From contig NZ_JAMXFA010000001.1 of assembly GCF_025370785.1 (NCBI RefSeq), positions 235,902 to 299,901 of the forward strand: DNA of 64,000 nt. The letters are read 5' to 3'. Positions 1 through 64,000 of this stretch are shown here, piece by piece; the stretch's first letter is position 1, and the number at the start of each line of letters is the position of its first letter. The notes under the pieces were generated by a model. The model was given only the letters and a program-made list of their open reading frames with translations. It searched no databases and had not been told where the DNA came from. The position numbers and the translations under genes are program-made. The DNA is from Laspinema olomoucense D3b (GTDB lineage Bacteria; Cyanobacteriota; Cyanobacteriia; Cyanobacteriales; Laspinemataceae).

Positions 1-357
1 TGTCAAAGGTATCGATAACTAAGCCAGTTTGACTCGCGATAAGTTTACTGGCATTTTCGGGAGTCAATTCTTTAGTTTGGATATCCAGTTTAATCCCGAC
101 GGCGCGATAGAGACTGTTGGCTAAAATTTTGGCTTTAAATGCGCCAATATCTGAACGATAGTAAGGCTGGGTGGAAAGATTGCGCTCCTCAATGCGATCG
201 CGATCAATCACCGAGAGCCGTTGTAAGCCACTGCGAGCTAAACTTTCAGTCAGATTCGCACCCAAAGCACCCGCCCCACAAATTGTCACCGGAAATTCCT
301 GAAGTTTCCCCATGACTTCCGGCGTTCTATAGAGTTGTTCATGAAAATAAATCGACA
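1..357 (-). CDS. ThiF/MoeB/HesA-family E1-like adenylyltransferase, N-terminal part (gene continues beyond window start)
   Basis: Reverse-strand translation from ATG at 357 reads MSIYFHEQLYRTPEVMGKLQEFPVTICGAGALGANLTESLARSGLQRLSVIDRDRIEERNLSTQPYY. The Rossmann GxGxxG motif followed by 'vIDrD..E.sNL.rQ' is the E1-like/ThiF signature. The C-terminus is cut by the window edge. Confidence 0.6.
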
Positions 358-395
358 TTTTTCTGATTAATTACAGCAAAAAACAAGTGAAAAAA

Positions 396-1250
396 TCAAT
401 CAAACCATTCATCCTGATTTTCAATCACCCCGATCAGGGATTGTAAATCAAAATCGCGGTCCCGTCCGCTCAAGCAAATTCCAGAACTGAACACGGTTAG
501 ATCTTGTTTAGAAATCGCTGAAGTATGCTGTTCCCCAGTCCGGGTAGTCCAGTGAACAGTCCAATATTCATCACCACTTTCCTGAAAGCTCTGTAACTCG
601 CCTCCGCCCATTTTCAGCGCCGCTTGTAACCGTTTTTCATCCTGGTAGTGCTGCCAATTGGGATTAAATTCTGCCATTTTGGTGGCGACTTGTTCGTAAA
701 CCGTGCGCATTTCTGGAGTCAGTCCTTTAAAACTCAAGTTTTTGGGGTGGGTTAAGCGCTTTAACTCGGTTCTAAGCTGTTCCGTAGGTAGTGGGTCGGC
801 ACGGCGATCGCAGGCTTCAAACCAGCCATTTTTGCCATCCCAACGCACCACAACGGGTTCAAACTTTCCCCCTTCTCCTACTAAATGAACGACTACGGGT
901 TTGACCGTTCCCGTGCGCTGACGCCAGTCTGATTCATTCATGGGATAAGCTAACCAAGTTTGACCACGCAGCGGGTAAGTTAGCCACAACCGCGCCTGGG
1001 GAAATTGCTCTAAATATTGGGCAATTTGTAGGAACGCTGCGGGTTCCATTAGCTGGGCTTTTCCAGGGGCAGTCGCCTTAAAAATTCCCCAACCTTCAAA
1101 CCCTCTGGGCTCAATCTCAAAGGTATAAATTATCCCCGACATTCGCAGTCTGACTCGTCCCCCCTGGACCGCTGGCGCGAGAAACTGTTTTCCCGGCAAA
1201 TCGCACTCTTGAGCCGCCAATTCTTTAAGGAGATGACGAATATTTTTCAT
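396..1250 (-). CDS. hypothetical protein (284 aa), co-oriented between kptA and the thiF-like gene
   Basis: Long ORF with no recognisable motif. 38-bp gap to the thiF-like start and 113-bp gap from kptA, same strand, so probably one operon. Confidence 0.55.
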   Translation of the reverse strand: MKNIRHLLKELAAQECDLPGKQFLAPAVQGGRVRLRMSGIIYTFEIEPRGFEGWGIFKATAPGKAQLMEPAAFLQIAQYLEQFPQARLWLTYPLRGQTWLAYPMNESDWRQRTGTVKPVVVHLVGEGGKFEPVVVRWDGKNGWFEACDRRADPLPTEQLRTELKRLTHPKNLSFKGLTPEMRTVYEQVATKMAEFNPNWQHYQDEKRLQAALKMGGGELQSFQESGDEYWTVHWTTRTGEQHTSAISKQDLTVFSSGICLSGRDRDFDLQSLIGVIENQDEWFD

Positions 1251-1363
1251 AGGCTTTTCTCCAAAACTAATTTCCCTAATTTTCCCCTGAATTCTGGCTA
1301 ATTTCAGCAGATGTTAGGGAGCGAGACGCTCCCACTCCTCTATCTATTTCATTGAAGTTCGGT

Positions 1364-1912
1364 TTAGGCCAAAACCAGATATTCTGGCGGAACTTCATCC
1401 ACCAGCCAAACTCCATTATCGGAACAGTAAAATAAATGCCCATTTTGGTACATTTCGGCAGCTTTAATGATGAATACCACAGGTTTACCGTGACGCATTC
1501 CCACCTGTCTGGCGGTGTCAATATCGGGAGATAAATGAACATGATGGCGGGCTTTTTTTTGTAATCCCTGGGCCAGAATTGACTCAACCGCTTGATCTCT
1601 CGTGCCATGATAGAGGATATCCGGCGGACAACGGGGTTTGAGTTGCAAATCTATCGGAATACTATGCCCTTGATTCGCCCGAATGCGAGTGCCGGTGGAA
1701 TCGAAGGAAAAGCGCTGTTTATTGTTCGTTTCTACGACTAAATCCAGTTGCGATCGGGTGATGGGGTACTGGTGAGCTTGTGCTGCTGCTAATAAGGCTT
1801 CCACCGCAACCCAGCCCCCGGGTTCCAGTTCTAATCCGATTTCCTCGGGATGGTGTCGCAAGTGATAGCTGAGATATTTACTAATTTTAATTAATTGAGA
1901 ATTTGGGCTCAT
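1364..1912 (-). CDS. kptA: RNA 2'-phosphotransferase (Tpt1/KptA family)
   Basis: 182 aa. Motifs YHLRHHPEE, HGT...ILAQGL and RHHVHLS match the Tpt1/KptA family fold and length. Confidence 0.75.
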   Translation of the reverse strand: MSPNSQLIKISKYLSYHLRHHPEEIGLELEPGGWVAVEALLAAAQAHQYPITRSQLDLVVETNNKQRFSFDSTGTRIRANQGHSIPIDLQLKPRCPPDILYHGTRDQAVESILAQGLQKKARHHVHLSPDIDTARQVGMRHGKPVVFIIKAAEMYQNGHLFYCSDNGVWLVDEVPPEYLVLA

Positions 1913-2142
1913 TAATTTTTTTGAATTCCGTTAATAAGTAAAAACCTGAGAAAGGGATAAAAAAATTATTGAAGTTCTACAGAAATTATAGTTCCCCGAT
2001 AGCCTCCTGGGTGTTCCTGGAATAATATTTCTGTGGAAAAGTATTGCGAAGCACACTTTGGGGCATTTCTGATTTTGGCTTTTAGCTGAGGGCAGGATCC
2101 AAATCCTTTCTTTCCAGCCTGACTGTTTTTTAGAAAAGGGGA

Positions 2143-2170
2143 TTGACAAATGGAAAAGGAATGATAGAAT
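2143..2170 (+). promoter_or_regulatory. sigma70-like promoter (TTGACA, 16 nt spacer, TAGAAT) upstream of the secreted-protein gene
   Basis: ttgaca at 2143-2148 and tagaat at 2165-2170 seen directly. The downstream AGGAGG at 2201-2206 precedes the ATG at 2214. Confidence 0.35.
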
Positions 2171-2213
2171 GTCATTTAACACATTTTCAGTAGGCCCTCA
2201 AGGAGGGTGTATA

Positions 2214-2642
2214 ATGAACTCAAACTTTATGGTTAATCTGTCCTTCCGTTCTCTGCTCATTGGGTTGGCATTATGCCTACCTCTGGTGACTACTACAGTC
2301 GTCCGCGCTGAGGAAGCTGAGGAGACTGAGGAGAGCAGTGCTCAAGAGGAGACTGAGGAGAGCAGCGCTCAATATCAATTTACGGTTACTAATAATACAG
2401 GTAGCCCGATTACCGAACTTTATGTCGATGATACTGACGAGACCGCATGGGGCGACAGTATCCTAGTCGAGCCCATCGAACCGGGGGGTAAGGATCAATT
2501 TGAGTGGGCCGATGAAGACTGGAAAGATGGAGACCCGTGTCTCTATGATGTCTTTACTCGCAGTGAAGATGGGACAGAAGGCATGGCGACTGCCATAGAT
2601 TTTTGCACGAATCCTGATATCGAGGTTTCTCCCAAAGAATAA
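2214..2642 (+). CDS. small secreted acidic protein (signal peptide; EEAEETEESSAQ duplicated)
   Basis: Track ORF 2169..2642. The start at 2214 (MNSNFMVNLSFRSLLIGLALCLPLVTTTVVRAEE) is preferred because AGGAGG lies 7 nt upstream and the ATG at 2169 sits inside the predicted -10. N-terminal hydrophobic signal, then an acidic duplicated stretch. Confidence 0.55.
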   Translation: MNSNFMVNLSFRSLLIGLALCLPLVTTTVVRAEEAEETEESSAQEETEESSAQYQFTVTNNTGSPITELYVDDTDETAWGDSILVEPIEPGGKDQFEWADEDWKDGDPCLYDVFTRSEDGTEGMATAIDFCTNPDIEVSPKE

Positions 2643-2746
2643 GTAACTCGATAAGACGTAACCGGAAACTGGTTTTTATTCTAAAAATGTAGAAGAAGTG
2701 GGGCCGATCGCCCCACTTTTTCATTTTATCATTCCCGTAAAATTCC

Positions 2747-3973
2747 TTAAACAAATTGAGTTACAAATTCATAGATTAAATCAATCCGTCCTTTGCGTAA
2801 TACAGCCGGATCTAATCGTTCGGTGGTGTTACAAGTCATTAAAAACACCAGCTTTTGTTGAGCGTTAATCCCCTCGGGTTCTAAGACACTTTGATATAAA
2901 GTGCCATCGAGTAAGCTGAGGATATGTTCAGTTTTATTACTGTGTTGGGCGGCTTCGCTTCCCCGGTCTTGGGCGAGGTTATCTGCTTCATTAATAATGA
3001 TGCAAATTTTTTCTAAATAACTGGGGGGAACGAAATTTTCTACGGCATCATGGTCCAGAATAAAAATCACATATCCCAAGGGAACTAGAATTTCTTTGGC
3101 AACGGCTTGGGTCCAAGCTGTTTTGCCTGTTCCTGGTGCGCCATGAACGAGGACGGCGAGTTGAGGTTGGGTAAAGATGGCCTCTTGGACGCGATCGCTA
3201 AAGCCTTGAATATCAGCAGGAAAGGTGCGAATCGGAAACTCGCTCTGAACTTGACCCACACGGCTTTGATAGCCACTGAGCATGACTGCTAGATTGTAGG
3301 TGGCTTTGTTAATCAGCGATCGCAAATCATCGGCAATCAGCGTATATTGAAATTGATTGCGGCCCGTATTTTGAATGCGCCCCAGGGGGTCGATTTGTAG
3401 CCAAATGTTCTGTTTTTTCCAATAGGCATAAACGATCCCCATTGTTTGAATGCGCTCCCAAGTGGAAAACCGCTCGATGGGATAATAAAAATACCGTTCT
3501 AGGTAATATTGGGTAATCAAATCGGGACGACCTAAAAGGTCCAGGACTTTGCAAACGGTAATCTCTTGGAGGCGTTTGAGGACGTAATCAATCGGGATGC
3601 TGTCCCGGCTGACGAATTGAACAACGGGGGTTTCTGCCGTGATCATATCTGCGCTGAGACAATTGGGTCCCGCCGGTGGGGGAGTAATGTAATCCCAAAA
3701 CTCATTAAAATCGCCTCGGGTGTATTCCGAAAATACATTTAAAATATTCGCCCACCACGTAAAATTTTGACGCCCTAACGCATCGGCAATATCACTACTA
3801 AAATCTAAGGTTTTGTGGGCTAATTCCCAGGGGTCTTTAGAGGCGAGATGGAAAAAATAACTCCAATCAAAGTCCCGGGATAAGGGTCGCCAACCCGCTC
3901 CCAGCAATCCCCGATCTTGGGTGGGGTTGCGATCGCGAAGCTCGTTTCCGTGGTCAAAGTTACTGAATGCCAT
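2747..3973 (-). CDS. AAA+ ATPase (classic clade) with a ~270-aa N-terminal domain of unknown function
   Basis: Walker A LVHGAPGTGKT, Walker B region ICIIINEADNL, and arginine-finger-like LRKGRID near the C-terminus. The N-terminal 270 aa have no recognisable motif. Confidence 0.7.
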   Translation of the reverse strand: MAFSNFDHGNELRDRNPTQDRGLLGAGWRPLSRDFDWSYFFHLASKDPWELAHKTLDFSSDIADALGRQNFTWWANILNVFSEYTRGDFNEFWDYITPPPAGPNCLSADMITAETPVVQFVSRDSIPIDYVLKRLQEITVCKVLDLLGRPDLITQYYLERYFYYPIERFSTWERIQTMGIVYAYWKKQNIWLQIDPLGRIQNTGRNQFQYTLIADDLRSLINKATYNLAVMLSGYQSRVGQVQSEFPIRTFPADIQGFSDRVQEAIFTQPQLAVLVHGAPGTGKTAWTQAVAKEILVPLGYVIFILDHDAVENFVPPSYLEKICIIINEADNLAQDRGSEAAQHSNKTEHILSLLDGTLYQSVLEPEGINAQQKLVFLMTCNTTERLDPAVLRKGRIDLIYEFVTQFV

Positions 3974-4832
3974 AATTTAAGTGAGTTTTGCTCGCCTAAC
4001 TGAACTGAAAGTTTGCACTAAGGCTGTAATGCCTGGGAAAAATTAACGCTTTATTGAAAGCGGCCCTTAGAAAACATTTGGATTTATCACATAAATAACC
4101 GGGGACGCTTATTTTCTGTTGATTCAAGTAATTATTTCCTTACATTGGTACCAGATTGGTGAGGCCAAAGTTCTGAAATGAAGATGATTTTTTTCATAAA
4201 GTACCTACGAATAGGATGTTAACAAAAATAGGGGCGATCGCTGAGTCAATGACCTGGGTGAGCCGTTTGAGTGATTCTTCTCATTCCCTGGGTCTCCTCC
4301 TGAGAATTCTGATAGATTCCTTTGGTCCGAGTCATCCATTGACAGCATGGCGATCGCGTAGCTTTCGATGGAAACTGATGTCTGGAGCAAACACGGTCAG
4401 CGTAGACTTCTATAAGCAAGGCGATCGCCCCCATTTCAAATTTATGGCAATTTAAAAATTTACGCTTTTGCTACTCACATAATACATCCATGTTACACCC
4501 TTGTCAAGAGAGGGAAAAAATTTTCTGCGCCGCTGTCTATCGCCAGTCTTGTAGGAATTCTCCAATTCCACTCCGGTGGGGCAGCATCTTGCTGTAGTAG
4601 GGAGTAAAATGCTCCACCGGATTAATTTTAGGGTCAGAATGATTTAGACCTGCTATCTCCCGCGTCTGGGGGGAAGACCAGAGGTAGAGATCCGGTGTTG
4701 ACGGGAAATTTAGCATTACAGGTTGTTCCTACTTCTGTGGGCCCTAATCCTCAACCGAGAGTTTCTGAAGCAGGATAGGCGGGCTATAGTAAAAGAAAGA
4801 AGCCACCCAGGATAAAATCGAGGGGTTCTATT

Positions 4833-5762
4833 ATGCAATTAGCCGATTCAGATATTGATTTATTTTACCATCTATACTATTCCATCTTAATTTATGTTAA
4901 TCAAAAATTTGGTCTTTTTGCCGGATGCTGTGGTTCAGAGGAAATGTCAGAACTGACGCCGTTACAGGTTAATGAACTCCGCCAGCAACTCTATACTCAT
5001 CCCTACCTCTTTGATTTATTTGCCGAAGAAAACCCCCTGAAAATTGCTCCAGATTTACTGCAAATTGTTTCCAGTTGGCACAATTTTATTTCGGGAAGAT
5101 TTTATATTTATAGTTATCACCAAAATTATGCGGTGTTAATTGCCGATCGCCCTCCCAGTAAAGCCTACGGCGTGTTAGCCCTGGATTGTCCCTTTCCCGA
5201 ACTGGTGGGGAGTGTTTTGCCGGTGATGGTGGAAACGGTACTCTTACCCTTTAAAAACAAAATTATCTATGATGGAACCTTACAACCCTATCCCTTTTAT
5301 TTAGGTTTAAGCATTAAAGGGAGTCTGAGTGAAACCTATCATCATGCCGTTGAAAAATTTGGAATTATCGCCTCCTTGACGGAAGTTGCAGCAGCGGAAC
5401 CACCCCCAGCACCTCAGCCCGATCATCAACTCAGCCCTCTGAGCCACGGCGAACTCCTAAAATTTTATCTACAGAGTGAAGAGAATCGAAAAACTTATGA
5501 AGTTCAAATACAAGAATTAGTCCAAAAAAGTGTAGATTTAAAAGTTACCTATTACCAAGAAATGGGGCGGTTGTACGCCGAAATTTATCAGGCACGCTGG
5601 CGAGAAATAGGGATAAAAAAGGGCTGGATTGCCCTGTTTGAAGAAATGCCGATCGCCAGCGGTGGGACCAAAGCCGAAGTCGAGGGAATTTTAAAGAAAA
5701 TTATCCCGGCAGATCGCCGAAAATTCGTCTATATTTTTCGACTTAAACCCGGCGATCGATAA
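4833..5762 (+). CDS. hypothetical protein (309 aa)
   Basis: Clean ORF with no recognised motif, preceded by ~860 bp of non-coding sequence. Confidence 0.5.
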   Translation: MQLADSDIDLFYHLYYSILIYVNQKFGLFAGCCGSEEMSELTPLQVNELRQQLYTHPYLFDLFAEENPLKIAPDLLQIVSSWHNFISGRFYIYSYHQNYAVLIADRPPSKAYGVLALDCPFPELVGSVLPVMVETVLLPFKNKIIYDGTLQPYPFYLGLSIKGSLSETYHHAVEKFGIIASLTEVAAAEPPPAPQPDHQLSPLSHGELLKFYLQSEENRKTYEVQIQELVQKSVDLKVTYYQEMGRLYAEIYQARWREIGIKKGWIALFEEMPIASGGTKAEVEGILKKIIPADRRKFVYIFRLKPGDR

Positions 5763-5899
5763 AATCAGAGGGACTCTAGCGATTTTCCCCTCCCCTGGGA
5801 CTGGAAAAATCTTCACCCACTGACCCCTTACATCCCAGGGGATAGACTAGGAGCAGATAGGGTGCTACAGGGTCAGACATCGATTAGAATCACCCTCTG

Positions 5900-6967
5900 G
5901 TGAGCATTAAGATTTTCTACGGGACTCCAGAGGTGGCCCCACGAATGGCAAATCCACGAATCATCAAAAACAACAAATTGAGTTTACGAATAGGGCAAAT
6001 TTACCGATGGATGGGAGTTTTTATCATTGTGTTAGCTGTGGTTTGCCTAGCTATTCCGGGGCGATCGCAAGATTCTGCCGGGGTGATGCGCTTGATGCAA
6101 ACCAATCAGTGCCAAGCCTGTATTCTGACCGATGCCAACCTGAGTAATACCGACCTCACCGGTGCCGATCTGAGCGGTTCTAACCTAACGAATGCCAATT
6201 TCCAAGGGTCCGATTTGAGAGGGGCCAATCTGACTGGGGCCAACCTCACGGGGGCCAACTTACACAAAGTCAATCTTCGAGGGGCCAATCTAACCGGAGT
6301 CAACCTCACTGAGGCGAATTTATCTCAGAGTCAGCTCGTGGGTGCAGTTTTATTTTTAATTAACCTAGCGAATGCAGACTTGTCCGAAGCCAATTTAAGC
6401 GGGACAGATCTCAGCCGCATCTACATTGAGCAAGCGAACCTCAATGGTGCTCAACTCCAGGGGAGCAATCTCACAGGTGCCGAACTCTTCGGGGTGACCC
6501 TCAACAATGCCAACCTCAGTGGGGCCATCCTCAATAGTGCCAATCTCAGTGGAGCCAGTGCGCGGCAAGCGTTCCTGCAAGGGGCACAGATGCAAGGCGC
6601 CAGTCTCAGAAATGCTAACCTCAGCACCAGTAACTTACGAGGGGCCTTGTTAACCCAGGCGGACCTCTCCGGTGCTGATTTATTAGATGCGGATATGCAT
6701 GGGGTTATTCTCAATGAAGCGATTTTGATTAATACCCAGCTCAGAAATGTCCAGCTTCAGGGAGCCAGCTTAGAGGGGACGATTCTCTCGGGTGCGGACC
6801 TAGAGGGGGCAATCCTCACGGGTGCCACCTTCCGCAATGTCGAACTCACGGGCACTAATCTGCGAGGGGCGGATCTCACTCAGATTGGGATTGAGAATGT
6901 AGATTTTACCCAAGGGACAATTTGTGACGCTATTTTACCCGATGGCAAAACAGCGCGGTGTCGTTAA
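5900..6967 (+). CDS. pentapeptide-repeat protein with an N-terminal transmembrane anchor
   Basis: Dozens of A(N/D)L(S/T)G(A/S) pentapeptides (ANLSNTDLTGADLSGSNLTNANFQGSDLRGANL...). GTG start at 5900; an alternative ATG lies at 5946. One TM helix (WMGVFIIVLAVVCLAI). Confidence 0.85.
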   Translation: MSIKIFYGTPEVAPRMANPRIIKNNKLSLRIGQIYRWMGVFIIVLAVVCLAIPGRSQDSAGVMRLMQTNQCQACILTDANLSNTDLTGADLSGSNLTNANFQGSDLRGANLTGANLTGANLHKVNLRGANLTGVNLTEANLSQSQLVGAVLFLINLANADLSEANLSGTDLSRIYIEQANLNGAQLQGSNLTGAELFGVTLNNANLSGAILNSANLSGASARQAFLQGAQMQGASLRNANLSTSNLRGALLTQADLSGADLLDADMHGVILNEAILINTQLRNVQLQGASLEGTILSGADLEGAILTGATFRNVELTGTNLRGADLTQIGIENVDFTQGTICDAILPDGKTARCR

Positions 6968-8258
6968 CCCCAGCAGGAACTTATGGGAGAGATCAAGAAT
7001 GCTCCGATTTCGGAGCAAGAACCCCGGAATCTGTACAAGTTTCAGTTGAGGAGTATGACTTGAGTCGTTTTTTCAGGTTGGTATAACGATGGGAGTCGTT
7101 ATTGGGTGTTAGTTAAAGGCGCTGCTGGGTTTCTCTCCAGTCCCAAGCCAGCGCAAGGACCCCGGCCCTGACTCAAAAATGCCTGAGTCAGGGCAATCTT
7201 TGGGGTAGGAATTTGCTCGGTTGACTGTTAAAATAATCGGCTGTGAACATTTTTGAATTGACTTGAACCCCCAAAACCGAGAGCCAGGGATTAGACATGA
7301 AATATTAACTTTAGGGGACAGCGCCTGCATTGAAGGTTGATTGCAACCTACTGAGTTATGACCTCGATTGTAGACCTGTAGCCAATCCCTATCAACCGGG
7401 TTGGATGAGGTCCAAAGTTGTTCAAATTTGAGCCTTAACCGGCCGGTAAAGGCAGCTTTCTTAGACGAGATTCTCTGGGGAGGAAAGCAGGGGAGGTAAC
7501 TTATAAGCCTACAGGGATTCCATGAACCGATTACCGTTCACCCTTGATTGCCTCGGGCGAGGGTTAGAATGCAGAGAATGTCGGGTAATCTAAATAGGGT
7601 AAATTTGCCTAGAAATATAGTTAAAAGAGGGGACAGTAAAAGCGATCGCCCGATGGAATTAACGGTCAATTGTAGCCAAAATTACTTTTTTGGAGCAGTG
7701 GGATGGGATATCTCTACGGGGTAAATCGATCAACAATGTCAACCCCCTGAGGATGTTATAACAGCCGAAGAGAGCAAGCTCTGAAAGCCCAAAAAATAGA
7801 AGCCCAGAGGCATTCCTTCCGGTGGGTGAGATTCAAACCCCACCCTTTAAGGGATCCGCTGCCCTCCGAGGAATTGAAGCGTCCAAACCGAGTCAATTCT
7901 TGGGCAAGAGCCGAGAAAATTTCCCGGCAACTGCATCGAACTGGGAAGTGGTAGGACTTGATCCTCGGTGAGATATCTGGAATTTCATTTGGGAAACCTG
8001 GGGGAACCCAGCCAAAAAACGGATCAATTTTCAATGAAAAACCGGGTAAACTATTTCCAAGGGCGATCGCTCCCCACGCATCCTAGACTATTCCCCCCTA
8101 TTTAGGGAACTTTTACCCCAGCGATCTCGGCTTAAATATTCAAGACCGGCGCTTTTAATCTGGCAAATTTTAGAGGGGGTTAACCGTGATAAGAACCAGA
8201 GTTCCGGGAGCGTCAAAGTCCGCCAAGAATAACCCTAGAGAAGTTCAGTATTCAGGTT

Positions 8259-8918
8259 ATGCTCACCTCCCGTAAAGTCAACTTAATTGGTGCTTGTCTG
8301 GGATTCGTAACCGTGGGTTTCGGAGCCTTCAGTAATCCCATGATTAATCCAGAAAGCCACACTTGCCCAAATGCCCAAACCCTCGGAGGCCAGATTTGCC
8401 GGGGACAAGTTCCTAAAGAAATGCCTGAAGAAGCTTGGGGTCAATTTGGAGCGGTGGCTTATCAAGCAGCCGCAGAAGTGATGAGTTCCAATAATGCTGA
8501 ACCGCAAGCTTTAACTGAGACTCAAAAACAATATTTACGCCCCCATTTTGGCGATTTAGTGGATCGGGTGAAAGTGGTTTATAATGCTACTTTAATGGAA
8601 GATTGGGTAGCGGCAAGTTTCAAAATTAATGTGGGTGAATCCAACGCTCAAGTTTATGGAAACACCATTTATATTAAAAAGGAGATGAAAGAACAGGACT
8701 TCGAGCAACTGGTCCTGCTCTCCCACGAACTAATCCACTGCCAGCAGCACGAACAACTCGGCAGCTTAGGAAATTTTGGCTATCACTATTTTAAAGAATA
8801 TAAAAAAGCCGGAGAAATCTACAGAAATAATAAATTAGAAGTAGAAGCCTTTGAGTTCGAGAAAGAATTTGCCCAAGGGTTGGCCAAAAAAATTCCTGGA
8901 TCTTATCGTCCAAGATAA
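8259..8918 (+). CDS. secreted DUF4157-like protein with HExxH metallopeptidase-like motif
   Basis: Signal/lipoprotein-like N-terminus (LIGAC). The stretch HFGDLVDRVKVVYNATL ... VYGNTIYIK ... LVLLSHELIHCQQHEQ fits the DUF4157 consensus (fGxDlsxVrvH ... Ifxxxx ... LLaHELtHVvQQ) as I recall it. Confidence 0.5.
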   Translation: MLTSRKVNLIGACLGFVTVGFGAFSNPMINPESHTCPNAQTLGGQICRGQVPKEMPEEAWGQFGAVAYQAAAEVMSSNNAEPQALTETQKQYLRPHFGDLVDRVKVVYNATLMEDWVAASFKINVGESNAQVYGNTIYIKKEMKEQDFEQLVLLSHELIHCQQHEQLGSLGNFGYHYFKEYKKAGEIYRNNKLEVEAFEFEKEFAQGLAKKIPGSYRPR

Positions 8919-9006
8919 CCGGGGTGGCAACGGCTAAATATTCAACGGGGCAAGGGGGATCCGGGCCACATAGAGAGGCAGGTACAGGGTAGTCACTCCG
9001 GAGGGT

Positions 9007-9420
9007 TTGATGCTATCGTGGAAGGAACAAATGGCCAGCTTAAACATCATCCCAACTCAAGACACTCCACTTGCACAAGCAGAACTTATGATTCGATTTA
9101 AACTTGCTCCGGCCCTCAGTTTAGCGTTAACGTTAGCGATTACTTCCATCCTCGCTGCGGCGCAACCTTTCTTGGGGATGGCTAATCTGAGCCAACCTGT
9201 GGCTCAGGTGACGCAAATTGCTCCATCCGGGGCGATCGCCACTCCCCTACATCCGAGTCTGCTGTCTCAAGTTTCCGGCAACTTAGCATCGGTATGGATG
9301 AGTCCGGAAATCCGCCATCAGGGGGCTTTAATTGCTCAGGGATCCGGAAGTGACCCGATCCGAGATGCACTGGGATGCTCCTGTGCAATCTGCACGGGGC
9401 AGTCACAAATCGAAGTTTAG
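9007..9420 (+). CDS. hypothetical small protein (137 aa)
   Basis: ORF only; the product has a hydrophobic/Ala-rich segment. It could be non-coding. Confidence 0.3.
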   Translation: MMLSWKEQMASLNIIPTQDTPLAQAELMIRFKLAPALSLALTLAITSILAAAQPFLGMANLSQPVAQVTQIAPSGAIATPLHPSLLSQVSGNLASVWMSPEIRHQGALIAQGSGSDPIRDALGCSCAICTGQSQIEV

Positions 9421-9485
9421 CAAAGAAACATCGCAGGGGAATCAGAGCGATTATATCCTTCAGATTCGCTCTGTCCTTTGCTGTT

Positions 9486-10889
9486 TTATGCCTCGGGATG
9501 CGGTTTTTCTGGGTCGGGTTTGGAGAGCGGAAGGATAACGCTAACGGTAGTGCCGAGATTAAGCTGACTGTCTACCCGAATCCAACCGTGATGATTTTCC
9601 ACGATCGCCCGGACGATCGCCAGTCCCAATCCAGACCCCGTAGAACCCCATTCCGGCGACTGGTGAGGTTCATGACTCCGCGCCGGGTCCACTCGATAAA
9701 AGCGATCAAAAATATGAGGCACCGACTCTGCCGGAATGCCGATTCCGCTATCTTTCACCGTAACTTGGACACCGCTATTGGCACTCGGGCGATTGCTCAC
9801 CCCGCTACATTCTAAGGTGATGGCAATTTGGCCCCCTTTCGCGGTGTATTGCAATCCATTACTGACTAAATTCGTAAACAGTCGCGCCAGTTGGTCCCAA
9901 TCTCCGGGGATGGTAAAATCCAGTCCCGGTTCAGTTTCTGGATCCATAAGGGGGGAGAGGGCGTGATTGCCGCTATCGGGCGGATCAATAATTTCTAATA
10001 CTAATTCAATGCCTTTTTCGGCGGCGATCGCCTCTTGTTCCTCCATCACTTCCATCAATAAGGCATCCATTGGCACAGGTTGTTTCCTCACTTTCACTAT
10101 GCCGCTATCTTGTCGCGCTAAAAAGAGCAAATCATCCACCAATCGTCCCATACGGCGCGTCAAGCGTTCGACTAACTGTAATTGCTGGCGATGGATGGGT
10201 GAATCTAATTCCGGGTCCGCCAGGGCTACTTGCACATTTGTTTGAATCGTGGCGATCGGGTTTCTGAGTTCATGGGAGGCATCGGAGGTAAACTGTTTGA
10301 GACGCTGGTAAGAATCCCGCACAGGTTTCATGGCTAATCCTGACAGTAACCAGGCGATCGCACTAATGGCAATTGCCATGAGGGAGGTTCCCAAACTTAA
10401 ATCAATAATTAATTGCCGAATCGGTTTGGTCACTTCAAACCAGGGATGACTGACTCGCAAATATCCTACCACTTGCCGTCCAATTTCTACGCGATCGGTA
10501 AATTGCCTCAGCAGTTGTCCTCCCGAAAGTTGTACCGTTTCCCCATTCTTTTTCGGGTGCAGGGGAATTTCTAAGGGTTCCCAAAGGGTAGACCACAATA
10601 ATTCCCCCGTGGGACTAAACCATTCTAAATCGATATGGTCATCTTCGACGGTTTTGGCATTGTTGCGGAAACTGGCGACAACATTTACAGTATATTGGCC
10701 GGTGTTGGGGTTTTCATCGATCGCCAGCGAGCGTTCCACCACTTCCACAACGTGCTTGAGGGTGTCATCAATGCGATCGATTAAGGTACTCCGCACATAC
10801 ACATAAAATCCCGTCGCAAACACCAGCAGCAACACTGCTGTGAGTGCCGCATACCAAATCGCTAACCGTCGGCGGGTGGCTTGAAACAT
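9486..10889 (-). CDS. sensor histidine kinase (2 TM, HAMP, HisKA, HATPase_c)
   Basis: H-box SHELRNPIATIQ. N-terminal TM helix, a second TM and HAMP around LGTSLMAIAISAIAWLLSGLAMKPVRDSYQRL. G2 box GSGLGLAIVRAIVENHHGW. Confidence 0.85.
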   Translation of the reverse strand: MFQATRRRLAIWYAALTAVLLLVFATGFYVYVRSTLIDRIDDTLKHVVEVVERSLAIDENPNTGQYTVNVVASFRNNAKTVEDDHIDLEWFSPTGELLWSTLWEPLEIPLHPKKNGETVQLSGGQLLRQFTDRVEIGRQVVGYLRVSHPWFEVTKPIRQLIIDLSLGTSLMAIAISAIAWLLSGLAMKPVRDSYQRLKQFTSDASHELRNPIATIQTNVQVALADPELDSPIHRQQLQLVERLTRRMGRLVDDLLFLARQDSGIVKVRKQPVPMDALLMEVMEEQEAIAAEKGIELVLEIIDPPDSGNHALSPLMDPETEPGLDFTIPGDWDQLARLFTNLVSNGLQYTAKGGQIAITLECSGVSNRPSANSGVQVTVKDSGIGIPAESVPHIFDRFYRVDPARSHEPHQSPEWGSTGSGLGLAIVRAIVENHHGWIRVDSQLNLGTTVSVILPLSKPDPEKPHPEA

Positions 10890-11091
10890 TTCTGCGATCG
10901 TCCTATAGGTTTCTTATAATTGTAGAGTGAATTTTCACTAGAGAGGTACAGAGATTTGGTATTCAGTATGGGAGAATTGAGGAGATAGTAAGGGAGGGGG
11001 CGAGCGGGCCTAAATCAAGGGGTTAACCATCTAAATTAATCGGCCCAAATTTTGTCAACCTCCTGCCACTCTTTACAAAAAAATAAAAATT

Positions 11092-11120
11092 TTACAACAA
11101 CCCGATGAATGTGGTATAAT
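11092..11120 (+). promoter_or_regulatory. sigma70-type promoter with extended -10 (TTACAA, 17 nt spacer, TGgTATAAT) for the ATPase/DUF4276 cassette
   Basis: ttacaa at 11092-11097 and tggtataat at 11112-11120, about 50 nt upstream of the ATG at 11170. Confidence 0.4.
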
Positions 11121-11169
11121 TTTACCAATGTAGAACTGATCTTAAACATGACCCAACAACAAACCTATT

Positions 11170-12315
11170 ATGAATGGTTTTGAAAAAATAGAGATTTATG
11201 GATTCCGTCGCTTACGCACAGTCCAAGTCGAAATGAGACCTTTAACGGTCATCATCGGGGCCAACGGAGTCGGGAAGACATCTTTTTTGGAAATGTTCTC
11301 CCTGTTATCAGAATCTGCAAAAGGTCAGTTACAGTCAAAAATTTCTGAATTTGGGGGCTTGAGTGATATATTGACGCGAGATCAGGCTGATAATTTGCGC
11401 GTGGTCCGGTCAGCTTATTTAGAAAAATATGGACAGTTTAACTATTTTTTAAAATTAGACATTAAAGGCCAACAATTTTATGAAATAGAGCAGGAATCTC
11501 TTACTAGATCGCCTTTGTTGTTTACTTACATAAATTCCAGCGGTTTAGATGTTCAATATTTTGCTAATGACAATCAGGTTCCGGTCCGTCCAAATTGGGA
11601 ACATAATCCGTTAGAAACCTCGCTTTCACAAGTTCCTAAAATGTACCAAGAAGCGGAAGCAGTGCGTAAGCAATTAGCCTCCTGTAGCTTTTATCGAGCT
11701 TGGGAATTGAATTTATCGCCTACCAGCCCCGTGCGATTACCGCAAGCGATGCGTCCGGCAACTTTACCCGGAAATCGGGGGGAAGATTTAGTTTCCTGCC
11801 TTTATAATTTACGGGAAACAGACCCGGATCGATTTGAACTGATAAGCGATACTTTGTCTGCTGCCTTTCCTAGTTTTGAACGCTTGAGTTTTCCCCCAGT
11901 AGCAGCAGGCACATTGGCATTGACTTGGAAGGAGAAAAATTTTTCGCATCCCCTTTATATGCATCAACTTTCCGAGGGGACGGTGCGGTTTTTGTGGTTA
12001 GTCACCCTACTGCAAAGTCCGAATTTAACTGCTGTAACGCTTATCGATGAACCGGAAGTCAGCTTGCATCCAGAATTGTTGCGATTGCTGGTGGATGTGA
12101 TGCGAGAAGCATCGAAACGAACTCAACTGATTGTTGCCACCCATTCTGATCGCCTGATCCGATTTTTGCAACCAGACGAAGTGCTGGTATGCGATGCAGA
12201 TGAAGAGGGTTCCACAACCATGACTTGGGCGGATTCTTTAGATTTAGAGAAATGGTTGGAAGAGTATAGTTTAGATGAACTGTGGGCGATGAATATCATC
12301 GGAGGGCGATCGTGA
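11170..12315 (+). CDS. ABC-type ATPase of the AAA15/AAA21 (OLD/AriA-like) class
   Basis: Walker A IIGANGVGKTSFLE, Walker B plus D-loop LIDEPEVSLHPELL, and H-loop VATHSDRLIRF. 381 aa with a long helical insertion between Walker A and B, typical of SMC/ABC-like defence ATPases. Confidence 0.8.
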   Translation: MNGFEKIEIYGFRRLRTVQVEMRPLTVIIGANGVGKTSFLEMFSLLSESAKGQLQSKISEFGGLSDILTRDQADNLRVVRSAYLEKYGQFNYFLKLDIKGQQFYEIEQESLTRSPLLFTYINSSGLDVQYFANDNQVPVRPNWEHNPLETSLSQVPKMYQEAEAVRKQLASCSFYRAWELNLSPTSPVRLPQAMRPATLPGNRGEDLVSCLYNLRETDPDRFELISDTLSAAFPSFERLSFPPVAAGTLALTWKEKNFSHPLYMHQLSEGTVRFLWLVTLLQSPNLTAVTLIDEPEVSLHPELLRLLVDVMREASKRTQLIVATHSDRLIRFLQPDEVLVCDADEEGSTTMTWADSLDLEKWLEEYSLDELWAMNIIGGRS

Positions 12316-12920
12316 AAATTGCTATTTTAGTTGAAGGCGCAACTGAAAAAGCCTTGATACCGAGTTTGCGGCGCTTTCTGAATTCCCGTTTACCAGGAAA
12401 AATGCCTAAATTACAGCCAAAACCTTATCATGGACGGATTCCGAAAAAAGACAAACTTAAAAGTGACGTAGAAAAGCTGCTGAGTGGCAAGGATGCTTAT
12501 GATGCAGTGATTGCCTTAACCGACGTTTATACTGGAACCGAGGATTTTAAAAATGCAGCCGATGCTAAACAAAAAATGAAAGAATGGGTAGGAAACAATC
12601 CTAACTTTTATCCCCACGCTGCACAACATGATTTTGAGGCATGGCTTTTACCGTTTTGGCCGACCATTCAAAAGTTAGCCAAACATAATAAATCTGTTCC
12701 TAGCGGCAATCCGGAGAAAGTGAATCATCATAAACCGCCCTCGAAACATATTCAAGAAATTTTTGAGCAAGGCAAATCCCCCAGAAGTTATAGTAAAATT
12801 CGGGATGGTTTAAAGATTTTAGAGGAAAACGATTTGATGGAGTCTATCGAGGTTTGTTCAGAACTCAAGGCGTTTATTAATACAATTTTGTTGTTATGTG
12901 GGGGTGAAGAAATTCTGTAA
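12312..12920 (+). CDS. DUF4276-like / TOPRIM-like small protein; start overlaps the ATPase stop (GTGA)
   Basis: The GTG at 12312 overlaps the TGA of the upstream gene; the track ORF is 12282..12920. The N-terminus VKIAILVEGATEKALIP resembles the first TOPRIM motif (hydrophobic strand then EG). An acidic TDVYTGTED follows. A ~200-aa partner of AAA15 ATPases is the pattern I recall for DUF4276. Confidence 0.55.
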   Translation: MKIAILVEGATEKALIPSLRRFLNSRLPGKMPKLQPKPYHGRIPKKDKLKSDVEKLLSGKDAYDAVIALTDVYTGTEDFKNAADAKQKMKEWVGNNPNFYPHAAQHDFEAWLLPFWPTIQKLAKHNKSVPSGNPEKVNHHKPPSKHIQEIFEQGKSPRSYSKIRDGLKILEENDLMESIEVCSELKAFINTILLLCGGEEIL

Positions 12921-13057
12921 AGTGCGATTAATTGAGGATGAGCGCCCTTCAAAAGCAATATTTTATACTAAGTTTTAGAAGAATAGAGACGATTAAGATA
13001 GCTAATCAACCCACAGGTTTTTCTCCTGGGGTTGATCTAGCTTAGGAGTTGGGATGA

Positions 13058-15229
13058 CTATACCGATACAGGTATCGCCCAAGGTTGCCATGCTTTTTGC
13101 TGGACCGAAATGGTGCCACTACGGACCGAGGCATCCCAGCAAGTGCGATCGCCTTCGCGCCAAAACCGTAAGTCTATGGAGGAATCCCCCACCTCTAAAC
13201 CGTACAGGGTCAAGTCGGGTAACCAATTGGGCAAATAGGGATCAACATATAAGCACCCTTGGGGTGCATTCGCTTGTAATCCCAATAGGGCCTGGATTAG
13301 GTGGAAGACGGAACCGGCAGCCCAAGCTTGGGGTATATTTGCTTCAATATAGGGGACGGGAAATGCTCCTATCTGGCGTTTTGTCCCGGCATAGACTTCG
13401 GGAACCCGATAGCAGGCGAAATGGCTGGCTGTCTCGAAAATATCCGCTGCTACACTTGCAACGGCTTCATGGAAGCCATAGCGTTTGAAGCCGAGGGCAA
13501 TGATGCCGTTATCATGGGGCCAGACGGACCCGAGATGATAGGAAAAGGGGTTAAAAGAGGGATGATTTGAGGACAAGGTGCGAATTCCCCAACCACTGGA
13601 CATATCGGGTTCTAGCAGCCGTTTAACCACCCGTTGAGCGCGTTCTGGACTGACGATGCCACTCCAGAGGCAATGACCCGGATTTGAGGCGATCGAGCCT
13701 ACCGGCTGTTTATCTGGATCTAGGGTTAAGGCATAAAATCCCAAGTCTTCACACCAAAAGCGTTCCTCAAATTGCACTCGCAGTTTTTCGGCTTTGCCTT
13801 GTAATTCGGTGGCGCTATCCTTCTCACCGAGTGCCGCAAAGACTTCCGCCATCCGCATCCAAGCATCAAAGACATAGCCTTGGAGTTCACACAGGGCTTT
13901 TGGGGATTTGACTTGTGATCCATCGGGATAGACGATTGAATCTCCGGAGTCTTTCCAGCATTGGTTTTCGATGCCTTTTTCTGAGCGCACTTGATATTCC
14001 TGGAAGCCATCCCCATCGAGATCACCATAGCGATCGATCCAGTCCAAACAGCGGAGGGCGACATCGCGGTAATCTTTCAAGAGAGAGTCATCTCCTAACC
14101 ATTTCCAAGTTTCGTGAAGGACGATTGTATAGAGAGGGGTGGTATCCGCTGCACCGTAATAAGGCGATCGCGGACTTTTTTTCAAGTAAACCAACTCCCC
14201 ATGACGCAGTTCATGGAGGATTTTCCCCGGTTGTGCATCATGCCAGTCACTATATTCCTTCGCCTGAAACTGTCCTAATTTTTGGAGTGCACCTCGGGCA
14301 AACCCGGGATGAATAATTTGATTTTGCAAGCTGGCGGTTAAGCTATCGCGACCAAATAGCGCCACAAATTTGGGAACTCCCGCTGCGGCAAGCCACACAT
14401 CCGGAGCCATATCGTAATCATAGAGACGCATCGCGCTCATATCTTCGAGACTCTGGCAGTACAGTCGCTGGACATCTTCATTCGAGGTTTCCATCGTGGT
14501 GCAGGTATCTTGCCACTGTCGCTGCAATTTTTGGATGTTTGTATCAACATCGGGTTTAATCGCTTCTTCATAGCACAAATCGAGCGGTTCATGACAGTGT
14601 TCGTTATCAATCAGAAGGTAGTAGCAGCAAGCGTGCCAACTTGCACGGGCTTCTAATTCAACCTCAAAGGTGAGGCGACCATTGGCATAACGTGGGGGTG
14701 AGGTGAAGTGATTCCAATGGGCGATCATACATCGATAAAAATCCCCATTATTATAGGTATGGCGCAGTTTATACTCTTTTTTATCCCACTCGGTTTCAAT
14801 TTGCCCCCGGCGCACGAATTCCCCCGATTCAACTTCAAAAATATCTGCAAAGTCTGAACTGATCTCCAAATCTAAATGAAAGTTGACCGATTCGAGGCTA
14901 TGATTAGTAATATTTAGATCTTCATGAATCCCCTGTTCTACAGTCCGAGCAATGGTTAAGGATAGCGCCCCTTTGGGAATTTCTCCGTTTTTGCTAGAGA
15001 CGCTGGGATTTGTTAAATAAATTTTTGTGGCATAATAGCGCGTGACGGACGAAGTGAGCCGAACCCAAGGTTTATTGTCTATAAAACAGGCATATTCACT
15101 TAAAAAGCGGGTATCATCGGCAAAAATTCCTTGAAACTTGTCGCCTTGAATTTGGCCATCCAGTTCAGAAACCATGAAGATGCTGCCGTTATTAATCGTG
15201 AGAAAAGACGGTTCTACAGGGATTTTCAT
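13058..15229 (-). CDS. glycogen debranching enzyme (amylo-alpha-1,6-glucosidase family; bacterial GDE_N + GDE_C)
   Basis: 723 aa with motifs GVPKFVALFGRDSL, PGKILHELRHGEL and DYRDVALRCLDWI, consistent with the GDE_C (alpha/alpha)6-barrel catalytic domain. Confidence 0.75.
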   Translation of the reverse strand: MKIPVEPSFLTINNGSIFMVSELDGQIQGDKFQGIFADDTRFLSEYACFIDNKPWVRLTSSVTRYYATKIYLTNPSVSSKNGEIPKGALSLTIARTVEQGIHEDLNITNHSLESVNFHLDLEISSDFADIFEVESGEFVRRGQIETEWDKKEYKLRHTYNNGDFYRCMIAHWNHFTSPPRYANGRLTFEVELEARASWHACCYYLLIDNEHCHEPLDLCYEEAIKPDVDTNIQKLQRQWQDTCTTMETSNEDVQRLYCQSLEDMSAMRLYDYDMAPDVWLAAAGVPKFVALFGRDSLTASLQNQIIHPGFARGALQKLGQFQAKEYSDWHDAQPGKILHELRHGELVYLKKSPRSPYYGAADTTPLYTIVLHETWKWLGDDSLLKDYRDVALRCLDWIDRYGDLDGDGFQEYQVRSEKGIENQCWKDSGDSIVYPDGSQVKSPKALCELQGYVFDAWMRMAEVFAALGEKDSATELQGKAEKLRVQFEERFWCEDLGFYALTLDPDKQPVGSIASNPGHCLWSGIVSPERAQRVVKRLLEPDMSSGWGIRTLSSNHPSFNPFSYHLGSVWPHDNGIIALGFKRYGFHEAVASVAADIFETASHFACYRVPEVYAGTKRQIGAFPVPYIEANIPQAWAAGSVFHLIQALLGLQANAPQGCLYVDPYLPNWLPDLTLYGLEVGDSSIDLRFWREGDRTCWDASVRSGTISVQQKAWQPWAIPVSV

Positions 15230-15396
15230 GTTAAAATAGGTAAGTTATAAATTACGTTACAGGATGAGGGTTCAGAGCCTTAACGCTGAACCCCTTGAAG
15301 GGAGAAGGTTTGTTAAGTCTTAAAATTACCCTAGGACTCAATTTTTTCTAACACACCCGTTCAGCCCTGTAGAATTAAGAGAGTCGGTGTCAGGAA

Positions 15397-16164
15397 TTAA
15401 CTAGCTTCAGAAGCACGTTCTAGGCGTCGGTTCACTTCTTCCCAATTGACGACATTCCACCAATTCTTTAAATATTCCCCCCGCTGATTTTGGTAGTTGA
15501 GGTAATAGGCGTGTTCCCAAACATCATTGCCCATAATAGGATATTTTCCATCCATCAGGGGACTATCTTGATTGGGGGTACTGGTAATTTCTAGTTGCCC
15601 TTGAGCATTGCGAACTAACCAAACCCACCCACTGCCAAATTGACTGGTTCCAGCTTGATTAAATTGCTCTTGGAAAGTCTTAAAACTGCCAAAAGTTTCG
15701 TTAATGGCTTGGGCGATCGCCCCGGTGGGTTCTCCCCCGCCATTGGGACTCATAATTTCCCAAAACATGGAATGATTGACGTGACCTCCACCATTATTTC
15801 TAACGGCTGTGCGGATATTTTCTGGCACCTGATTTAAGTTGCGAATTAATGCCTCAACACTTTGGTTTTGCAGATTAGAATTATTTTCTAATGCCTTGTT
15901 TAAATTACTAACATAACTGGCATGATGCTTATCATGATGTAACTCCATCGTCTGAGCATCAATATGGGGTTCTAGAGCATTATAGGGGTAAGGCAATGGG
16001 GGTAATTCAGCCGGAGAAGCACTCAGTTCGGTTCCGGGACTGGTTGTGGTTGCTGGGGTTTGAGACAGGTTGGTTTGACCCATTCCTTGACAAGCAATCA
16101 GCAGGAAGACACCTATAAATCCCCCCACAATCGAACCCAAACGCCATTTTTTCTTATTTTTCAT
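15397..16164 (-). CDS. sodA: manganese superoxide dismutase with N-terminal membrane/lipoprotein anchor
   Basis: [47 protein letters not shown] and [35 protein letters not shown] match the Mn-type SOD signature very closely (E. coli SodA-like). The N-terminus FLLIACQG is a lipobox-like signal. Confidence 0.85.
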
Positions 16165-16201
16165 GGTAGTAGAATCTCCAATTGATGAATCTGATTAAAC
16201 T

Positions 16202-17458
16202 TTAGCGAGTGATGCGAAGAATTTTATCACCATCCGGGGGACAACCGCCGCGACCATCACAATTGCTGGTGGTGACATAAAGTTCACCATCAGGTCCGAT
16301 TATAGCCTCTCGGAGTCGTCCGTACTCCCCTTGCAAATACACTTCATGCTGTTGCACTTGTTGGGGAGATTGCGGGTCAAAAACCACGCGCTGTAAATGT
16401 TCCGATCGCAGAGAAGCGATGATTAAATTCCCTTGCCATTCAGGGATTGCCGTTCCTGTATAAATGGCCGCACCTCCCGGAGGTAATGCCTCTCGCCAGA
16501 CCATAGAAGGGGTAACTAATCCCCCCCGGGATTCACAGCGTTCCAGGGTCGGCCACCCCAGATTATCCCCCGCTTGTGCGACACTCAGTTTATCATGGCC
16601 TTGTCTGCCTAATTCCCCACTGGGTCCATGATCTGTGACTTGCAAAGTTGTCTCATTCACCCAATCAAACCCTTGAGTATTGCGAATGCCCAGAATATAG
16701 ACGGGATTACCCGGAAATGGATTATCTGGGGGTACATCGCCCTCGGGGGTGACCCGGAGAATTTTACCGGCGAGACTGCTGACATCTTGGGATAAGTCGG
16801 GTTCCCGGGCATCTCCCGTGCCAATATACAGCATTCCATCGGGCCCAAAGCGAATCCGTCCACCATTGTGGTATTGTGCGACGGGAATATTATCCAATAT
16901 CACGCGATCGCGACTGGCATTTAATCCATCGGGGGCAAGTTGCCATCGTTCAACCCGGTTGACTGATGAGTCATTGGTCGTATCGACAGTATTATAAATA
17001 TAAAAGAATCGATTAGTGGCAAAATCCGGATGCATGGCAATTCCCAGCAGTCCCCCCTCCCCCCGCGCCGTAACCGTAATATTGGCGACTGCTTCGGGCC
17101 GCAGTTGACCGTTTTGGACCAATCGCACCCGTCCGGGTCGTTCCGTTACCAGCATATCCCCATTGGGCAAAAACCCAATCCCCCAGGGAACATCGAGCCC
17201 ATTCACCACCTCTTCTACCCGAACATTGACTTGACCTTGGGGACCAAACCCATTTTCTACGAGGATGCAAGCGGCCTCACGACTGGGAGTGGGAACCCCT
17301 TGGGCCTGTTCCTGGGGCCGGTTTCCGGGTCCGGTGGTGCTATTTTCTAGCAATGTGCCGGAGGGGGCGGTACAACTGGCGACCCCGATCAGACTCACGA
17401 TGGATAGGAGGGTGAGAATATGGGTTAAGTTAATCATCAACTCTAAAACCTCAGTCAA
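16202..17458 (-). CDS. PQQ-dependent sugar dehydrogenase (soluble glucose/sorbosone dehydrogenase family), secreted
   Basis: GLDVPWGIGFLPNGDMLVTERPGRVRLV is the hallmark of the GSDH beta-propeller family. N-terminal signal peptide and Cys (lipoprotein-like). Confidence 0.7.
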   Translation of the reverse strand: MTEVLELMINLTHILTLLSIVSLIGVASCTAPSGTLLENSTTGPGNRPQEQAQGVPTPSREAACILVENGFGPQGQVNVRVEEVVNGLDVPWGIGFLPNGDMLVTERPGRVRLVQNGQLRPEAVANITVTARGEGGLLGIAMHPDFATNRFFYIYNTVDTTNDSSVNRVERWQLAPDGLNASRDRVILDNIPVAQYHNGGRIRFGPDGMLYIGTGDAREPDLSQDVSSLAGKILRVTPEGDVPPDNPFPGNPVYILGIRNTQGFDWVNETTLQVTDHGPSGELGRQGHDKLSVAQAGDNLGWPTLERCESRGGLVTPSMVWREALPPGGAAIYTGTAIPEWQGNLIIASLRSEHLQRVVFDPQSPQQVQQHEVYLQGEYGRLREAIIGPDGELYVTTSNCDGRGGCPPDGDKILRITR

Positions 17459-17832
17459 TTGGATTCTACCGATTTAAGCAGGTAGATCGACCCCTTAATA
17501 TAAAAGAGTAAACCTCAAGAACTGCCCGGATTCCGTGATAACGGGTACGGCGGTTTTTGGAATACGCATTCCACGCTATAATACTAGAGTAAGAACTGAC
17601 ATCTGTCCTGGGGAAGAGTCGCGCCGGATACCCGACTGAGATAGGTGAGGGGAAATCCGAGTTCAAGGGAGAATGACAAAACCCTTACTCTAGGCGATCG
17701 CCATTATTCCCTTTAATTAATAGGACCGATCTCCCGCAGAAAATGCTCTACAACTCTGGGATAAATCATAGAAACGCCCCCTCTGCTTTCACCGAAGTGC
17801 CGCCTATCCGGGATTAACCTGGAGTTTCTGTA

Positions 17833-20511
17833 ATGATCAAGAAAAATAGTAGAGTCAGGAGTTGCCAAACCGTGATGTATTGGGGTCATTATTATCTATC
17901 TATTTTTAGCTTGATGAGTGCCTTGCTATTTTTGGACGGAGGGTTAGGACACAAATCCCTCCAGGCGCAGGTTATACCGGATAATACCCTTCCGAATCCT
18001 TCGGGGGTTCAGATCAACGGCAATACCCTCACGATTGAGGGGGGAACTGCTGCCGGTAGTAATTTGTTCCATAGTTTCCAGGAATTTTCTATCCCGACGG
18101 GAACTGCTGCACTTTTTAATAATTCCACCACTATCGCTAATATTATTACTCGCATTACCGGAGGCAAACTGTCCCAAATTGATGGGGCGATCGCCGCTAA
18201 TGGCAGCGCGAATTTATTTTTAATTAATCCCAGTGGCATTGCCTTCGGACCGAATGCCACCCTGAATCTAGGCGGTTCTTTTGTCGGGAGTACCGCCCAC
18301 AGTGTGTTATTTCCTGACGATCGCGCTTTTAGCGCCACCAACCCTGATTCATCCCCACTTTTGAGCGTGAATGTCCCCATCGGGTTACAATATGGGCCCA
18401 ATCCCGAGAGCATCTTTGTGAGGGATTCGGTTCTAACTGTGCTGCCGAATCAAACTTTAACCCTAGTTGGGGGTGAGATTACCCTGGAGGGGGGGCAATT
18501 ACGGGTTCCCGGTGGAACTGTCACTTTGGGGGGAATCTCCGAGGCGGGAGTGGTGGAATTACCAGGGGGAAACGCACTCAAACTGCCGGAAACCGTCGAG
18601 CGATCGCCACTCCATCTCACGAATGGGGCGCGAGTGGATGTGGCCGGTGCAGGGGGTGGAAGTATCGCCATTCAAGTCGAGAATCTGCTGATTTCAGGGC
18701 AGTCTGAGATTCGCGGGGGGATTGCGCCAGGGTCAGGAGAACCCGGTGCACAAGCAGGAAATATCGAAATTGATACCACGGGAAACATTGTTTTAACGGA
18801 AGAGAGTGCGATCGCCAATGAAGTCCAACCCAACGGGGTTGGCGATGGCGGTAATATCACTTTGAATACTACCACCTTTTCCGCCACAAGTGCGATAATT
18901 TCTACTAGCACATCCGGGGAAGGGGATGGCGGTAAACTGCAAATTACCGCCCGCGAGTCGGTGGTATTCGATGGACAGGGGAGAGAAGATTTCATCACCA
19001 TCGCCTCGGCAGATGTAGCACCCGAAGGGGTCGGAAATGCAGGCGGCATTGAGATTCAGGCGGGTTCTGTGTTGGTCAAAGATGGGGCAGGCATGATCAC
19101 GGGAACCCGGGGTCAGGGGAATGGTGCACCCCTGGTAATTCGCGCCTTGGAGTCGGTGGTTTTTGATGGATTGAATTCCAGTAACGATGTGCTAAGGCCC
19201 ACAGGGGCGGAAAGTACCGTAGACCCGGAGGCAATGGGAAATGCGGGAAGTTTAGAGATTGAGACGGCAGTATTACGGATTCTGAATGGGGCGAATGTGG
19301 GTAGTACCACCTTTGAGGCGGGGGATGGTGGTCCTGTGCTTTTGCAGGCAACGGAAGTGATGGAATTTGGGGGAGTCGATCGCGTTGGCAATCCGGTGAT
19401 TGTTTTTAGTGATACTTTGGGAGAAGGGAATGGAGATAATTTACGGATTGAAACTCCGAGGTTGATTTTGCGGGATGGCGCACAGATTAGTGTGGGTACA
19501 TTTGGCGCTGGAGATGGGGGAAATTTGGAGATTTTGGCAACTGAGGCGATTGTTTTATCCGGTGCAGTTCCGGCAATAGAGGGGGGATTTTTCTTCCCGG
19601 ATGAGTCTGGAATCCTATTTCCTACAGGAATTTTTGCTGCTTCTACAGAGACGGGGAATGCGGGGACGATGCGCTTGCAGACGGGACAGTTAATTTTAGG
19701 CGATCGCGCCATCATTTCCGCCAGTAGTGAGAAGACGGGAATCGCCGGGAATATTGAAATTGTGGGGCGGCAGATTGTGGTTAACAATGCTGCGATCGCC
19801 GCAGAAACGGTGCAAGGGGATCAAGCGAATATCTTTATTGAATCGCGGGATATCCAGTTGTGGAACCAAGGGGGAATTACCACAAATGCCAGTGGGAGTG
19901 GGACGGGAGGGAATATTGCGATCGCTACAGATACGTTAGTTGCCGTAGAGAATAGTGATATTACAGCGAATTCCAGCGCCAGTTTTGGGGGTCGCGTGGC
20001 GATCGCCGCCCAAGGCATCTTGGGGACTAATTTTCGCACAGAACTCACGCCACAAAGTGATATTACCGCCACCTCCGAACTCGGGGCGGAGTTTAGCGGC
20101 AGTGTCACAATTAATACCCCTGATGTTAATCCCTCCACGGGATTAGTAGAATTACCCGAAATGCTGGGTCAAGCGAGGGATAATAACTTTGTGGGTTGTG
20201 CCTTATCCGATGAGAATTCTTTTACCATTTCGGGACGAGGAGGATTACCCACGGACCCGACTCAACCCCTCCAAACCCAACCGATTTGGCATGATTTACG
20301 CAACTTTTTCCAAGATTTAGAGGGGGAAACGGTTACCGTTGAACCTCCTCGCCGTCGCACCCCTTCCTCTACAAATCCGTCTTCCCCACTCCAGGAAGCG
20401 ACTGCTTGGCGACGGAATGCGCAAGGAACAATTGAGTTAATGGCGGCGATACCCGAGGGAAGCGTTTCTTTTCCCGGGTTGCGATCGCCTGAGTGTCAAC
20501 CCATTGAATAA
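17833..20511 (+). CDS. two-partner-secretion (TPS) exoprotein: filamentous-haemagglutinin-type N-terminal secretion domain plus beta-helical repeats
   Basis: Signal peptide, then the TPS domain NPSGVQINGNTLTIEGGTAAGSNLFHSFQEFSIPTGTAALFNN ... ANLFLINPSGIAFGPNATL (haemagg_act signature). The rest is Gly/Asn/Thr-rich beta-helix-like. Confidence 0.8.
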   Translation: MIKKNSRVRSCQTVMYWGHYYLSIFSLMSALLFLDGGLGHKSLQAQVIPDNTLPNPSGVQINGNTLTIEGGTAAGSNLFHSFQEFSIPTGTAALFNNSTTIANIITRITGGKLSQIDGAIAANGSANLFLINPSGIAFGPNATLNLGGSFVGSTAHSVLFPDDRAFSATNPDSSPLLSVNVPIGLQYGPNPESIFVRDSVLTVLPNQTLTLVGGEITLEGGQLRVPGGTVTLGGISEAGVVELPGGNALKLPETVERSPLHLTNGARVDVAGAGGGSIAIQVENLLISGQSEIRGGIAPGSGEPGAQAGNIEIDTTGNIVLTEESAIANEVQPNGVGDGGNITLNTTTFSATSAIISTSTSGEGDGGKLQITARESVVFDGQGREDFITIASADVAPEGVGNAGGIEIQAGSVLVKDGAGMITGTRGQGNGAPLVIRALESVVFDGLNSSNDVLRPTGAESTVDPEAMGNAGSLEIETAVLRILNGANVGSTTFEAGDGGPVLLQATEVMEFGGVDRVGNPVIVFSDTLGEGNGDNLRIETPRLILRDGAQISVGTFGAGDGGNLEILATEAIVLSGAVPAIEGGFFFPDESGILFPTGIFAASTETGNAGTMRLQTGQLILGDRAIISASSEKTGIAGNIEIVGRQIVVNNAAIAAETVQGDQANIFIESRDIQLWNQGGITTNASGSGTGGNIAIATDTLVAVENSDITANSSASFGGRVAIAAQGILGTNFRTELTPQSDITATSELGAEFSGSVTINTPDVNPSTGLVELPEMLGQARDNNFVGCALSDENSFTISGRGGLPTDPTQPLQTQPIWHDLRNFFQDLEGETVTVEPPRRRTPSSTNPSSPLQEATAWRRNAQGTIELMAAIPEGSVSFPGLRSPECQPIE

Positions 20512-20667
20512 TAGTAGTTGTGAATATCTGTAAATGAGTCTTGCGAGTTAGAGCATCCCTGGATATGATAGGAATTAGAGAAAATGGCGATTCCTGTTTT
20601 GTAAACGGATGAGGATACGCTATCTTGATTCTTTAACAACCCGTCAATTTCTCTATTTTCTATCAGA

Positions 20668-22461
20668 TTGGATTGCTTTATGTCTAAAACTCCTGACTTG
20701 ACCGATCGCCTCATTCGCCAGAAATCTGCCCCTGCATTGTTTAGCAAAGGCCAGTCGGATTATGAAGCGGGCAATGTAACCTCCGTGACTCGGCGAGGCA
20801 ATTTACTCAATGCCGAAGTGATGGATAATGCAGACCAACCCTATCGGGTTCGGGTGGGGTTTGAGCAGGGCTGTTTGACCTCGGTGACCTGTTCTTGTGC
20901 TGATGATAAATCTGAATGGTGTGAACATATTGTCGCTACCTTATTGGTGGTAATGCGGCAACCAGAAACTATTCAAGAGCGTCCGACTTTGGAGCAATTG
21001 CTCGCTCAGCTCAACCGGGCCCAAATCCAAGGTCTAGTGCAAGAGTTAGTTAAACAAAGACCCGAAATTATTGATGAAATTGACTATTACATTACCTTAA
21101 ATAATGAAATAATCAGCCCAATACAATCACCCAATAATCAGCGTCCTTCCCCTATCAATCCGGCTCCTTTTCGGCAGCAGGCGCGGGATATTTTATATGA
21201 AGGGATGCGGTATTTTGAAAGCTTAGACGGTGAAGATGACCCGGTAACCGAGGAGTTGTTAGATTTAATTGATAATATTCAAGGATTAATAGAAATTGGG
21301 GAAAGTTATAATGCTTTAATCGTGTTAGAAGCCATTGCTTCAGCTTGTGCAGCCGATTGGGACCGGGTGGAACAGTATGGGATTGAGTCCGATGAAATTG
21401 TCACAGCAGTGGATGAGGCGATCGCCGAAGCGATTCTCAGCGAATCCCTTAGTTCCCGTGAAGTGGAACAGTGGCGATCGCGCTTAAAAATTCTCCAAGA
21501 GGAGTGGAGTACCGAATTTCCCCTCAGCTTAGAATCCCTCAGCGAAGGATGGGATGATCCGCATTTGGTACAAGCCCTCCAAGGAACTTTATCAGAACCG
21601 AGAATAGCGGAAAATTCTTCCCTCAATGCTTTCCCAGATTTGGTCTTAATTCGCTTAAAAATTCTGGATCGGCAAGAGCGATATCAAGAGTATTTGAACC
21701 TGGCTAAAGCCCAAGGCAAAATAAAACAATATCTTACCATGTTGGGCAGTTTAGGACGAACTACGGAAGCAATGGAAGCCGCCCGGAACCAAATGAAAAC
21801 AATGGAAGAAGCGTTATCCCTGGGTCAAACCTTACGCAGTAATGGGAAAGTCAACCAAGCCCTGGAAGTCGGGGGAATGGGGTTGAAATTACGGGGAGAT
21901 TCCCAATATAAACTTGCCAGTTGGACCGCTGATTTAGCTCAAGAATTAGGAAATACTGAGGTAGAACTGGAGGCGAGAAAATCCGCTTTTTACGATAACC
22001 CCACTTCGAGGGATTATTTTAAAATAAAAGAATTAGCCGGTGAAAATTGGTTCAAATACCAGCCCAATTTATTAAATTCTCTGAGGGAACATAAAATTTG
22101 GAACAAAACTGAGGTTAAAGTAGATATTTTCCTAAGTGAAGGGTTAATTGATGAGGCGATCGCCGCCGTAGAAGGCTTTGGTTCCTATGAGATAGAGTTG
22201 GTGCATCGGGTCATGGATGCGGCGATTAAACACCGTCCAGACTGGGTGATTGAAACGGCGCAACCCCTTGCCGAGTCGATTTTAGATCGCAAAAAATCTG
22301 AATTCTATAATCAGGCGATCGACTGGTTGAAAAAAGTGCGGGCAGCTTATATTCAAAAAGAGCAGTGGACCCGCTGGAAAACTTATCGTCAAGAATTGCT
22401 ACAAATCCACGCCCGCAAACACAAATTCCGGGGGATGCTGGAAGATAGGGGCTTGGACTAA
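20668..22461 (+). CDS. SWIM zinc-finger domain protein (597 aa), otherwise alpha-helical
   Basis: The N-terminus has the CxC-x(n)-CxH SWIM pattern: VTCSCADDKSEWCEHIVATLLV. Confidence 0.65.
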   Translation: MDCFMSKTPDLTDRLIRQKSAPALFSKGQSDYEAGNVTSVTRRGNLLNAEVMDNADQPYRVRVGFEQGCLTSVTCSCADDKSEWCEHIVATLLVVMRQPETIQERPTLEQLLAQLNRAQIQGLVQELVKQRPEIIDEIDYYITLNNEIISPIQSPNNQRPSPINPAPFRQQARDILYEGMRYFESLDGEDDPVTEELLDLIDNIQGLIEIGESYNALIVLEAIASACAADWDRVEQYGIESDEIVTAVDEAIAEAILSESLSSREVEQWRSRLKILQEEWSTEFPLSLESLSEGWDDPHLVQALQGTLSEPRIAENSSLNAFPDLVLIRLKILDRQERYQEYLNLAKAQGKIKQYLTMLGSLGRTTEAMEAARNQMKTMEEALSLGQTLRSNGKVNQALEVGGMGLKLRGDSQYKLASWTADLAQELGNTEVELEARKSAFYDNPTSRDYFKIKELAGENWFKYQPNLLNSLREHKIWNKTEVKVDIFLSEGLIDEAIAAVEGFGSYEIELVHRVMDAAIKHRPDWVIETAQPLAESILDRKKSEFYNQAIDWLKKVRAAYIQKEQWTRWKTYRQELLQIHARKHKFRGMLEDRGLD

Positions 22462-22463
22462 AT

Positions 22464-22494
22464 AAATACCCGCACCCGATCGGGTGGGGTATTT
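22464..22494 (+). terminator. hairpin downstream of the SWIM gene
   Basis: aaataccc-g-cacccga / tcgggtg-gggtattt forms a near-perfect stem, but no strong U-run follows. Confidence 0.3.
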
Positions 22495-22576
22495 ATAGAC
22501 CTATCACAACCGGATTGGGTATTAATGGCTCTAAGTTATGGCATAATTGTAGCACTAACCCACTAGAGGTGAACGT

Positions 22577-23062
22577 ATGTTTCCCTTTCAAAGGTTTACA
22601 ATGACCACTTATCTCAGTCCCCATGAAGTCCAGGAAAAATTAATAGCAGTTGTGGAACCTCCCCCTCAATGGGTCCCGGTGCGGTGGAAAAGGCCGGAAA
22701 AACCCTACCAGGGACAAATCGGTGAACATTCTTTCAAAATTTCTCGAATCATTTCCCATCGCAATTCTTTTTTACCCCAGATTGAGGGGCGAATTCACGC
22801 CCAAGCTAAAGGCAGTAAAATCGAAATTCAAATGAAACTGCACCGGGCTGTTTTGATTTTTATGTGCGTTTGGCTGGGTATAGTTGGACAAGCTGCCTTG
22901 ATGTTTTTAGCGGTCCTGTTTGAAGAATTTCACCCTTTGTTCTTAATGCCTGTGGGAATGTTCATTTTTGGTTTAGTATTACCGTTGATTGGATTTATCC
23001 CGGAAGCTAAGAAGTCTAAACAGTTTTTGATGGAATTGTTTCAAGGGAGTGAAAATTTTTAA
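22577..23062 (+). CDS. small membrane protein, paralog A of a tandem triplet (~90-aa soluble N-domain plus 2 TM helices)
   Basis: MFPFQRFTMTTYLSP...KPYQGQIGEHSFKISRII...LPQIEGRI; about 60% identical to paralog C. Confidence 0.6.
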   Translation: MFPFQRFTMTTYLSPHEVQEKLIAVVEPPPQWVPVRWKRPEKPYQGQIGEHSFKISRIISHRNSFLPQIEGRIHAQAKGSKIEIQMKLHRAVLIFMCVWLGIVGQAALMFLAVLFEEFHPLFLMPVGMFIFGLVLPLIGFIPEAKKSKQFLMELFQGSENF

Positions 23063-23148
23063 TTTAAGAGTGATAGAGGCAAAATTTTATGCCTCTATGA
23101 CTAAAAAAGCTGTAAATAATTTTACAACATAGGGGTGAAAATTAAAAA

Positions 23149-23631
23149 ATGTTGACTTATCAAAAAGTTACTATTCAAAGCCCACTAAAACCCTACCAAG
23201 TTCGGGAAAAATTAATGGGAATTGTGGACACCGACTATCAGATAGGGGAGAAAAGTATCACTCCACTCTATCGCGGAAAAATCCATCAAGACTCTTTTCA
23301 AATTTCCAAAATTATCTACCATCTCAGTTCGGATCGCTATCGTGAGTCTTTTTTCCCGGTACTTGATGGCCAGATTAGGGAACATAATAGCGGGAGTCAA
23401 ATCGATATCCAAATTAAAATTCATCCAGGGGTTATGATTTTTTTGGGAATATGGCTAATAACTGCGGGAAGAGCAACTTGGGTCTCTTTAATGATGCTTA
23501 AAAGCCCATCTTTTGCAGTAGTTTTCAGCCCGATTGCGATTTTCTTAGCGGGTTTAGCAATCCCGATGATTACTTTCGTTGTCATGGCTCACCATTCAAA
23601 AAATTTTTTAGTCAATTTTTTGAAAGAATGA
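23149..23631 (+). CDS. small membrane protein, divergent paralog B of the tandem triplet
   Basis: Same architecture; shared motifs KPYQ, RGKIHQDSFQISKIIYH and DGQI. Confidence 0.55.
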   Translation: MLTYQKVTIQSPLKPYQVREKLMGIVDTDYQIGEKSITPLYRGKIHQDSFQISKIIYHLSSDRYRESFFPVLDGQIREHNSGSQIDIQIKIHPGVMIFLGIWLITAGRATWVSLMMLKSPSFAVVFSPIAIFLAGLAIPMITFVVMAHHSKNFLVNFLKE

Positions 23632-23806
23632 TAAACTATAAGGTGGAGATGATTTCTCCAATTTGACTTAAAAAGATTTTTTATTTTGTCCTTAAAATAC
23701 CGAATATTGGAGTTCATAAATGAGTAAATTTAGTCGGAATTTAATCCCGCTTCAAATCCGATAAATTATGCGACAATTGTAAAAAATAACCCCTAATGGT
23801 GAGCAG

Positions 23807-24304
23807 ATGTTTCCTTTTAAACGGTTTACAATGACGACTTATCTGAGTCCCGAAGAGGTTTTCAAAAAATTAAGTGAAGTGGTGACACCTACCTCCAACC
23901 CAATCCAGTTCCGTTGGCGTAGGTCGAAAAAACCGTACCAGGGACAAATTGCCGAACACTCTTTTAAGATTTCCCGAGTTATCTACAACCGCAATTCTTT
24001 TTTACCTGAAATTGAAGGTCAAATTCAGGCCCACGGTAGAGGCAGTCAAATCAAAATAGAAATAAAACTGCACCCTTTTGTGATTATTTTTATGTCTTTA
24101 TGGCTGATTATGCTTGTAGTAGTAGCCTTGATGATTCTGGGAGAAGCCCTATTCAAGGAAATTTTTAATCTGGCATTTTTAATTCCGATGGGAATGTTAA
24201 TTTTGGGTTTAGCGTTACCCAGAATTGCATTTTTTCCAGAGGCTAAGAAGTCTCAAAAGTTTTTATTAGAGTTGTTCCAAGGCCAAGAAGAGAATTCAAT
24301 TTAA
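23807..24304 (+). CDS. small membrane protein, paralog C of the tandem triplet
   Basis: MFPFKRFTMTTYLSPEEV...KPYQGQIAEHSFKISRVIY... Confidence 0.6.
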   Translation: MFPFKRFTMTTYLSPEEVFKKLSEVVTPTSNPIQFRWRRSKKPYQGQIAEHSFKISRVIYNRNSFLPEIEGQIQAHGRGSQIKIEIKLHPFVIIFMSLWLIMLVVVALMILGEALFKEIFNLAFLIPMGMLILGLALPRIAFFPEAKKSQKFLLELFQGQEENSI

Positions 24305-24364
24305 AATCAAGGGACAGGCTTAATGCTAAAATATTAGTGGTCTAGGTGAAGGGAAAGGGAAACG

Positions 24365-25297
24365 ATGAATAATATTCTGGTGTTCGGTAGTATCAATCTG
24401 GATTTAGTCACCCGCACCCACCGTCTGCCGAAACCCGGTGAAACTTTAAGGGGAATTAGCTTTTTTACTGCATCCGGTGGGAAAGGTGCAAATCAAGCGG
24501 TTGCTGCTGCGAAATTGGGGATGACAACATTTATGATTGGACGGGTGGGGGGGGATAGTTTTGGACAGGAACTCCTGGAGAGTTTGCAACAATCCGGGGT
24601 GAAGTGCGATCGCATCTTCATTGATAAAAACACGGCTTCCGGAATTGCCACGATCGCCGTCGAAGATACGGGAGAAAATACCATTGTGATTGTCCCCGGG
24701 GCAAACGATCGCATCAATGAGTCAGACTGCGATCGCCTCACTGATTTATTACCCGATGCGGCAGCATTATTATTACAATTAGAAATTCCCCTATCCTCCG
24801 TTCTGGCAGCAGCTAAAAAAGCTCAAAATGCCGGAATTCCGGTTATTTTAGACCCAGCCCCTGCCCGAGAACTACCCCCAGAATTGTATTCCGTGATTGA
24901 TATCATTACCCCCAATGAAACCGAACTGAGTATCCTCACCGGAATTGCCGTGAGAGATATAGAAACAGCCCGGGAAGCCCTCACCGAATTACAAAAACGC
25001 GGAGTCAAAACAGCGATCGCCAAGTTAGGAGCAAAAGGGGTGCTTTGTGCTAGGGGAGAAGAGCAGTTTTTTGTGCCTGCCTTTGAGGTGGAAGCCGTGG
25101 ATACCGTAGCGGCAGGGGATGCCTTTAATGGCGCATTGGCAGTGGCGATCGCCCAGGGATTGCCCTTGCCCGAATCTGTCAGATGGGGGGCTGCCGCTGG
25201 TGCCTTAACAGTAACCAAACCCGGTGCTCAATCCGCCTTACCCAGTCGCCTCACCTTCGAGGAATTTCTCCGGGAGGGGAAAATCAAAGCAGGATAG
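24365..25297 (+). CDS. rbsK: ribokinase (PfkB family)
   Basis: ILVFGSINLDLV...PGETL N-terminal motif, GGKGANQAVAAAKLG, and DTVAAGDAFNGALAVA (the anion-hole/catalytic Asp motif). Confidence 0.85.
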   Translation: MNNILVFGSINLDLVTRTHRLPKPGETLRGISFFTASGGKGANQAVAAAKLGMTTFMIGRVGGDSFGQELLESLQQSGVKCDRIFIDKNTASGIATIAVEDTGENTIVIVPGANDRINESDCDRLTDLLPDAAALLLQLEIPLSSVLAAAKKAQNAGIPVILDPAPARELPPELYSVIDIITPNETELSILTGIAVRDIETAREALTELQKRGVKTAIAKLGAKGVLCARGEEQFFVPAFEVEAVDTVAAGDAFNGALAVAIAQGLPLPESVRWGAAAGALTVTKPGAQSALPSRLTFEEFLREGKIKAG

Positions 25298-25298
25298 G

Positions 25299-25976
25299 TT
25301 AATCCAAAGGCTGAGTCGTGGCGATCGCCGCAATCCCATATACCCGAATCCCGGCGGTGGACAAAGTTGTGATAGCTTCTTGACAAGTTGCCCCTGTGGT
25401 ATAAATGTCATCGAGCAAAATCACCCCCTGTTTTGGCTGCCTGCGGCGCAACCCCTCCCCCACCGTCATGGAATTGGCGAGAGTTTGCCTGCGTTGTGCG
25501 GGGGATAATTGATTTAACGCCTCTGTATCTCGCACTCGTTCTAAACCCCGAGGTTCTAAACGATATCCCGTCAGTTCGCAAAAGCTTTTTGCCAGTAATT
25601 CCGCCTGATTAAATCCCCGTTTTCGTTGCTTTGCGGGGTGGAGGGGAATGGGAACCACCGTGAGTCCCTGCGCTTTTGCCAGGGGGGACTGTAACCAAGT
25701 TTCAGCCAGAGAGTACCCCAGGGGTTGAGCGAGTTCCGGGCAGTTTTGATACTTCATCACCGCGATCGCCCGTTTCATCACCCCGCCATAGCGACCCCAA
25801 ATTAATACCGGAGGGGTTTCCTTTAATAACCGTTGCTGCAAAGAGAATTTTTGGCGCTGCAACTGGCGATCGCAAGCGGGACACAGAAGCGGTTTTCCCG
25901 GGCGATCGCACAAAGGACAGTTAGGTTTCAAAAACAAATTTACCCACCCTTTCATCCATGCCGCCCAATTTCCCAT
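25299..25976 (-). CDS. ComF-family protein (double zinc-ribbon plus phosphoribosyltransferase domain)
   Basis: CPLCDR...CPACDR zinc ribbon and the PRTase motif ILLDDIYTTGATCQEA. Confidence 0.75.
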   Translation of the reverse strand: MGNWAAWMKGWVNLFLKPNCPLCDRPGKPLLCPACDRQLQRQKFSLQQRLLKETPPVLIWGRYGGVMKRAIAVMKYQNCPELAQPLGYSLAETWLQSPLAKAQGLTVVPIPLHPAKQRKRGFNQAELLAKSFCELTGYRLEPRGLERVRDTEALNQLSPAQRRQTLANSMTVGEGLRRRQPKQGVILLDDIYTTGATCQEAITTLSTAGIRVYGIAAIATTQPLD

Positions 25977-26104
25977 TCGGTCCTAACCTCCCTTTCCTAC
26001 ACTAAAATTTTATCTTAGCCCCCTTCCTCGGAGTTAACCAGGTTTTTGCAATCCATGCAAAAGGGAGACACCCAGACTATGATAGAGGATGTCCGAATGC
26101 TTAC

Positions 26105-34744: not shown

Positions 34745-36781
34745 ATGAAAGTGTTTAAGGGATGGATGAAATTAGTTTTGGCTATGACATTGGTGGCGAT
34801 CGCTGCTGATCCTGCCATCACCCAGACAAACCAGTCGGATATCACAGGACCCCTAACTCCAGAGCCGGTATTACCTGTAGAAGAACCCCCTGTAGAAGAA
34901 CCCCCTGTAGAAGAGCCTCCTGTGGAAGAACCGCCAGTGGAAGAGCCTCCTGCAATTATACCAAGCGGAGATATACTCCCTTTAGAAACTCCCACAGAAA
35001 CTCCCACAGAAACTCCCACAGAAACTCCCACAGAAACTCCCACAGAAACTCCCACAGAGACTCCCACAGAGACTCCCACAGAAACTCCCACAGAAACTCC
35101 CACAGAAACTCCCACAGAGACTCCCACAGAAACACCTGGGGATAGCCCAGTAATCCCTGTTAACAGCCCAGGGGAAGTGCCAGCACCGATTCCCATTCAA
35201 ACCCTTGAACCAATTAACACTCAAGCGCCCGAACCCAGCGCCCCGGTTGTCATCCCGGAGAATCCCCAGGTTCCCCGTGAGGAGGAAGTTCCTCCAACGG
35301 TGGGTGAGAATAATCCAGAACCGGACCCCACCACAGAAAGTACCAATCCGATAGAGGGTCAGATTCTCGAAGGGGGTGATAGCACAACGGAAGAGGCACA
35401 ACCCATGACTCCCCTATCGGACCAAGAAGTCGATCGCCCGGGTTATGAAACTCAGTTAGCCGTTGCTGATGTTGGGGTGGCGGTTCAAATGTTGGAAGAA
35501 TTTCAGGCAATGGAGTTTAGCAATTATCTAGCGGTGGAGTTATTGGGGGAAACGGCGACTCCCGATGAAATTGCCCAAAAATTGTATGATTTGTGGCAAG
35601 AAACTGACAATAAGAGTGCATTTATTTATGTCTCAGCCTTAGCAGAGCAATTAGAACTGGTGATGATTTTCCCCCAGAATTTTAGAGTAGCCGGGGGCAG
35701 TTCAGACTTAGTGGTTTCAGCGGATTTAGCCCAAGGACTGATTGAGAGAACGAGTGAGGTAGCTGTTCGCCAAACCGTGCCAAATATCTCTCGGGAAGAG
35801 CTGATTGCACAGGTGCAAAACTTGCGAGCAGAACTGACTAATCCCAGAAGAATAAACAGCCAGAGTTACTTACCGATCGCCCAACAACTCTATCAGTCCT
35901 TGATTGCTCCAATGGAAGCACAATTGAAAGCTAATGGGATTGAAACCTTAGTTTTTTCGATGGATTCTGGGTTGAGAACCCTTCCCCTGGCGGCATTACA
36001 TGATGGCGAACAGTTTTTAATAGAAAAATATGCCGTTGCTTTAGTCCCCAGTTTTGGCTTAACTGATGTCACCTATTCTGATATCCGCAACCGAGAAGTG
36101 TTAGCGATGGGTTCTGCTATTTTTGAAAACCTCAATCCTCTGCCTGCGGTACCTAGTGAGTTGCAAAATATTGTGAGCGAACCCTGGAAGGGAATTGTTT
36201 TCTTGAATGAACAATTCACTGCCGCTAATTTCCGACAAATTAACCAGGAAAAACAATTTGGAATTATCCATTTGGCAACTCATGCGGAATTTCAAGGGGG
36301 AAATTTGGATAACTCTTATATCACGTTTTACGATGGCCGAGTCGGACTCAACCGAATTCGAGAGTTAGCCACGGAACTCGGGTGGAATACCTCGCAAAAT
36401 CCTCCCATTGAACTCTTAACCCTAAGTGCTTGTCGGACGGCAGTAGGAGATACCGAGGCGGAGTTAGGATTTGCGGGGTTAGCGGTGCTTTCTGGGGCTA
36501 AGGCATCCTTAGCCAGTTTCTGGTATGTTAGCGATGCAGGCACTCTGGGATTAATGAGTGAATTTTATTCCCAATTAGGGGAAAAACCACTGAAAGCCGA
36601 AGCTTTACGGCAAACCCAACTGGCGCTGTTAAGGGGAGAGGTGCGCCTAGAAAATGGGATGTTAGTTCTCTCTAATGGCAAAACCGTCCCCCTCCCACCG
36701 GAATTGGTAGAACAAAAAACGCCGAACCTATCTCACCCTTATTTTTGGTCGGCGTTTACTCTAATTGGGAACTGGAATTAA
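34745..36781 (+). CDS. CHAT-domain (caspase-like) protein with signal peptide and low-complexity PVEEP / ETPT tandem repeats
   Basis: The C-terminal half has the CHAT His/Cys dyad context (HLATHAEFQGG ... LLTLSACRTAVGD). The N-terminus is a signal peptide followed by (PVEEP)x5 and (ETPT)x~13. Confidence 0.75.
   Translation: MKVFKGWMKLVLAMTLVAIAADPAITQTNQSDITGPLTPEPVLPVEEPPVEEPPVEEPPVEEPPVEEPPAIIPSGDILPLETPTETPTETPTETPTETPTETPTETPTETPTETPTETPTETPTETPTETPGDSPVIPVNSPGEVPAPIPIQTLEPINTQAPEPSAPVVIPENPQVPREEEVPPTVGENNPEPDPTTESTNPIEGQILEGGDSTTEEAQPMTPLSDQEVDRPGYETQLAVADVGVAVQMLEEFQAMEFSNYLAVELLGETATPDEIAQKLYDLWQETDNKSAFIYVSALAEQLELVMIFPQNFRVAGGSSDLVVSADLAQGLIERTSEVAVRQTVPNISREELIAQVQNLRAELTNPRRINSQSYLPIAQQLYQSLIAPMEAQLKANGIETLVFSMDSGLRTLPLAALHDGEQFLIEKYAVALVPSFGLTDVTYSDIRNREVLAMGSAIFENLNPLPAVPSELQNIVSEPWKGIVFLNEQFTAANFRQINQEKQFGIIHLATHAEFQGGNLDNSYITFYDGRVGLNRIRELATELGWNTSQNPPIELLTLSACRTAVGDTEAELGFAGLAVLSGAKASLASFWYVSDAGTLGLMSEFYSQLGEKPLKAEALRQTQLALLRGEVRLENGMLVLSNGKTVPLPPELVEQKTPNLSHPYFWSAFTLIGNWN
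34872..34950 (+). repeat. 15-nt tandem repeat x5 (cctgtagaagaaccc; encodes PVEEP) inside the CHAT gene
   Basis: Seen directly in the sequence. Confidence 0.8.
34985..35136 (+). repeat. 12-nt tandem repeat x~13 (gaaactcccaca / gagactcccaca; encodes ETPT) inside the CHAT gene
   Basis: Seen directly in the sequence. The antisense strand yields a spurious GVSV-repeat ORF. Confidence 0.85.
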
Positions 36782-37040
36782 CCCGATTAGGACGGATACC
36801 CATCAGATTTTCGGAGGTTGACCCACACCCCCACCTCAAGGGTGTGGGGTGTTTACTCTGAAATCTGCATCTCGATCGCCCGGTTGATGTCATCGATTCC
36901 TGGGAATTTGGGTAGCTTTATTCCCCTGTTTTACTCCAGGCTGTTATCAAGCGTACTAATGCCTGTTTAATTCTCCCTCAAATGGGATAAACTAATTGGA
37001 ACCCTGAAATGATGGGCGAGAATGGAGTGAGGGAACATCA

Positions 37041-38774
37041 ATGAGTTATAAAATGGACCGCCGCGCTTATGCGGAAACCTACGGCCCAACGGTGGGCGAT
37101 CGCATCCGGTTAGCAGATACAGAATTATTTATTGAAGTTGAACAAGACTTTACCACCTACGGCGATGAAGTGAAATTTGGCGGGGGAAAAGTCATCCGCG
37201 ATGGCATGGGACAATCCCCCATTGCTAATGATAGCGGGGCGGTAGATTTAGTAATTACCAATGCGGTGATTCTGGATTGGTGGGGAGTCGTGAAAGCCGA
37301 TGTAGGAATCAGGGATGGGAAAATATTTAAAATTGGAAAGGCCGGAAATCCTTATATCCAAGATGATGTTGATATTATTATTGGTCCAGGAACCGAGGCG
37401 ATCGCCGGGGAGGGGATGATTCTCACAGCCGGGGGAATTGACGCCCATATTCACTTTATTTGTCCCCAACAAATTGAGGTGGCGATCGCCTCGGGAATTA
37501 CCACCATGTTAGGCGGGGGAACCGGACCCGCTACCGGGACAAATGCTACCACTTGTACCCCCGGACCTTGGAACATTCACCGGATGTTACAAGCTGCCGA
37601 TGCCTTCCCGGTGAATCTGGGGTTTCTGGGAAAAGGCAACAGCAGCAGACCCCGTGCCCTCGTGGAACAGGTTCTCGCGGGCGCAATCGGATTAAAATTG
37701 CACGAAGACTGGGGAACCACTCCAGCGGCGATCGATACTTGCCTAACCGTTGCTGATGAATATGATGTGCAAGTTGCTATCCATACCGATACTCTCAATG
37801 AAGCCGGATTTGTAGAACAAACCATTGCCGCCTTTAAAGACCGCACTATTCATACTTACCATACAGAAGGGGCTGGCGGAGGACACGCCCCAGATATTAT
37901 CAAGGTTTGCGGCCAAAAAAATGTGCTGCCCTCTTCCACCAATCCGACCCGACCTTATACAGTCAATACTTTAGAAGAACATCTGGATATGCTGATGGTG
38001 TGCCATCACCTCGATCGCAGTATCCCAGAAGATGTCGCTTTTGCAGAATCCCGCATCCGCCGGGAAACCATTGCTGCCGAGGATATTTTACATGACCTCG
38101 GGGCGTTTAGTATGATTTCCTCTGATTCTCAGGCAATGGGACGGGTGGGAGAAACCATCATTCGCACTTGGCAAACCGCCCATAAAATGAAGGTACAACG
38201 GGGGTTTTTGTCTCCGGATGACCGGAAAGATGCGATTCCCAGTACCACAGAACATGATAATTTCCGGGCGCGGCGTTATATTGCTAAATATACAATTAAT
38301 CCCGCAATTACCCACGGGATTGCTAATTATGTGGGGTCGATTGAAGAAGGCAAACTGGCGGATTTATGTTTATGGCGTCCGGCATTTTTTGGGGTGAAAC
38401 CGGAACTCGTCCTCAAAGGCGGGGCGATCGCCTACGCCCAAATGGGAGATGCTAATGCCAGTATTCCTACTCCGCAACCCATCCATTCTCAGCCCATGTT
38501 TGCCAGTTTTGGAGGGTCGCGGACGGCGACATCTTTTACCTTTGTCTCCCAAGCGGCATTGGAGTTAGAAATACCAACTCAGTTAGGATTGCGAAAACAG
38601 GCGATCGCCGTTTCGGACACGCGGAAAATCGGGAAACGGGATATGAAATTAAATGAGACCCTGCCCTATATTGAAGTCGATCCAGAAACCTATCAAGTTT
38701 GGGCGGATGGTCAATTACTCACCTGTGAACCCGCCCAAGTGTTGCCCTTGGCCCAGCGATATTTTCTATTTTAA
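37041..38774 (+). CDS. ureC: urease alpha subunit
   Basis: 577 aa. [44 protein letters not shown] (nickel-ligand His pair), KLHEDWG and MVCHHLD are canonical UreC motifs. Confidence 0.9.
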
Positions 38775-38835
38775 ACAAATGGTAGGACTTACCCATTCTA
38801 CCAAATCCGGTTGTTAAAAGTCGTTTTTTCTATTA

Positions 38836-38855
38836 GCCCGCGCAGGCGGGCTTTG
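38836..38855 (+). terminator. GC-rich hairpin (gcccgc-gcag-gcgggc) then ttt, 3' of ureC
   Basis: Perfect 6-bp stem seen directly; the U-tract is short. Confidence 0.3.
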
Positions 38856-38958
38856 TCCGTATAGACCCAGGCTTCAGCCTGCGGGTTTTTATAGATTTAT
38901 CACAACCGGATTCCGTATGAAGTAGTTACTACAAACAAGTAGAGTAAAGAAACAAATA

Positions 38959-39007
38959 GCCCGAAAGAGAGTAACAGGAAATCTGCTATTATCTTTCGGG
39001 CTTTTAT
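38959..39007 (+). terminator. hairpin (gcccgaaaga ... tctttcgggc) followed by ttttat
   Basis: 10-bp stem with a 23-nt loop and a U-run. Only the + strand orientation has the U-run. Confidence 0.35.
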
Positions 39008-39275
39008 CCCGCCGTGTAACCAACAACTGTTTCTAAGCATTGAACGTGAAACTTAGAAACAGAACCACTCCGAGGTTGACTCAATTCTTTTGAATCCAGG
39101 TTTAAATTCGTCAATTCAAATCAGAATCCAATCAAGGATTAAGTTCTCTACTTTACCGTTAGCAACAGTTTTTAGTTCTGTAATGCTTTCTATTTAATAA
39201 TTTTTAGCAAAAGCCACAGGGCAAAACTGTATTGAAAGTTACCGTTAACCGAATTTATGCAAAAATTTTACAAAG

Positions 39276-40238
39276 CTACCCCCGAGGGGTGATGGTTCCC
39301 TGGGAACGGGTCATTTCAAAGAGTTGGGCGGCGTTGGGGCCTAGGAACCCTTGAAAGAGTTCAGGATGTCCCGGGGTGGGTGCGATCGCAAATCGTTGGG
39401 CAATTTCATAATAGGCATAAGTCCAAGGAATTTGCACAAAAGGACCCTCGGGCCGACTGCGGATAGTGACAGATTCCTGTATCGCCTGGGTTGCAGTTTG
39501 ACGTAACCCGACTTGAGCACTTCCTTCAATCTCAGCTTTCATGGGAACCCCTCGATTGCGAAGTGCTTGCGCAGTGGTTTCGATATCCGGGTAAGCGGGG
39601 GTATTTTGGCGGTTCACATAGCCGGTAAAATGGTTGACGGCATAGCCATGCAGCAAGACCCAGGCCCCATACTGACTCACGGCATTGACTGTTTCCAGGT
39701 GCGATCGCAACGGAGGCATCCAGGGACGAACAAACAGACATTTGAGTCGCTGGGCCAAAATGTGAGGTTCTGTGGGGTGAGTATCGATCGCCCTTAAGTC
39801 TGTAATAGCAGACTGGCACTCTAATAGTCCCTCTATATCTAAACCCCACTGTACCGTCTCTTCCAGATGCGATCGCACCTCCGGCGGCAACTGATCCACA
39901 ATTAACTCACTGATAAACAGTTTCGGCAAATCAAACTCGTCCTGTTGTGGATGGCGATAGTGACGCGCATAGAGGTGTTGGGTAGGAAAAGCTAACTGTC
40001 CCATTTGCACATAACCCAACCCATCGAGAACCTGTTCCAGGTGACGAATGCCTAAATTTACCGTTCCGATCGCCGTTTCAATAGAGAGGGCCAGGGACCG
40101 AAAGGCGATATGATCATTCGCAACAGTTCCCCCCGCTTCCGAGATGACCCCCTCGTAAATTCGGGCGTAGGGAACACGGTGACTGTAGTCTAGCCAGAGT
40201 TGATGCCATAGCGCTTGGGCGACTAATGCTTGTTTCAT
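39276..40238 (-). CDS. hypothetical protein, tentatively DUF1338 / HglS-like (2-oxoadipate dioxygenase-decarboxylase family)
   Basis: 320 aa. NDHIAFRSL (H-x-A-F-R metal-ligand context) and LFISELIVDQLPPE match, as far as I recall, conserved blocks of DUF1338/HglS proteins. This is a memory-based family call. Confidence 0.4.
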   Translation of the reverse strand: MKQALVAQALWHQLWLDYSHRVPYARIYEGVISEAGGTVANDHIAFRSLALSIETAIGTVNLGIRHLEQVLDGLGYVQMGQLAFPTQHLYARHYRHPQQDEFDLPKLFISELIVDQLPPEVRSHLEETVQWGLDIEGLLECQSAITDLRAIDTHPTEPHILAQRLKCLFVRPWMPPLRSHLETVNAVSQYGAWVLLHGYAVNHFTGYVNRQNTPAYPDIETTAQALRNRGVPMKAEIEGSAQVGLRQTATQAIQESVTIRSRPEGPFVQIPWTYAYYEIAQRFAIAPTPGHPELFQGFLGPNAAQLFEMTRSQGTITPRG

Positions 40239-40391
40239 CGGAATCCCTCCAGGAATTGTGAGATAAACACCGCCAATCGTTTAAACCCCCGCCGGTTGTT
40301 GCAACGGGTGCAAGATCTTAGTAATCCCCAACATTGTGGTTAAGAAACCCTGTTTCTTGTCCCTGTGACCCTATGCAGCAACCCCAAGGCG

Positions 40392-41705
40392 TTAGAGTGT
40401 GGCAAACAGTTTGGCGAAACAGGCATCGAGAATCTCTAACGCCACCTGAATTTGTTCAGCATCAACCACCAAAGGGGGACAAAAGCGGATCGCAGATTTG
40501 CCACAACCCAGCAGTAAAAGTCCGTGATAGAATGCCTCATCGATCGCGCGATCGCGTAAGGACGGGTCAAAACCACCGGATTTATCCAGTAAATCCACCG
40601 CCACCATTAACCCCTTCCCTCGCGGTTGTGAGAGTTGGGGATAGGGTATGGCTAATTTCCTCAACCCCTCCTGTAATAACTCCCCCATCTGAGTGGCATT
40701 GGCGATCGCCCCTTGCGTGAGGACCTGTAACGTCGCATTAGCTGCGGCACAAGCAACCGGATTCCCGCCAAAGGTAGTAGCGTGAGAACCCGGGGGCCAG
40801 GTCATCAATTCCGGACGAGCGAGAATTGCCCCCAGGGGTAATCCACTGGCAATCCCTTTCGCCAGGGTAATGATATCGGGCATCACATTCCAATGTTCCA
40901 CGGCGAACAACTTGCCCGTGCGACCCATGCCCGATTGTACTTCATCCACCACCATCAAACAGTGATGGCGGGTGCAAATCTCGCGAATTCGGGCGAGGAA
41001 TCCCTCTTCTGGAACCAGATATCCCCCTTCCCCTTGAATGGGTTCAACAACGATCGCCGCCAGTTCCTCCGGGGGTAACACCGTCTTAAACAGTTGAAAC
41101 TCCAGGTAATCTAAGCTGGCATGAGTGCCGTAGGGAATATGGGTGATTCCCGGTAAGAAGGGTCCAAATCCTTGACGTTGCACCACCTTTGAACCCGTGA
41201 GGGACATGGCCCCAAAAGTGCGCCCGTGGAAAGCCCCCAGAAAAGCCACAATCTGAGACTTTCCCGTAGCATAGCGGGCTAATTTGAGCGCCCCTTCGTT
41301 GGATTCCGCCCCAGAATTGCTGAAAAAGACCTTGGCACCTGCGGGAAAGGGGGCGAGTTTTGCCAACTGTTCCGCCAGTTCCACCATTGGTTCATAGTAA
41401 AAATCGGTCCCCGACATATGTAGCAACTGGGCTGCCTGAGCTTGAATCGCTTGCACCACCTGGGGATGAGCGTGTCCAGTGGCGGTTACCGCGATGCCTG
41501 CGGTAAAGTCAAGGAATACATTGCCATCCACATCCTGGATCGAGCAGCCCTCTCCTCGGGCTACGACTAGGGGGTATCCTCGGGTATAGGAGGGAGAGGT
41601 CACGGCGCGATCGCGCTGGACCAGTTCTTGGGCGCGGGGTCCCGGTAAGGGGGTGACCAAATAGGGCCTCCGAGGTAAGGATTGGGCCGTTAAAATTTCA
41701 TCCAT
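40392..41705 (-). CDS. class-III pyridoxal-phosphate aminotransferase (acetylornithine / GABA / aminoadipate-type omega-aminotransferase)
   Basis: [15 protein letters not shown] and [21 protein letters not shown]...[12 protein letters not shown] (PLP-lysine context). Confidence 0.8.
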
Positions 41706-42071
41706 CGCCTTTCCACTCTTAGGATTTACTAATGCCTACTCGACGAAATTCTAATGTAATTACAGTTGACCGGGTAGCAATTGGAGTTGACTTCACAGCA
41801 ATTAAAGGAGAAAATAGAATGAGTCAAACTAAGTATATTTACTTGAAAAATCCGGGTTAAGTGGGTTTTATCGGTTTTTTCCCCAGAAATCAAGTCCAAA
41901 TTCTAAAATGGTAGGAATAGAACGAAAAAGAGGCTGAGGTTAAATCGGAACCTGGGCTTAGCACAAAAAAAGGAAAAAAGCACCTCTCTTTATGATGAAG
42001 TGGTTTCTTAACGTTCTCCTGTTCCCGCCTTGAAAGTGCCATCCCCAAGATCCAGACTCCTCTGAATCATA

Positions 42072-45000
42072 ATGAAAATCAGTCCATCTGTCCTCCTGCG
42101 TCTGTTTAGCAAACTGCCTCAGCTTTGCTATCCCAGAAACCAGCATTCAAGGCCATTGCTACAATTCCTGCACCCACTGGGCATTGCCCTCATCAGTGTC
42201 ACCCTCGCCACGGCGGTTAAAAGCGCCCTAGCACCCTTAATCTTACGGGAAAGCCCATTTTTGGTGTATTTTGCAGCGATTATGGCTAGTGCCTGGTTTG
42301 GGGGTACGAAAGCGGGACTGATGGCCACCCTGGGGGCTGGATTAGCCAGCAGTTACTTATTTTTATCTCCGCTTTATCCCCAAATAGAAAGCAGTCCGGG
42401 CCAAACATTCCGGTTAATTTTATTTCTGCTGGAAGGTTCGGCAATTGCGATCGCCATCGGTTCATTGCAACAAAAGAAAGAACAGTGCGCCCAAAGTGCC
42501 AGAATCGCTCAAAGACATCTTGAATCTTTTCGGCGAAGCGAACAGCAATTTCAGTTGTTGGTAGAGGGCATCGAAGATTATGGACTTTATATGCTTGGGC
42601 CCGATGGACGAGTAAATAGCTGGAATCTGGGAGCAAAACACCTCAAAGGCTATGCAGCCGAGGAAATTATTGGACAACATTTTTCCTGCTTTTATCCTCC
42701 AGAAGCAGTGGCCCAAGGTCAACCGGAACGAGACTTAAAACAGGCAGTAGAACAGGGACGGTTGGAACAAGAAGGAGAACGACGGCGAAAGGACGGAACC
42801 CGCTTTTGGGTCCATGAAGTAATTACGCCTTTATACGATAACCAAGGTAATCTTTACGGCTTCTCTAAAATTAGCCGGGATATCACCCAAAGCAAGCAGG
42901 CAGAGGCGGCACTCAGAGCCAGTGAACAACGGTTTAAAACCCTCGCTGAATCAACAGTGGAAGGGATTTTATTTTATCAGGGCGATCGCATGATTGCCGT
43001 AAATCCTTCCTTGGAAAAGATATTTGGATATGACCCGGACGAACTGACCGGACGGCCCTTAGCCTATATTTTTACAGAGGAAACAGTAGAGTTAATGTTG
43101 GATGACTGCCGATGGATACAGGAGATATCATCCGAAGCGGTGGGGATTAAAAAAGATGGGACAACGGTGTTTCTAGAAGCGGTTATTCAACCGACGCTTT
43201 ATTTGGGTCGCTCAGGATGGATGGCATCAGTGCGGGATATCAGCGCTCGCAAACGGGCCGAAGCGGAACTCCAACAAACCCTGAAAGAATTATCTGATTT
43301 CCAATTTGCTTTAGATAAATCAGCGATTGTTGTGACAACTGATGCTAAAGGCACGATTCAATATGCTAATGAGAAATTTAGTGAGATTTCTCAATATTCC
43401 CAGAGTGAATTGATTGGACAAAACCATCGCTTGGTCAATTCCGGCTATCATCCTAAAGAATTTTTTAGGAATCTCTGGGCGACCATTTCTCGGGGGGAAG
43501 TGTGGCGAGGAGAAATTAAGAATCGGGCCAAAGATGGAACTTATTATTGGGTGGATACGGTAATTGTACCCTTTTTAGATAGTCATGAAAGGCCGTTCCA
43601 ATATTTAGCCATCCGCTACGATATTACCCAACGAAAACAGGCCGAGGAAGCCTTGCGCGACAGTGAAAAACGGTTCCGGGATATGGCAGATACGGCCCCG
43701 GTGCTGCTGTGGGTAGCCGATTGCCAAGGGCAATGGACCTTTTTAAATAAGTGGGGATTAAACTTCATTGGCGCATTACTGGAAGCGGACCCGGACCTCA
43801 ACCATCGGGACCGGATCCATCCCGAGGAGCAGGTCCAGTGCGTCTTAAGTTACCAACAAGCGGTGAAGACCAGCCAACCCTTTACCCAAGAATACCGCCT
43901 GCAACGAGCGGATGGAGCCTACCGCTGGATGCTAGAAACAGGGGTTCCCCAGTTAAGTCCCGAGGGCAATTTACTCGGGTTCATTGGGTCGGCGATCGAT
44001 ATTACCCCCCTCAAAGAGGCGGAAGCGGAACGGATTCAACTCTTGCAACTCGAACAAGCCGCCCGAACTCAAGCTGAAGCCAGCGAGCAGTATTATCGAT
44101 TCCTGAGCGAAGCGATTCCGCAAATGGTCTGGACCGCCCTACCGGATGGGACTTTAGATTACCTGAGTCACCGCTGGAGTGAGTACACAGGCTTAAGCGA
44201 GAGCGAACTTTTAGGCTGGGGATGGGAACCCATTGTGCATCCTGACGACATGGCCGAATGTCGCGAAAAGTGGACCCTTTGCCTGGAAAACGGACAACCG
44301 TATGAAATTGAAGCGCGGATGCGCCGGGGTTGCGATGGCGCTTACCGCTGGCATCTGGGATTAGCGGTGCCCATGCGGGATCCTCAGGGGGAGATTGTGA
44401 AGTGGTTTGGGACAAATACGGACATTCACGAACGCAAGCAGGCACAGCAAGAGCGCATGGAGTTGTTGGAACGGGAGAAAGCGGCCCGAATTTTGTCAGA
44501 ACGGGCAACGGCGATGGTGCATCGGTTACAAGCGATTGTGGATGTGGCGATCGCCCCTTTATCTCTCCATGATCTGCTCCAAGAGTTGCTCGATCGCCTC
44601 ACGATGGTGTTAGAAGTCGATGCTGCCGTCATTTTATTGACTAACGAGGACCGGACAGCCCTGATGGTGACCGCCACAAAGGGCTTAGATTTAGACGAAC
44701 CCCTGTCGCCGAGTATGCCGATCCCGATAGGTCTAGGGTTCGCGGGAAAAATTGCCCAGACTCGGCAACCGATGCGGATTGAGCGCGATGCTCATACTCA
44801 AGTGATTAGTCCCCTGTTCCGACACAAAAAAATAGAGTCAATTATGGGCGCACCGATGCTCTTACAAGACCGGGTACTCGGGGTGATCCATATCAGTACC
44901 GAGTCGCCGCGAGAATTCATGGCAGAAGATGTCTATTTGCTGCAACTGGTGGCCGATCGCGTGGCCCTTGCCATTGACCGGGCCAACCTCTATGAGGCCG

Positions 45001-46178
45001 AGCAACAAGCCCGCGATCGCGCCGAAAAAGCCAACCGACTCAAGGATGAATTTTTGGCGATCGTCTCTCATGAATTGCGAACTCCCCTCAACTCCATTCT
45101 CGGCTGGGCGCAATTGCTCCGTTCTCGCACTTTGAAGGAAGAGACACAACAAAAAGCCCTGGAAACCATCGAACGGAATGCTAAGCATCAGGTGAACCTG
45201 ATTGATGATATCCTCGATGTCTCCCGGATTGTTCGCGGGAAAATTCGCCTCAACCGAGTTCCTTTGTATTTGGAAACTCTGGTGGAACAAGCGATCGCCA
45301 CCCTGACTCCGGCAGCGGAAGCCAAATCCATTCAAATCCACACCCAGTTCAACTCAAACGGACAGCCCATTTTAGGGGATAGTAGCCGCCTCCATCAAGT
45401 GGTCTGGAATCTGCTCTCCAATGCCGTAAAATTCACCCCCAATGGCGGACGGGTGACGGTGGCGATCGAGCAGGTGGGCGATTACATCGAGTTTCGGGTG
45501 CAGGATACGGGGATGGGAATTAGTTCGGACTTCCTGCCTCACGTCTTTGAGGGCTTTCGCCAAGCCAACAGTTCCTCCACCCGTACCCACGGGGGTCTCG
45601 GTCTGGGCTTAACCATTGTGCGCTATTTGGTCGAACTGCATGGGGGAACCGTCCATGCTTTCAGCCAGGGAGAAGACACAGGTTCAACCTTTACCGTGGC
45701 CCTCCCTATCGGGGTCTCCCAGAACCTTCTTTTGGATCCCGATTCCCTGACTTGGGACAAAAAAACAATGGGGAACGGTTCCTTTAACCTCGCTGGTTTA
45801 CAGGTGCTGGTGGTGGATGACGATCGCGATACGGGAGAGCTGATTGCTCAAGTCTTAGGGGAATATGGAGTAAAGACGACGGTGGTTTTATCCGCTGCCG
45901 AAGCCCTAGCCGCCACCGAGCGATCGCGTCATGACATCTTGATTTCTGATATCGGAATGCCAGATGAAGATGGCTATGGTTTGATCCGCAAAATTCGCCA
46001 GCGCGAGGCGGGATACTCTAAGCCCATTCCGGCGATCGCCTTGACCGCTTTCGCTCGGGAAGAAGATCGTCAACAGGCCCTTTTAGCCGGATTTCATCTT
46101 CATGTTGCTAAACCTGTGGAACCCTTGAAATTAGCAACTGCCCTCGCCGAAATCGCCCAACAAACCGGCTTAATCTAA
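42072..46178 (+). CDS. hybrid sensor histidine kinase: N-terminal membrane domain (KdpD/DUF4118-like), ~5 PAS/PAC, GAF, HisKA, HATPase_c, receiver
   Basis: Repeated PAS-type segments (GQHFSCFYPPE..., RKDGTRFWV..., KDGTYYWVDTVIVP...) and a GAF-like region. H-box AIVSHELRTPLNSILGW, G-box GGLGLGLTIVRYLVELHGG, and a C-terminal receiver LQVLVVDDDRDTGE...DILISDIGMPDEDG...KP. Confidence 0.85.
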   Translation: MKISPSVLLRLFSKLPQLCYPRNQHSRPLLQFLHPLGIALISVTLATAVKSALAPLILRESPFLVYFAAIMASAWFGGTKAGLMATLGAGLASSYLFLSPLYPQIESSPGQTFRLILFLLEGSAIAIAIGSLQQKKEQCAQSARIAQRHLESFRRSEQQFQLLVEGIEDYGLYMLGPDGRVNSWNLGAKHLKGYAAEEIIGQHFSCFYPPEAVAQGQPERDLKQAVEQGRLEQEGERRRKDGTRFWVHEVITPLYDNQGNLYGFSKISRDITQSKQAEAALRASEQRFKTLAESTVEGILFYQGDRMIAVNPSLEKIFGYDPDELTGRPLAYIFTEETVELMLDDCRWIQEISSEAVGIKKDGTTVFLEAVIQPTLYLGRSGWMASVRDISARKRAEAELQQTLKELSDFQFALDKSAIVVTTDAKGTIQYANEKFSEISQYSQSELIGQNHRLVNSGYHPKEFFRNLWATISRGEVWRGEIKNRAKDGTYYWVDTVIVPFLDSHERPFQYLAIRYDITQRKQAEEALRDSEKRFRDMADTAPVLLWVADCQGQWTFLNKWGLNFIGALLEADPDLNHRDRIHPEEQVQCVLSYQQAVKTSQPFTQEYRLQRADGAYRWMLETGVPQLSPEGNLLGFIGSAIDITPLKEAEAERIQLLQLEQAARTQAEASEQYYRFLSEAIPQMVWTALPDGTLDYLSHRWSEYTGLSESELLGWGWEPIVHPDDMAECREKWTLCLENGQPYEIEARMRRGCDGAYRWHLGLAVPMRDPQGEIVKWFGTNTDIHERKQAQQERMELLEREKAARILSERATAMVHRLQAIVDVAIAPLSLHDLLQELLDRLTMVLEVDAAVILLTNEDRTALMVTATKGLDLDEPLSPSMPIPIGLGFAGKIAQTRQPMRIERDAHTQVISPLFRHKKIESIMGAPMLLQDRVLGVIHISTESPREFMAEDVYLLQLVADRVALAIDRANLYEAEQQARDRAEKANRLKDEFLAIVSHELRTPLNSILGWAQLLRSRTLKEETQQKALETIERNAKHQVNLIDDILDVSRIVRGKIRLNRVPLYLETLVEQAIATLTPAAEAKSIQIHTQFNSNGQPILGDSSRLHQVVWNLLSNAVKFTPNGGRVTVAIEQVGDYIEFRVQDTGMGISSDFLPHVFEGFRQANSSSTRTHGGLGLGLTIVRYLVELHGGTVHAFSQGEDTGSTFTVALPIGVSQNLLLDPDSLTWDKKTMGNGSFNLAGLQVLVVDDDRDTGELIAQVLGEYGVKTTVVLSAAEALAATERSRHDILISDIGMPDEDGYGLIRKIRQREAGYSKPIPAIALTAFAREEDRQQALLAGFHLHVAKPVEPLKLATALAEIAQQTGLI

Positions 46179-46436
46179 TCCCCGAATTTCAGATTTACGC
46201 TTGATCCTGAGAAGTTCTGAATGTTTCAAGGCTAGAATTGAACTGAGGGAAGCACGGTTTGCCGGACCCCTATTTTCTTAAAATTAGCCTCTCCCAATTT
46301 ACTCAGAATTAAAACCGATCCCTACGGTTTGAGTGTGGAAGATAATTTATGGGAGATCAGACTCCATAAATTTAACCCTTCTCAATTCCGAACACGCTTC
46401 GGAAAAAAATTCCTGATGTTCATGAATTAACCCCTT

Positions 46437-49400
46437 ATGAAACAATCTAATTTTAATCTGGCAACTTTCCATCCAGAGGCTGAGGGACAAGGATTAACAA
46501 AATCCCCCCAAACCCACAGTAGCCAGCCCCAAAAAATCTTATTAGGGAGGGGTATAATATTAAGCTTCCTGGCCCTCTTAACTCTCCTCCTATGGCCCGA
46601 CCTGCTGAGGAATCTCTTCGCCAAGGAGGGTTTTATCCCCCACGGCCATTGTTATCTGTGGAAGCCCTCCTTAGTCTGGCTTCATATTACCTCAGATAGC
46701 CTGATTGGGATATCCTATGTTGCCATATCTACCAGCCTTGCTTATTTCGTTTATAAAGCGCGGCGCAATATCCCCTTTCATTGGATGTTTTTGGCCTTCG
46801 GTGCCTTTATCATCGCTTGTAGCATGACCCATTTTCTAGCGGTATGGACCTTGTGGAATCCCACCTACTGGTTATCAGGAAATGTCAAATTGCTCACTGC
46901 CCTCGCCTCAGTTACCACAGCAATTTCTTTACCCCCGTTAATCCCCAGAGCGTTAAAATTATTGGACTCGGCTCAGATGTCTGAAGAACGCCGCTTGAAT
47001 CTGGAACGGGCAAACCAAGAACTGCAAGCGCTCTATCGTCAACTTAAGCAACTGGATGAACTCAAAAGCCAATTTTTCGCCAATGTCAGTCACGAATTGC
47101 GGACCCCCCTGGCGTTGATTTTAGGTCCGACTCAGAAGTTGATCGGCGATCGCCAACTTTTGGACGAACAACGCCGGGACTTGCTCGTAATCGAACGCAA
47201 TGCCCGAATGCTGCTCAAACAGGTTAATGATCTCCTGGATATCTCTAAGCTAGAAGCTGGCAAAATGGAACTCGCAGCAGTTCCTCTGGACTTAGCCAGT
47301 TTGATCCGCCAAGTAGCGGCGAACTTTGATGCATTAGCCTTTGAACGGGAGATTAACTTAACCGTCCAGACTCCGGAGTCCTTGGGGACCCAATTGGACC
47401 GCCAAAAAATCGAGCGGGTGGTTTTAAACTTACTCTCCAATGCGTTTAAGTTCACACCCCTGGGTGGCAAAATTGACTGTTCTCTCTCTCTAGCCGAGGG
47501 GGAGAATAAGCCGGTGACGATCGCCATCCAAGATAGTGGTCCAGGGGTCCCCCAGGAACGGCGGGAAACCATCTTTGAGCGGTTTAGCCAAATTGAAGGA
47601 GGGAGCACCCGTCGCTTTGGCGGGACTGGGTTGGGGTTGGCGATTGTCAAGGAATTTGTAGAACTTCATCAGGGAACTATTACGGTTGCGGATGCACCTC
47701 TAGGGGGGGCGATGTTTACCGTCCAGCTTCCGATGGAGGTTTTTCCAGATATCCCCAAGACGGCTTCAGAATCTTCCCTGTGGGATGATCTGGCAGAAGC
47801 GGCGATCGCGGAACTGAAGCTAGAAGTGGAGACATCTCCCCGGATTCTGGTCCCGAATGACCCTCGACCCCTGGTTTTAATTGTCGAAGACAACCCGGAA
47901 ATGAATCGCTTTGTCTGCGATATCTTGGGACGGGACTATCAAATTGCTACAGCGTTCAATGGGGAGCAAGGATTGGAACAGGCACTCACCCTCAATCCAG
48001 ATTTAATCATCAGTGATGTGATGATGCCAGAAATAGGGGGTGATCGCCTGGTGTCTTTATTACGCAGCAATCCCGATTTCGCCAATGTTTCAATTATCAT
48101 GTTGACGGCGAAAGATGATGATGATTTGCGGGTACAGTTATTGCGCGAAGGGGTGCAAGATTATCTGATGAAACCCTTTTCTGTGGAAGAACTGCGGGCG
48201 CGGGTGGGGAATGCGATCTCCATTAAACGGGTGCGGGATTTGTTACAGCAGGAGTTAACCTCTCAAAGCTCTGATGTAGAAGTCCTCGCCTCGGAACTGG
48301 CTTTCCATAAGCGCGAACTGGAAGCAGCGCTCATCCTCCAGCAGCAACAGTCGGAAGAATTAGTTAAAGCCAATCAAATCAAGGATGAGTTTTTATCGAT
48401 TGTTTCCCATGAACTTCGCACGCCCCTCAATTCGATTCTGGGCTGGACCCAGTTGCTTCGCACTCGCCAGCTCAATGAAACCACGAAGATAAAAGCATTA
48501 GAAACCATCGAGCGCAATGCCAAACAACAGGTTAATCTGATCGAGGATATCCTGGATGTTTCCCGGATCATTCGCGGTAAAATTCGCTTACAACTGCGTC
48601 CCGTTAATTTAATTCCTCTTGTGGAAGCTGCCCTGGATACGATGCTTCCCACGGCTGAAGCTAAGGGAATTCATATTGATTTCAACTTTGACCCGGCGAT
48701 CGCCTTGGTTTCGGGAGATAGCGATCGCTTGCAGCAAGTGGCTTGGAATTTATTGTCTAATGCGGTCAAGTTTACTCCTAGCGGAGGCTCAGTTTCCGTG
48801 GCGATCGCCCAGACGGATTCCTTTATTACCCTCCAGGTACAGGATACGGGAATTGGCATCAATCCAGACTTTCTCCCCCATATTTTTGACGGATTCCGCC
48901 AAGCGGATAGTTCTACAACTCGCGCCTATGGTGGATTAGGCTTGGGATTGACCATCGTCCGTCATCTAGTGGAACTCCACGGGGGCCAGGTCGAGGCTTT
49001 GAGTGAGGGCGAAGGCCAAGGAGCCACCTTGATTGTCCAGTTACCCATTCTGCCAAAACCGCCACAAGACGAGGGCGATGAGACTTCCTGTTCCCGGGAA
49101 GACAGTGTGTCGAGTGAACTGTGGGCCCTGGATGGGTTACAGGTGTTGGTGGTGGATGACGACCCGGATACAGGAGACTTAATGGAAGCGATGCTGACAG
49201 ATTATGGGGTGCGGGTTCGGGTTGTGACTTCGGTTTCCCAGGCGATCGCCCTGATGGACCAATTCAAATTTGATGTTTTAGTCAGCGATATTGGAATGCC
49301 TGGAGAAGACGGATATCACTTAATTCACCAAATCCGGCAGCATGAAGGTGACAGCAACAGTCATATTCCGGCGATCGCCCTGACGGCATTTGCCTCGGAG

Positions 49401-49508
49401 GAGGACCGTGCCCAATCCCTCCTAGCAGGCTTTCAAAAACACCTCTCTAAACCTGTAGAACCGGCCCAATTAGCTAAAGTCCTCGCTCAATTAGCCTCGA
49501 CCCTGTGA
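46437..49508 (+). CDS. hybrid histidine kinase with ethylene-binding-domain-like N-terminus and two tandem HisKA-HATPase-receiver modules
   Basis: TM region ITSDSLIGISYVAISTSLAYFV ... WMFLAFGAFIIACSMTHFLAVWTL ... VKLLTALASV aligns helix-by-helix with the Arabidopsis ETR1 ethylene-binding domain, including the Cu-ligand Cys and His (ACSMTH vs LCGATH). Then H-box1 NVSHELRTPLALILG, receiver1 LVLIVEDNPEM...ISDVMMPEIGG, H-box2 IVSHELRTPLNSILGW, and receiver2 LQVLVVDDDPDTG. Confidence 0.85.
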   Translation: MKQSNFNLATFHPEAEGQGLTKSPQTHSSQPQKILLGRGIILSFLALLTLLLWPDLLRNLFAKEGFIPHGHCYLWKPSLVWLHITSDSLIGISYVAISTSLAYFVYKARRNIPFHWMFLAFGAFIIACSMTHFLAVWTLWNPTYWLSGNVKLLTALASVTTAISLPPLIPRALKLLDSAQMSEERRLNLERANQELQALYRQLKQLDELKSQFFANVSHELRTPLALILGPTQKLIGDRQLLDEQRRDLLVIERNARMLLKQVNDLLDISKLEAGKMELAAVPLDLASLIRQVAANFDALAFEREINLTVQTPESLGTQLDRQKIERVVLNLLSNAFKFTPLGGKIDCSLSLAEGENKPVTIAIQDSGPGVPQERRETIFERFSQIEGGSTRRFGGTGLGLAIVKEFVELHQGTITVADAPLGGAMFTVQLPMEVFPDIPKTASESSLWDDLAEAAIAELKLEVETSPRILVPNDPRPLVLIVEDNPEMNRFVCDILGRDYQIATAFNGEQGLEQALTLNPDLIISDVMMPEIGGDRLVSLLRSNPDFANVSIIMLTAKDDDDLRVQLLREGVQDYLMKPFSVEELRARVGNAISIKRVRDLLQQELTSQSSDVEVLASELAFHKRELEAALILQQQQSEELVKANQIKDEFLSIVSHELRTPLNSILGWTQLLRTRQLNETTKIKALETIERNAKQQVNLIEDILDVSRIIRGKIRLQLRPVNLIPLVEAALDTMLPTAEAKGIHIDFNFDPAIALVSGDSDRLQQVAWNLLSNAVKFTPSGGSVSVAIAQTDSFITLQVQDTGIGINPDFLPHIFDGFRQADSSTTRAYGGLGLGLTIVRHLVELHGGQVEALSEGEGQGATLIVQLPILPKPPQDEGDETSCSREDSVSSELWALDGLQVLVVDDDPDTGDLMEAMLTDYGVRVRVVTSVSQAIALMDQFKFDVLVSDIGMPGEDGYHLIHQIRQHEGDSNSHIPAIALTAFASEEDRAQSLLAGFQKHLSKPVEPAQLAKVLAQLASTL

Positions 49509-49634
49509 AAGAGAACTTTGAAGATACCGCTATCCACCCTTCCCATTCAGAGTTAAGATCAGGGCATGAACAAATTGGGGCGGAAATGAAGCGGACCCAC
49601 TCTAAAGTGAGTTCCCTCAATCCAGGGTTAGAGC

Positions 49635-50045
49635 TTGACTGCCAATCCGATACCAGGACGCAAGGCAATGGCAAAAATTTTGATTGTTGATGACTCTACC
49701 CTTTCCCGGGGAATCTTGCGACGCATCCTCCAGACTGAAGGCCACTTGATTATTGAGGCCAAAGATGGATTGATGGGCATTGAGAGTTACTATATAGAGA
49801 AACCCGATCTTGTTTTACTGGATATAGCCATGCCAGATATGCAGGGAACCGAAGTGCTCGAAAAATTACGCGCCTTCGACGATCGCGCCCGCATCGTCAT
49901 GGCGACTGCTGACCTGCAAGAACTGACCCGGACTTCTGTGATGGCAGCCGGAGCAATGGGTTATCTGACTAAACCCTATAATCCCGAGGCGGTTCTGGAT
50001 ACTGTAAATCAGGTCCTCAAAGGAATCCCGGGAGGGGTAGGATGA
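49635..50045 (+). CDS. single-domain CheY-like response regulator
   Basis: KILIVDDSTLSRGIL...LVLLDIAMPDMQG...GAMGYLTKP. An alternative start lies at 49665 (MAKILIVDD). Confidence 0.8.
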   Translation: MTANPIPGRKAMAKILIVDDSTLSRGILRRILQTEGHLIIEAKDGLMGIESYYIEKPDLVLLDIAMPDMQGTEVLEKLRAFDDRARIVMATADLQELTRTSVMAAGAMGYLTKPYNPEAVLDTVNQVLKGIPGGVG

Positions 50046-50686
50046 AGCTGACAGAAGCCCAACAGGATGCCTTAAGCGAACTGCTGAATATGGGTTTCGC
50101 GCGTACGGCTGCGGCTCTCTCGGAACTGACAGGTCATCGGGTTTTACTAGAGGTTCCCCAGGTTTCCCTTCACCCCATTGAAGAACTCAGCGCTAAACTG
50201 GGTACGTTTATTAAAGGGGAAATTGCCACGGTCCAGCAAATTTTTACTGGACGGGTTTCGGGAAATGCCCTGTTATTGTTGAATTATGACGGCGCGGTGC
50301 AACTGACGGAGTTAGTGACTCCTGAACAGGCTCTCCATCGCGATCGCCTCGATGCCTCGGCGGCAGAAGTGCTGACGGAAATTGGCAATATTTTACTCAA
50401 CGCCTGTCTGAGCGTTTTCGGGAATTTGTTACAAATGCAAATCTCCTTTTCCGTTCCTCGTTTACATTTAGAAGCCTTAGATGGGTTACTGCATTCTCTG
50501 AGCATTGGTAAGGCGGAAATGCGTTATGCAATGGTGGTTTATACCGGGTTTCGGATGAAGGAAAATTCAATTCAGGGGTATTTAGTGATGGTATTGAGTG
50601 TGGTTTCTTTAGAAAAATTACTTGAAGAAATTGATACCTGGGCCAAGGCGGAAATAGAACCCCATAACGTTTCTTTTTCTTCATAA
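50042..50686 (+). CDS. CheC/CheX/FliY-family CheY-P phosphatase (two active-site repeats)
   Basis: Two exact occurrences of the CheC phosphatase motif spacing. Site 1 is D-ALS-E-LL-N followed by exactly 22 residues then P. Site 2 is E-IG-N followed by exactly 22 residues then P. The start overlaps the stop of the response regulator (ATGA). Confidence 0.7.
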   Translation: MKLTEAQQDALSELLNMGFARTAAALSELTGHRVLLEVPQVSLHPIEELSAKLGTFIKGEIATVQQIFTGRVSGNALLLLNYDGAVQLTELVTPEQALHRDRLDASAAEVLTEIGNILLNACLSVFGNLLQMQISFSVPRLHLEALDGLLHSLSIGKAEMRYAMVVYTGFRMKENSIQGYLVMVLSVVSLEKLLEEIDTWAKAEIEPHNVSFSS

Positions 50687-50723
50687 TGGAGTAATAGTTA
50701 GCTGTCAACAAGGGCTTAGTAAA

Positions 50724-53069
50724 ATGAGCAGTTTCACCGACCCTCCCACTTCTGATCAGGATCTCCTTCATTGGGTCAATGACTTAGCAGACCGAGGGAT
50801 ATTTACGACCGATGCAGAGTTGAATATCCAAAGTTGGAATCATTGGCTGGAACTTTATAGTGGGTTGAATGTGAATCGGGTGGTGGGTAGAAATTTACTC
50901 GAAATTTATCCGGAATTAAAGCACCGGCGATTAGATCGATTTTTTTACCAAGCTCTAGCGGGACAAGTCGCCCTCCTCTCTCAGCGCTTACATGGGTTTT
51001 TGTTACCGATGCTCCCGGGGGATGTTTATAAGGGAGTGCCTTATATGCTACAAAGTGCGAAAATTGCTCCCATTGTAGAAGCATCCCAGGTGATTGGCAC
51101 GATCGCCACCATTGAAGATGTCACAGAACGGGTCCTGCGGGAGTCAGAACTCCAACATCAAATTAAAGAATTAAAACGGACTGAATCAGCGCTGATGGCT
51201 ACCCAAACCCAGCTTCAATACTTGTTGTCCTCTAGTCCAGCGGTGATTTATACCTGCCCCCCTGATCACCCCTATTGTCCCACCTTTGTGAGTGAGAATA
51301 TTCTCGAACATTTGGGATATCGACCGGAAGAAATTTTAGGGGACTCTTCGTTTTGGCGCGATCGCATTCATCCGGATGATACACCGGAGCTATTCTCCAG
51401 CCTCAAACAGTTGTACCAGACGGGTTATTCCCTGAGTGAGTATCGGTTCCAGTATCCCGACGGCAGCTATCGATGGGTGCGGGATGAAATGAAGCTGATT
51501 TGCAAGGGAGAGAAGCAGGGTGAAGAAATTGTTGGGGCGTTATATGATATCACTGAGCGTAAACGCGCCGAAGAACAGGTGCGCCAGCAGGCAGCTCTCC
51601 TGGACGTTGCCACCGATGCAATTTGGGTCAAAGACCTTGAGCAAAATATTCTATTTTGGAATAAAGGGGCAGAAAAATTATACGGATGGACCCGCCAGGA
51701 AGCGATCGCCCAAACCAGCAGTCACCTTTTTGATGTTAAAAGCGCTGAAGAACTCAAAAGCGCTGAGCAAACGGTCCTCACCACTGGCGAATGGCACGGA
51801 GAGTTAGAACAAGTCACCAAAGCAGGTAGATCTATCATTGTTGCCAGTCGCCAGACCCTGGTGCGGGACGAGCGCGATCGCCCCTATTCCATCCTCGCGG
51901 TGAATACGGATATTACCGAGAAAAAACAGCTAGAAGCCCAGTTTTTGCGCGCCCAACGCCTGGAAAGTATCGGCACCTTAGCCAGTGGCATTGCCCATGA
52001 TTTAAACAACATTCTCACCCCTATTTTGGGGGCGGTGCAACTGCTCCAAATGTTCCCGTTAAACGCCCAGCAAATGCGCTTAATTTCTATGCTGGAAATT
52101 AATACCTTGCGCGGCGCGGACCTCCTCAAACAAGTGCTTTCATTTGCTAAAGGGTTAGATGGCGATCGCGCCCTGCTCCAACTCAAACACCTAATTGATG
52201 AAATTACGGCGATCGCCCGCGAAACTTTTCCCAAATCCATTGAAATTTCCACGGCGATCGACCCCAAACTCTGGTTAATTTCTGGGGACCCAACTCATCT
52301 CCATCAAATCCTGATGAATTTGTCCGTCAATGCTCGCGATGCCATGCCAAACGGCGGCATTTTATCCATTGAAGCGCAAAATATCATCCTCACCAAATCC
52401 GACTTAATCCTAGACCCCGAGGCTAAAGTTGGCTCTTATATTAAACTCACGGTTAGAGATACCGGAACCGGCATCTCTCCAGAAATTTTAGAGCGATTAT
52501 TTGAACCTTTTTTTACCACCAAAGGATTAGGAAAAGGCACAGGATTAGGATTGCCGACAGTTCGAGGCATCGTTAAAAATCATGGCGGGTTTTTATTGGT
52601 TTCTAGCCAAGTGGGTAAAGGCACCGCCTTTACCGTGTATTTGCCTGCAATTCAGGGAACTCAAGCTCTCATTTCAGAACCCACCGAACTCCCTTTTGGA
52701 GCAGGTGAGTTAATTTTAGTCGTAGATGATGAAGTTGCCATCTGCGAAATTGCCCAAGCTCTCCTGCAAAAATTTGGCTATAAAGTTTTAACTGCCGCTG
52801 ATGGTATGGAGGCCATTTCTCTCTACAGTCAACGGTCCTCAGAAATTGCTGTGGTAATTCTGGATATGATGATGCCATTAATGGATGGAGCACTCACTTT
52901 AAAAGCCCTCCAAAAAATTAATCCCTCGGTTAAAATTATAGCCGTGAGCGGACTCGTCAGCAATCTTCCCTTCTCAGAATCGGGAGAAAATAGTTCCCCA
53001 AGCTATTTATCCAAACCCTATAAAACCCGCGATTTATTACGCTTAATTAGAAAAATTATTGAACTTTAA
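50724..53069 (+). CDS. PAS/PAC-domain hybrid histidine kinase with C-terminal receiver
   Basis: H-box SGIAHDLNNILTPILG (PAS-kinase type), G-box GTGLGLPTVRGIVKNHGG, receiver LILVVDDEVAICE...VILDMMMPLMDG...SKP, and several PAS segments upstream. Confidence 0.85.
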   Translation: MSSFTDPPTSDQDLLHWVNDLADRGIFTTDAELNIQSWNHWLELYSGLNVNRVVGRNLLEIYPELKHRRLDRFFYQALAGQVALLSQRLHGFLLPMLPGDVYKGVPYMLQSAKIAPIVEASQVIGTIATIEDVTERVLRESELQHQIKELKRTESALMATQTQLQYLLSSSPAVIYTCPPDHPYCPTFVSENILEHLGYRPEEILGDSSFWRDRIHPDDTPELFSSLKQLYQTGYSLSEYRFQYPDGSYRWVRDEMKLICKGEKQGEEIVGALYDITERKRAEEQVRQQAALLDVATDAIWVKDLEQNILFWNKGAEKLYGWTRQEAIAQTSSHLFDVKSAEELKSAEQTVLTTGEWHGELEQVTKAGRSIIVASRQTLVRDERDRPYSILAVNTDITEKKQLEAQFLRAQRLESIGTLASGIAHDLNNILTPILGAVQLLQMFPLNAQQMRLISMLEINTLRGADLLKQVLSFAKGLDGDRALLQLKHLIDEITAIARETFPKSIEISTAIDPKLWLISGDPTHLHQILMNLSVNARDAMPNGGILSIEAQNIILTKSDLILDPEAKVGSYIKLTVRDTGTGISPEILERLFEPFFTTKGLGKGTGLGLPTVRGIVKNHGGFLLVSSQVGKGTAFTVYLPAIQGTQALISEPTELPFGAGELILVVDDEVAICEIAQALLQKFGYKVLTAADGMEAISLYSQRSSEIAVVILDMMMPLMDGALTLKALQKINPSVKIIAVSGLVSNLPFSESGENSSPSYLSKPYKTRDLLRLIRKIIEL

Positions 53070-53084
53070 TCCCCAATCCAGGTA

Positions 53085-53133
53085 TCAAAACCGGATTCAA
53101 TCGGAGAGATGAATCCGGTTTTGATACGCGGGT
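53085..53133. terminator. bidirectional hairpin between the convergent kinase and FMN-reductase genes
   Basis: atcaaaaccggattca / tgaatccggttttgat is a perfect 16-bp stem with a 10-nt loop, followed by gggttttta. Confidence 0.45.
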
Positions 53134-53143
53134 TTTTATCAAC

Positions 53144-53725
53144 TTAAGCGTTTAATTTGGTTAACATTTGTGCTACTGTTGCACCGATATTTTCCACCGC
53201 TTCTTGCTTTTGGGGGTCGTTTAATGTTCCCGATTCCGTAAAGGCTTCAAATGCTTGAGGAATGGCTATTTGATGGGGTACCACAACCATACTAATATTC
53301 GCCAGGATTTCGCGCAGTTGAGCTAAACCCCGTAATCCCCCCAAACCACCCGGAGAGGTACTCATAATTCCCACGAGTTTGCCTGAAAAAGCTGCCAGCA
53401 TGGGTTCCCCCGGCGCGGGACGAGATACCCAGTCGATCGCATTTTTGAGCAGGGGACTAATGGTGCTATTATACTCCGGAGAAGCAATCAACAAGCCTTG
53501 GTGAGCAAAGAATAGCGATTTCAACTCCTGAGCATAGGGTGGCATTCCCTCTGCTGCTTCTAAGTCTTGGTCAAACAGAGGCATGGGAAAATCTCGCAGG
53601 TCAATATAGGTGACCTCTGCACCGGCTTTTCTCGCGCCATTGGCTGCAATTTGGACGAGTTTTTTATTAAAAGACGCTTCGCGAGCGCTTCCGGCAAAGG
53701 CGAGAATTTTTGGGGGATTAGACAT
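53144..53725 (-). CDS. NAD(P)H-dependent FMN reductase family oxidoreductase
   Basis: MSNPPKILAFAGSAREASFNKKL...SPEYNSTISPLLKNAIDW is the flavodoxin-like FMN reductase signature. The track ORF extends to 53773, but the internal Met at 53725 fits the family N-terminus. Confidence 0.75.
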   Translation of the reverse strand: MSNPPKILAFAGSAREASFNKKLVQIAANGARKAGAEVTYIDLRDFPMPLFDQDLEAAEGMPPYAQELKSLFFAHQGLLIASPEYNSTISPLLKNAIDWVSRPAPGEPMLAAFSGKLVGIMSTSPGGLGGLRGLAQLREILANISMVVVPHQIAIPQAFEAFTESGTLNDPQKQEAVENIGATVAQMLTKLNA

Positions 53726-53911
53726 CGTTACTCCTACGGTTTTGAGTTCAAAAACGAATGATTCAAAAGGCACTTAGCCCAGAAGTCATCATAGCCCATT
53801 TGTAGGCCAAATCGGGGTGGGATTGAATGGTTCTGATTTGATTTTGCTCCCCGACTCATCCCTTACAAGAGTAAGTTTTTACGCTCAGGGGATTGGCCTC
53901 ACATTTAAAAT

Positions 53912-54600
53912 CACTTCCGGTCCGATCCCCTCCCCTGTGTCTTGGGGAGGGTTGAACCTAAAAAATAGAGACCACCCCGTCCCTTCGGGGCACCCCTCCA
54001 AGGGAGGGGAATATGCCCCAAAATTCCCCTCCCTTGGAGGGGTGCCCCGGAGGGGAGGGGAATATGCCCCAAAATTCCCCTCCCTTGGAGGGGTGCCCCG
54101 GAGGGGCGGGGTGGTAAATTCTAGCTAGTAATCAAGTATTGAGCTATGCTTCTTTACTCAAAAGTATATGTCTCTTCCCAATCTAGACACCACCCCGTCC
54201 CAATCTAGACACCACCCCGTCCCAGTCTAGACACCACCCCGTCCCAATTTAGACACCACCCCGTCCCAATCTAGACACCACCCCGTCCCAATCTAGACAC
54301 CACCCCGTCCCTTCGGGACACCCCTCCAGAGGAGGGGAATATGCCTGTATCCCCGGCCAGATAAAGCGATTGAACAATGCAAAAATTAATTGGGCTGGGA
54401 GTATGAAACAGCCCTATCTTGCCAAGGGGAGGGTTAGGGAGGGGTCTTCTTGACGCCCTTAAGGGCGTCAAGAAGAAAGAGGTTTCCCCGGCCTAAATAC
54501 AGGCGCGATCGCCTCATGAGAGTGCGTTATGTGGTGATTGCCAAAGAGAACCCCACCCTAACCCTCCCCAAGACACAGGGGAGGGGACCGGAGGTTCAGT
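53912..54600. repeat. ~690-bp intergenic composite element bounded by ~35-bp imperfect inverted repeats (ccggtcc..tcccctcccctgtgtcttggggagg at 53917 and its reverse complement at ~54565)
   Basis: Seen directly. Between the outer inverted repeats lie a ~50-bp self-palindromic direct repeat x2 (53990-54116), a 22-bp tandem array (54179-54310), a second inverted-repeat pair (54423-54445 / 54551-54574) and a perfect 32-bp palindrome (54445-54476). Confidence 0.6.
54179..54310. repeat. 22-bp direct tandem repeat x6 (caatctagacaccaccccgtcc) with no spacers
   Basis: Six consecutive units seen directly, two with single-base variants (cagtctag, caatttag). Confidence 0.9.
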
Positions 54601-54658
54601 TAAGGGTAAAAAAACTACTCTTGTAAGCCAACTCATCCGGGAGTTATCTCCACTCCAA

Positions 54659-56146
54659 TCACCCACGATTGTCGATTTGCGCCCGCTGTAAGCGTCCGGA
54701 AAAGTCTACATAGACGGTTTTCCATTCCGTAAACACATCCAGGGCCGCTGCCCCCGCCTCACGATGTCCGTTGCCGGTTTGTTTGACGCCTCCAAAGGGT
54801 AAATGGACCTCGGCACCAATGGTAGGACCGTTAATATAAGTGATTCCGGCTTCAATATCCCGTATGGCTTGAAAGGCCCGATTCACATCGCGAGTATAAA
54901 CCGAGGAAGATAAACCGTAGGAGGTATCATTGAGAATGGCGATCGCCTCCTCAAAGGAAGAAATTTCTATCAACGCTACCACCGGGCCAAAAATCTCTTC
55001 CCGCGCCACCCGCATATTCGGCATCACCCCATCCAGGATAGTGGGTTCAAAAAAGAAGCCTCCCGTGAGGGTTCCCTCCGTTGTGCGATTGCCGCCGATT
55101 AAAATTTTTGCTCCCTCTTGATGGGCGATTTTGATATACTCTTCAATGGTATTCAATTGCGTGGCATTGACAATCGGCCCGATGTCGGTATGGGGGTCTG
55201 TTCCGGGACCCAAACGGAGTTCCCGAGTGCGATCTAGCAGCATTTTGGTAAACTTATCCTTAATATCTCGATGCAGCAGGAGGCGACTGGTAGCGGTGCA
55301 CCGTTGCCCACTCGTGCCAAAAGCGCCCCAGATTGCGCCTTCCAAGGCTAATTCTAAATCTGCATCTTCCATCACCACCTGGGCATTTTTTCCTCCCAGT
55401 TCTAAACAAACCCGCTTGTGCTGTTTGGCGCAGATTGCCGCCACTTCTGCGCCGGTTTGTGAGGACCCGGTTAATGAAATTAAATTGACGTCACGATGTT
55501 CTACCAAGGCTTTTCCCGCTTCTTCTCCCAACCCATGCACCAGGTTAACGACACCCGGGGGAAATCCGGCATCATGGAAAACTTCAAACAGCAAGTGAGT
55601 CACCGCCGGAGTATCTTCCGACGGTTTCAGGACGATGGTATTGCCGCAGACTAAGGCAGGCATGGCTTTCCAACAGGGAATGGCAATGGGAAAGTTCCAA
55701 GGGGTGATTAAACCACAGACGCCGATCGGCATTCGCACAGTCATGGCAAATTTATTATCCATTTCCGAGGTGGTGGTTTGCCCGAACAGACGGCGACCTT
55801 CTCCGGCATAATAAAAGGCGCAGTCAATGCCTTCTTGGACATCTCCATTGGCTTCAGTCAGGGGTTTTCCCATTTCTTGGCTCATTAAATAGGCGAGTTC
55901 GGCTTTGCGATCGCACAATAATTCCCCGAAGCGGTATAAAAATTCGGCCCGTTCGGGTGCCGGAACTCGTCGCCAAGTGCGATAAGCATGGCGGGCGGCA
56001 GTCACGGCCATTTCTATATCAATATCGCCCGATCGCCCAAAGGTGGCAACCAGTTCGCGCCAGTGGGCGGGATTGCGACTTTCCATTGTTTCCCCAGAGG
56101 CGGGGGGCAACCAGTGACCATCAATATAATTCAGGCAAGTGTGCAT
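54659..56146 (-). CDS. NAD(P)-dependent aldehyde dehydrogenase
   Basis: Catalytic Glu motif LELGGKNA and catalytic Cys motif [10 protein letters not shown]. 495 aa. Confidence 0.85.
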
Positions 56147-56178
56147 GATTAATCCGGGCTAAGATAGATAGAGACAGC

Positions 56179-57285
56179 TTACAACCAATGATGAGCTATC
56201 TCGATTCCCCGAGTTGTCATAATTGATTCAAACAACGGAGTGGATAAGGCTTGTTCTACGGGCCATACCCCAGGTTTGGTGAGTTTTCCTTTCAGCATCA
56301 GTTCGGCGATCGTCCCGGTGCCGATTCCGGTGGCAACAGCGGCGCTGTTATGAACTACTGCACTACAAAAGGTGGCGGGTTCTCCTGCGGCGTTTCGCCC
56401 GTTGACTTCCGATCGCACTGCCACCCCGGTCCCGCTAAATTTGTCGGTAACTCCCGTCATGCGGTAGCTAACTTGGGATAAAAACTCCACTACAGCGGAA
56501 TTTTTTAGGGCGGCGGAAGGCCATAAATTAGCCACCATCCAGGTTAAATGGTTGTACAAATCTGGGGAAGTGCCAAATTTGGTAATAGCAGTTTTGACCG
56601 GGAAGGAGTCGGGTAAGGTGAAGGCTTCTGGCATATCAAACCAGTAAACTCCCACCTTGCCGTAGGGTGGAGGAAATTCGATGGTTTCGCGATCGGTATA
56701 GGGTTTCACCTGCTTCCATTCCCCATCAATCCAGGCATCAAAGGGGTTTTGTAAGCCTAAAAAGGTGGTGCGCATGACCGTGACTCCCGCACCTCCTGAC
56801 CCACCGACAACATAGCTTAAATGGATGCGATCGGCTTCTTGAAGTTGTTCGACTCCTTGGCGAACCATACTATTAGAAATTCCGGGAAAAATGCCGGTAT
56901 TAATAATGGCGGTTACGCCTGCTTTTTCTGCGGCGTCTTGCAATGCCAGCGCCCTGCGGGTGAATCCTCGACTATCGCTTACATCGGTATAGTTGACGCC
57001 ACGATCGATGCAGAGTTGGAGGACTCGGGCATCGCGGTGATGGAAGGGTCCGGCACTATGGATGACGAGATCGCTTGCGGCGATCGCCTGTTCCAACTCG
57101 GCGCGATCGTCTAAATGTACCGCCCGAAACTGCACGCGATCGCCTAGGGTCTCCTCTACTGATTTTCCCGGTGTCTTGTCCCGTCCCGTTACCGTAATTT
57201 TTGCATCGGTATGGGTGACCAAATCTTGGGCAATGCTGCTGCCGATCCGTCCCCGTCCGCCAATAATCAAAACTCGTTGGGTCAT
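56179..57285 (-). CDS. saccharopine-dehydrogenase-family NAD(P)-binding oxidoreductase
   Basis: The N-terminal Rossmann QRVLIIGGRGRIGSSIAQDL ... VTGRD and the overall 368-aa length fit the Sacchrp_dh_NADP family. Confidence 0.65.
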   Translation of the reverse strand: MTQRVLIIGGRGRIGSSIAQDLVTHTDAKITVTGRDKTPGKSVEETLGDRVQFRAVHLDDRAELEQAIAASDLVIHSAGPFHHRDARVLQLCIDRGVNYTDVSDSRGFTRRALALQDAAEKAGVTAIINTGIFPGISNSMVRQGVEQLQEADRIHLSYVVGGSGGAGVTVMRTTFLGLQNPFDAWIDGEWKQVKPYTDRETIEFPPPYGKVGVYWFDMPEAFTLPDSFPVKTAITKFGTSPDLYNHLTWMVANLWPSAALKNSAVVEFLSQVSYRMTGVTDKFSGTGVAVRSEVNGRNAAGEPATFCSAVVHNSAAVATGIGTGTIAELMLKGKLTKPGVWPVEQALSTPLFESIMTTRGIEIAHHWL

Positions 57286-57579
57286 GGGTCTTTAATCCGT
57301 AACAATACCTTTATTGCAACATTTTTCTACAAATCTGGCATCTATACGAAGAAGGATCGCCAGGGACTGAGTACAGAAGGGGTTCTGGACTGGATTTGGG
57401 CCAAACTTCCCCAACACCAGGGGATCAAGCGCCACCCTCGCCCAACCCTTGAGTAATTGTGCCCTAAATTTGCCTTCGAGTAGGGGATTGATTGCTTCAA
57501 TATCACGTTTTTACAAAAATAGCTGCCCTAAATTTAGGGCAGCGATAGAACATCCTTCAGGGAGGGGGGGTTTGCATCA

Positions 57580-58896
57580 TCAGGAGCGATCGCCCCGGAG
57601 GGTTACCTTTCTTTTCTCGACCTTCGACTCATACCAATTCATCAACGGAGTCGCACTAATTCCATGCACAATGGCCGAAATCACGAGGTTCAGAAAAACA
57701 ATCCAAGCGATTTTTTCCCCCGTTTCTCCTTCTAACCCTTTGCCCAGCGCATAAGCCAGATAATACACTGAACCTACACCCCGAACCCCAAACCACCCCA
57801 TCAATAACCGTTTTGAACGATGAAAATTGGAGCCAATGGTACTAATCCAAGTTCCCACGGGACGAATGATAAACAACAAAAATACCGCGACGATTAACGC
57901 ATCTCCAGCAAATTGTAAACTCGGTTCTATTCTCAGCAGAGAACCGACTAACAAGATAGTTACCACCTCTAGGAGTTTTTCCACCCGTTCCGTTAATCTT
58001 AGTTGAGCCTCGGTTCGTTCTGAATCGCGGCTGTAGCTTCTGCGGACTGTTACTCCGGCAACAAATACCGCGAGAAACCCATATCCATTAATCACTTCTG
58101 TTAGGGAATAGGCCAGGAAAATTGTACTCAACGCAATAAAATCGTGCATGAGTTCATCCACGGGACGAACACGATGCAATTGTTTTTCGAGCCAAACAAT
58201 GGCCAAAGCTACGACAATTCCCATGCCGATACCAGCGGCGATCGCCCAAATTAAATCAATCACTAACCACTGATAAATCCAGTTATTGACATTGCTATCT
58301 TTTAATGCATATAACCCAAAATAAACAAAGGGAAAAGCCAAGGCATCATTTAAACCCCCTTCAGAGGTTAAGCCAAAGCGCAGTTCATCTTTATCTTCAA
58401 CATGGGACAGTTGCACTTCTGATGCCAAAACCGGGTCGGTGGGAGCAAGAATTGCCCCGAGTAAAATCGCCGCCCCCCAATCCAAGCCCAAAAATAAGCG
58501 CCCGACCACTGCGAGCGCTACAATAGAAATTGGCATCAAAAATCCAATTAATCGGGCTGTGGTCTGCCAAGCCCACAACTTAAGCGGGCGATTCATTTTT
58601 AGCCCACAACTAAACAAGGAAATAATTACGACTAATTCACTCAATCGCTCCAGAAAATTGGCATCTGGGCGCACCATAATTAATCGGATTCCATAAGGAC
58701 CCATGAAAATACCAACAACTAAATAAATCAGGGCATAAGAAAGCGGCAACCGCTTAATCCACCCCGAAAATACCGTTACTGAGAGCAGTAACAAACCGAT
58801 AGCCAGCAAATTGAAAATGTAAACGTCTATCAAAGCGATCGCTCCTATTTTATTAATCGATGAAAGCAACAAAAAATTAGCGTAACCAGCCACCAA
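57580..58896 (-). CDS. Na+/H+ antiporter of the NhaP/CPA1 type
   Basis: Polytopic membrane protein with the CPA1 hallmark GAILAPTDPVLASEV (TDP motif) and R in the FGVRG context. Confidence 0.8.
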   Translation of the reverse strand: MVAGYANFLLLSSINKIGAIALIDVYIFNLLAIGLLLLSVTVFSGWIKRLPLSYALIYLVVGIFMGPYGIRLIMVRPDANFLERLSELVVIISLFSCGLKMNRPLKLWAWQTTARLIGFLMPISIVALAVVGRLFLGLDWGAAILLGAILAPTDPVLASEVQLSHVEDKDELRFGLTSEGGLNDALAFPFVYFGLYALKDSNVNNWIYQWLVIDLIWAIAAGIGMGIVVALAIVWLEKQLHRVRPVDELMHDFIALSTIFLAYSLTEVINGYGFLAVFVAGVTVRRSYSRDSERTEAQLRLTERVEKLLEVVTILLVGSLLRIEPSLQFAGDALIVAVFLLFIIRPVGTWISTIGSNFHRSKRLLMGWFGVRGVGSVYYLAYALGKGLEGETGEKIAWIVFLNLVISAIVHGISATPLMNWYESKVEKRKVTLRGDRS

Positions 58897-59156
58897 TTGA
58901 GATAAATAATTATCTCCCTAACTCCAGAAATCATGCTTTCGATTTGTGGGTTAAATAGGATTTCACTAAAAAAACCATAAACCTTCCGGCTTATGGTTCC
59001 TTAGAAGAATGAGATGCCATAGCCCTCCCCAATGCCTTGGGGAGGATACCGGAGATTGAATCAAGCTCTTGATCAGCACATTAGACGGGTAAAGCCGGGT
59101 ATTTGTTAGGTCTTTAGATTCGTCCCCAAAATCTTGAACTCAACAATTCATCCGCA

Positions 59157-60854
59157 TTAACTGGACAAATTAAACACAGAACTTGCCATTGATTTGACCG
59201 AATTGGTCGCATCTTTTAAGGTTTGGCTCATGGGTTGCTGTTGGAATAAGAATACGCGGGCACAATTCCGTCCGGGCATTCCCGAAATTGAACCACCGGG
59301 ATGAGTACCAGCCCCAGTTAAAAACAACCCATCAATGGGGGTTTTGTAGTTGGCAATTTCGGGCAGGGGGCGGAAGAAAATCATCTGGTCTAAGGTCATA
59401 TCAATATGGTAATGATTTCCCTTATAAGACCCGAGGCGAGCGCCCAATTCTGCTGGACTTTCGACCCGTCGCGCAATAATGGAACTCTTGAGATTCGGTG
59501 CATAATCGGACAGTTTATCAATCAGGCGATCGGCCACTTTGTTTTTGAGTTCATCGGTCCATCCGGTGCCATTTTGTCCGGTTCCTTCTGCACCATGAAT
59601 CTGATAAGGGGCGAAGAATTCCACCCAGAGGGTATGCTTTCCTTCCGGGGCCATTGATGGGTCAAGAACGGTGGGAACTACCGCATACATGGAGGGATTT
59701 TCATCAGGAACTACGCCCAGTTGACAGAGACTATGACCTTCTTCCACATGATGAACGGAATCGGCAATAACGACCGAGCCAATTAAATACTCATCTTGGT
59801 GATTATAGGCTTCAAATCGGGGTACTTCTGAGAGGGCGCAATCCAGCTTGAGGATGCTTTCATTGTTGTTCACAATGCGGCGATCTACGCGATCGCGTAA
59901 GTTGGGGTCGGCGGCGTTAACCTCTCCTGGATCAAGCAGATCCAAAAAGACTCGTTTGGCATCAATATTAGAAATAACCCCTTCTTTGGCGCGGTATTCT
60001 TGTCCTCCATCCACGCGGACACCGACGGCGCGACCATTATCCACTAAAATTCGTTCAACACCGCGATCGCACAGAATTTCACCGCCGAGACTGGTAACTC
60101 GATTCACTAATGCTTGAGTGAGTGCGCCGGTGCCTCCTCGGGGTCTTGCCATACCAGGGTGATGGCGCATTGCCATCATAATTGCACCCACAGACATCCC
60201 CTTTTGTGAGGGAGGAATGCTCATTTCGGCGGCGAGTCTAGCTAAGGGTGCTTTGACGACTTCTGTATCAAACCATTCCTCTAACATATCTTGAGGACTA
60301 CTGAGCATGGTTCGGGCAAAATCTAGGATTTTATCGGGGGTTCCCAGTAAAGACAGAAGGTCTTTAATTTTATCAAAATTATAATTGCCGGTGATATCGA
60401 TAATGGATTTAGGCGGGGCGTTAAAAATGGGGGTTATTGCATTGAGAACTCGCTGCCAATAGTGGACAAATTCTCCATATTTCTGGGCGTCGCGCTCACT
60501 ATAGCGGGCAATCTCACTACAGGTTTTGTCTACGGATTTATGTCCGAGGAAGTATTTCCCATCCGGTTGCGGACAAAAGACGACCGGATCGCAATACAGA
60601 TACTCTAATCCGTATTTTTCGAGTTCTAATTCTTCCACCACTGGCCCCAGATGGATAAATTCATGGTCAATCGCACAGAGGTTAAATTTAAACCCCGGTG
60701 CTTCTTCGGGTAAAGATTCTTCCGTGGTTGCTGCACCCCCGGGAACTGAGCGTTTTTCTAAAAGTAAAACACTTTTACCCGCCTTTAAAAGGTACGCAGC
60801 ACACACTAAGCCATTATGACCGGCTCCAATTATAATCACATCGTACTGGGACAT
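59157..60854 (-). CDS. FAD-dependent oxidoreductase of the phytoene desaturase / CrtI-like amine-oxidase family
   Basis: The N-terminus YDVIIIGAGHNGLVCAAYLLKAGKSVLLLEKRSVPGGAATTEE is the dinucleotide-binding motif of the CrtI/retinol-saturase family. 565 aa. Confidence 0.7.
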   Translation of the reverse strand: MSQYDVIIIGAGHNGLVCAAYLLKAGKSVLLLEKRSVPGGAATTEESLPEEAPGFKFNLCAIDHEFIHLGPVVEELELEKYGLEYLYCDPVVFCPQPDGKYFLGHKSVDKTCSEIARYSERDAQKYGEFVHYWQRVLNAITPIFNAPPKSIIDITGNYNFDKIKDLLSLLGTPDKILDFARTMLSSPQDMLEEWFDTEVVKAPLARLAAEMSIPPSQKGMSVGAIMMAMRHHPGMARPRGGTGALTQALVNRVTSLGGEILCDRGVERILVDNGRAVGVRVDGGQEYRAKEGVISNIDAKRVFLDLLDPGEVNAADPNLRDRVDRRIVNNNESILKLDCALSEVPRFEAYNHQDEYLIGSVVIADSVHHVEEGHSLCQLGVVPDENPSMYAVVPTVLDPSMAPEGKHTLWVEFFAPYQIHGAEGTGQNGTGWTDELKNKVADRLIDKLSDYAPNLKSSIIARRVESPAELGARLGSYKGNHYHIDMTLDQMIFFRPLPEIANYKTPIDGLFLTGAGTHPGGSISGMPGRNCARVFLFQQQPMSQTLKDATNSVKSMASSVFNLSS

Positions 60855-61206
60855 GAAAAAAACTCCTGTAAAATTCCCTCGTTATGCTCTGAATTTTACA
60901 AAACTTAATCCTCCCGTGGATTCTACCTCCAGAAAGATATTCTGGCAGCAGGGGGATGATTTTTGAGTGATTCTGTCCCATAAAAAAATGAGTCAATCTA
61001 TGGATTCTTACAGAAATTCATGCTATATTAAGTGCTGATTTAAGATTGAAGGCGATGGAGCTCGCCATAACCGCCGATTCAGCGATCCCGATGGGGGGCT
61101 GAAGGGCTGATGGCTCCTACCTGTCCGGGCTGAATGCCGGGAGGTAGGGCGCGTGCTCAATCCACTCCTGGATCAGCCACTCTACACCTGTTCAGGAGCA
61201 TGAGCC

Positions 61207-62853
61207 ATGTTAATCAGTACCATTTGGATCTTAGGGATGGGCTTTTTTGCGGGTCAATTCGCCCGTCGCCTCGGTGCACCCCCGCTCATTGGCATGATTT
61301 TGGTCGGAATCATCCTCGGTCCGGAAGTGGGAAATCGCCTAGAACCGGGAATTCTCGCCGCTGCCGATGATTTAAGGACCCTGGCGGTGATGATTATCCT
61401 GATGAAAGCCGGACTCGGACTCGATCGCGATAAGCTGGCGCAACAGGGAAGCGTGGCCCTGCGATTGGGCATTTTACCCGCTATCCTGGAAACCGGGGCG
61501 ATCGCCATTGCTTCTATGTTTCTCTTCCAATTTGACCTCTTAACCGGGTTGCTCCTCGGTTGCATTATTTCCCCCGAATCTCCCGCCGTCATTGTCCCGG
61601 GAATGTTGCGTCTCAAACAATTGGGTTGGGGCGTCAAAAAAGGCATTCCCGATGCCATTTTAACCGGGTCTGCCCTTTCCGATGTTGTACTCTTACTACT
61701 CTTCAGTTTACTGTTAAATTTTTTACAACAAGGCGAAACCACGCCGGAAATTCGCCTCTTGGGTCTGGCCTTACATCCACTGGTTTTACTTCCCCTGCAA
61801 GCGATTATGCAGGTAGTTTTAGGAACCCTTGCCGGTTATTTAGCCGCCGAATTATTAGTTTCCCTGCTAGAACGGCAAAGCTGGAGTAAAAATCCCGTCC
61901 ACGATGTTTTAATTACCTCAGTCTTAGCCGCCTTTACCGTGATTGCTGCTCGCGAATTTCCTTACTTTTCTGGTTATTTAGCCGTGATGTCGATGGGATT
62001 CTTTTTAATCAAACTGGATGCACCCCTAGCCCGCCGACTCCGCAATGGATTTAATACCCTGTGGATTGTGGCAGAAATTGTTTTATTTGTGTTAATGGGA
62101 GCCAGTATTCAATTACAAGTTTTGGGAGAAATGTTCTTACCGGGGTTGACTATTTTAGCCGTGGGTTTATTAATCGGGAGAACCCTGGGGTGGACACTTT
62201 CCACCGTAGGAAGTAATTGGACTTGGCAAGAAAAACTGTTCCTCTTGCCCGGAAATTCAGCAAAAGCAACAGTACAAGCGGCCTTGGGTGCATTACCTTT
62301 AGCCTACGGCATTGAAGGGGGTGAAATTATTTTAGCCGTTGCCGCCTGGGCAATTTTATTGACCGCTCCTTTGGGGGCTTGGGCAATTCCGACTTTTGCT
62401 CCAAAATTGCTTAAAAAAGGAGCAGTAGATCCAACAAAAGTGACGGTTGAGGGTCGGACTCTATTTTTGGCAGTGGTGGAGAGTTCCCCTCGGGCTATGG
62501 CAGTTTTGAAACAAACAGCAGATTTAGCTCGCCGTAGTCATGGAGAGGCGATTGTTTTGTATGTGTTCCCGGAAGAAAATTTAGGAGAAATTCAAGCAAT
62601 TCAGGAGATGATTCAGGAAGTTTTAGCGGATATTCGTCATCAGTTTATTACCCAAAAAGGTGCAGTGTTAGAAACAATTCTGGCTTGGTCGCAAGCTCAT
62701 CCGGTTACCGCCATTGTAGTGGAAAAATCCCCTAATTCTGAGGGAGAAGGGGTGGCAGTAGAGTCGGTTTTAAAAGGGGTTTTACGGGGGAGCCGCGTTC
62801 CAGTTTTGGTGGTATCAAACTCAGATATGGACGAGGAAACTCATCACAGTTAG
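61207..62853 (+). CDS. cation/proton antiporter (Na+/H+ exchanger family) fused to a C-terminal universal-stress-protein-like domain
   Basis: About 12 TM helices, then a soluble domain whose C-terminus GSRVPVLVV is UspA-like. Confidence 0.7.
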   Translation: MLISTIWILGMGFFAGQFARRLGAPPLIGMILVGIILGPEVGNRLEPGILAAADDLRTLAVMIILMKAGLGLDRDKLAQQGSVALRLGILPAILETGAIAIASMFLFQFDLLTGLLLGCIISPESPAVIVPGMLRLKQLGWGVKKGIPDAILTGSALSDVVLLLLFSLLLNFLQQGETTPEIRLLGLALHPLVLLPLQAIMQVVLGTLAGYLAAELLVSLLERQSWSKNPVHDVLITSVLAAFTVIAAREFPYFSGYLAVMSMGFFLIKLDAPLARRLRNGFNTLWIVAEIVLFVLMGASIQLQVLGEMFLPGLTILAVGLLIGRTLGWTLSTVGSNWTWQEKLFLLPGNSAKATVQAALGALPLAYGIEGGEIILAVAAWAILLTAPLGAWAIPTFAPKLLKKGAVDPTKVTVEGRTLFLAVVESSPRAMAVLKQTADLARRSHGEAIVLYVFPEENLGEIQAIQEMIQEVLADIRHQFITQKGAVLETILAWSQAHPVTAIVVEKSPNSEGEGVAVESVLKGVLRGSRVPVLVVSNSDMDEETHHS

Positions 62854-63017
62854 AGCAATTTTCTTCGGGAATTTACCCCTTTTCAAGGGAGAAGTAAGGG
62901 GGTTTTGTAGGGGGTTTTAGAATTTAGCAAAGGGTCAGAAGTAGGGGCAATCTCTACCCAACTGCTGACCCAATGGAAACAAGGGAAAACCTGGTCCGTA
63001 AAAAAAAGCCAAAAAAG

Positions 63018-63046
63018 CTTGACCTGTTTTCTGAAGAGTGGTATAA
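63018..63046 (+). promoter_or_regulatory. sigma70-like promoter with extended -10 (TTGACC, 17 nt spacer, TGgTATAAA), about 600 nt upstream of mgtE
   Basis: ttgacc at 63018-63023 and tggtataaa at 63038-63046, seen directly. Confidence 0.35.
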
Positions 63047-63649
63047 AAAAAAAGGGCTTTCAGAACTCTCTGAACTTCCCGGTCTTAAATGCAACTTAAA
63101 CAAGTAAGGAATACTCAAGTGGAAAGCTCTGGTAGTAGTTGTATTGCAACGATTACTCAGGCAGACTCAATGGCTGACGAGCCTTTAGATGAACCTCGAC
63201 CGTTTCTCCACAACCGGGCGGTCTAGTCAGTGAAATGACCTAGTGTGACTCCACCTGCGAGTTTTCTGGTTCATCTCGTGACCCCCGGGTAAGAGGGCGG
63301 TCATGTTAGGAATGGAGATGAATCATGAATTACCGATCGCTTAAAGATTTAAAGGAAGAGTGAAGGTTAGGCTAACCAACAGGTAGCTTAACCCAATTCC
63401 GGATGCAAATTTAAAGTCCTTGTTACTGATTTCGGTTAGTATTTGGGGTCGCGATCGCCAATGGAAATCAAACCATTGGTCAATCGCGGACTAGATGCAC
63501 TTGGGACTATCATGAATGGGAATTCTGCAACAGCGATCGCAACAAACCCGAGATTTTGTTGCCCGATTTCTGCTGCATTAGACCCGATCGCTTGGGGAAA
63601 ACACCCCCCAACCACACTCGGAAATAGAGAACCGATTAGAGAGTGGCTT

Positions 63650-64000
63650 ATGAATGATAATAATACCGAATTGCCGTCCGTCCAGCGGACAAGCCGAGAA
63701 GAATTGCGGGAACTGGTGCGATCGCAATTGCAGGCATTACTCGAACAAAATAACCTCAAAGGTGCTAAAGCCTTGCTAGTTCCGGTGCAACCGCCAGATA
63801 TCGCCGAAGCGATTGAAGGATTACCCGAAACCATGCAAGCGATCGCCTTTCGCTTGTTGTCAAAAGAAGAGGCGATCGAAGTCTATGAATATCTCGACTC
63901 TAGTATTCAATATGCCTTAATCGAAGAATTTAAACGCCAGGATGTTTTAGATATTGTCGGTAAAATGTCCCCAGATGATCGCGCCCGCTTGTTTGATGAA
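63650..64000 (+). CDS. mgtE: magnesium transporter MgtE, N-terminal domain only (gene continues beyond window end)
   Basis: PPDIAEAIEGLPETMQAIAFRLLSKEEAIEVYEYLD...QDVLDIVGKMSPDDRARLFDE matches the MgtE_N helical domain pattern. Confidence 0.65.
   Translation, partial: MNDNNTELPSVQRTSREELRELVRSQLQALLEQNNLKGAKALLVPVQPPDIAEAIEGLPETMQAIAFRLLSKEEAIEVYEYLDSSIQYALIEEFKRQDVLDIVGKMSPDDRARLFDE

Follow-up and report, generated by a model that had tools for sequence, protein, structure and literature searches.

The two overlapping genes at positions 11,170 to 12,920 of this 64,000-nucleotide stretch of the Laspinema olomoucense D3b genome (the whole stretch analysed, hereafter the window) raise the question of which proteins they encode and whether those proteins serve in defence against phages. 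A sequence-only reading had taken the pair for a horizontally acquired defence candidate of split OLD or PARIS-like type, equipped with its own promoter.

Organization of the locus

Both of the open reading frames that had been claimed are present, and the cassette and its control regions comprise the following features:

11170 to 12315, forward strand: gene 1, encoding a 381-aa ABC ATPase of the HEC-01A type
12312 to 12920, forward strand: gene 2, encoding a 202-aa DUF4276 protein of the HEC-01B type
12301 to 12315, forward strand: coupling junction with GGAGG (12301-12305), a 6-nt spacer and a GTG start within GTGA
11091 to 11120, forward strand: promoter-like site 50 nt upstream of gene 1, made up of TTTACA, 18 nt and TATAAT plus a TG extension
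13003 to 13036, no strand assigned: conserved hairpin located where gene 2 and the debranching-like gene converge

The mechanically called open reading frame of gene 2 starts at GTG 12282, and its true start is placed at GTG 12312 because every homologue begins with M-K/R-I-A-I-L-V-E-G. The stop codon of gene 1 (12313-12315) lies inside the GTGA, the two genes overlap by 4 nt and GGAGG stands 6 nt upstream of the GTG, in agreement with the translational coupling proposed from the junction. The cassette sits alone, as had been described, between genes whose identities were borne out by Pfam, a HisKA/HATPase_c histidine kinase and a GDE_N_bis glycogen-debranching-like protein. No mobility or defence genes were found among the approximately 20 window ORFs scanned against Pfam, nor any integrase, transposase, methylase or helicase, and the window contains no tRNA genes. 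The inverted repeats flanking the cassette (I1 and I8) are short and weak and were rejected as ends of a mobile element. Nucleotide homology across phyla is limited to the two coding regions and ends at their edges, and no structured RNA matched the intergenic regions in Rfam at E <= 1.

The candidate extended -10 promoter scores 11/12 in the promoter scan, as a consensus match only, and its -10 region and TG are kept in three relatives (L001-L003); in the region as a whole, however, promoter-like sites are no commoner than in shuffled sequence. The hairpin downstream of gene 2 is nearly invariant in the same three relatives, and the segment 12990-13050 has a folding energy of -24 kcal/mol (z -5.0). 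It is a possible bidirectional terminator, with no clear U tract at 13003-13036 and no call there by the terminator scan.

The ABC ATPase encoded by gene 1

Gene 1 matches Pfam AAA_21 (3.7e-38) and AAA_15 (8.1e-23), and the Walker A, Walker B/D-loop and H-loop motifs of the AAA15/AAA21 class previously attributed to it were found. The motifs lie as follows:

11257 to 11280, forward strand: Walker A, GANGVGKT, aa 30-37
11968 to 11982, forward strand: ABC signature-like motif, LSEGT, aa 267-271
12034 to 12072, forward strand: Walker B, VTLIDEPE, aa 289-296, and D-loop, SLHP, aa 298-301
12136 to 12147, forward strand: H-loop, ATHS, aa 323-326

Across 42 homologues, G30, A31, N32, G33, G35 and K36 are invariant in Walker A, as are L267, S268 and G270 in the signature-like motif. 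The Walker B/D-loop segment has six invariant residues (T290, I292, P295, E296, L299 and P301) and three nearly invariant ones (D293, E294 and H300), while T324 and S326 of the H-loop are invariant and H325 is nearly so. The predicted fold resembles the heads of SMC, Rad50, OLD, PtuA, GajA and AriA; confidence in the structure model is moderate only (pLDDT 67.7), with the conserved segments 180-206 and 231-266 not resolved in it.

The predicted nuclease encoded by gene 2

The match of gene 2 to Pfam DUF4276 (PF14103; 6.4e-32, 111.8 bits against a cut-off of 30.2) spans profile positions 1-191 of 192, and published work places DUF4276 in the Toprim superfamily. Alignments to OLD-like_TOPRIM (PF20469; 0.011, 16.7 bits, covering aa 4-22) and to RloB (PF13707; 0.0074, 16.9 bits) stayed below their respective cut-offs of 23.2 and 31.5. 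Neither phmmer nor an alignment-profile search of the PDB gave a meaningful sequence match for gene 2, and its tie to solved structures came from fold comparison only. In the structure model (pLDDT 94.8), a TOPRIM domain at approximately aa 1-105 is followed by a helical domain at approximately aa 106-202; this is the fold of an OLD-type catalytic region, and among solved structures it is matched best by the C-terminal region of class 2 OLD, by GajA, by Ts OLD and by AriB. Gene 2 is also similar in length to the catalytic region of Bp OLD (residues 390-594), and the two proteins together amount to 583 aa (381 + 202), near the 594 residues of Bp OLD (PMC6755086). We regard gene 2 as the counterpart of the whole OLD catalytic C-terminal region, with its TOPRIM and helical domains. 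The residues on which this comparison turns are contained in the following segments:

12327 to 12347, forward strand: LVEGATE, with TOPRIM Glu E8 and second acidic residue E12, in the beta1-alpha1 loop and alpha1
12516 to 12530, forward strand: LTDVY, with single invariant Asp D71, at the end of beta3
12627 to 12644, forward strand: HDFEAW, with D107 and E109, where the first helix after beta4 begins
12711 to 12743, forward strand: PEKVNHHKPPS, a loop signature specific to DUF4276
12789 to 12797, forward strand: YSK, with near-invariant K162

E8, G9 and E12, which lie in the TOPRIM-like strand-EG motif (AILVEGATE) noticed earlier at the N-terminus, occur in all 49 aligned sequences. The spacing of E8 and E12 equals that of E400 and E404 in Bp OLD (PMC6755086). 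D71, in a strand (E65-72) taken from the structure model, is likewise present in 49/49 sequences. An Asp at position 73 is found in 0/49; every relative lacks the second DxD Asp, and the metal A site is therefore unlike that of characterised OLD enzymes. In Bp OLD, the single substitution D457A had no visible effect (PMC6755086).

Further along the protein, position 107 is Asp or Glu in 44 and position 109 is Glu in 46 of the 49 sequences, and the model places a strand at 99-105 and a helix at 108-123. From order and spacing, D107 and E109 are proposed to be the equivalents of T506 and E508 of Bp OLD, which belong to metal B. K162 (48/49, with Y160 in 47/49) is proposed, from spacing, as the equivalent of the catalytic Lys K562, the distance from E109 to K162 being 53 residues compared to 54 from E508 to K562 in Bp OLD (PMC6755086). 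Under this mapping, which is based on spacing and secondary structure, the acidic and Lys residues of gene 2 would match metal A, metal B and the Lys of Bp OLD in order and spacing. The DUF4276-specific loop is also strongly conserved (P134 in 47/49, E135 in 48/49, N138 in 45/49, P142 in 45/49 and P143 in 48/49).

Assignment to the HEC-01 family

In PADLOC, gene 1 was identified as HEC-01A (PDLC04175, 4.4e-73, aa 4-380 against profile positions 6-361 of 363) and gene 2 as HEC-01B (PDLC04188, 3.4e-17, aa 2-193 against 14-224 of 230). Together with the Pfam matches, this filing bears out the identity of the pair as an ATPase and TOPRIM defence candidate, and we are highly confident of the two-protein identity in itself, an ABC ATPase and an OLD-like TOPRIM nuclease of the HEC-01 family. 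The sequence-only reading knew of no characterised function for such a pair; it is, however, already catalogued as HEC-01, and its Mad3/Mad4 relatives are genetically required in MADS.

HEC-01, an entry of PADLOC-DB v2, stands for Hma-embedded candidate 1, the family having been defined by its embedding in Hma (helicase-methylase-ATPase) systems (Payne et al., bioRxiv 10.1101/2024.01.29.577857). The window pair has the same architecture, with an ABC ATPase first and a TOPRIM-like protein second, but lies outside any Hma system, alone among housekeeping genes and with no Hma genes among the window ORFs scanned; Hma embedding is probably not required for HEC-01 detection. Published defence data conflict, and both studies concern other clades: the representative of Payne et al. 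protected against none of the phages tried (bioRxiv 10.1101/2024.01.29.577857), while a cold-seep HEC-01 cluster, cloned alone, gave E. coli B protection from one or more of T4, T5 and T7.

Distribution and inheritance of the gene pair

The earlier statement that ATPase and DUF4276 genes recur as a pair proved correct, with the ATPase gene directly upstream of the DUF4276 gene in 12/12 sampled relatives (31-75% identity). Twelve loci were sampled outside Laspinema; going by the junction sequence or by gene coordinates, the overlap is a 4-nt ATGA/GTGA in 11 of them and 1 nt in L035. The pair stands alone in 11/12 of these loci and has housekeeping genes as neighbours in 11/12. One relative (L029, 43% identity), whose pair matches the same two PADLOC models, has the order HmaC-DUF7680-HEC-01A-HEC-01B-HmaB. 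Homologues 65-75% identical are spread patchily across phyla, reaching from cyanobacteria, including a 71%-identical version in Nostoc, to Acidobacteria and Ca. Ozemobacter; outside the genus no two share a genomic position with the window pair, and the GC content of the pair is below that of the host in every genome examined, in several phyla. Each of the two proteins accounts for more than 3,500 clusters at 90% identity. No homologue was found by tblastn in phage and plasmid collections or by pattern scans of IMG/VR for both proteins, and gene 2 had no match in PHROGs.

The AT-richness of the cassette relative to its flanks is real yet modest. Its GC content is 0.420 compared to a window mean of 0.480 (sd 0.030), a value as low being reached by 3.4% of windows of equal size, and GC3 is 0.40 in gene 1 and 0.34 in gene 2 but 0.51 and 0.48 in the flanking genes. 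Related genomes had been expected to lack the insertion; instead, all three of the other Laspinema-clade genomes carry the pair at the same site. The cassette is not a recent insertion, because it shares its site with three relatives and its divergence (dS) equals that of the flanking genes across these genomes. Within the clade, the position is thus shared while GC content is not ordinary, since the cassette lies below its flanks in every Laspinema-clade genome compared. No empty site was found in more distant cyanobacteria, because synteny is lost there altogether. Of the proposed horizontal acquisition, an origin at the level of the family holds, because GC is below the flanks in all of these genomes and close homologues occur in other phyla. 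The pair is under purifying selection in four Laspinema-clade species, with a dN/dS of approximately 0.1 (0.09-0.13). It is also important to note that stable inheritance in these four species, housekeeping neighbours and the lack of adjoining defence genes are less typical of defence systems and count against the defence reading.

Proposed function and alternative explanations

On balance, the cassette is best explained as a stand-alone HEC-01 member, a split OLD-type nuclease encoded by two coupled genes, with a role in defence included. In such a system, the two proteins would form a complex in which the ATPase keeps the nuclease inactive and does the sensing. When the cell is invaded, a cue such as a phage protein or foreign DNA would alter the state of the ATPase and license the nuclease, which would cut nucleic acid at a metal-dependent site predicted to be built from E8, E12, D71, D107/E109 and K162, so that the invader is restricted or the infection aborted. 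DNA is the more likely substrate, given that the closest folds are the DNA-cutting OLD and GajA and that MADS tolerates loss of its methylase only together with loss of mad2 or of the ATPase gene mad3 (mad5 could be deleted only along with mad2 or mad3). A tRNA target, as for AriB of PARIS, is also conceivable. Set against this explanation are the absence of homologues from the phage, plasmid and IMG/VR collections, the second DxD Asp missing in 49/49 sequences, and the HEC-01 representative that did not protect (bioRxiv 10.1101/2024.01.29.577857).

There are several alternative explanations for the pair. It is improbable that it would serve chromosomal DNA repair or maintenance instead of immunity, processing DNA ends or lesions by analogy with RecF-RecR or SbcCD. 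Vertical inheritance in four species with dS equal to the flanks and dN/dS near 0.1, housekeeping neighbours in 11/12 other loci, and absence from the phage, plasmid and viral collections searched are what such a pair might show; however, its patchy distribution across phyla at 65-75% identity, its GC content under that of the host in every genome examined and its unshared position outside the genus argue otherwise, as do top HMM matches to defence-derived models, the relative inside an Hma system (L029) and the genetic role of Mad3/Mad4 in defence.

Next in order, and with a similarly small chance of being correct, is a selfish addiction module resembling a toxin-antitoxin system, with the TOPRIM nuclease as toxin and the ATPase as neutraliser, whose loss would kill the cell and which would bring no net anti-phage benefit. 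The ATPase keeps all of its catalytic motifs, which a sensor needs and a simple antidote would not, and both genes are under equally strong purifying selection across phyla. These points weigh against a tight two-gene architecture with overlapping stop and start conserved everywhere, the occurrence of the pair alone without partner genes, the deposition of AriA/AriB as antitoxin/toxin, the self-toxicity implied in MADS on removal of the methylase, and the stable retention of one locus across species. This alternative also overlaps the main explanation, as addiction-like behaviour and defence coexist in PARIS. Finally, the pair is least likely to be the effector arm left over from a methylation-dependent system of Hma/MADS type, one that needs a methyltransferase and other partners encoded elsewhere in the genome or no longer works, for although L029 (43% identical) sits between HmaC and HmaB, HEC-01 was defined by Hma embedding and the stand-alone HEC-01 of Payne et al. 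showed no defence (bioRxiv 10.1101/2024.01.29.577857), 11/12 sampled loci outside Laspinema stand alone, no methylase or helicase occurs among the window ORFs scanned against Pfam, intact motifs and a dN/dS of about 0.1 speak against decay, and the cold-seep cluster cloned alone protected E. coli.

Apart from these alternatives, there is a small chance that the stand-alone clade (approximately 381 aa plus approximately 200 aa) is a self-sufficient further OLD-like class, whose trigger, substrate or role could differ from those of PARIS, Gabija and P2 Old. It would be set apart by the single-Asp TOPRIM active site and the DUF4276-specific PE-x-VN...PPS loop, and its role might be chromosomally fixed genome maintenance or anti-plasmid activity instead of classical phage defence, which would agree with stable vertical descent in Laspinema and with the lack of matches in the phage and plasmid collections searched. 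Pairs of the HEC-01 and Mad3/Mad4 type occur widely, with conflicting defence data. The present locus demonstrates that a highly conserved, self-contained version of HEC-01 exists in filamentous cyanobacteria, supplies concrete predicted catalytic residues for mutation, and suggests that failure to see protection in E. coli may come down to which host or phage was chosen.

Comparison with known systems

Membership in PARIS, Gabija, Septu, MADS and AbiL was rejected, a defining feature being missing for each. The pair is not PARIS proper: AriB of PARIS (AriA/AriB, class 4 OLD-like) is a DUF4435 protein of approximately 300 aa. For gene 2, neither PADLOC nor Pfam gave a match to AriB or DUF4435 models, its only PADLOC matches being to HEC-01B models. 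In addition, PARIS is often carried on phages and satellites, whereas the window clade was not found in viral collections. Gabija differs in its UvrD-like helicase GajB, which has no counterpart beside the cassette, AbiL/RloB in that the RloB score of gene 2 is below the cut-off, and the DUF4276 variants of Menshen NsnC in their NsnA/NsnC context, which the window pair does not have. Nucleases of the OLD family, both class 1 (P2 Old and Ts OLD) and class 2 (Bp and Xcc OLD), carry an N-terminal ABC ATPase and a C-terminal TOPRIM in one polypeptide, whereas the window pair consists of two. The pair lacks the second DxD Asp but has the first Asp (D71) and the Glu (E8); unlike class 2 OLD, it has no UvrD-like helicase partner.

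The methylation-associated defence system MADS, in which mad3 and mad4 are both required for defence, also contains an ABC ATPase and a DUF4276 protein (Mad3/Mad4 of P. aeruginosa SMC4386). Gene 1 matches the PADLOC mad3 model at 1.1e-22, but it remains below the cut-off of the NCBIfam MAD3 equivalog NF047739 (89.8 bits against 420), and the scanned window ORFs included neither the mandatory mad6-8 nor the methylase. ATPase-plus-TOPRIM systems have been grouped with MADS3-4 in published work. The module is a known kind of element, the candidate anti-phage system HEC-01, and not a new kind of system.

Identity and organization of the cassette

The two-gene cassette is most likely a stand-alone module of the HEC-01 (Hma-embedded candidate 1 of PADLOC) or split-OLD type, encoding an ABC ATPase (gene 1) and a DUF4276 protein (gene 2). 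The identity of the two proteins is well supported; a role in defence, a complex, a trigger and a substrate are inferred.

Features of the cassette and its flanks (window positions):
9486-10889, minus strand: histidine kinase gene (HisKA and HATPase_c Pfam domains), one flank
11091-11120, plus strand: predicted promoter-like site with TG extension, 11/12 consensus score
11170-12315, plus strand: gene 1, 381-aa ABC ATPase (ORF and Pfam)
12312 (GTG start; mechanical ORF call, GTG 12282), plus strand: gene 2, 202-aa DUF4276 protein
13003-13036: stable conserved hairpin between gene 2 and the convergent downstream gene
13058-15229, minus strand: glycogen-debranching-like gene (GDE_N_bis), other flank

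Every gene 2 homologue opens with M-K/R-I-A-I-L-V-E-G, and the true start is therefore GTG 12312, which lies inside the GTGA holding the gene 1 stop and has GGAGG 6 nt 5' of it. The overlapping start and the extended -10 promoter proposed in the sequence-only reading were both recovered, the latter as a prediction whose -10 element is kept in relatives. The same reading had called the cassette more AT-rich than its flanking genes, and this is real yet moderate: GC is 0.420 against a window mean of 0.480 (sd 0.030), a value equally low in only 3.4% of equal-sized windows, and GC3 is 0.40 and 0.34 in the cassette genes compared to 0.51 and 0.48 in the two flanking genes. No Rfam family was matched in the cassette region, and no tRNA genes were found within the 64-kb window.

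Families and predicted folds

Gene 1 matches AAA_21 (3.7e-38) and AAA_15 (8.1e-23) in Pfam and carries the full set of ABC ATPase motifs, which are invariant or nearly so across 42 homologues.

ABC ATPase motifs of gene 1:
aa 30-37: Walker A, GANGVGKT
aa 267-271: signature-like, LSEGT
aa 289-296: Walker B, VTLIDEPE
aa 298-301: D-loop, SLHP
aa 323-326: H-loop, ATHS

PADLOC assigned gene 1 to HEC-01A over its full length (4.4e-73) and gene 2 to HEC-01B (3.4e-17); the AriA, AbiLi, mad3, GajA and PtuA models scored far below the HEC-01 models, and the NCBIfam MAD3 equivalog reached 89.8 bits on gene 1 against a cut-off of 420. Gene 2 matches DUF4276 across the whole Pfam profile (6.4e-32), with RloB and OLD-like_TOPRIM matching below threshold only. 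By sequence, no close relative with a solved structure was identified for either protein.

The predicted structure of gene 1 is of moderate quality only (pLDDT 67.7), and the model is not resolved (pLDDT <50) at aa 180-206 (window 11707-11787) and 231-266 (11860-11967). Despite the low pLDDT, sequence conservation is very high in both segments, and their folding may require a dimer or contact with the nuclease partner. For gene 2, the AlphaFold model derived from 49 sequences is confident (pLDDT 94.8, pTM 0.90) and runs beta1 (2-7), alpha1, beta2, alpha2, beta3 (65-72), alpha3, beta4 (99-105) and a helical half. The best Foldseek matches were to the catalytic C-terminal regions of class 2 OLD nucleases from Burkholderia and Xanthomonas (E 2e-4, probability 1.00), followed by PARIS AriB (3e-3).

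Fold comparison of the two models:
Gene 1: SMC head, 18.3; Rad50, 18.0; Thermus OLD, 16.5; PtuA, 16.3; retron Eco8 OLD, 16.3; GajA, 14.9; AriA, 14.3; transporter ATPases, about 11
Gene 2: 6nk8_B (class 2 OLD C-terminal region, 156 residues aligned), 10.8; 2p62_B (PH0156, uncharacterised), 10.5; GajA, 8.4; Thermus OLD, 8.0; AriB, 7.4

Gene 1 is thus the counterpart of the ATPase half of an OLD nuclease, and gene 2 that of the whole OLD catalytic half. The earlier observation and its interpretation proved essentially correct.

Distribution and history

A Laspinema olomoucense protein matches gene 2 at 100% identity, and more than 3,500 clusters at 90% identity were retrieved for gene 1 and likewise for gene 2. 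The pair is already catalogued as HEC-01. Clustering at 50% left 422 family representatives at E <=0.001. The top matches (63-75% identical) come from Nostocales, Oscillatoriales, Acidobacteria and Ca. Ozemobacter.

Related cyanobacteria had been expected to lack the insertion, but the genus has conserved the pair: it occupies the same place, in the same gene order, in three other Laspinema-clade genomes (L. palackyanum D2a, Oscillatoria sp. HE19RPO and one MAG). Across this clade, dS is 0.27-0.42 for the cassette and 0.30-0.43 for the flanking genes, dN/dS is 0.09-0.13 and 0.10-0.13, respectively, and GC in the three relatives is about 0.43 compared to 0.49-0.50. The cassette is older than the species compared, is retained by purifying selection and is no recent arrival; for a presumed defence element, such stable residence in the chromosome is unusual. 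In the D2a locus (L001), an additional 469-aa ORF (12269-13678, minus strand) sits between the histidine kinase gene and the region upstream of the cassette; missing from the window and the other two relatives, it gives a single weak match to an SBBP beta-propeller repeat.

The pair stands alone, among differing and mostly housekeeping genes, in seven unrelated loci from the clade at 63-75% identity (Nostoc, Microcoleus, Ozemobacter, Acidobacteria, Sphaerospermopsis and two metagenome contigs). Cassette GC is below that of the rest of the locus in Nostoc (0.38 versus 0.42), Microcoleus (0.41 versus 0.45), Ozemobacter (0.55 versus 0.675) and Acidobacteria (0.45 versus 0.54), and nucleotide similarity between the window and these four loci stops at the edges of the two coding regions. 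Some genomes have toxin-antitoxin genes a few kb or less from the pair, namely Zeta_toxin and ParE_toxin in Nostoc, and TacA1 with an acetyltransferase in Sphaerospermopsis; no gene recurs near the pair across loci. The ATPase gene is also directly 5' of the gene 2 homologue in five more distant relatives (31-45% identity), and this strict two-gene architecture across phyla is notable. No homologues were found in the phage collection, the plasmid collection, IMG/VR or PHROGs.

Other genes in the window

An 882-aa ORF (30677-33325, minus strand) shows the complete architecture of a Major Vault Protein (Vault repeats, 2.6e-67; MVP_shoulder, 2.3e-55; plus Vault_2, Vault_3 and Vault_4). Bacterial homologues of vault proteins are rare, and this ORF may merit separate study. 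Near it is a 678-aa CHAT-domain (caspase-like protease) protein (34745-36781, plus strand; 9.4e-64), with an uncharacterised 352-aa ORF between the two. A hybrid histidine kinase (46437-49508, plus strand) combines an ethylene-receptor-like N-terminal domain (ETR1_N, 2e-35) with two HATPase_c and two receiver domains, and an 892-aa protein carrying a TPS domain of two-partner secretion (17833-20511, plus strand; 3.7e-58) lies where the GC skew is strongly positive (up to 0.44).

Possible function

In the proposed mechanism, the ATPase would sense a trigger and control the metal-dependent TOPRIM nuclease, for which DNA is the more likely substrate. HEC-01 was defined by Payne et al. as an ABC ATPase plus a TOPRIM protein and gave no protection in E. 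coli (bioRxiv 10.1101/2024.01.29.577857); in a cold-seep study, one HEC-01 cluster was reported to protect against one or more of T4, T5 and T7 (10.1101/2024.09.26.614923). In MADS (methylation-associated defence system), mad3 and mad4 are required for defence, and the methylase gene mad5 is deletable only jointly with mad2 or mad3 (10.1101/2023.03.30.534895). The Menshen study places DUF4276 with RloB in the Toprim superfamily and treats it as the equivalent of Mad4 (PMC12065111), and the ATPase-plus-TOPRIM systems named in the PARIS paper include MADS3-4 and AbiL (PMC11464382).

Three alternatives remain. The pair may be an orphaned effector arm of Hma (helicase-methylase-ATPase) or MADS: in one of the five more distant relatives (L029) the order is HmaC-DUF7680-HEC-01A-HEC-01B-HmaB, with the same PADLOC models matched as by the window pair. 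The DUF7680 protein of that locus (3132-3578, plus strand; 1e-34) is without a PADLOC model. The window pair may instead act in DNA repair, in the manner of RecF/RecR or Rad50, or be a selfish addiction module.

Comparison with OLD nucleases

Together the pair spans 381 + 202 = 583 aa, in agreement with the 594 of the class 2 OLD nuclease from Burkholderia (Bp OLD; catalytic region 390-594). Among 49 gene 2 relatives (30-75% identity), E8, G9, E12, D71 and C182 are present in 49/49, K162 and E135 in 48, E109 in 46 and D/E107 in 44. Bp OLD binds metal A through E400, D455 and D457 and metal B through E404, T506 and E508, with K562 as catalytic lysine (PMC6755086), and Payne et al. reported that the HEC-01 metal site is conserved relative to it (10.1101/2024.01.29.577857). 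Judged from fold position and spacing, without coordinate superposition, E8 would correspond to E400, E12 to E404 (identical +4 spacing), D71 to D455 (end of beta3), D107/E109 to T506/E508 (start of the first helix past beta4) and K162 to K562 (53 versus 54 residues past the Glu). One clear difference is the second aspartate of DxD, notable for its uniform loss (0/49; the motif reads D-V-Y). Because the single change D457A had no visible effect in Bp OLD (PMC6755086), nuclease activity of gene 2 is plausible, though unproven. Gene 2 also carries a near-invariant loop, PE-x-VN-x3-PPS (aa 134-144), for which no counterpart is described in OLD.

Follow-up and report, generated by a model that had tools for sequence, protein, structure and literature searches.

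The gene of Laspinema olomoucense described here encodes a sensor kinase in which an ethylene-binding domain (EBD) precedes two complete kinase–receiver modules, the first receiver being joined to the second kinase by a coiled coil whose length varies in exact heptad steps. With about as much confidence as reserve, we propose that this protein would operate as a two-tier kinase cascade within a single polypeptide, whose EBD would most likely hold Cu(I) together with ethylene or a related ligand. The elements of the protein, numbered in the window—that is, the whole 64-kb stretch of DNA that was analysed—are these:

46437..49508, + strand: sensor kinase gene, an ATG-start open reading frame (ORF) of 1023 aa with the order TM0-EBD-HK1-REC1-HK2-REC2 (Pfam domains)
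46536..46604, + strand: TM0 (aa 34-56), additional hydrophobic segment on the N-terminal side of the EBD (hydropathy peak 2.39)
46638..46661, + strand: PHGHCYLW motif (aa 68-75), predicted periplasmic, just 5' of EBD helix 1
46671..46961, + strand: EBD (ETR1_N, aa 79-175), three transmembrane (TM) helices (Pfam, alignments, AF2 model)
46947..47072, + strand: linker 1 (aa 171-212), coiled-coil helix connecting TM3 with the DHp of kinase 1
47022..47741, + strand: kinase 1 (HK1), HisKA and HATPase_c (aa 196-435), phospho-His H219 (Pfam)
47868..48221, + strand: receiver 1 (REC1; aa 478-595), phospho-Asp D527 (Pfam)
48183..48410, + strand: linker 2 (aa 583-658), single helix from REC1 alpha5 to His658 of kinase 2
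48354..49052, + strand: kinase 2 (HK2), HisKA and HATPase_c (aa 640-872), phospho-His H658 (Pfam)
49143..49484, + strand: receiver 2 (REC2; aa 903-1016), phospho-Asp D951 (Pfam)

A database search returned the 1023-aa product at 100% identity as the NCBI "ATP-binding protein [Laspinema olomoucense]", and Pfam assigned to it a single ETR1_N domain followed by HisKA, HATPase_c, and Response_reg, with two matches each. The sequence-only reading had considered the EBD-HK-REC-HK-REC architecture unusual, which description does not hold: the EBD-HK1-REC1-HK2 layout is present in all 120 of the nearest 90%-identity clusters, and a dual-kinase layout, EBD-HK-REC-HK(-REC), occurs in 14 of the 80 best reference-genome loci; genomes of Chloroflexota, Acidobacteriota, and Verrucomicrobiota have it too. 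REC2 is additionally present in 40 of the 120 clusters, two-thirds of the family lacking it; the conserved core of the family is thus EBD-HK1-REC1-HK2, and REC2 is an optional accessory module.

The assignment to the ethylene-binding-domain family, already made from the letters of the DNA, was borne out by profile and alignment alike. The ETR1_N profile (PF25487) was matched over positions 2-97 of its 97 with 121.3 bits (E 2e-35), the gathering cutoff being 27, and the domain aligned to plant EBDs at 32-46% identity (E 1e-12 to 1e-21). As references we took plant ethylene-receptor sequences from the databases—named as such, and 82-91% identical to the AtETR1 sequence used as query—along with the published GeiEtr1 and GeiEtr2. 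Against plant receptors and GeiEtr1/GeiEtr2 alike the Cys/His pair of the motif IIACSMTH survived, as C128 (ETR1 C65) and H132 (H69), and the helix-1 Asp and Tyr are likewise kept, as D87 (D25) and Y94 (Y32); the further equivalents are I97 (I35), S98 (P36), I125 (I62), K151 (K91), S158 (S98), and P170 (P110). With the exception of position 36, every one of these residues is retained in 120 of 120 relatives. In ETR1 the residues D25, C65, and H69 have been implicated in copper binding, and the D25-K91 pair in signal transmission (PMC10266040); the corresponding set of Cys and His in helix 2, Asp in helix 1, and its partner Lys is complete in C128, H132, D87, and K151. In all likelihood the EBD would carry Cu(I), and its ligand would be ethylene or some small molecule close to it.

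The three TM helices that had been recognized match ETR1_N, with hydropathy peaks at aa 79-107, 111-141, and 151-171, but they are not the first in the chain, since the hydrophobic segment TM0 comes ahead of them and has a comparable counterpart in 102 of the 120 relatives. The AF2 model of the EBD likewise consists of three helices (pLDDT 75); this model and that of linker 2 are of monomers, built from shallow alignments of 11-12 sequences and of moderate confidence. In a Foldseek search of the PDB the EBD model found no match with E <2, and a sequence search of the PDB returned no EBD entry, hence no experimental EBD structure there. Between TM0 and helix 1, the P, H, G, H, C, Y, and W of the PHGHCYLW motif are invariant in the alignment (A1), and a motif of this type is seen also in GeiEtr1, GeiEtr2, and Exilibacterium; its role might be that of a dimer disulfide or of metal capture.

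Position 36 calls for separate consideration. The residues of AtETR1 required for binding, according to the work of Wang in 2006, are reportedly seven—D25, Y32, I35, P36, I62, C65, and H69—and the mutagenesis that named P36 essential is said to have been an alanine scan of plant ETR1 (P36A). By this seven-residue set, as used by the Binder laboratory, our protein retains six, P36 being replaced by S98; and that Ser is present in 120 of 120 family members. The preservation of ethylene-receptor residues claimed earlier therefore stands for the Cys/His and Asp/Tyr positions, but the change of Pro36 to Ser had been missed. A passage of PMC6586836 that cites Wang 2006 names Pro36 as indispensable to the binding of ethylene, and in it I35, P36, I62, C65, and H69 figure among the required ETR1 residues; PMC10266040 counts D25 among the latter. 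An invariant Pro36-to-Ser change thus weakens the inference of ethylene binding. Within the best 80 reference-genome loci, Ser36 characterizes all 14 dual-kinase proteins, and none of the 47 Pro36 EBDs belongs to a dual-kinase protein; among the 150 closest 50%-identity representatives, 123 have Ser36. The substitution is accompanied by coordinated changes at ETR1 positions 33, 34, 57, 70, 97, and 106 (the last a Pro specific to the clade), so that either the affinity or the ligand may differ.

The strongest of the alternatives, which we nevertheless hold to be distinctly less probable than our preferred reading, would leave the cascade as proposed and assign to the Ser36-type EBD another stimulus, for example the availability of Cu(I), the redox state, another small unsaturated or gaseous ligand, or ethylene at a very different affinity. 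The invariance of Ser36 at a site where Pro is reported as a requirement for the binding of ethylene argues for it, as do the clade-specific substitutions, which are distributed over all three helices; moreover, Laspinema palackyanum also has a separate gene for a Pro36-type EBD (L077), suggesting that the two EBD types are not redundant, and natural Asp25Asn variants show that EBD affinity is tunable in nature (PMC10266040). Against this stands the strict conservation of the remaining six "required" residues together with K91, S98, and P110. In the wider clade, furthermore, S, P, A, T, G, and L all occur at position 36, which residue may thus not be critical in a bacterial context, and P36 was called essential from the mutagenesis of plant ETR1 and not from a Pro-to-Ser change in a bacterial EBD. 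In the literature that we reached we found no ligand-binding test of any Ser36-type EBD.

As to the cytoplasmic portion, the claim of two complete kinase–receiver modules proved correct, every catalytic residue being intact in both. Each kinase core has the H-box His and the N, G1, and G2 boxes, and each receiver the acidic pair, the phospho-Asp, the T, and the K, so that both modules are hybrid histidine kinases. In kinase 1, H219, N335, D366xGxG, and G2 are conserved in 118-120 of 120 relatives, and in receiver 1 E484, D485, D527, T557 (T or S), and K579 in 120 of 120; the catalytic residues of kinase 2 are conserved in 119-120 of 120 (its N, G1, and G2 boxes in 119), and those of REC2 in 36-40 of the 40 relatives that bear this domain, with the phospho-Asp and the Lys in all 40.

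The segments that join these domains have a geometry of their own. In linker 1 the distance from I169 to H219 is 50 residues in 120 of 120 proteins, and the hydrophobic periodicity peaks at 3.5 residues with a power that was reached by 9 of 2000 shuffled sequences. Linker 2 likewise peaks at 3.5 residues, with a power reached by 1 of 2000 shuffles, and the distance from K579 to H658 is 72, 79, or 86 residues (in 9, 85, and 2 proteins, respectively; 96 of 120 in total), i.e., exact heptad steps. In the AF2 model REC1 alpha5, linker 2, and DHp alpha1 form one helix of 93 residues (model residues 108-200; linker pLDDT 76-84). The kinase-to-receiver tethers, for their part, vary in length, at 126-205 and 110-188 residues. 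A conserved-phase coiled coil therefore runs from REC1 alpha5 to DHp alpha1 of HK2, and a heptad-quantised connection of this kind to a phospho-His helix is the hallmark of a receiver that serves as the input of a kinase. That a receiver may stand 5' of a coiled-coil signalling helix, and this in turn feed a histidine kinase, is well established as an architecture (PMC1592074). In the S-helix architectures of Anantharaman, Balaji & Aravind (2006) a receiver lies 5' of a parallel coiled coil that feeds DHp and kinase, for which a role as conformational switch has been proposed; linker 2 resembles the S-helix in its heptad periodicity and quantised length and works like one, though a direct reading of its sequence revealed no "ERT", the conserved signature of the central heptad by which it would be assigned to that family.

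Since the last helix of receiver 1 continues unbroken into the phospho-His helix of kinase 2, the phosphorylation state of that receiver would control the kinase; and a kinase 2 so switched, having an ATP-binding domain of its own, points to a two-tier cascade instead of a His-Asp-His-Asp relay. The intramolecular multi-step phosphorelay that had been suggested from the domain order—H219 to D527 to H658 to D951, with the DHp of HK2 as an HPt-like intermediate—is accordingly disfavoured, and we consider it improbable. Read from the N terminus, the phospho-sites come in the order H, D, H, D, which would fit the four steps, and the failure to find a separate HPt, either by Pfam or by a crude motif scan of the 64 kb, is compatible with it. 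Yet a relay of the multi-step kind calls for an HPt or an ATP-independent His carrier between the Asp sites, and neither Pfam nor NCBIfam matched an HPt in the protein, the second His lying instead within a complete kinase whose fully conserved ATP-binding domain a passive phosphotransfer intermediate would not need. The rigid fusion of REC1 to the HK2 helix, with its heptad-quantised spacing, suits allosteric control and not the docking of the REC1 Asp pocket onto His658, so that the linker geometry favours the two-tier cascade; and REC2, the last station of such a relay, is absent from two-thirds of the family. The crude scan, based on the HxxKG motif, did give two matches in the window, both unconvincing and outside the ORFs treated as genes.

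Slightly more doubtful still is the possibility of two independent outputs, with HK1-REC1 closed upon itself, as a sink or a feedback loop, while HK2-REC2 would be a separately regulated kinase that was merely fused to it. In favour of this, the two modules are only some 32% identical, and their DHp specificity helices and receiver alpha1 regions differ; but in the 96 of 120 proteins with the direct coiled-coil link the sole input domain of HK2 is REC1, and the strict conservation of the phase of that linker argues for coupling between the two.

The two-tier cascade that we prefer could be completed with the help of the adjacent genes:

42072..46178, + strand: upstream hybrid kinase, DUF4118-PAS(x5)-GAF-HK-REC (Pfam)
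49635..50045, + strand: stand-alone CheY-like receiver (Pfam)
50042..50686, + strand: CheC/CheX-like putative receiver phosphatase (Pfam CheC 31.6 bits, CheX 26.5 bits)
50724..53069, + strand: downstream hybrid kinase, PAS-HK-REC (Pfam)

The upstream kinase is 59.6% identical to module 2 over 386 aa (68% between HK2 and its kinase), there is next to no difference between its DHp alpha1 and that of HK2, and its transmitter nests inside the HK2 radiation in 178 of 200 bootstraps (89%); module 2 and the upstream transmitter are thus local paralogues. We rejected a recent gene conversion within Laspinema, as the Laspinema HK2s and the upstream kinases formed an exclusive clade in only 12 of 200 bootstraps, and the duplication is older, the P0013 lineage sharing it. 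The upstream gene is a conserved neighbour at four loci (L001, L004, L005, and L006), and, carrying a paralogous copy of module 2 with nearly the same DHp specificity helix, probably feeds the same output. Its similar HK-REC module might also suggest that two adjacent genes had been joined by an error of sequencing or assembly, which artefact we dismiss as having almost no probability because Oscillatoria acuminata PCC 6304, whose genome is complete, has the ORF unbroken, as have over 100 independent clusters and assemblies.

On the other side of the gene, the stand-alone receiver—a candidate phospho-acceptor of HK2—occupies the same position in O. acuminata, and a small receiver gene adjoins the dual-kinase gene in 6 of 17 loci. 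The start of the CheC/CheX-like gene overlaps the stop of that receiver gene, and it too is syntenic in O. acuminata. Neither neighbour is conserved family-wide, many dual-kinase genes being orphans. The downstream hybrid kinase, with only 31% identity to HK2, is placed outside the clade of HK2, and so belongs to an unrelated kinase lineage within the same cluster. A scan for promoters and terminators over 41.6-53.9 kb gave counts no higher than those of shuffled sequences.

Taken as a mechanism, the preferred cascade would begin with a dimeric four-pass membrane sensor, with Cu(I) on Cys128 and His132 (along with Asp87), from whose TM3 a rigid coiled coil of fixed length would carry the signal to kinase 1. 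This kinase would autophosphorylate His219 and pass the phosphate, by way of a flexible tether, to receiver 1 at Asp527, which receiver, instead of being an end-point, would switch kinase 2 on or off according to its phosphorylation state. Kinase 2 would then phosphorylate His658 by means of its own ATP-binding domain, and the phosphate might proceed to Asp951 of receiver 2 on its tether, to the CheY-like stand-alone receiver encoded next to it, or to the two of them, the neighbouring CheC/CheX-like phosphatase resetting the stand-alone one. The ligand would probably lower the activity of kinase 1, as the analogy of ETR1 and SynEtr1 suggests; ethylene is reported to regulate slr1212 negatively (PMC7700396).

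Among characterized proteins, SynEtr1 (UirS, PixA; slr1212 of Synechocystis sp. PCC 6803) is likewise a membrane-bound histidine kinase of a cyanobacterium that begins with an ETR1-type EBD, and for signalling it must be active as a His kinase and transfer phosphate to a response regulator. The contrast with it that had been drawn agrees with the literature: in SynEtr1 a cyanobacteriochrome (PAS/GAF) separates the EBD from the only kinase, and all seven binding residues are reportedly kept, whereas the Laspinema protein passes from the EBD through a coiled coil directly to the first of two serial kinases, and its residue at position 36 is Ser. No PAS or GAF was matched by Pfam anywhere in its 1023 aa, which sets it apart from dual light and ethylene receptors of the SynEtr1/UirS type. 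Arabidopsis ETR1 and ERS1 share with it the homologous three-helix EBD, the equivalents of D25, C65, H69, and K91, and a histidine-kinase transmitter 3' of them; but the plant receptors are of the form EBD-GAF-HK(-REC), with one kinase, and signal mainly via CTR1, whereas the Laspinema protein has no GAF, two kinase modules, an extra N-terminal TM segment, Ser for Pro36, and one conserved Cys (in PHGHCY) in place of the plant Cys4 and Cys6. GeiEtr1 and GeiEtr2 of Geitlerinema sp. PCC 7105 and AzoEtr1 of Azospirillum brasilense are also bacterial EBD-histidine kinases, from organisms or as proteins that bind ethylene, and share with the Laspinema protein the MPHGxCYLW motif 5' of helix 1; they differ in their Pro36-type EBD, followed by GAF or PAS plus GAF and a single kinase, with no HK-REC-HK core. 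The order HK-REC-HK-REC in one polypeptide, as found here by Pfam, is that of the eukaryotic dual histidine kinases (Dictyostelium DhkD, those of basidiomycetes, Klebsormidium KniteHK1/2), whose function and phosphorelay logic have been described as obscure (PMC6324907); these have no EBD, and the likeness noted here is one of domain order. The present family shows that bacteria, too, widely possess the HK-REC-HK layout.

Few ethylene receptors of bacteria have been proven, namely AzoEtr1 and SynEtr1, besides which ethylene is bound by cells of Geitlerinema, and the prediction of others leans on the seven residues defined in plant ETR1. In the large Ser36 family the copper site is kept while one of those seven is always replaced. 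We tentatively suggest, as a broader reading that is possible but rather unlikely, that the Ser36-type EBD constitutes a large overlooked bacterial clade—mainly of filamentous cyanobacteria, with Acidobacteriota, Chloroflexota, and Verrucomicrobiota in addition—which the seven-residue filter would not count as functional, and that its dual-kinase members are two-tier cascades by which a Cu(I)-dependent gas signal is amplified or given a threshold. If that were true, the signal would be either ethylene with altered kinetics or a different small ligand, and the family would provide a concrete mechanism of amplification at the level of the receptor and a bacterial model for the eukaryotic dual histidine kinases. 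Nothing is overturned hereby, cyanobacterial EBD proteins with diverse outputs being already known; the HK-REC-coiled-coil-HK core is a clean case in which one two-component pair would provide another with its input. Should a Ser36 EBD bind ethylene, the sequence definition of a receptor would become wider, and, should it not, the fold would have acquired a new ligand specificity.

The sensor kinase under study is encoded by a single gene:

46437..49508, + strand: uninterrupted open reading frame (ORF) of 1023 aa

Its product is identical to the NCBI entry 'ATP-binding protein [Laspinema olomoucense]', from a filamentous cyanobacterium. The Pfam profile ETR1_N (PF25487) matched once, at aa 79-175 (121 bits; cutoff, 27), and HisKA, HATPase_c, and Response_reg matched twice apiece, while the NCBIfam models yielded solely sub-threshold matches to generic hybrid kinases (e.g., LvrA, TorS, BarA, HrmK). 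The sequence-only reading had described an ethylene-binding domain (EBD) with two kinase-receiver modules (HK1-REC1 and HK2-REC2), which description these matches bear out: the protein truly belongs to the sensor kinases of the EBD family. Upstream of the EBD lies a further hydrophobic segment, the fourth (aa 34-56), which is present in 102 of the 120 relatives considered below.

For the EBD alignment we used GeiEtr1 and GeiEtr2 (supplement of PMC6682694), AtETR1, and named plant ethylene-receptor sequences from the databases; the latter were 82-91% identical to the AtETR1 sequence, which bears the residues named in papers (D25, I28, I35, P36, I62, C65, H69, K91, T94, S98, P110). The ETR1 residues D25, Y32, I35, I62, C65, H69, K91, S98, and P110 correspond to D87, Y94, I97, I125, C128, H132, K151, S158, and P170, all of them kept in 120/120 relatives, so that the earlier assignment of the Cys/His pair (C128, H132) and of the helix-1 Asp/Tyr (D87, Y94) held upon alignment with ETR1. 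At the position of ETR1 Pro36 the protein has Ser98, with Ser likewise in 120/120 relatives. Residues I35, P36, I62, C65, and H69 are listed as essential for ethylene binding (PMC6586836, citing Wang et al. 2006), and D25 is reported as a determinant for Cu and ethylene, with K91 as its signalling partner (PMC10266040). Because every listed residue except Pro36 is conserved, the protein keeps the copper site but no more than six of the seven classical residues. Ethylene or a close analogue is, by a small margin, more likely than not to be the ligand; another ligand, or an affinity that differs markedly, we regard as less likely. Directly before EBD helix 1, the invariant motif PHGHCY(L)W (aa 68-75; 46638..46661) is common to GeiEtr1/2 and one gammaproteobacterial EBD, whereas the plant receptors lack it and have Cys4/Cys6 instead; the motif might form a disulfide in the dimer or capture metal in the periplasm.

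The domain layout had been considered unusual, which view did not survive an architecture survey probed with the protein's own segments. The order EBD-HK1-REC1-HK2 (hereafter dual-kinase) was found in all the best 120 database clusters (90% identity level); REC2 was absent in 80 of them (about 870 aa) and present in 40, some of which carry PAS/GAF ahead of HK2 (1300-1785 aa). The EBD alone retrieved 8,031 representatives library-wide (50% identity, E <= 1e-3), and among the best 150 of these, where Ser36 EBDs pair with many downstream layouts, position 36 was S in 123, P in 16, A in 5, T in 4, G in 2, and L in 1. When a single genome was scanned for each species, at least 587 EBD stretches came up; among the best 80 of those loci, Ser36 occurred in 14/14 dual-kinase proteins, and the dual-kinase layout in 0/47 Pro36 EBDs (Nostoc, Calothrix, Anabaena, and others). 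The layout, being shared across clusters and loci, is therefore a family hallmark and no peculiarity of this gene. Systematic differences separate the Ser36 clade from the Pro36 clade at ETR1 positions 33, 34, 57, 67, 70, 92, 97, 104, and 106. Dual-kinase proteins of the Ser36 type also occur in non-cyanobacterial MAGs of Ktedonobacteraceae (locus L017), Blastocatellia (L020), and Verrucomicrobiaceae (L060), which occurrence implies horizontal spread or mis-binning. Laspinema carries both EBD types, since a second EBD gene in Laspinema palackyanum D2a (L077; NZ_JAMXFF010000037.1, match 5001-5348) is of the Pro36 type; its protein, of at least 1807 aa, has the EBD followed by a stretch of about 1180 aa without domain assignment and then by HK, REC, and REC. 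In a close relative (L005; MAG MFD01721.bin.1.50, gene 4806..7646), with 92% EBD identity, the ORF stops after HK2, at 946 aa, and the syntenic stand-alone REC is still downstream; the shortening may reflect a MAG-assembly frameshift or a genuine loss of REC2.

The catalytic residues of HK1, REC1, and HK2 are all conserved in 118-120 of the 120 relatives, and the REC2 phospho-Asp and Lys in 40/40 (remaining REC2 positions, 36-39/40). TM3 (I169) and His219 lie 50 residues apart in every one of the 120 proteins, and REC1 Lys579 and His658 lie 72 (9 proteins), 79 (85), or 86 (2) residues apart—exact heptad steps—with PAS/GAF inserts in the other 24; the kinase-to-receiver tethers, for their part, vary freely (126-205 and 110-188 residues). 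In the family profiles, hydrophobicity peaks at a period of 3.5 residues in both conserved linkers, the observed power being reached by 9/2000 shuffles for the TM3-HK1 linker and 1/2000 for the REC1-HK2 linker. AlphaFold2 models REC1 alpha5, the latter linker, and DHp alpha1 as one 93-residue helix that includes His658 (mean pLDDT 83.8). Histidine kinases driven by a coiled-coil signalling helix that follows a receiver represent an established design (PMC1592074); no S-helix 'ERT' signature was evident in the REC1-HK2 linker. Neither Pfam nor NCBIfam revealed an HPt domain in the protein, nor did a motif scan within the 64-kb window reveal a credible HPt motif. On the strength of the spacing, the periodicity, the modelled helix, the conserved catalytic residues, and the absent HPt taken together, we favour a two-tier kinase cascade, in which the signal would pass from the EBD to HK1, HK1~P would phosphorylate REC1, REC1 would switch HK2, and the HK2~P phosphate would go to REC2 and/or a free receiver. 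The same observations jointly disfavour the intramolecular relay suggested earlier as one possibility, taken as a His-Asp-His-Asp relay in which the DHp of HK2 would be a passive carrier. The family is defined by the invariant Ser at ETR1 position 36 together with the conserved HK-REC-coiled-coil-HK cascade.

By Pfam, the gene lies in a two-component cluster whose order is a DUF4118-PAS(x5)-GAF-HK-REC kinase (42072..46178, + strand), the EBD kinase, a stand-alone REC, a CheC/CheX-like gene, and a PAS-HK-REC kinase. Oscillatoria acuminata PCC 6304 has an identical cluster; the upstream neighbour is all that a more remote member (61% identity) retains, an 870-aa Lyngbya member is without two-component neighbours, and a small receiver gene adjoins the dual-kinase gene in 6 of 17 loci. 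The upstream HK-REC is 59.6% identical to module 2 (HK2-REC2), the kinase cores 68%. In a neighbour-joining tree with 200 bootstraps, the upstream kinases of three genomes clustered with the HK2 clades of Laspinema and of the P0013 lineage, to the exclusion of the other family HK2s, in 178/200 replicates, the monophyly of all HK2s without the upstream kinases being recovered in 18/200 only. Because of that identity and grouping, the upstream transmitter is a local duplicate of module 2. The nearly identical DHp alpha1 of the upstream kinase and HK2 suggests that both proteins may address the same partner.

Elsewhere in the window we observed:

9486..10889, - strand: separate histidine kinase (HisKA + HATPase_c), 467 aa
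11170..12920, + strand: AAA_21 (AbiEii-like ATPase) gene overlapping a DUF4276 gene
17833..20511, + strand: two-partner secretion (TPS) domain protein, 892 aa
20668..24304, + strand: four ORFs without Pfam match, after the TPS protein
30677..33325, - strand: Major Vault Protein (MVP) homologue, 882 aa
34745..36781: CHAT-domain protein (216 bits), near the MVP homologue with one unannotated ORF between

No receiver was found beside the separate kinase among the large ORFs scanned. Pairs such as AAA_21-DUF4276 typically belong to candidate modules for defence or toxin-antitoxin function. MVP is a eukaryotic protein, its homologue here (Vault repeats, 223 bits; MVP_shoulder, 186 bits; Vault_2/3/4) being encoded in a cyanobacterial genome.

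Among known EBD kinases, SynEtr1 combines the EBD with a cyanobacteriochrome and one kinase, and the contrast drawn earlier with this Synechocystis receptor stands; GeiEtr1 and GeiEtr2 have a GAF or PAS/PAC/GAF region and one kinase, and AzoEtr1 a PAS domain and one kinase. HK-REC-HK-REC 'dual HKs' are known in fungi, Amoebozoa, and Klebsormidium, their function being called obscure (PMC6324907). Our literature search gave nothing about ethylene sensing by either Laspinema or O. acuminata, nor any account of a family of dual-kinase proteins with Ser36, an architecture that the key EBD surveys may already depict. The gene is neither unique nor revolutionary; the general questions that it touches concern the strictness of the seven-residue rule and the way in which dual kinases function.

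Follow-up and report, generated by a model that had tools for sequence, protein, structure and literature searches.

A lineage-specific pile of nested triplex-class repeat modules in a cyanobacterial spacer and the association of such modules with DUF559 endonuclease genes

The spacer between an aldehyde dehydrogenase (ALDH) gene and an FMN reductase gene in the 64-kb window (i.e., the whole stretch of 64,000 nucleotides that was analyzed) carries a lineage-specific pile of nested repeats, and this region is probably selfish or junk repeat DNA, composed of non-autonomous triplex-class modules whose copying would be linked to DUF559. Judged by sequence geometry, the two types of modules found here, V and U, belong to the known BoxC/PIT/TM class of bacterial repeats (PIT, potential intrastrand triplex; TM, intrastrand triplex motif), although U is a class variant and not a member by the published ITxF search definition (second loop of 1 to 6 nt; TTA, type A; CCG, type B), because its second loop exceeds this range. 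In other genomes, from many phyla and also on viral contigs, the same modules bracket DUF559 endonuclease genes. Taken alone, the locus is an ordinary though dense example of repeat DNA, and it has no evident role for the two neighboring genes.

Both flanking genes are encoded on the minus strand (FMN reductase, 53144-53725, PF03358 FMN_red; ALDH, 54659-56146). The true ATG of the FMN reductase gene lies at 53725-53723, and therefore the true spacer, from this start to the ALDH stop codon, is 53726-54658 (933 bp). An earlier sequence-only reading had described an 885-bp intergenic region at 53774-54658 between "convergent or divergent" metabolic genes; its noncoding nature and the metabolic neighbors (ALDH and FMN reductase) stand, whereas its extent had to be enlarged and the two genes proved to be co-directional. 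That no ORF fits this region was also upheld, as the ORF at 53817-54128 belonged to no Pfam family and had one weak homologue among 5.8 billion proteins. The same spurious ORF, when used as a query for other repeat copies, gave one weak hit of no use. Searches of the region for tRNA and tmRNA found none, and BLAST of the whole region against plasmids gave no match.

Relatives (L001, which is Laspinema palackyanum, L002, and L003) were located by homology search with the window genes. The orthologous spacer of L003 measures 99 bp; that of L001 measures 264 bp and contains the outer hairpin element only. Therefore, about 840 bp of the 933 bp found here is lineage specific. Both flanks of the region are collinear with the relatives, and close relatives without the region retain both genes and the promoter-proximal 88 nt. 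The latter, whose alignment with L001 and L003 reads 'gatttggcc.acaaatgggctatgat...aggagtaacgATG', forms the lower boundary of the repeat pile and lies outside the pile itself. The features of the spacer are collected in Table 1.

Table 1. Features of the spacer between the ALDH and FMN reductase genes, in window coordinates (R1, covariance model)
Feature	Position	Strand	Remark
Conserved promoter-proximal region and 5' leader of FMN reductase gene	53726-53813	-	Aligns with L001 and L003
E1, promoter-side part, clade-specific hairpin repeat	53814-53931		85-88% identical to L001 7547-7698
V_a, V-type module truncated after purine arm	53921-53953	+	Left arm of 33-nt outer inverted repeat
17-nt flank of U1, GAACCTAAAAAATAGAG	53954-53970		Belongs to U-pair unit
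U1	53971-54012	-	R1 53.1 bits, E = 3.8e-12; triplex finder 53972-54009 (-)
51-bp tandem duplication, 2.2 copies, 98%	54002-54111		Tandem Repeats Finder
U2, U module without linker hairpin	54023-54059	+	R1 35.5 bits; triplex finder 54026-54058 (+)
U3, complete U module	54074-54115	+	R1 53.5 bits; triplex finder 54077-54114 (+)
A/T-rich filler, 60 nt, within U3/U4 bracket	54116-54175		Unique
22-bp x6.2 spacer-less tandem array, 96% matches	54176-54311		Tandem Repeats Finder
U4, complete U module	54299-54340	-	R1 55.2 bits; triplex finder 54300-54337 (-)
Unique spacer including ATGAAACAGCCCTA	54346-54411		ATGAAACAGCCCTA also 3' of U pair in L017
V_b, V module, decayed pyrimidine arm	54412-54445	+	CCCTATC-TTGCCAA-GGGGAGGG-TTA-GGGAGGGG-T
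Perfect 32-bp palindrome TCTTCTTGACGCCCTTAAGGGCGTCAAGAAGA	54445-54476		Within V_b/V_c bracket; unique to locus
Spacer with HIP1 site (GCGATCGC, 54505-54512)	54477-54543		
V_c, complete V module	54544-54592	-	Right arm of outer inverted repeat; finder 54551-54585 (-)
E1, ALDH-side part	54593-54652		75-78% identical to L001 7487-7554

Tandem repeats were identified with Tandem Repeats Finder and inverted repeats and palindromes by repeat search; every repeat of the sequence-only reading was recovered, with coordinates off by 3 to 6 nt, and the individual motif searches gave no match in 100 shuffles each. The outermost element, E1, has a long inverted repeat consisting of 54593-54652 and 53848-53885, and its core arms form a further outer pair (53862-53880/54609-54627). 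E1 is present at the orthologous site in L001 and missing from the spacer of L003, and partial extra copies lie 3' of the FMN reductase gene in L001 (8341-8525) and L002 (10762-10834). Here, E1 holds three V and four U modules, accumulated at its apex. They account for the outer inverted repeat (53921-53953/54560-54592; 33 nt, 97%), and the pile further contains an inner inverted pair (54426-54451/54544-54569; 26 nt, 88%) and a 52-nt motif that occurs at 53966-54017 and, 92% identical, at 54294-54345. The unit of the 22-bp array, CAATCTAGAC plus ACCACCCCGTCC, corresponds to the third-strand box of U4 and its upstream flank, and the last unit enters U4; on each unit, the covariance model R1 recognized the box and AAT with both hairpins deleted (13 bits). 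A CRISPR had been excluded by the sequence-only reading and is rejected here as well, because the units follow one another head to tail, each starting 22 nt after the last, without spacers. The 51-bp duplication probably gave rise to U2 and U3 from a single module. The filler between U3 and the array matched nothing else in the window and none of the fetched loci.

On one strand, each module reads as a pyrimidine arm, a complementary purine arm, and a G-rich block mirroring the purine arm, and the second loop is TTA in V, 14 nt containing a hairpin in U1, U3, and U4, and 9 nt in U2. V_c reads TCCGG-TCCCCTCCCC-TGTGTCTT-GGGGAGGG-TTA-GGGTGGGG-T on the minus strand, with eight perfect triplets. 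V_a (TCCGA-TCCCCTCCCC-TGTGTCTT-GGGGAGGG-TT) has no third block, and its position within E1 is that of the V module in the paralogous E1 copy of L002 (10831-10872). The loop, purine arm, TTA, and third strand of V_b match L002 10844-10879 at 92%, and its loop TTGCCAA is also present in a metagenome locus (L152). U1 reads ACCACCCCG-[TCCCTTCGGGG]-CACCCCTCC-AAG-GGAGGGGAAT on the plus strand, its putative purine-motif triplex reading CCCCTCC/GGAGGGG/GGGGTGG on the minus strand, and stands back-to-back over a 10-nt spacer with U2 (CCCCTCC-CTT-GGAGGGG-TGCCCCGGA-GGGGAGG). Apart from this pair, the modules form brackets of the type TM(+)...TM(-): U3 and U4 are the left and right members of an empty one, and V_c closes those opened by V_b and, as the outer one, by V_a. 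Perfect triple blocks of 7 to 8 nt were detected by the triplex finder in U1, U2, U3, U4, and V_c, and the generic triplex-motif finder gave six perfect matches in the region, one in the other 63 kb, and none in 20 shuffles. In the rest of the 64-kb window, one TM-like module was found, at 30638-30673, and U, V, and E1 had no additional copies.

With the V or U design, single-stranded DNA is able to form a purine-motif triplex by folding back on itself twice, and for the copies discussed here the mirror rule, together with a position restricted to T or A, suggests that they may do so: the third-strand base opposite A was T or A in 130 of 130 V copies surveyed, never G or C. Relative to E. coli TM type A, V_c carries changes in each of the three blocks that match one another. 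The region as a whole is predicted to fold strongly as single-stranded DNA (z = -10.75). TM_ECO type A itself reads CCCTCTCCC..GGGAGAGGG-TTA-GGGTGAGGG (Table 1 of PMC4666352); TM_ECO strands form triplexes in vitro, and PIT elements block DNA polymerase in vitro (PMC4666352). In U, the box CCACCCC lies upstream in 137 of 164 copies, though it was absent from the search pattern, and covariation extends to all six pairs in the linker hairpin (201 compensatory cells versus 48 in shuffles), with Watson-Crick pairs throughout except for one G-U pair among about 600 cells. In the 3-nt loops of this hairpin, the C-rich strand shows T-N-C and the G-rich strand G-N-A; reading it as an RNA hairpin with a UUCG tetraloop was rejected, because many stems close a 3-nt loop and G-U pairs are essentially absent. 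Since this covarying hairpin of 10 to 37 nt replaces the second loop of 1 to 6 nt, U was invisible to earlier finders and could not have been captured by earlier loop-limited searches.

Scans with the U and V cores, which are samples and not censuses, returned at least 120 matches each in genomes and at least 120 each in metagenomes. Among the matches listed, both cores were found across many phyla and on viral contigs (22 viral stretches for each). These cores of 19 to 23 nt are near-identical across phyla and recur in hundreds of unrelated genomes with like flanking architecture, the modules occurring in both orientations relative to genes. For instance, a U pair near-identical to that of the window (92%), adjoined by an equivalent flank (GTTGAAACTCAGAAAAAGAG), lies at an unrelated locus of a cyanobacterial MAG (L017), and L002 has the E1+V junction at another locus.

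DUF559 (PF04480, a Vsr-like PD-(D/E)XK nuclease) was the top neighbor cluster for both U and V and, among the matches listed, the only recurrent one: it was located near 15 of 120 U loci and 8 of 120 V loci, and about 85 to 90% of the module loci listed have no DUF559 nearby. Where it occurs at these loci, the order module(+)-gene-module(-) is invariant. The association also held in the protein-first direction, in which 38 DUF559 loci were chosen by protein alone and scored for a generic TM within 300 nt: 18 of them (15 of the best 19 DUF559 loci) had one, and 14 had it on both sides. TM density was 2.15 per kb near the DUF559 gene versus 0.21 per kb further off. Identity among the nucleases was 58% for U-linked and 44% for V-linked ones and 30% between the two. 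In E. coli K-12, ycjD (DUF559) lies 168 nt from TM_ECO no. 9 and has a degenerate module at its 3' end. Of the complete E. coli genomes, 38% are without ycjD, and all of these retain BoxC-like units; thus, the modules persist without the gene. The comparison of E. coli strains yielded no clean empty site for ycjD and a larger variable island instead; in ycjD-less strains, another gene island extends to within about 45 nt of TM_ECO no. 9. We found no published account of the DUF559-module link, and a literature search with the raw U motif strings gave nothing relevant, whereas one with the V-type string led to PMC4666352.

With filters off, the window contained no DUF559 gene or remnant, and therefore its copies are gene-less; none was found in L001 to L003 or L017 either. 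The interiors of the U3/U4 (183 nt) and V_b/V_c (99 nt) brackets showed no DUF559 similarity with all filters off. As these brackets are empty, the window copies are non-autonomous. Elsewhere, U modules and U-DUF559-U cassettes are found in frame within protein genes, without stop codons, and 8 of the 10 host genes tested are restriction-modification genes. Two hsdR genes contain a solo U and a full cassette, respectively, at different sites, and a single homing site in hsdR was rejected on this ground.

Based on these observations, we infer that the modules are mobilized by DUF559. They would serve DUF559 cassettes as cis sites and be copied as DNA: the module, folded or as a duplex, would be nicked or cleaved, with repair or replication following, in a mode comparable to that of REPINs with a RAYT gene. 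E1 would have provided the place, sitting between the ALDH stop codon and the FMN reductase promoter with modules accumulating at its apex, and the 51-bp duplication and the 22-bp array would reflect secondary slippage at the modules.

Several other explanations were considered. The sequence-only reading had called the region MITE-like, which holds insofar as nested repeat families that recur elsewhere have been inserted here in a lineage-specific manner. Classical nested MITEs, i.e., IS-derived elements moved by a DDE-type transposase and flanked by target-site duplications, would fit the inverted repeats of 33 nt and roughly 40 nt that border the region, the presence or absence of the region at the orthologous site in relatives, and the paralogous E1 copies nearby in L001 and L002. 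They are nevertheless unlikely: the duplications expected around 53912/54600 did not appear, as there is no direct repeat at 53921/54592 or at the ends of the outer element E1; among the matches listed, DUF559, and no transposase-like ORF, recurs beside U or V; the cores are shared across many phyla, unlike IS-derived MITEs; and the border "inverted repeats" are themselves three-block modules of 35 to 45 nt. One candidate 10-bp duplication (GGGGAGGGTT at 53944 and 54426) was rejected because its second copy is part of a separate V module, whose loop TTGCCAA is of the L002 type; no target-site duplication and no clean cassette boundary was found. The earlier suggestion of a replication-slippage artifact probably holds for the 22-bp array and the 51-bp duplication, which at 96 and 98% are recent local duplications, and not for the modules themselves. 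A purely local origin of the whole pile by slippage and palindrome amplification, with no mobility of the units, would agree with V_a and V_c being 97% identical inverted copies and with the lack of other U, V, or E1 copies in the window, but it is quite unlikely, because the two cores recur, with their flanking architecture preserved, in hundreds of unrelated genomes, the U pair and its flank lie at an unrelated locus in L017, and the E1+V junction occurs elsewhere in L002. Misassembly by collapse or chimeric joining of repeats would be a concern with palindromes and tandem arrays, which are hard to assemble; it is extremely improbable here, as E1 and its junction with V recur independently in L001 and L002, the U pair structure matches many other assemblies, and the flanks are collinear with the relatives.

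We also considered whether the pile might serve a function. A structured noncoding RNA, as suggested by the sequence-only reading, or an RNA leader or terminator acting in cis on the neighboring genes, would agree with the very strong predicted folding, the position in the ALDH 3' untranslated region upstream of the FMN reductase gene, and a few terminator-like hairpins. This reading is not supported and is very unlikely: the linker hairpin covaries essentially without G-U pairs, the modules lie in both orientations relative to genes, Rfam gave only subthreshold miRNA-like hairpin matches for the region and ten module-bearing loci, and close relatives have both genes and the promoter-proximal sequence but not the region. 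Furthermore, purine-motif triplexes are not formed by RNA, and PIT elements displayed neither promoter nor terminator activity (both points are cited in PMC4666352). Co-option of the modules as DNA, namely as a replication or transcription barrier, nucleoid-protein site, insulator, or variability hot spot, is compatible with selfish repeat DNA as the preferred reading. The pile is located exactly between a stop codon and a promoter, and in E. coli TM loci are more rearranged than controls, for which adaptive instability was proposed; against this, the pile is not conserved in close relatives, and published tests detected neither an influence of TMs on gene expression nor a preference for any class of genes (PMC4666352). 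We therefore regard such a role as improbable for this locus.

A wider proposal also presents itself, which we think possible without counting it as probable. The BoxC/PIT/TM elements might be the cis-acting ends of minimal mobile cassettes that spread across phyla, with DUF559 (YcjD in E. coli) as the sole gene and each nuclease clade matched to its own module sequence. Gene-less modules would then be REPIN-like, and the U hairpin-in-loop variant would be a form that had escaped earlier searches; cassettes and solo modules could sit in frame in restriction-modification genes and travel on viral DNA. The value of the locus is that of a lead. It suggests what DUF559, a large "domain of unknown function" family, may do; flags the hairpin-linker variant that loop-limited searches miss; draws attention to unexplained in-frame insertions in restriction-modification genes; and makes bench experiments in a model organism possible.

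Compared with known systems, the window element resembles bacterial MITEs, of which Nezha is a cyanobacterial example, in being small, noncoding, bordered by inverted repeats, variable in presence, and nested, and differs in that no target-site duplication and no parent IS or transposase was found and in its much shorter units. REP/REPIN-RAYT systems are also built of short G/C-rich palindromes, often paired in inverted orientation, with tens of copies or more in a genome, and, like DUF559 cassettes, involve a single small nuclease gene with its own inverted repeats, which outlast the gene. However, the nuclease is Vsr-like PD-(D/E)XK (PF04480) in DUF559 cassettes and HUH (Y1) in RAYT, and U and V have a third mirror block, no GTAG or CGTC tag, and cores near-identical across phyla, whereas REP cores are species specific. 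U and V thus fall outside the REPIN-RAYT family, and the likeness would lie only in how they may work. The small dispersed repeats (SDR) of Nostocales, reportedly described by Elhai et al. in 2008, are like the window modules very small cyanobacterial palindromic repeats that insert into one another; compared by description only, they are not described as three-block mirror motifs. Rickettsia palindromic elements are in-frame selfish insertions. The in-frame U insertions resemble these as well as the ShiLan type of endonuclease inserted into a phage methylase (PMC11855218), all being selfish and within protein genes. The DUF559 nuclease is read in the host frame, whereas the ShiLan type hides an out-of-frame HNH enzyme, and the window copies, unlike both kinds of in-frame insertion, are intergenic.

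The closest likeness is to BoxC/PIT/TM elements. Few bacterial repeats are as conserved and as widespread as these, and they have gone unexplained since the 1990s. BoxC is said to have been first noted near envM/fabI by Bergler et al. in 1992. Descriptions from the 1990s of BoxC as a palindromic repeat in E. coli are cited in PMC4666352, together with Bachellier 1999 and Hoyne/Maher 2000. Holder et al. (NAR 2015; PMC4666352) reported no link of TMs to mobility genes, and the DUF559 link is absent from this literature, which states that no mobility function was found. The window differs from it in arm sequence (GGGGAGGG or GGAGGGG versus GGGAGAGGG in the E. coli TM) and in that a single spacer contains seven nested modules as well as a 22-bp array derived from them. 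Common to both are the three-block design, the TTA second loop of type A, which V shares with E. coli TM type A, an intergenic location without strand bias, frequent inverted pairs, variable loci, and abundance in Enterobacteria and Cyanobacteria.

The repeats that a sequence-only reading had described between the ALDH and FMN-reductase genes were all recovered with Tandem Repeats Finder and a repeat search, at slightly shifted coordinates. The finding is real. Chance does not account for any of the region's motifs (0 matches in 100 shuffles for each), and outside the region the window's remaining 63 kb contain no further copy of them. The absence of a protein-coding ORF was also borne out: 53817-54128 has no Pfam family and essentially no homologue. 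The flanking genes had been taken as convergent or divergent, which was wrong; both lie on the minus strand, and the region is therefore a 933-bp spacer from the ALDH stop codon to the FMN-reductase start. The window has a G+C content of 48% and a cyanobacterial source, and it contains 102 sites of the HIP1 octamer GCGATCGC, one of them inside the region (54505-54512).

Features of the spacer and its flanking genes (window coordinates), and ORFs with in-frame U modules at other loci (locus coordinates)
Feature	Position	Strand	Remarks
ALDH	54659-56146	minus	
FMN reductase	53144-53725	minus	
51-bp tandem unit x2.2	54002-54111		98%; Tandem Repeats Finder
22-bp tandem unit x6.2	54176-54311		96% matches; Tandem Repeats Finder
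Outer inverted repeat	53921-53953 / 54560-54592		33 nt, 97%
More external inverted pair	53862-53880 / 54609-54627		
Inner inverted pair	54426-54451 / 54544-54569		
Palindrome	54445-54476		perfect, 32 bp
52-nt motif, two copies	53966-54017 and 54294-54345		
V_a	53921-53953	(+)	truncated past purine arm
V_b	54412-54445	(+)	pyrimidine arm decayed; loop TTGCCAA, as in L002 V copy
V_c	54544-54592	(-), opposite strand	complete
U1	53971-54012	(-)	covariance model, 53-55 bits
U2	54023-54059	(+)	no hairpin; covariance model, 35 bits
U3	54074-54115	(+)	covariance model, 53-55 bits
U4	54299-54340	(-)	covariance model, 53-55 bits
In-frame U, L055	983-4918		
In-frame U, L103	3-1469		
In-frame U, L120	1853-4381		
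In-frame U, L037	1-1680		
In-frame U, L028	684-3539 and 3935-5713		
In-frame U, L012	2508-4175		
In-frame U, L051	1776-3137		

Other repeats occur in the window. In a 678-aa protein (34745-36781, plus strand), 15-bp x5.3 and 12-bp x12.5 tandem repeats (34874-34952 and 34984-35133) are coding and give rise to PVEEP x5 and TPTE x12 linkers near the N terminus. Repeat periods of 15 and 30 bp also occur at 6219-6557 (consensus GCCAACCTCAGTGGA), in what looks like a putative pentapeptide-repeat coding region.

Three relatives were compared with the window at the junction of the ALDH and FMN-reductase genes. The spacer is 264 bp in Laspinema palackyanum (L001), whose ALDH is 95% identical to that of the window, and 99 bp in a public-run assembly (L003); the final 88 nt upstream of the FMN-reductase start are common to the window and both of these relatives. 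Window positions 53814-54652 correspond to a mere 3 nt in L003, and the L001 spacer carries only E1, a clade-specific hairpin element of ~169 bp homologous to window 53814-53931 plus 54593-54652. The remaining 661 bp (53932-54592) are window-specific. Thus, the spacer insertion is lineage-specific. E1 itself is repeated: L001 and a MAG (L002) have partial copies of it past the 3' end of the FMN-reductase gene, a position occupied in the window by no more than a simple terminator-like hairpin. Besides, L002 has a GH31 glycoside-hydrolase gene (7767-10109) between the ALDH and FMN-reductase genes, indicating that this junction is a recurrent site of gene-content change.

The 661-bp stretch is made up of two types of triplex-type module, V and U. 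The V consensus (n = 3 copies) is TCCGG-TCCCCTCCCC-loop-GGGGAGGG-TTA-GGG(T/A)GGGG, and that of U is ACCACCCCG-[short perfect hairpin]-CACCCCTCC-NNN-GGAGGGGAAT. A U covariance model, trained on copies from unrelated genomes, found no match besides U1-U4 in the 64-kb window. U2 and U3 are products of the 51-bp tandem duplication, and the 22-bp array unit consists of the 5' box of U4 with its upstream flank; the model fits these units as a U lacking its two hairpins. Along the region, with triplex strands in parentheses, the modules run V_a(+), U1(-), U2(+), U3(+), 60 nt, array, U4(-), 66 nt, V_b(+), palindrome, 67 nt, and V_c(-), in which U3/U4 and V_b/V_c form empty brackets of the cassette type, i.e., module(+)-gene-module(-).

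U and V are not specific to the Laspinema clade. Scanned for exactly, the U core with its 19 specified bases gave at least 120 matches in 596 Gb, where ~4 are expected by chance according to our own estimate with uniform base composition, and the V core (23 specified bases) gave at least 120 matches in metagenomes. The matches listed for U included isolates of Chryseobacterium, Flavobacterium, and Serratia and MAGs of Cyanobacteria, Chlorobi, Cloacimonadota, Patescibacteria, Acidobacteria, Firmicutes, and others. The full U architecture was present in the flanks of the matches, although the search pattern held the second hairpin only. With 22 stretches on viral contigs for each core, the distribution spans phyla and viruses. 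At an unrelated locus of a cyanobacterial MAG (L017), a U pair is 92% identical to that of the window, including 17-25 nt of flank.

A structured RNA locus had been suggested as one reading of the region. We examined base pairs in 142 distinct U copies. In the linker hairpin, all six of six pairs were changed on both sides, with 201 compensatory cells versus 48 in shuffles; the signal was lost when pairing partners were slid, and G-U pairs accounted for a single cell, i.e., essentially none. Module geometry and a covariation confined to Watson-Crick pairs are both shown by the data. The hairpin is 3 to 11 bp long, and its loops mostly read T-N-C when taken from the C-rich strand, equal to G-N-A on the G-rich one. 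Furthermore, modules lie next to genes in either orientation, and an Rfam search returned no family for them. The structure works at the level of DNA, not RNA; work cited by Holder et al. (PMC4666352) is described there as indicating that RNA does not adopt purine-motif triplexes.

U modules, solo or as U-DUF559-U cassettes, were also observed in frame and without stop codons in long ORFs (see the table). Restriction-modification genes made up 8 of the 10 host ORFs tested (HsdR, two; N6_N4 methylase, two; Type ISP/MmeI-like, three; HsdS, one), a count that is biased towards continuous ORFs. The insertion sites of a solo U and a U cassette in two hsdR genes differ. The module is read in all six frames, and the constraint therefore lies on DNA and not on peptide.

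When ORFs within 400 nt of modules were clustered, one family dominated near both U and V, namely, DUF559 (PF04480), a Vsr-like PD-(D/E)XK nuclease whose nearest solved structure is 3hrl and whose NCBI model is E. coli YcjD. Every complete case was alike, with a module 2-220 nt upstream and an inverted module 15-91 nt downstream of the gene, the third-strand boxes pointing towards it. Serratia and a viral contig have minimal cassettes of ~445 bp, each with an ORF that extends into the downstream module; in the viral one the AAT end of the module supplies the stop codon. No DUF559 similarity was detected in the U3/U4 and V_b/V_c brackets, the whole window, or L001-L003. Reciprocally, we chose 38 DUF559-homologue loci by protein alone, hence without motif ascertainment. 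A generic motif of the published triplex class (BoxC, PIT, or TM) lay within 300 nt of the gene in 18 of them and on both sides, (+) then (-), in 14; it was present at 15 of the 19 best DUF559 matches, and its density near the gene was ten times that further away. At these loci the arms vary by clade with the mirror rule kept, and the second loop often contains a hairpin. Nuclease identity was 58% among U-linked, 44% among V-linked, and 30% between U- and V-linked proteins; nuclease and module thus go together. The gene-module architecture is established. Holder et al. never found mobility functions near TMs (PMC4666352), and our literature search found no paper linking BoxC, PIT, or TM with ycjD or DUF559. 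In one study, predicted programmed inversions are enriched at targets that include DUF559 genes (PMC9881135), which fits a gene between inverted repeats.

At the ycjD locus of E. coli K-12 (L244; NC_000913.3, 1351039-1351830), the gene is 168 nt away from the TM copy TM_ECO no. 9; its 3' end carries a degenerate module, and a duplicated remnant of that end lies between the two. The gene is accessory (3,378 of 5,426 complete E. coli genomes), and a BoxC-like unit occurs in all 5,426, with a median of 15 sites per genome. Comparison with a strain that lacks ycjD gave no clean empty site; instead, another gene island was seen there, its end ~45 nt from the position of TM_ECO no. 9.

The most economical account of the region is a three-step history. 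E1 would have entered the spacer in an ancestor common to the window and L001; V modules would then have settled at the apex of E1, being either gained in the window or lost from L001 (an E1-V junction of this kind recurs at another locus in L002); and a U-bearing unit would have arrived, with both duplications (51 bp and 22 bp) produced afterwards by slippage, although the last of these events may have come in another order. As for spread, we infer that modules may adopt a triplex or hairpin fold when their DNA is single-stranded, and that DUF559 may recognize and nick them, whereupon repair or replication would copy modules or cassettes. Gene-less copies might rely on a nuclease encoded elsewhere or be relics. 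Counting against mobilization by DUF559, most module copies have no nearby gene, many E. coli genomes retain the repeats without ycjD, neither a target-site duplication nor an exact insertion boundary was found, the hsdR sites differ, and the E. coli comparison gave no clean empty site. GGGGAGGGTT, present at 53944 and 54426, was dropped as a target-site duplication because V_b is an independent V copy. There was no sign of a cellular function of the locus; the outcome is a testable hypothesis for the spread of the BoxC/PIT/TM class.

This class of intrastrand triplex motifs was studied by Holder et al. in 2015 (PMC4666352): the pyrimidine arm is followed by a purine arm and then by a third block rich in G, and the second loop is TTA in type A and CCG in type B. 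The motif folds into a stable triplex in vitro and abounds in both Enterobacteria and Cyanobacteria; E. coli MG1655 carries 23 of them, five in inverted pairs, and their loci are rearranged to an unusual degree from strain to strain (PMC4666352). Work cited there is summarized as showing that DNA polymerase is stopped in vitro by elements of this kind, which act neither as promoters nor as terminators. Our purpose-written triplex-motif finder detected six perfect motifs in the region, one elsewhere in the window, and none in shuffles. A third sequence variant, CCCCCTTCCC-TGCCA-GGGAAGGGGG-TT-GGGGGGTTAGG, occurs at window 30638-30673, intergenic and directly 3' of an 882-aa gene (30677-33325, minus strand). 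V is a type A TM with three blocks changed jointly, CCCTCCCC / GGGGAGGG / GGGTGGGG against CCCTCTCCC / GGGAGAGGG / GGGTGAGGG in E. coli, and the third-strand base opposite A is T or A in 130 of 130 V copies, as T.A-T or A.A-T triplets require. U keeps the mirror rule on the G-rich strand (CCCCTCC / GGAGGGG / GGGGTGG), whereas its second loop is a hairpin; the published finder permits loops of 1-6 nt (PMC4666352) and would therefore be blind to U-type modules. On viral contigs (L294-L297, L302, and L311), the variant CCTCCCCC-loop-GGGGGAGG-TG-[GGCCC-AGA-GGGCC hairpin]-GGAGGGGG stands on both sides of DUF559 genes, so the hairpin-in-second-loop design of U is general and not a local oddity. Thus, the earlier description as nested repeated elements was right in spirit, and what it took for such elements are members of a class that is known yet lacks an explanation, with one of the two module types a new variant of it.
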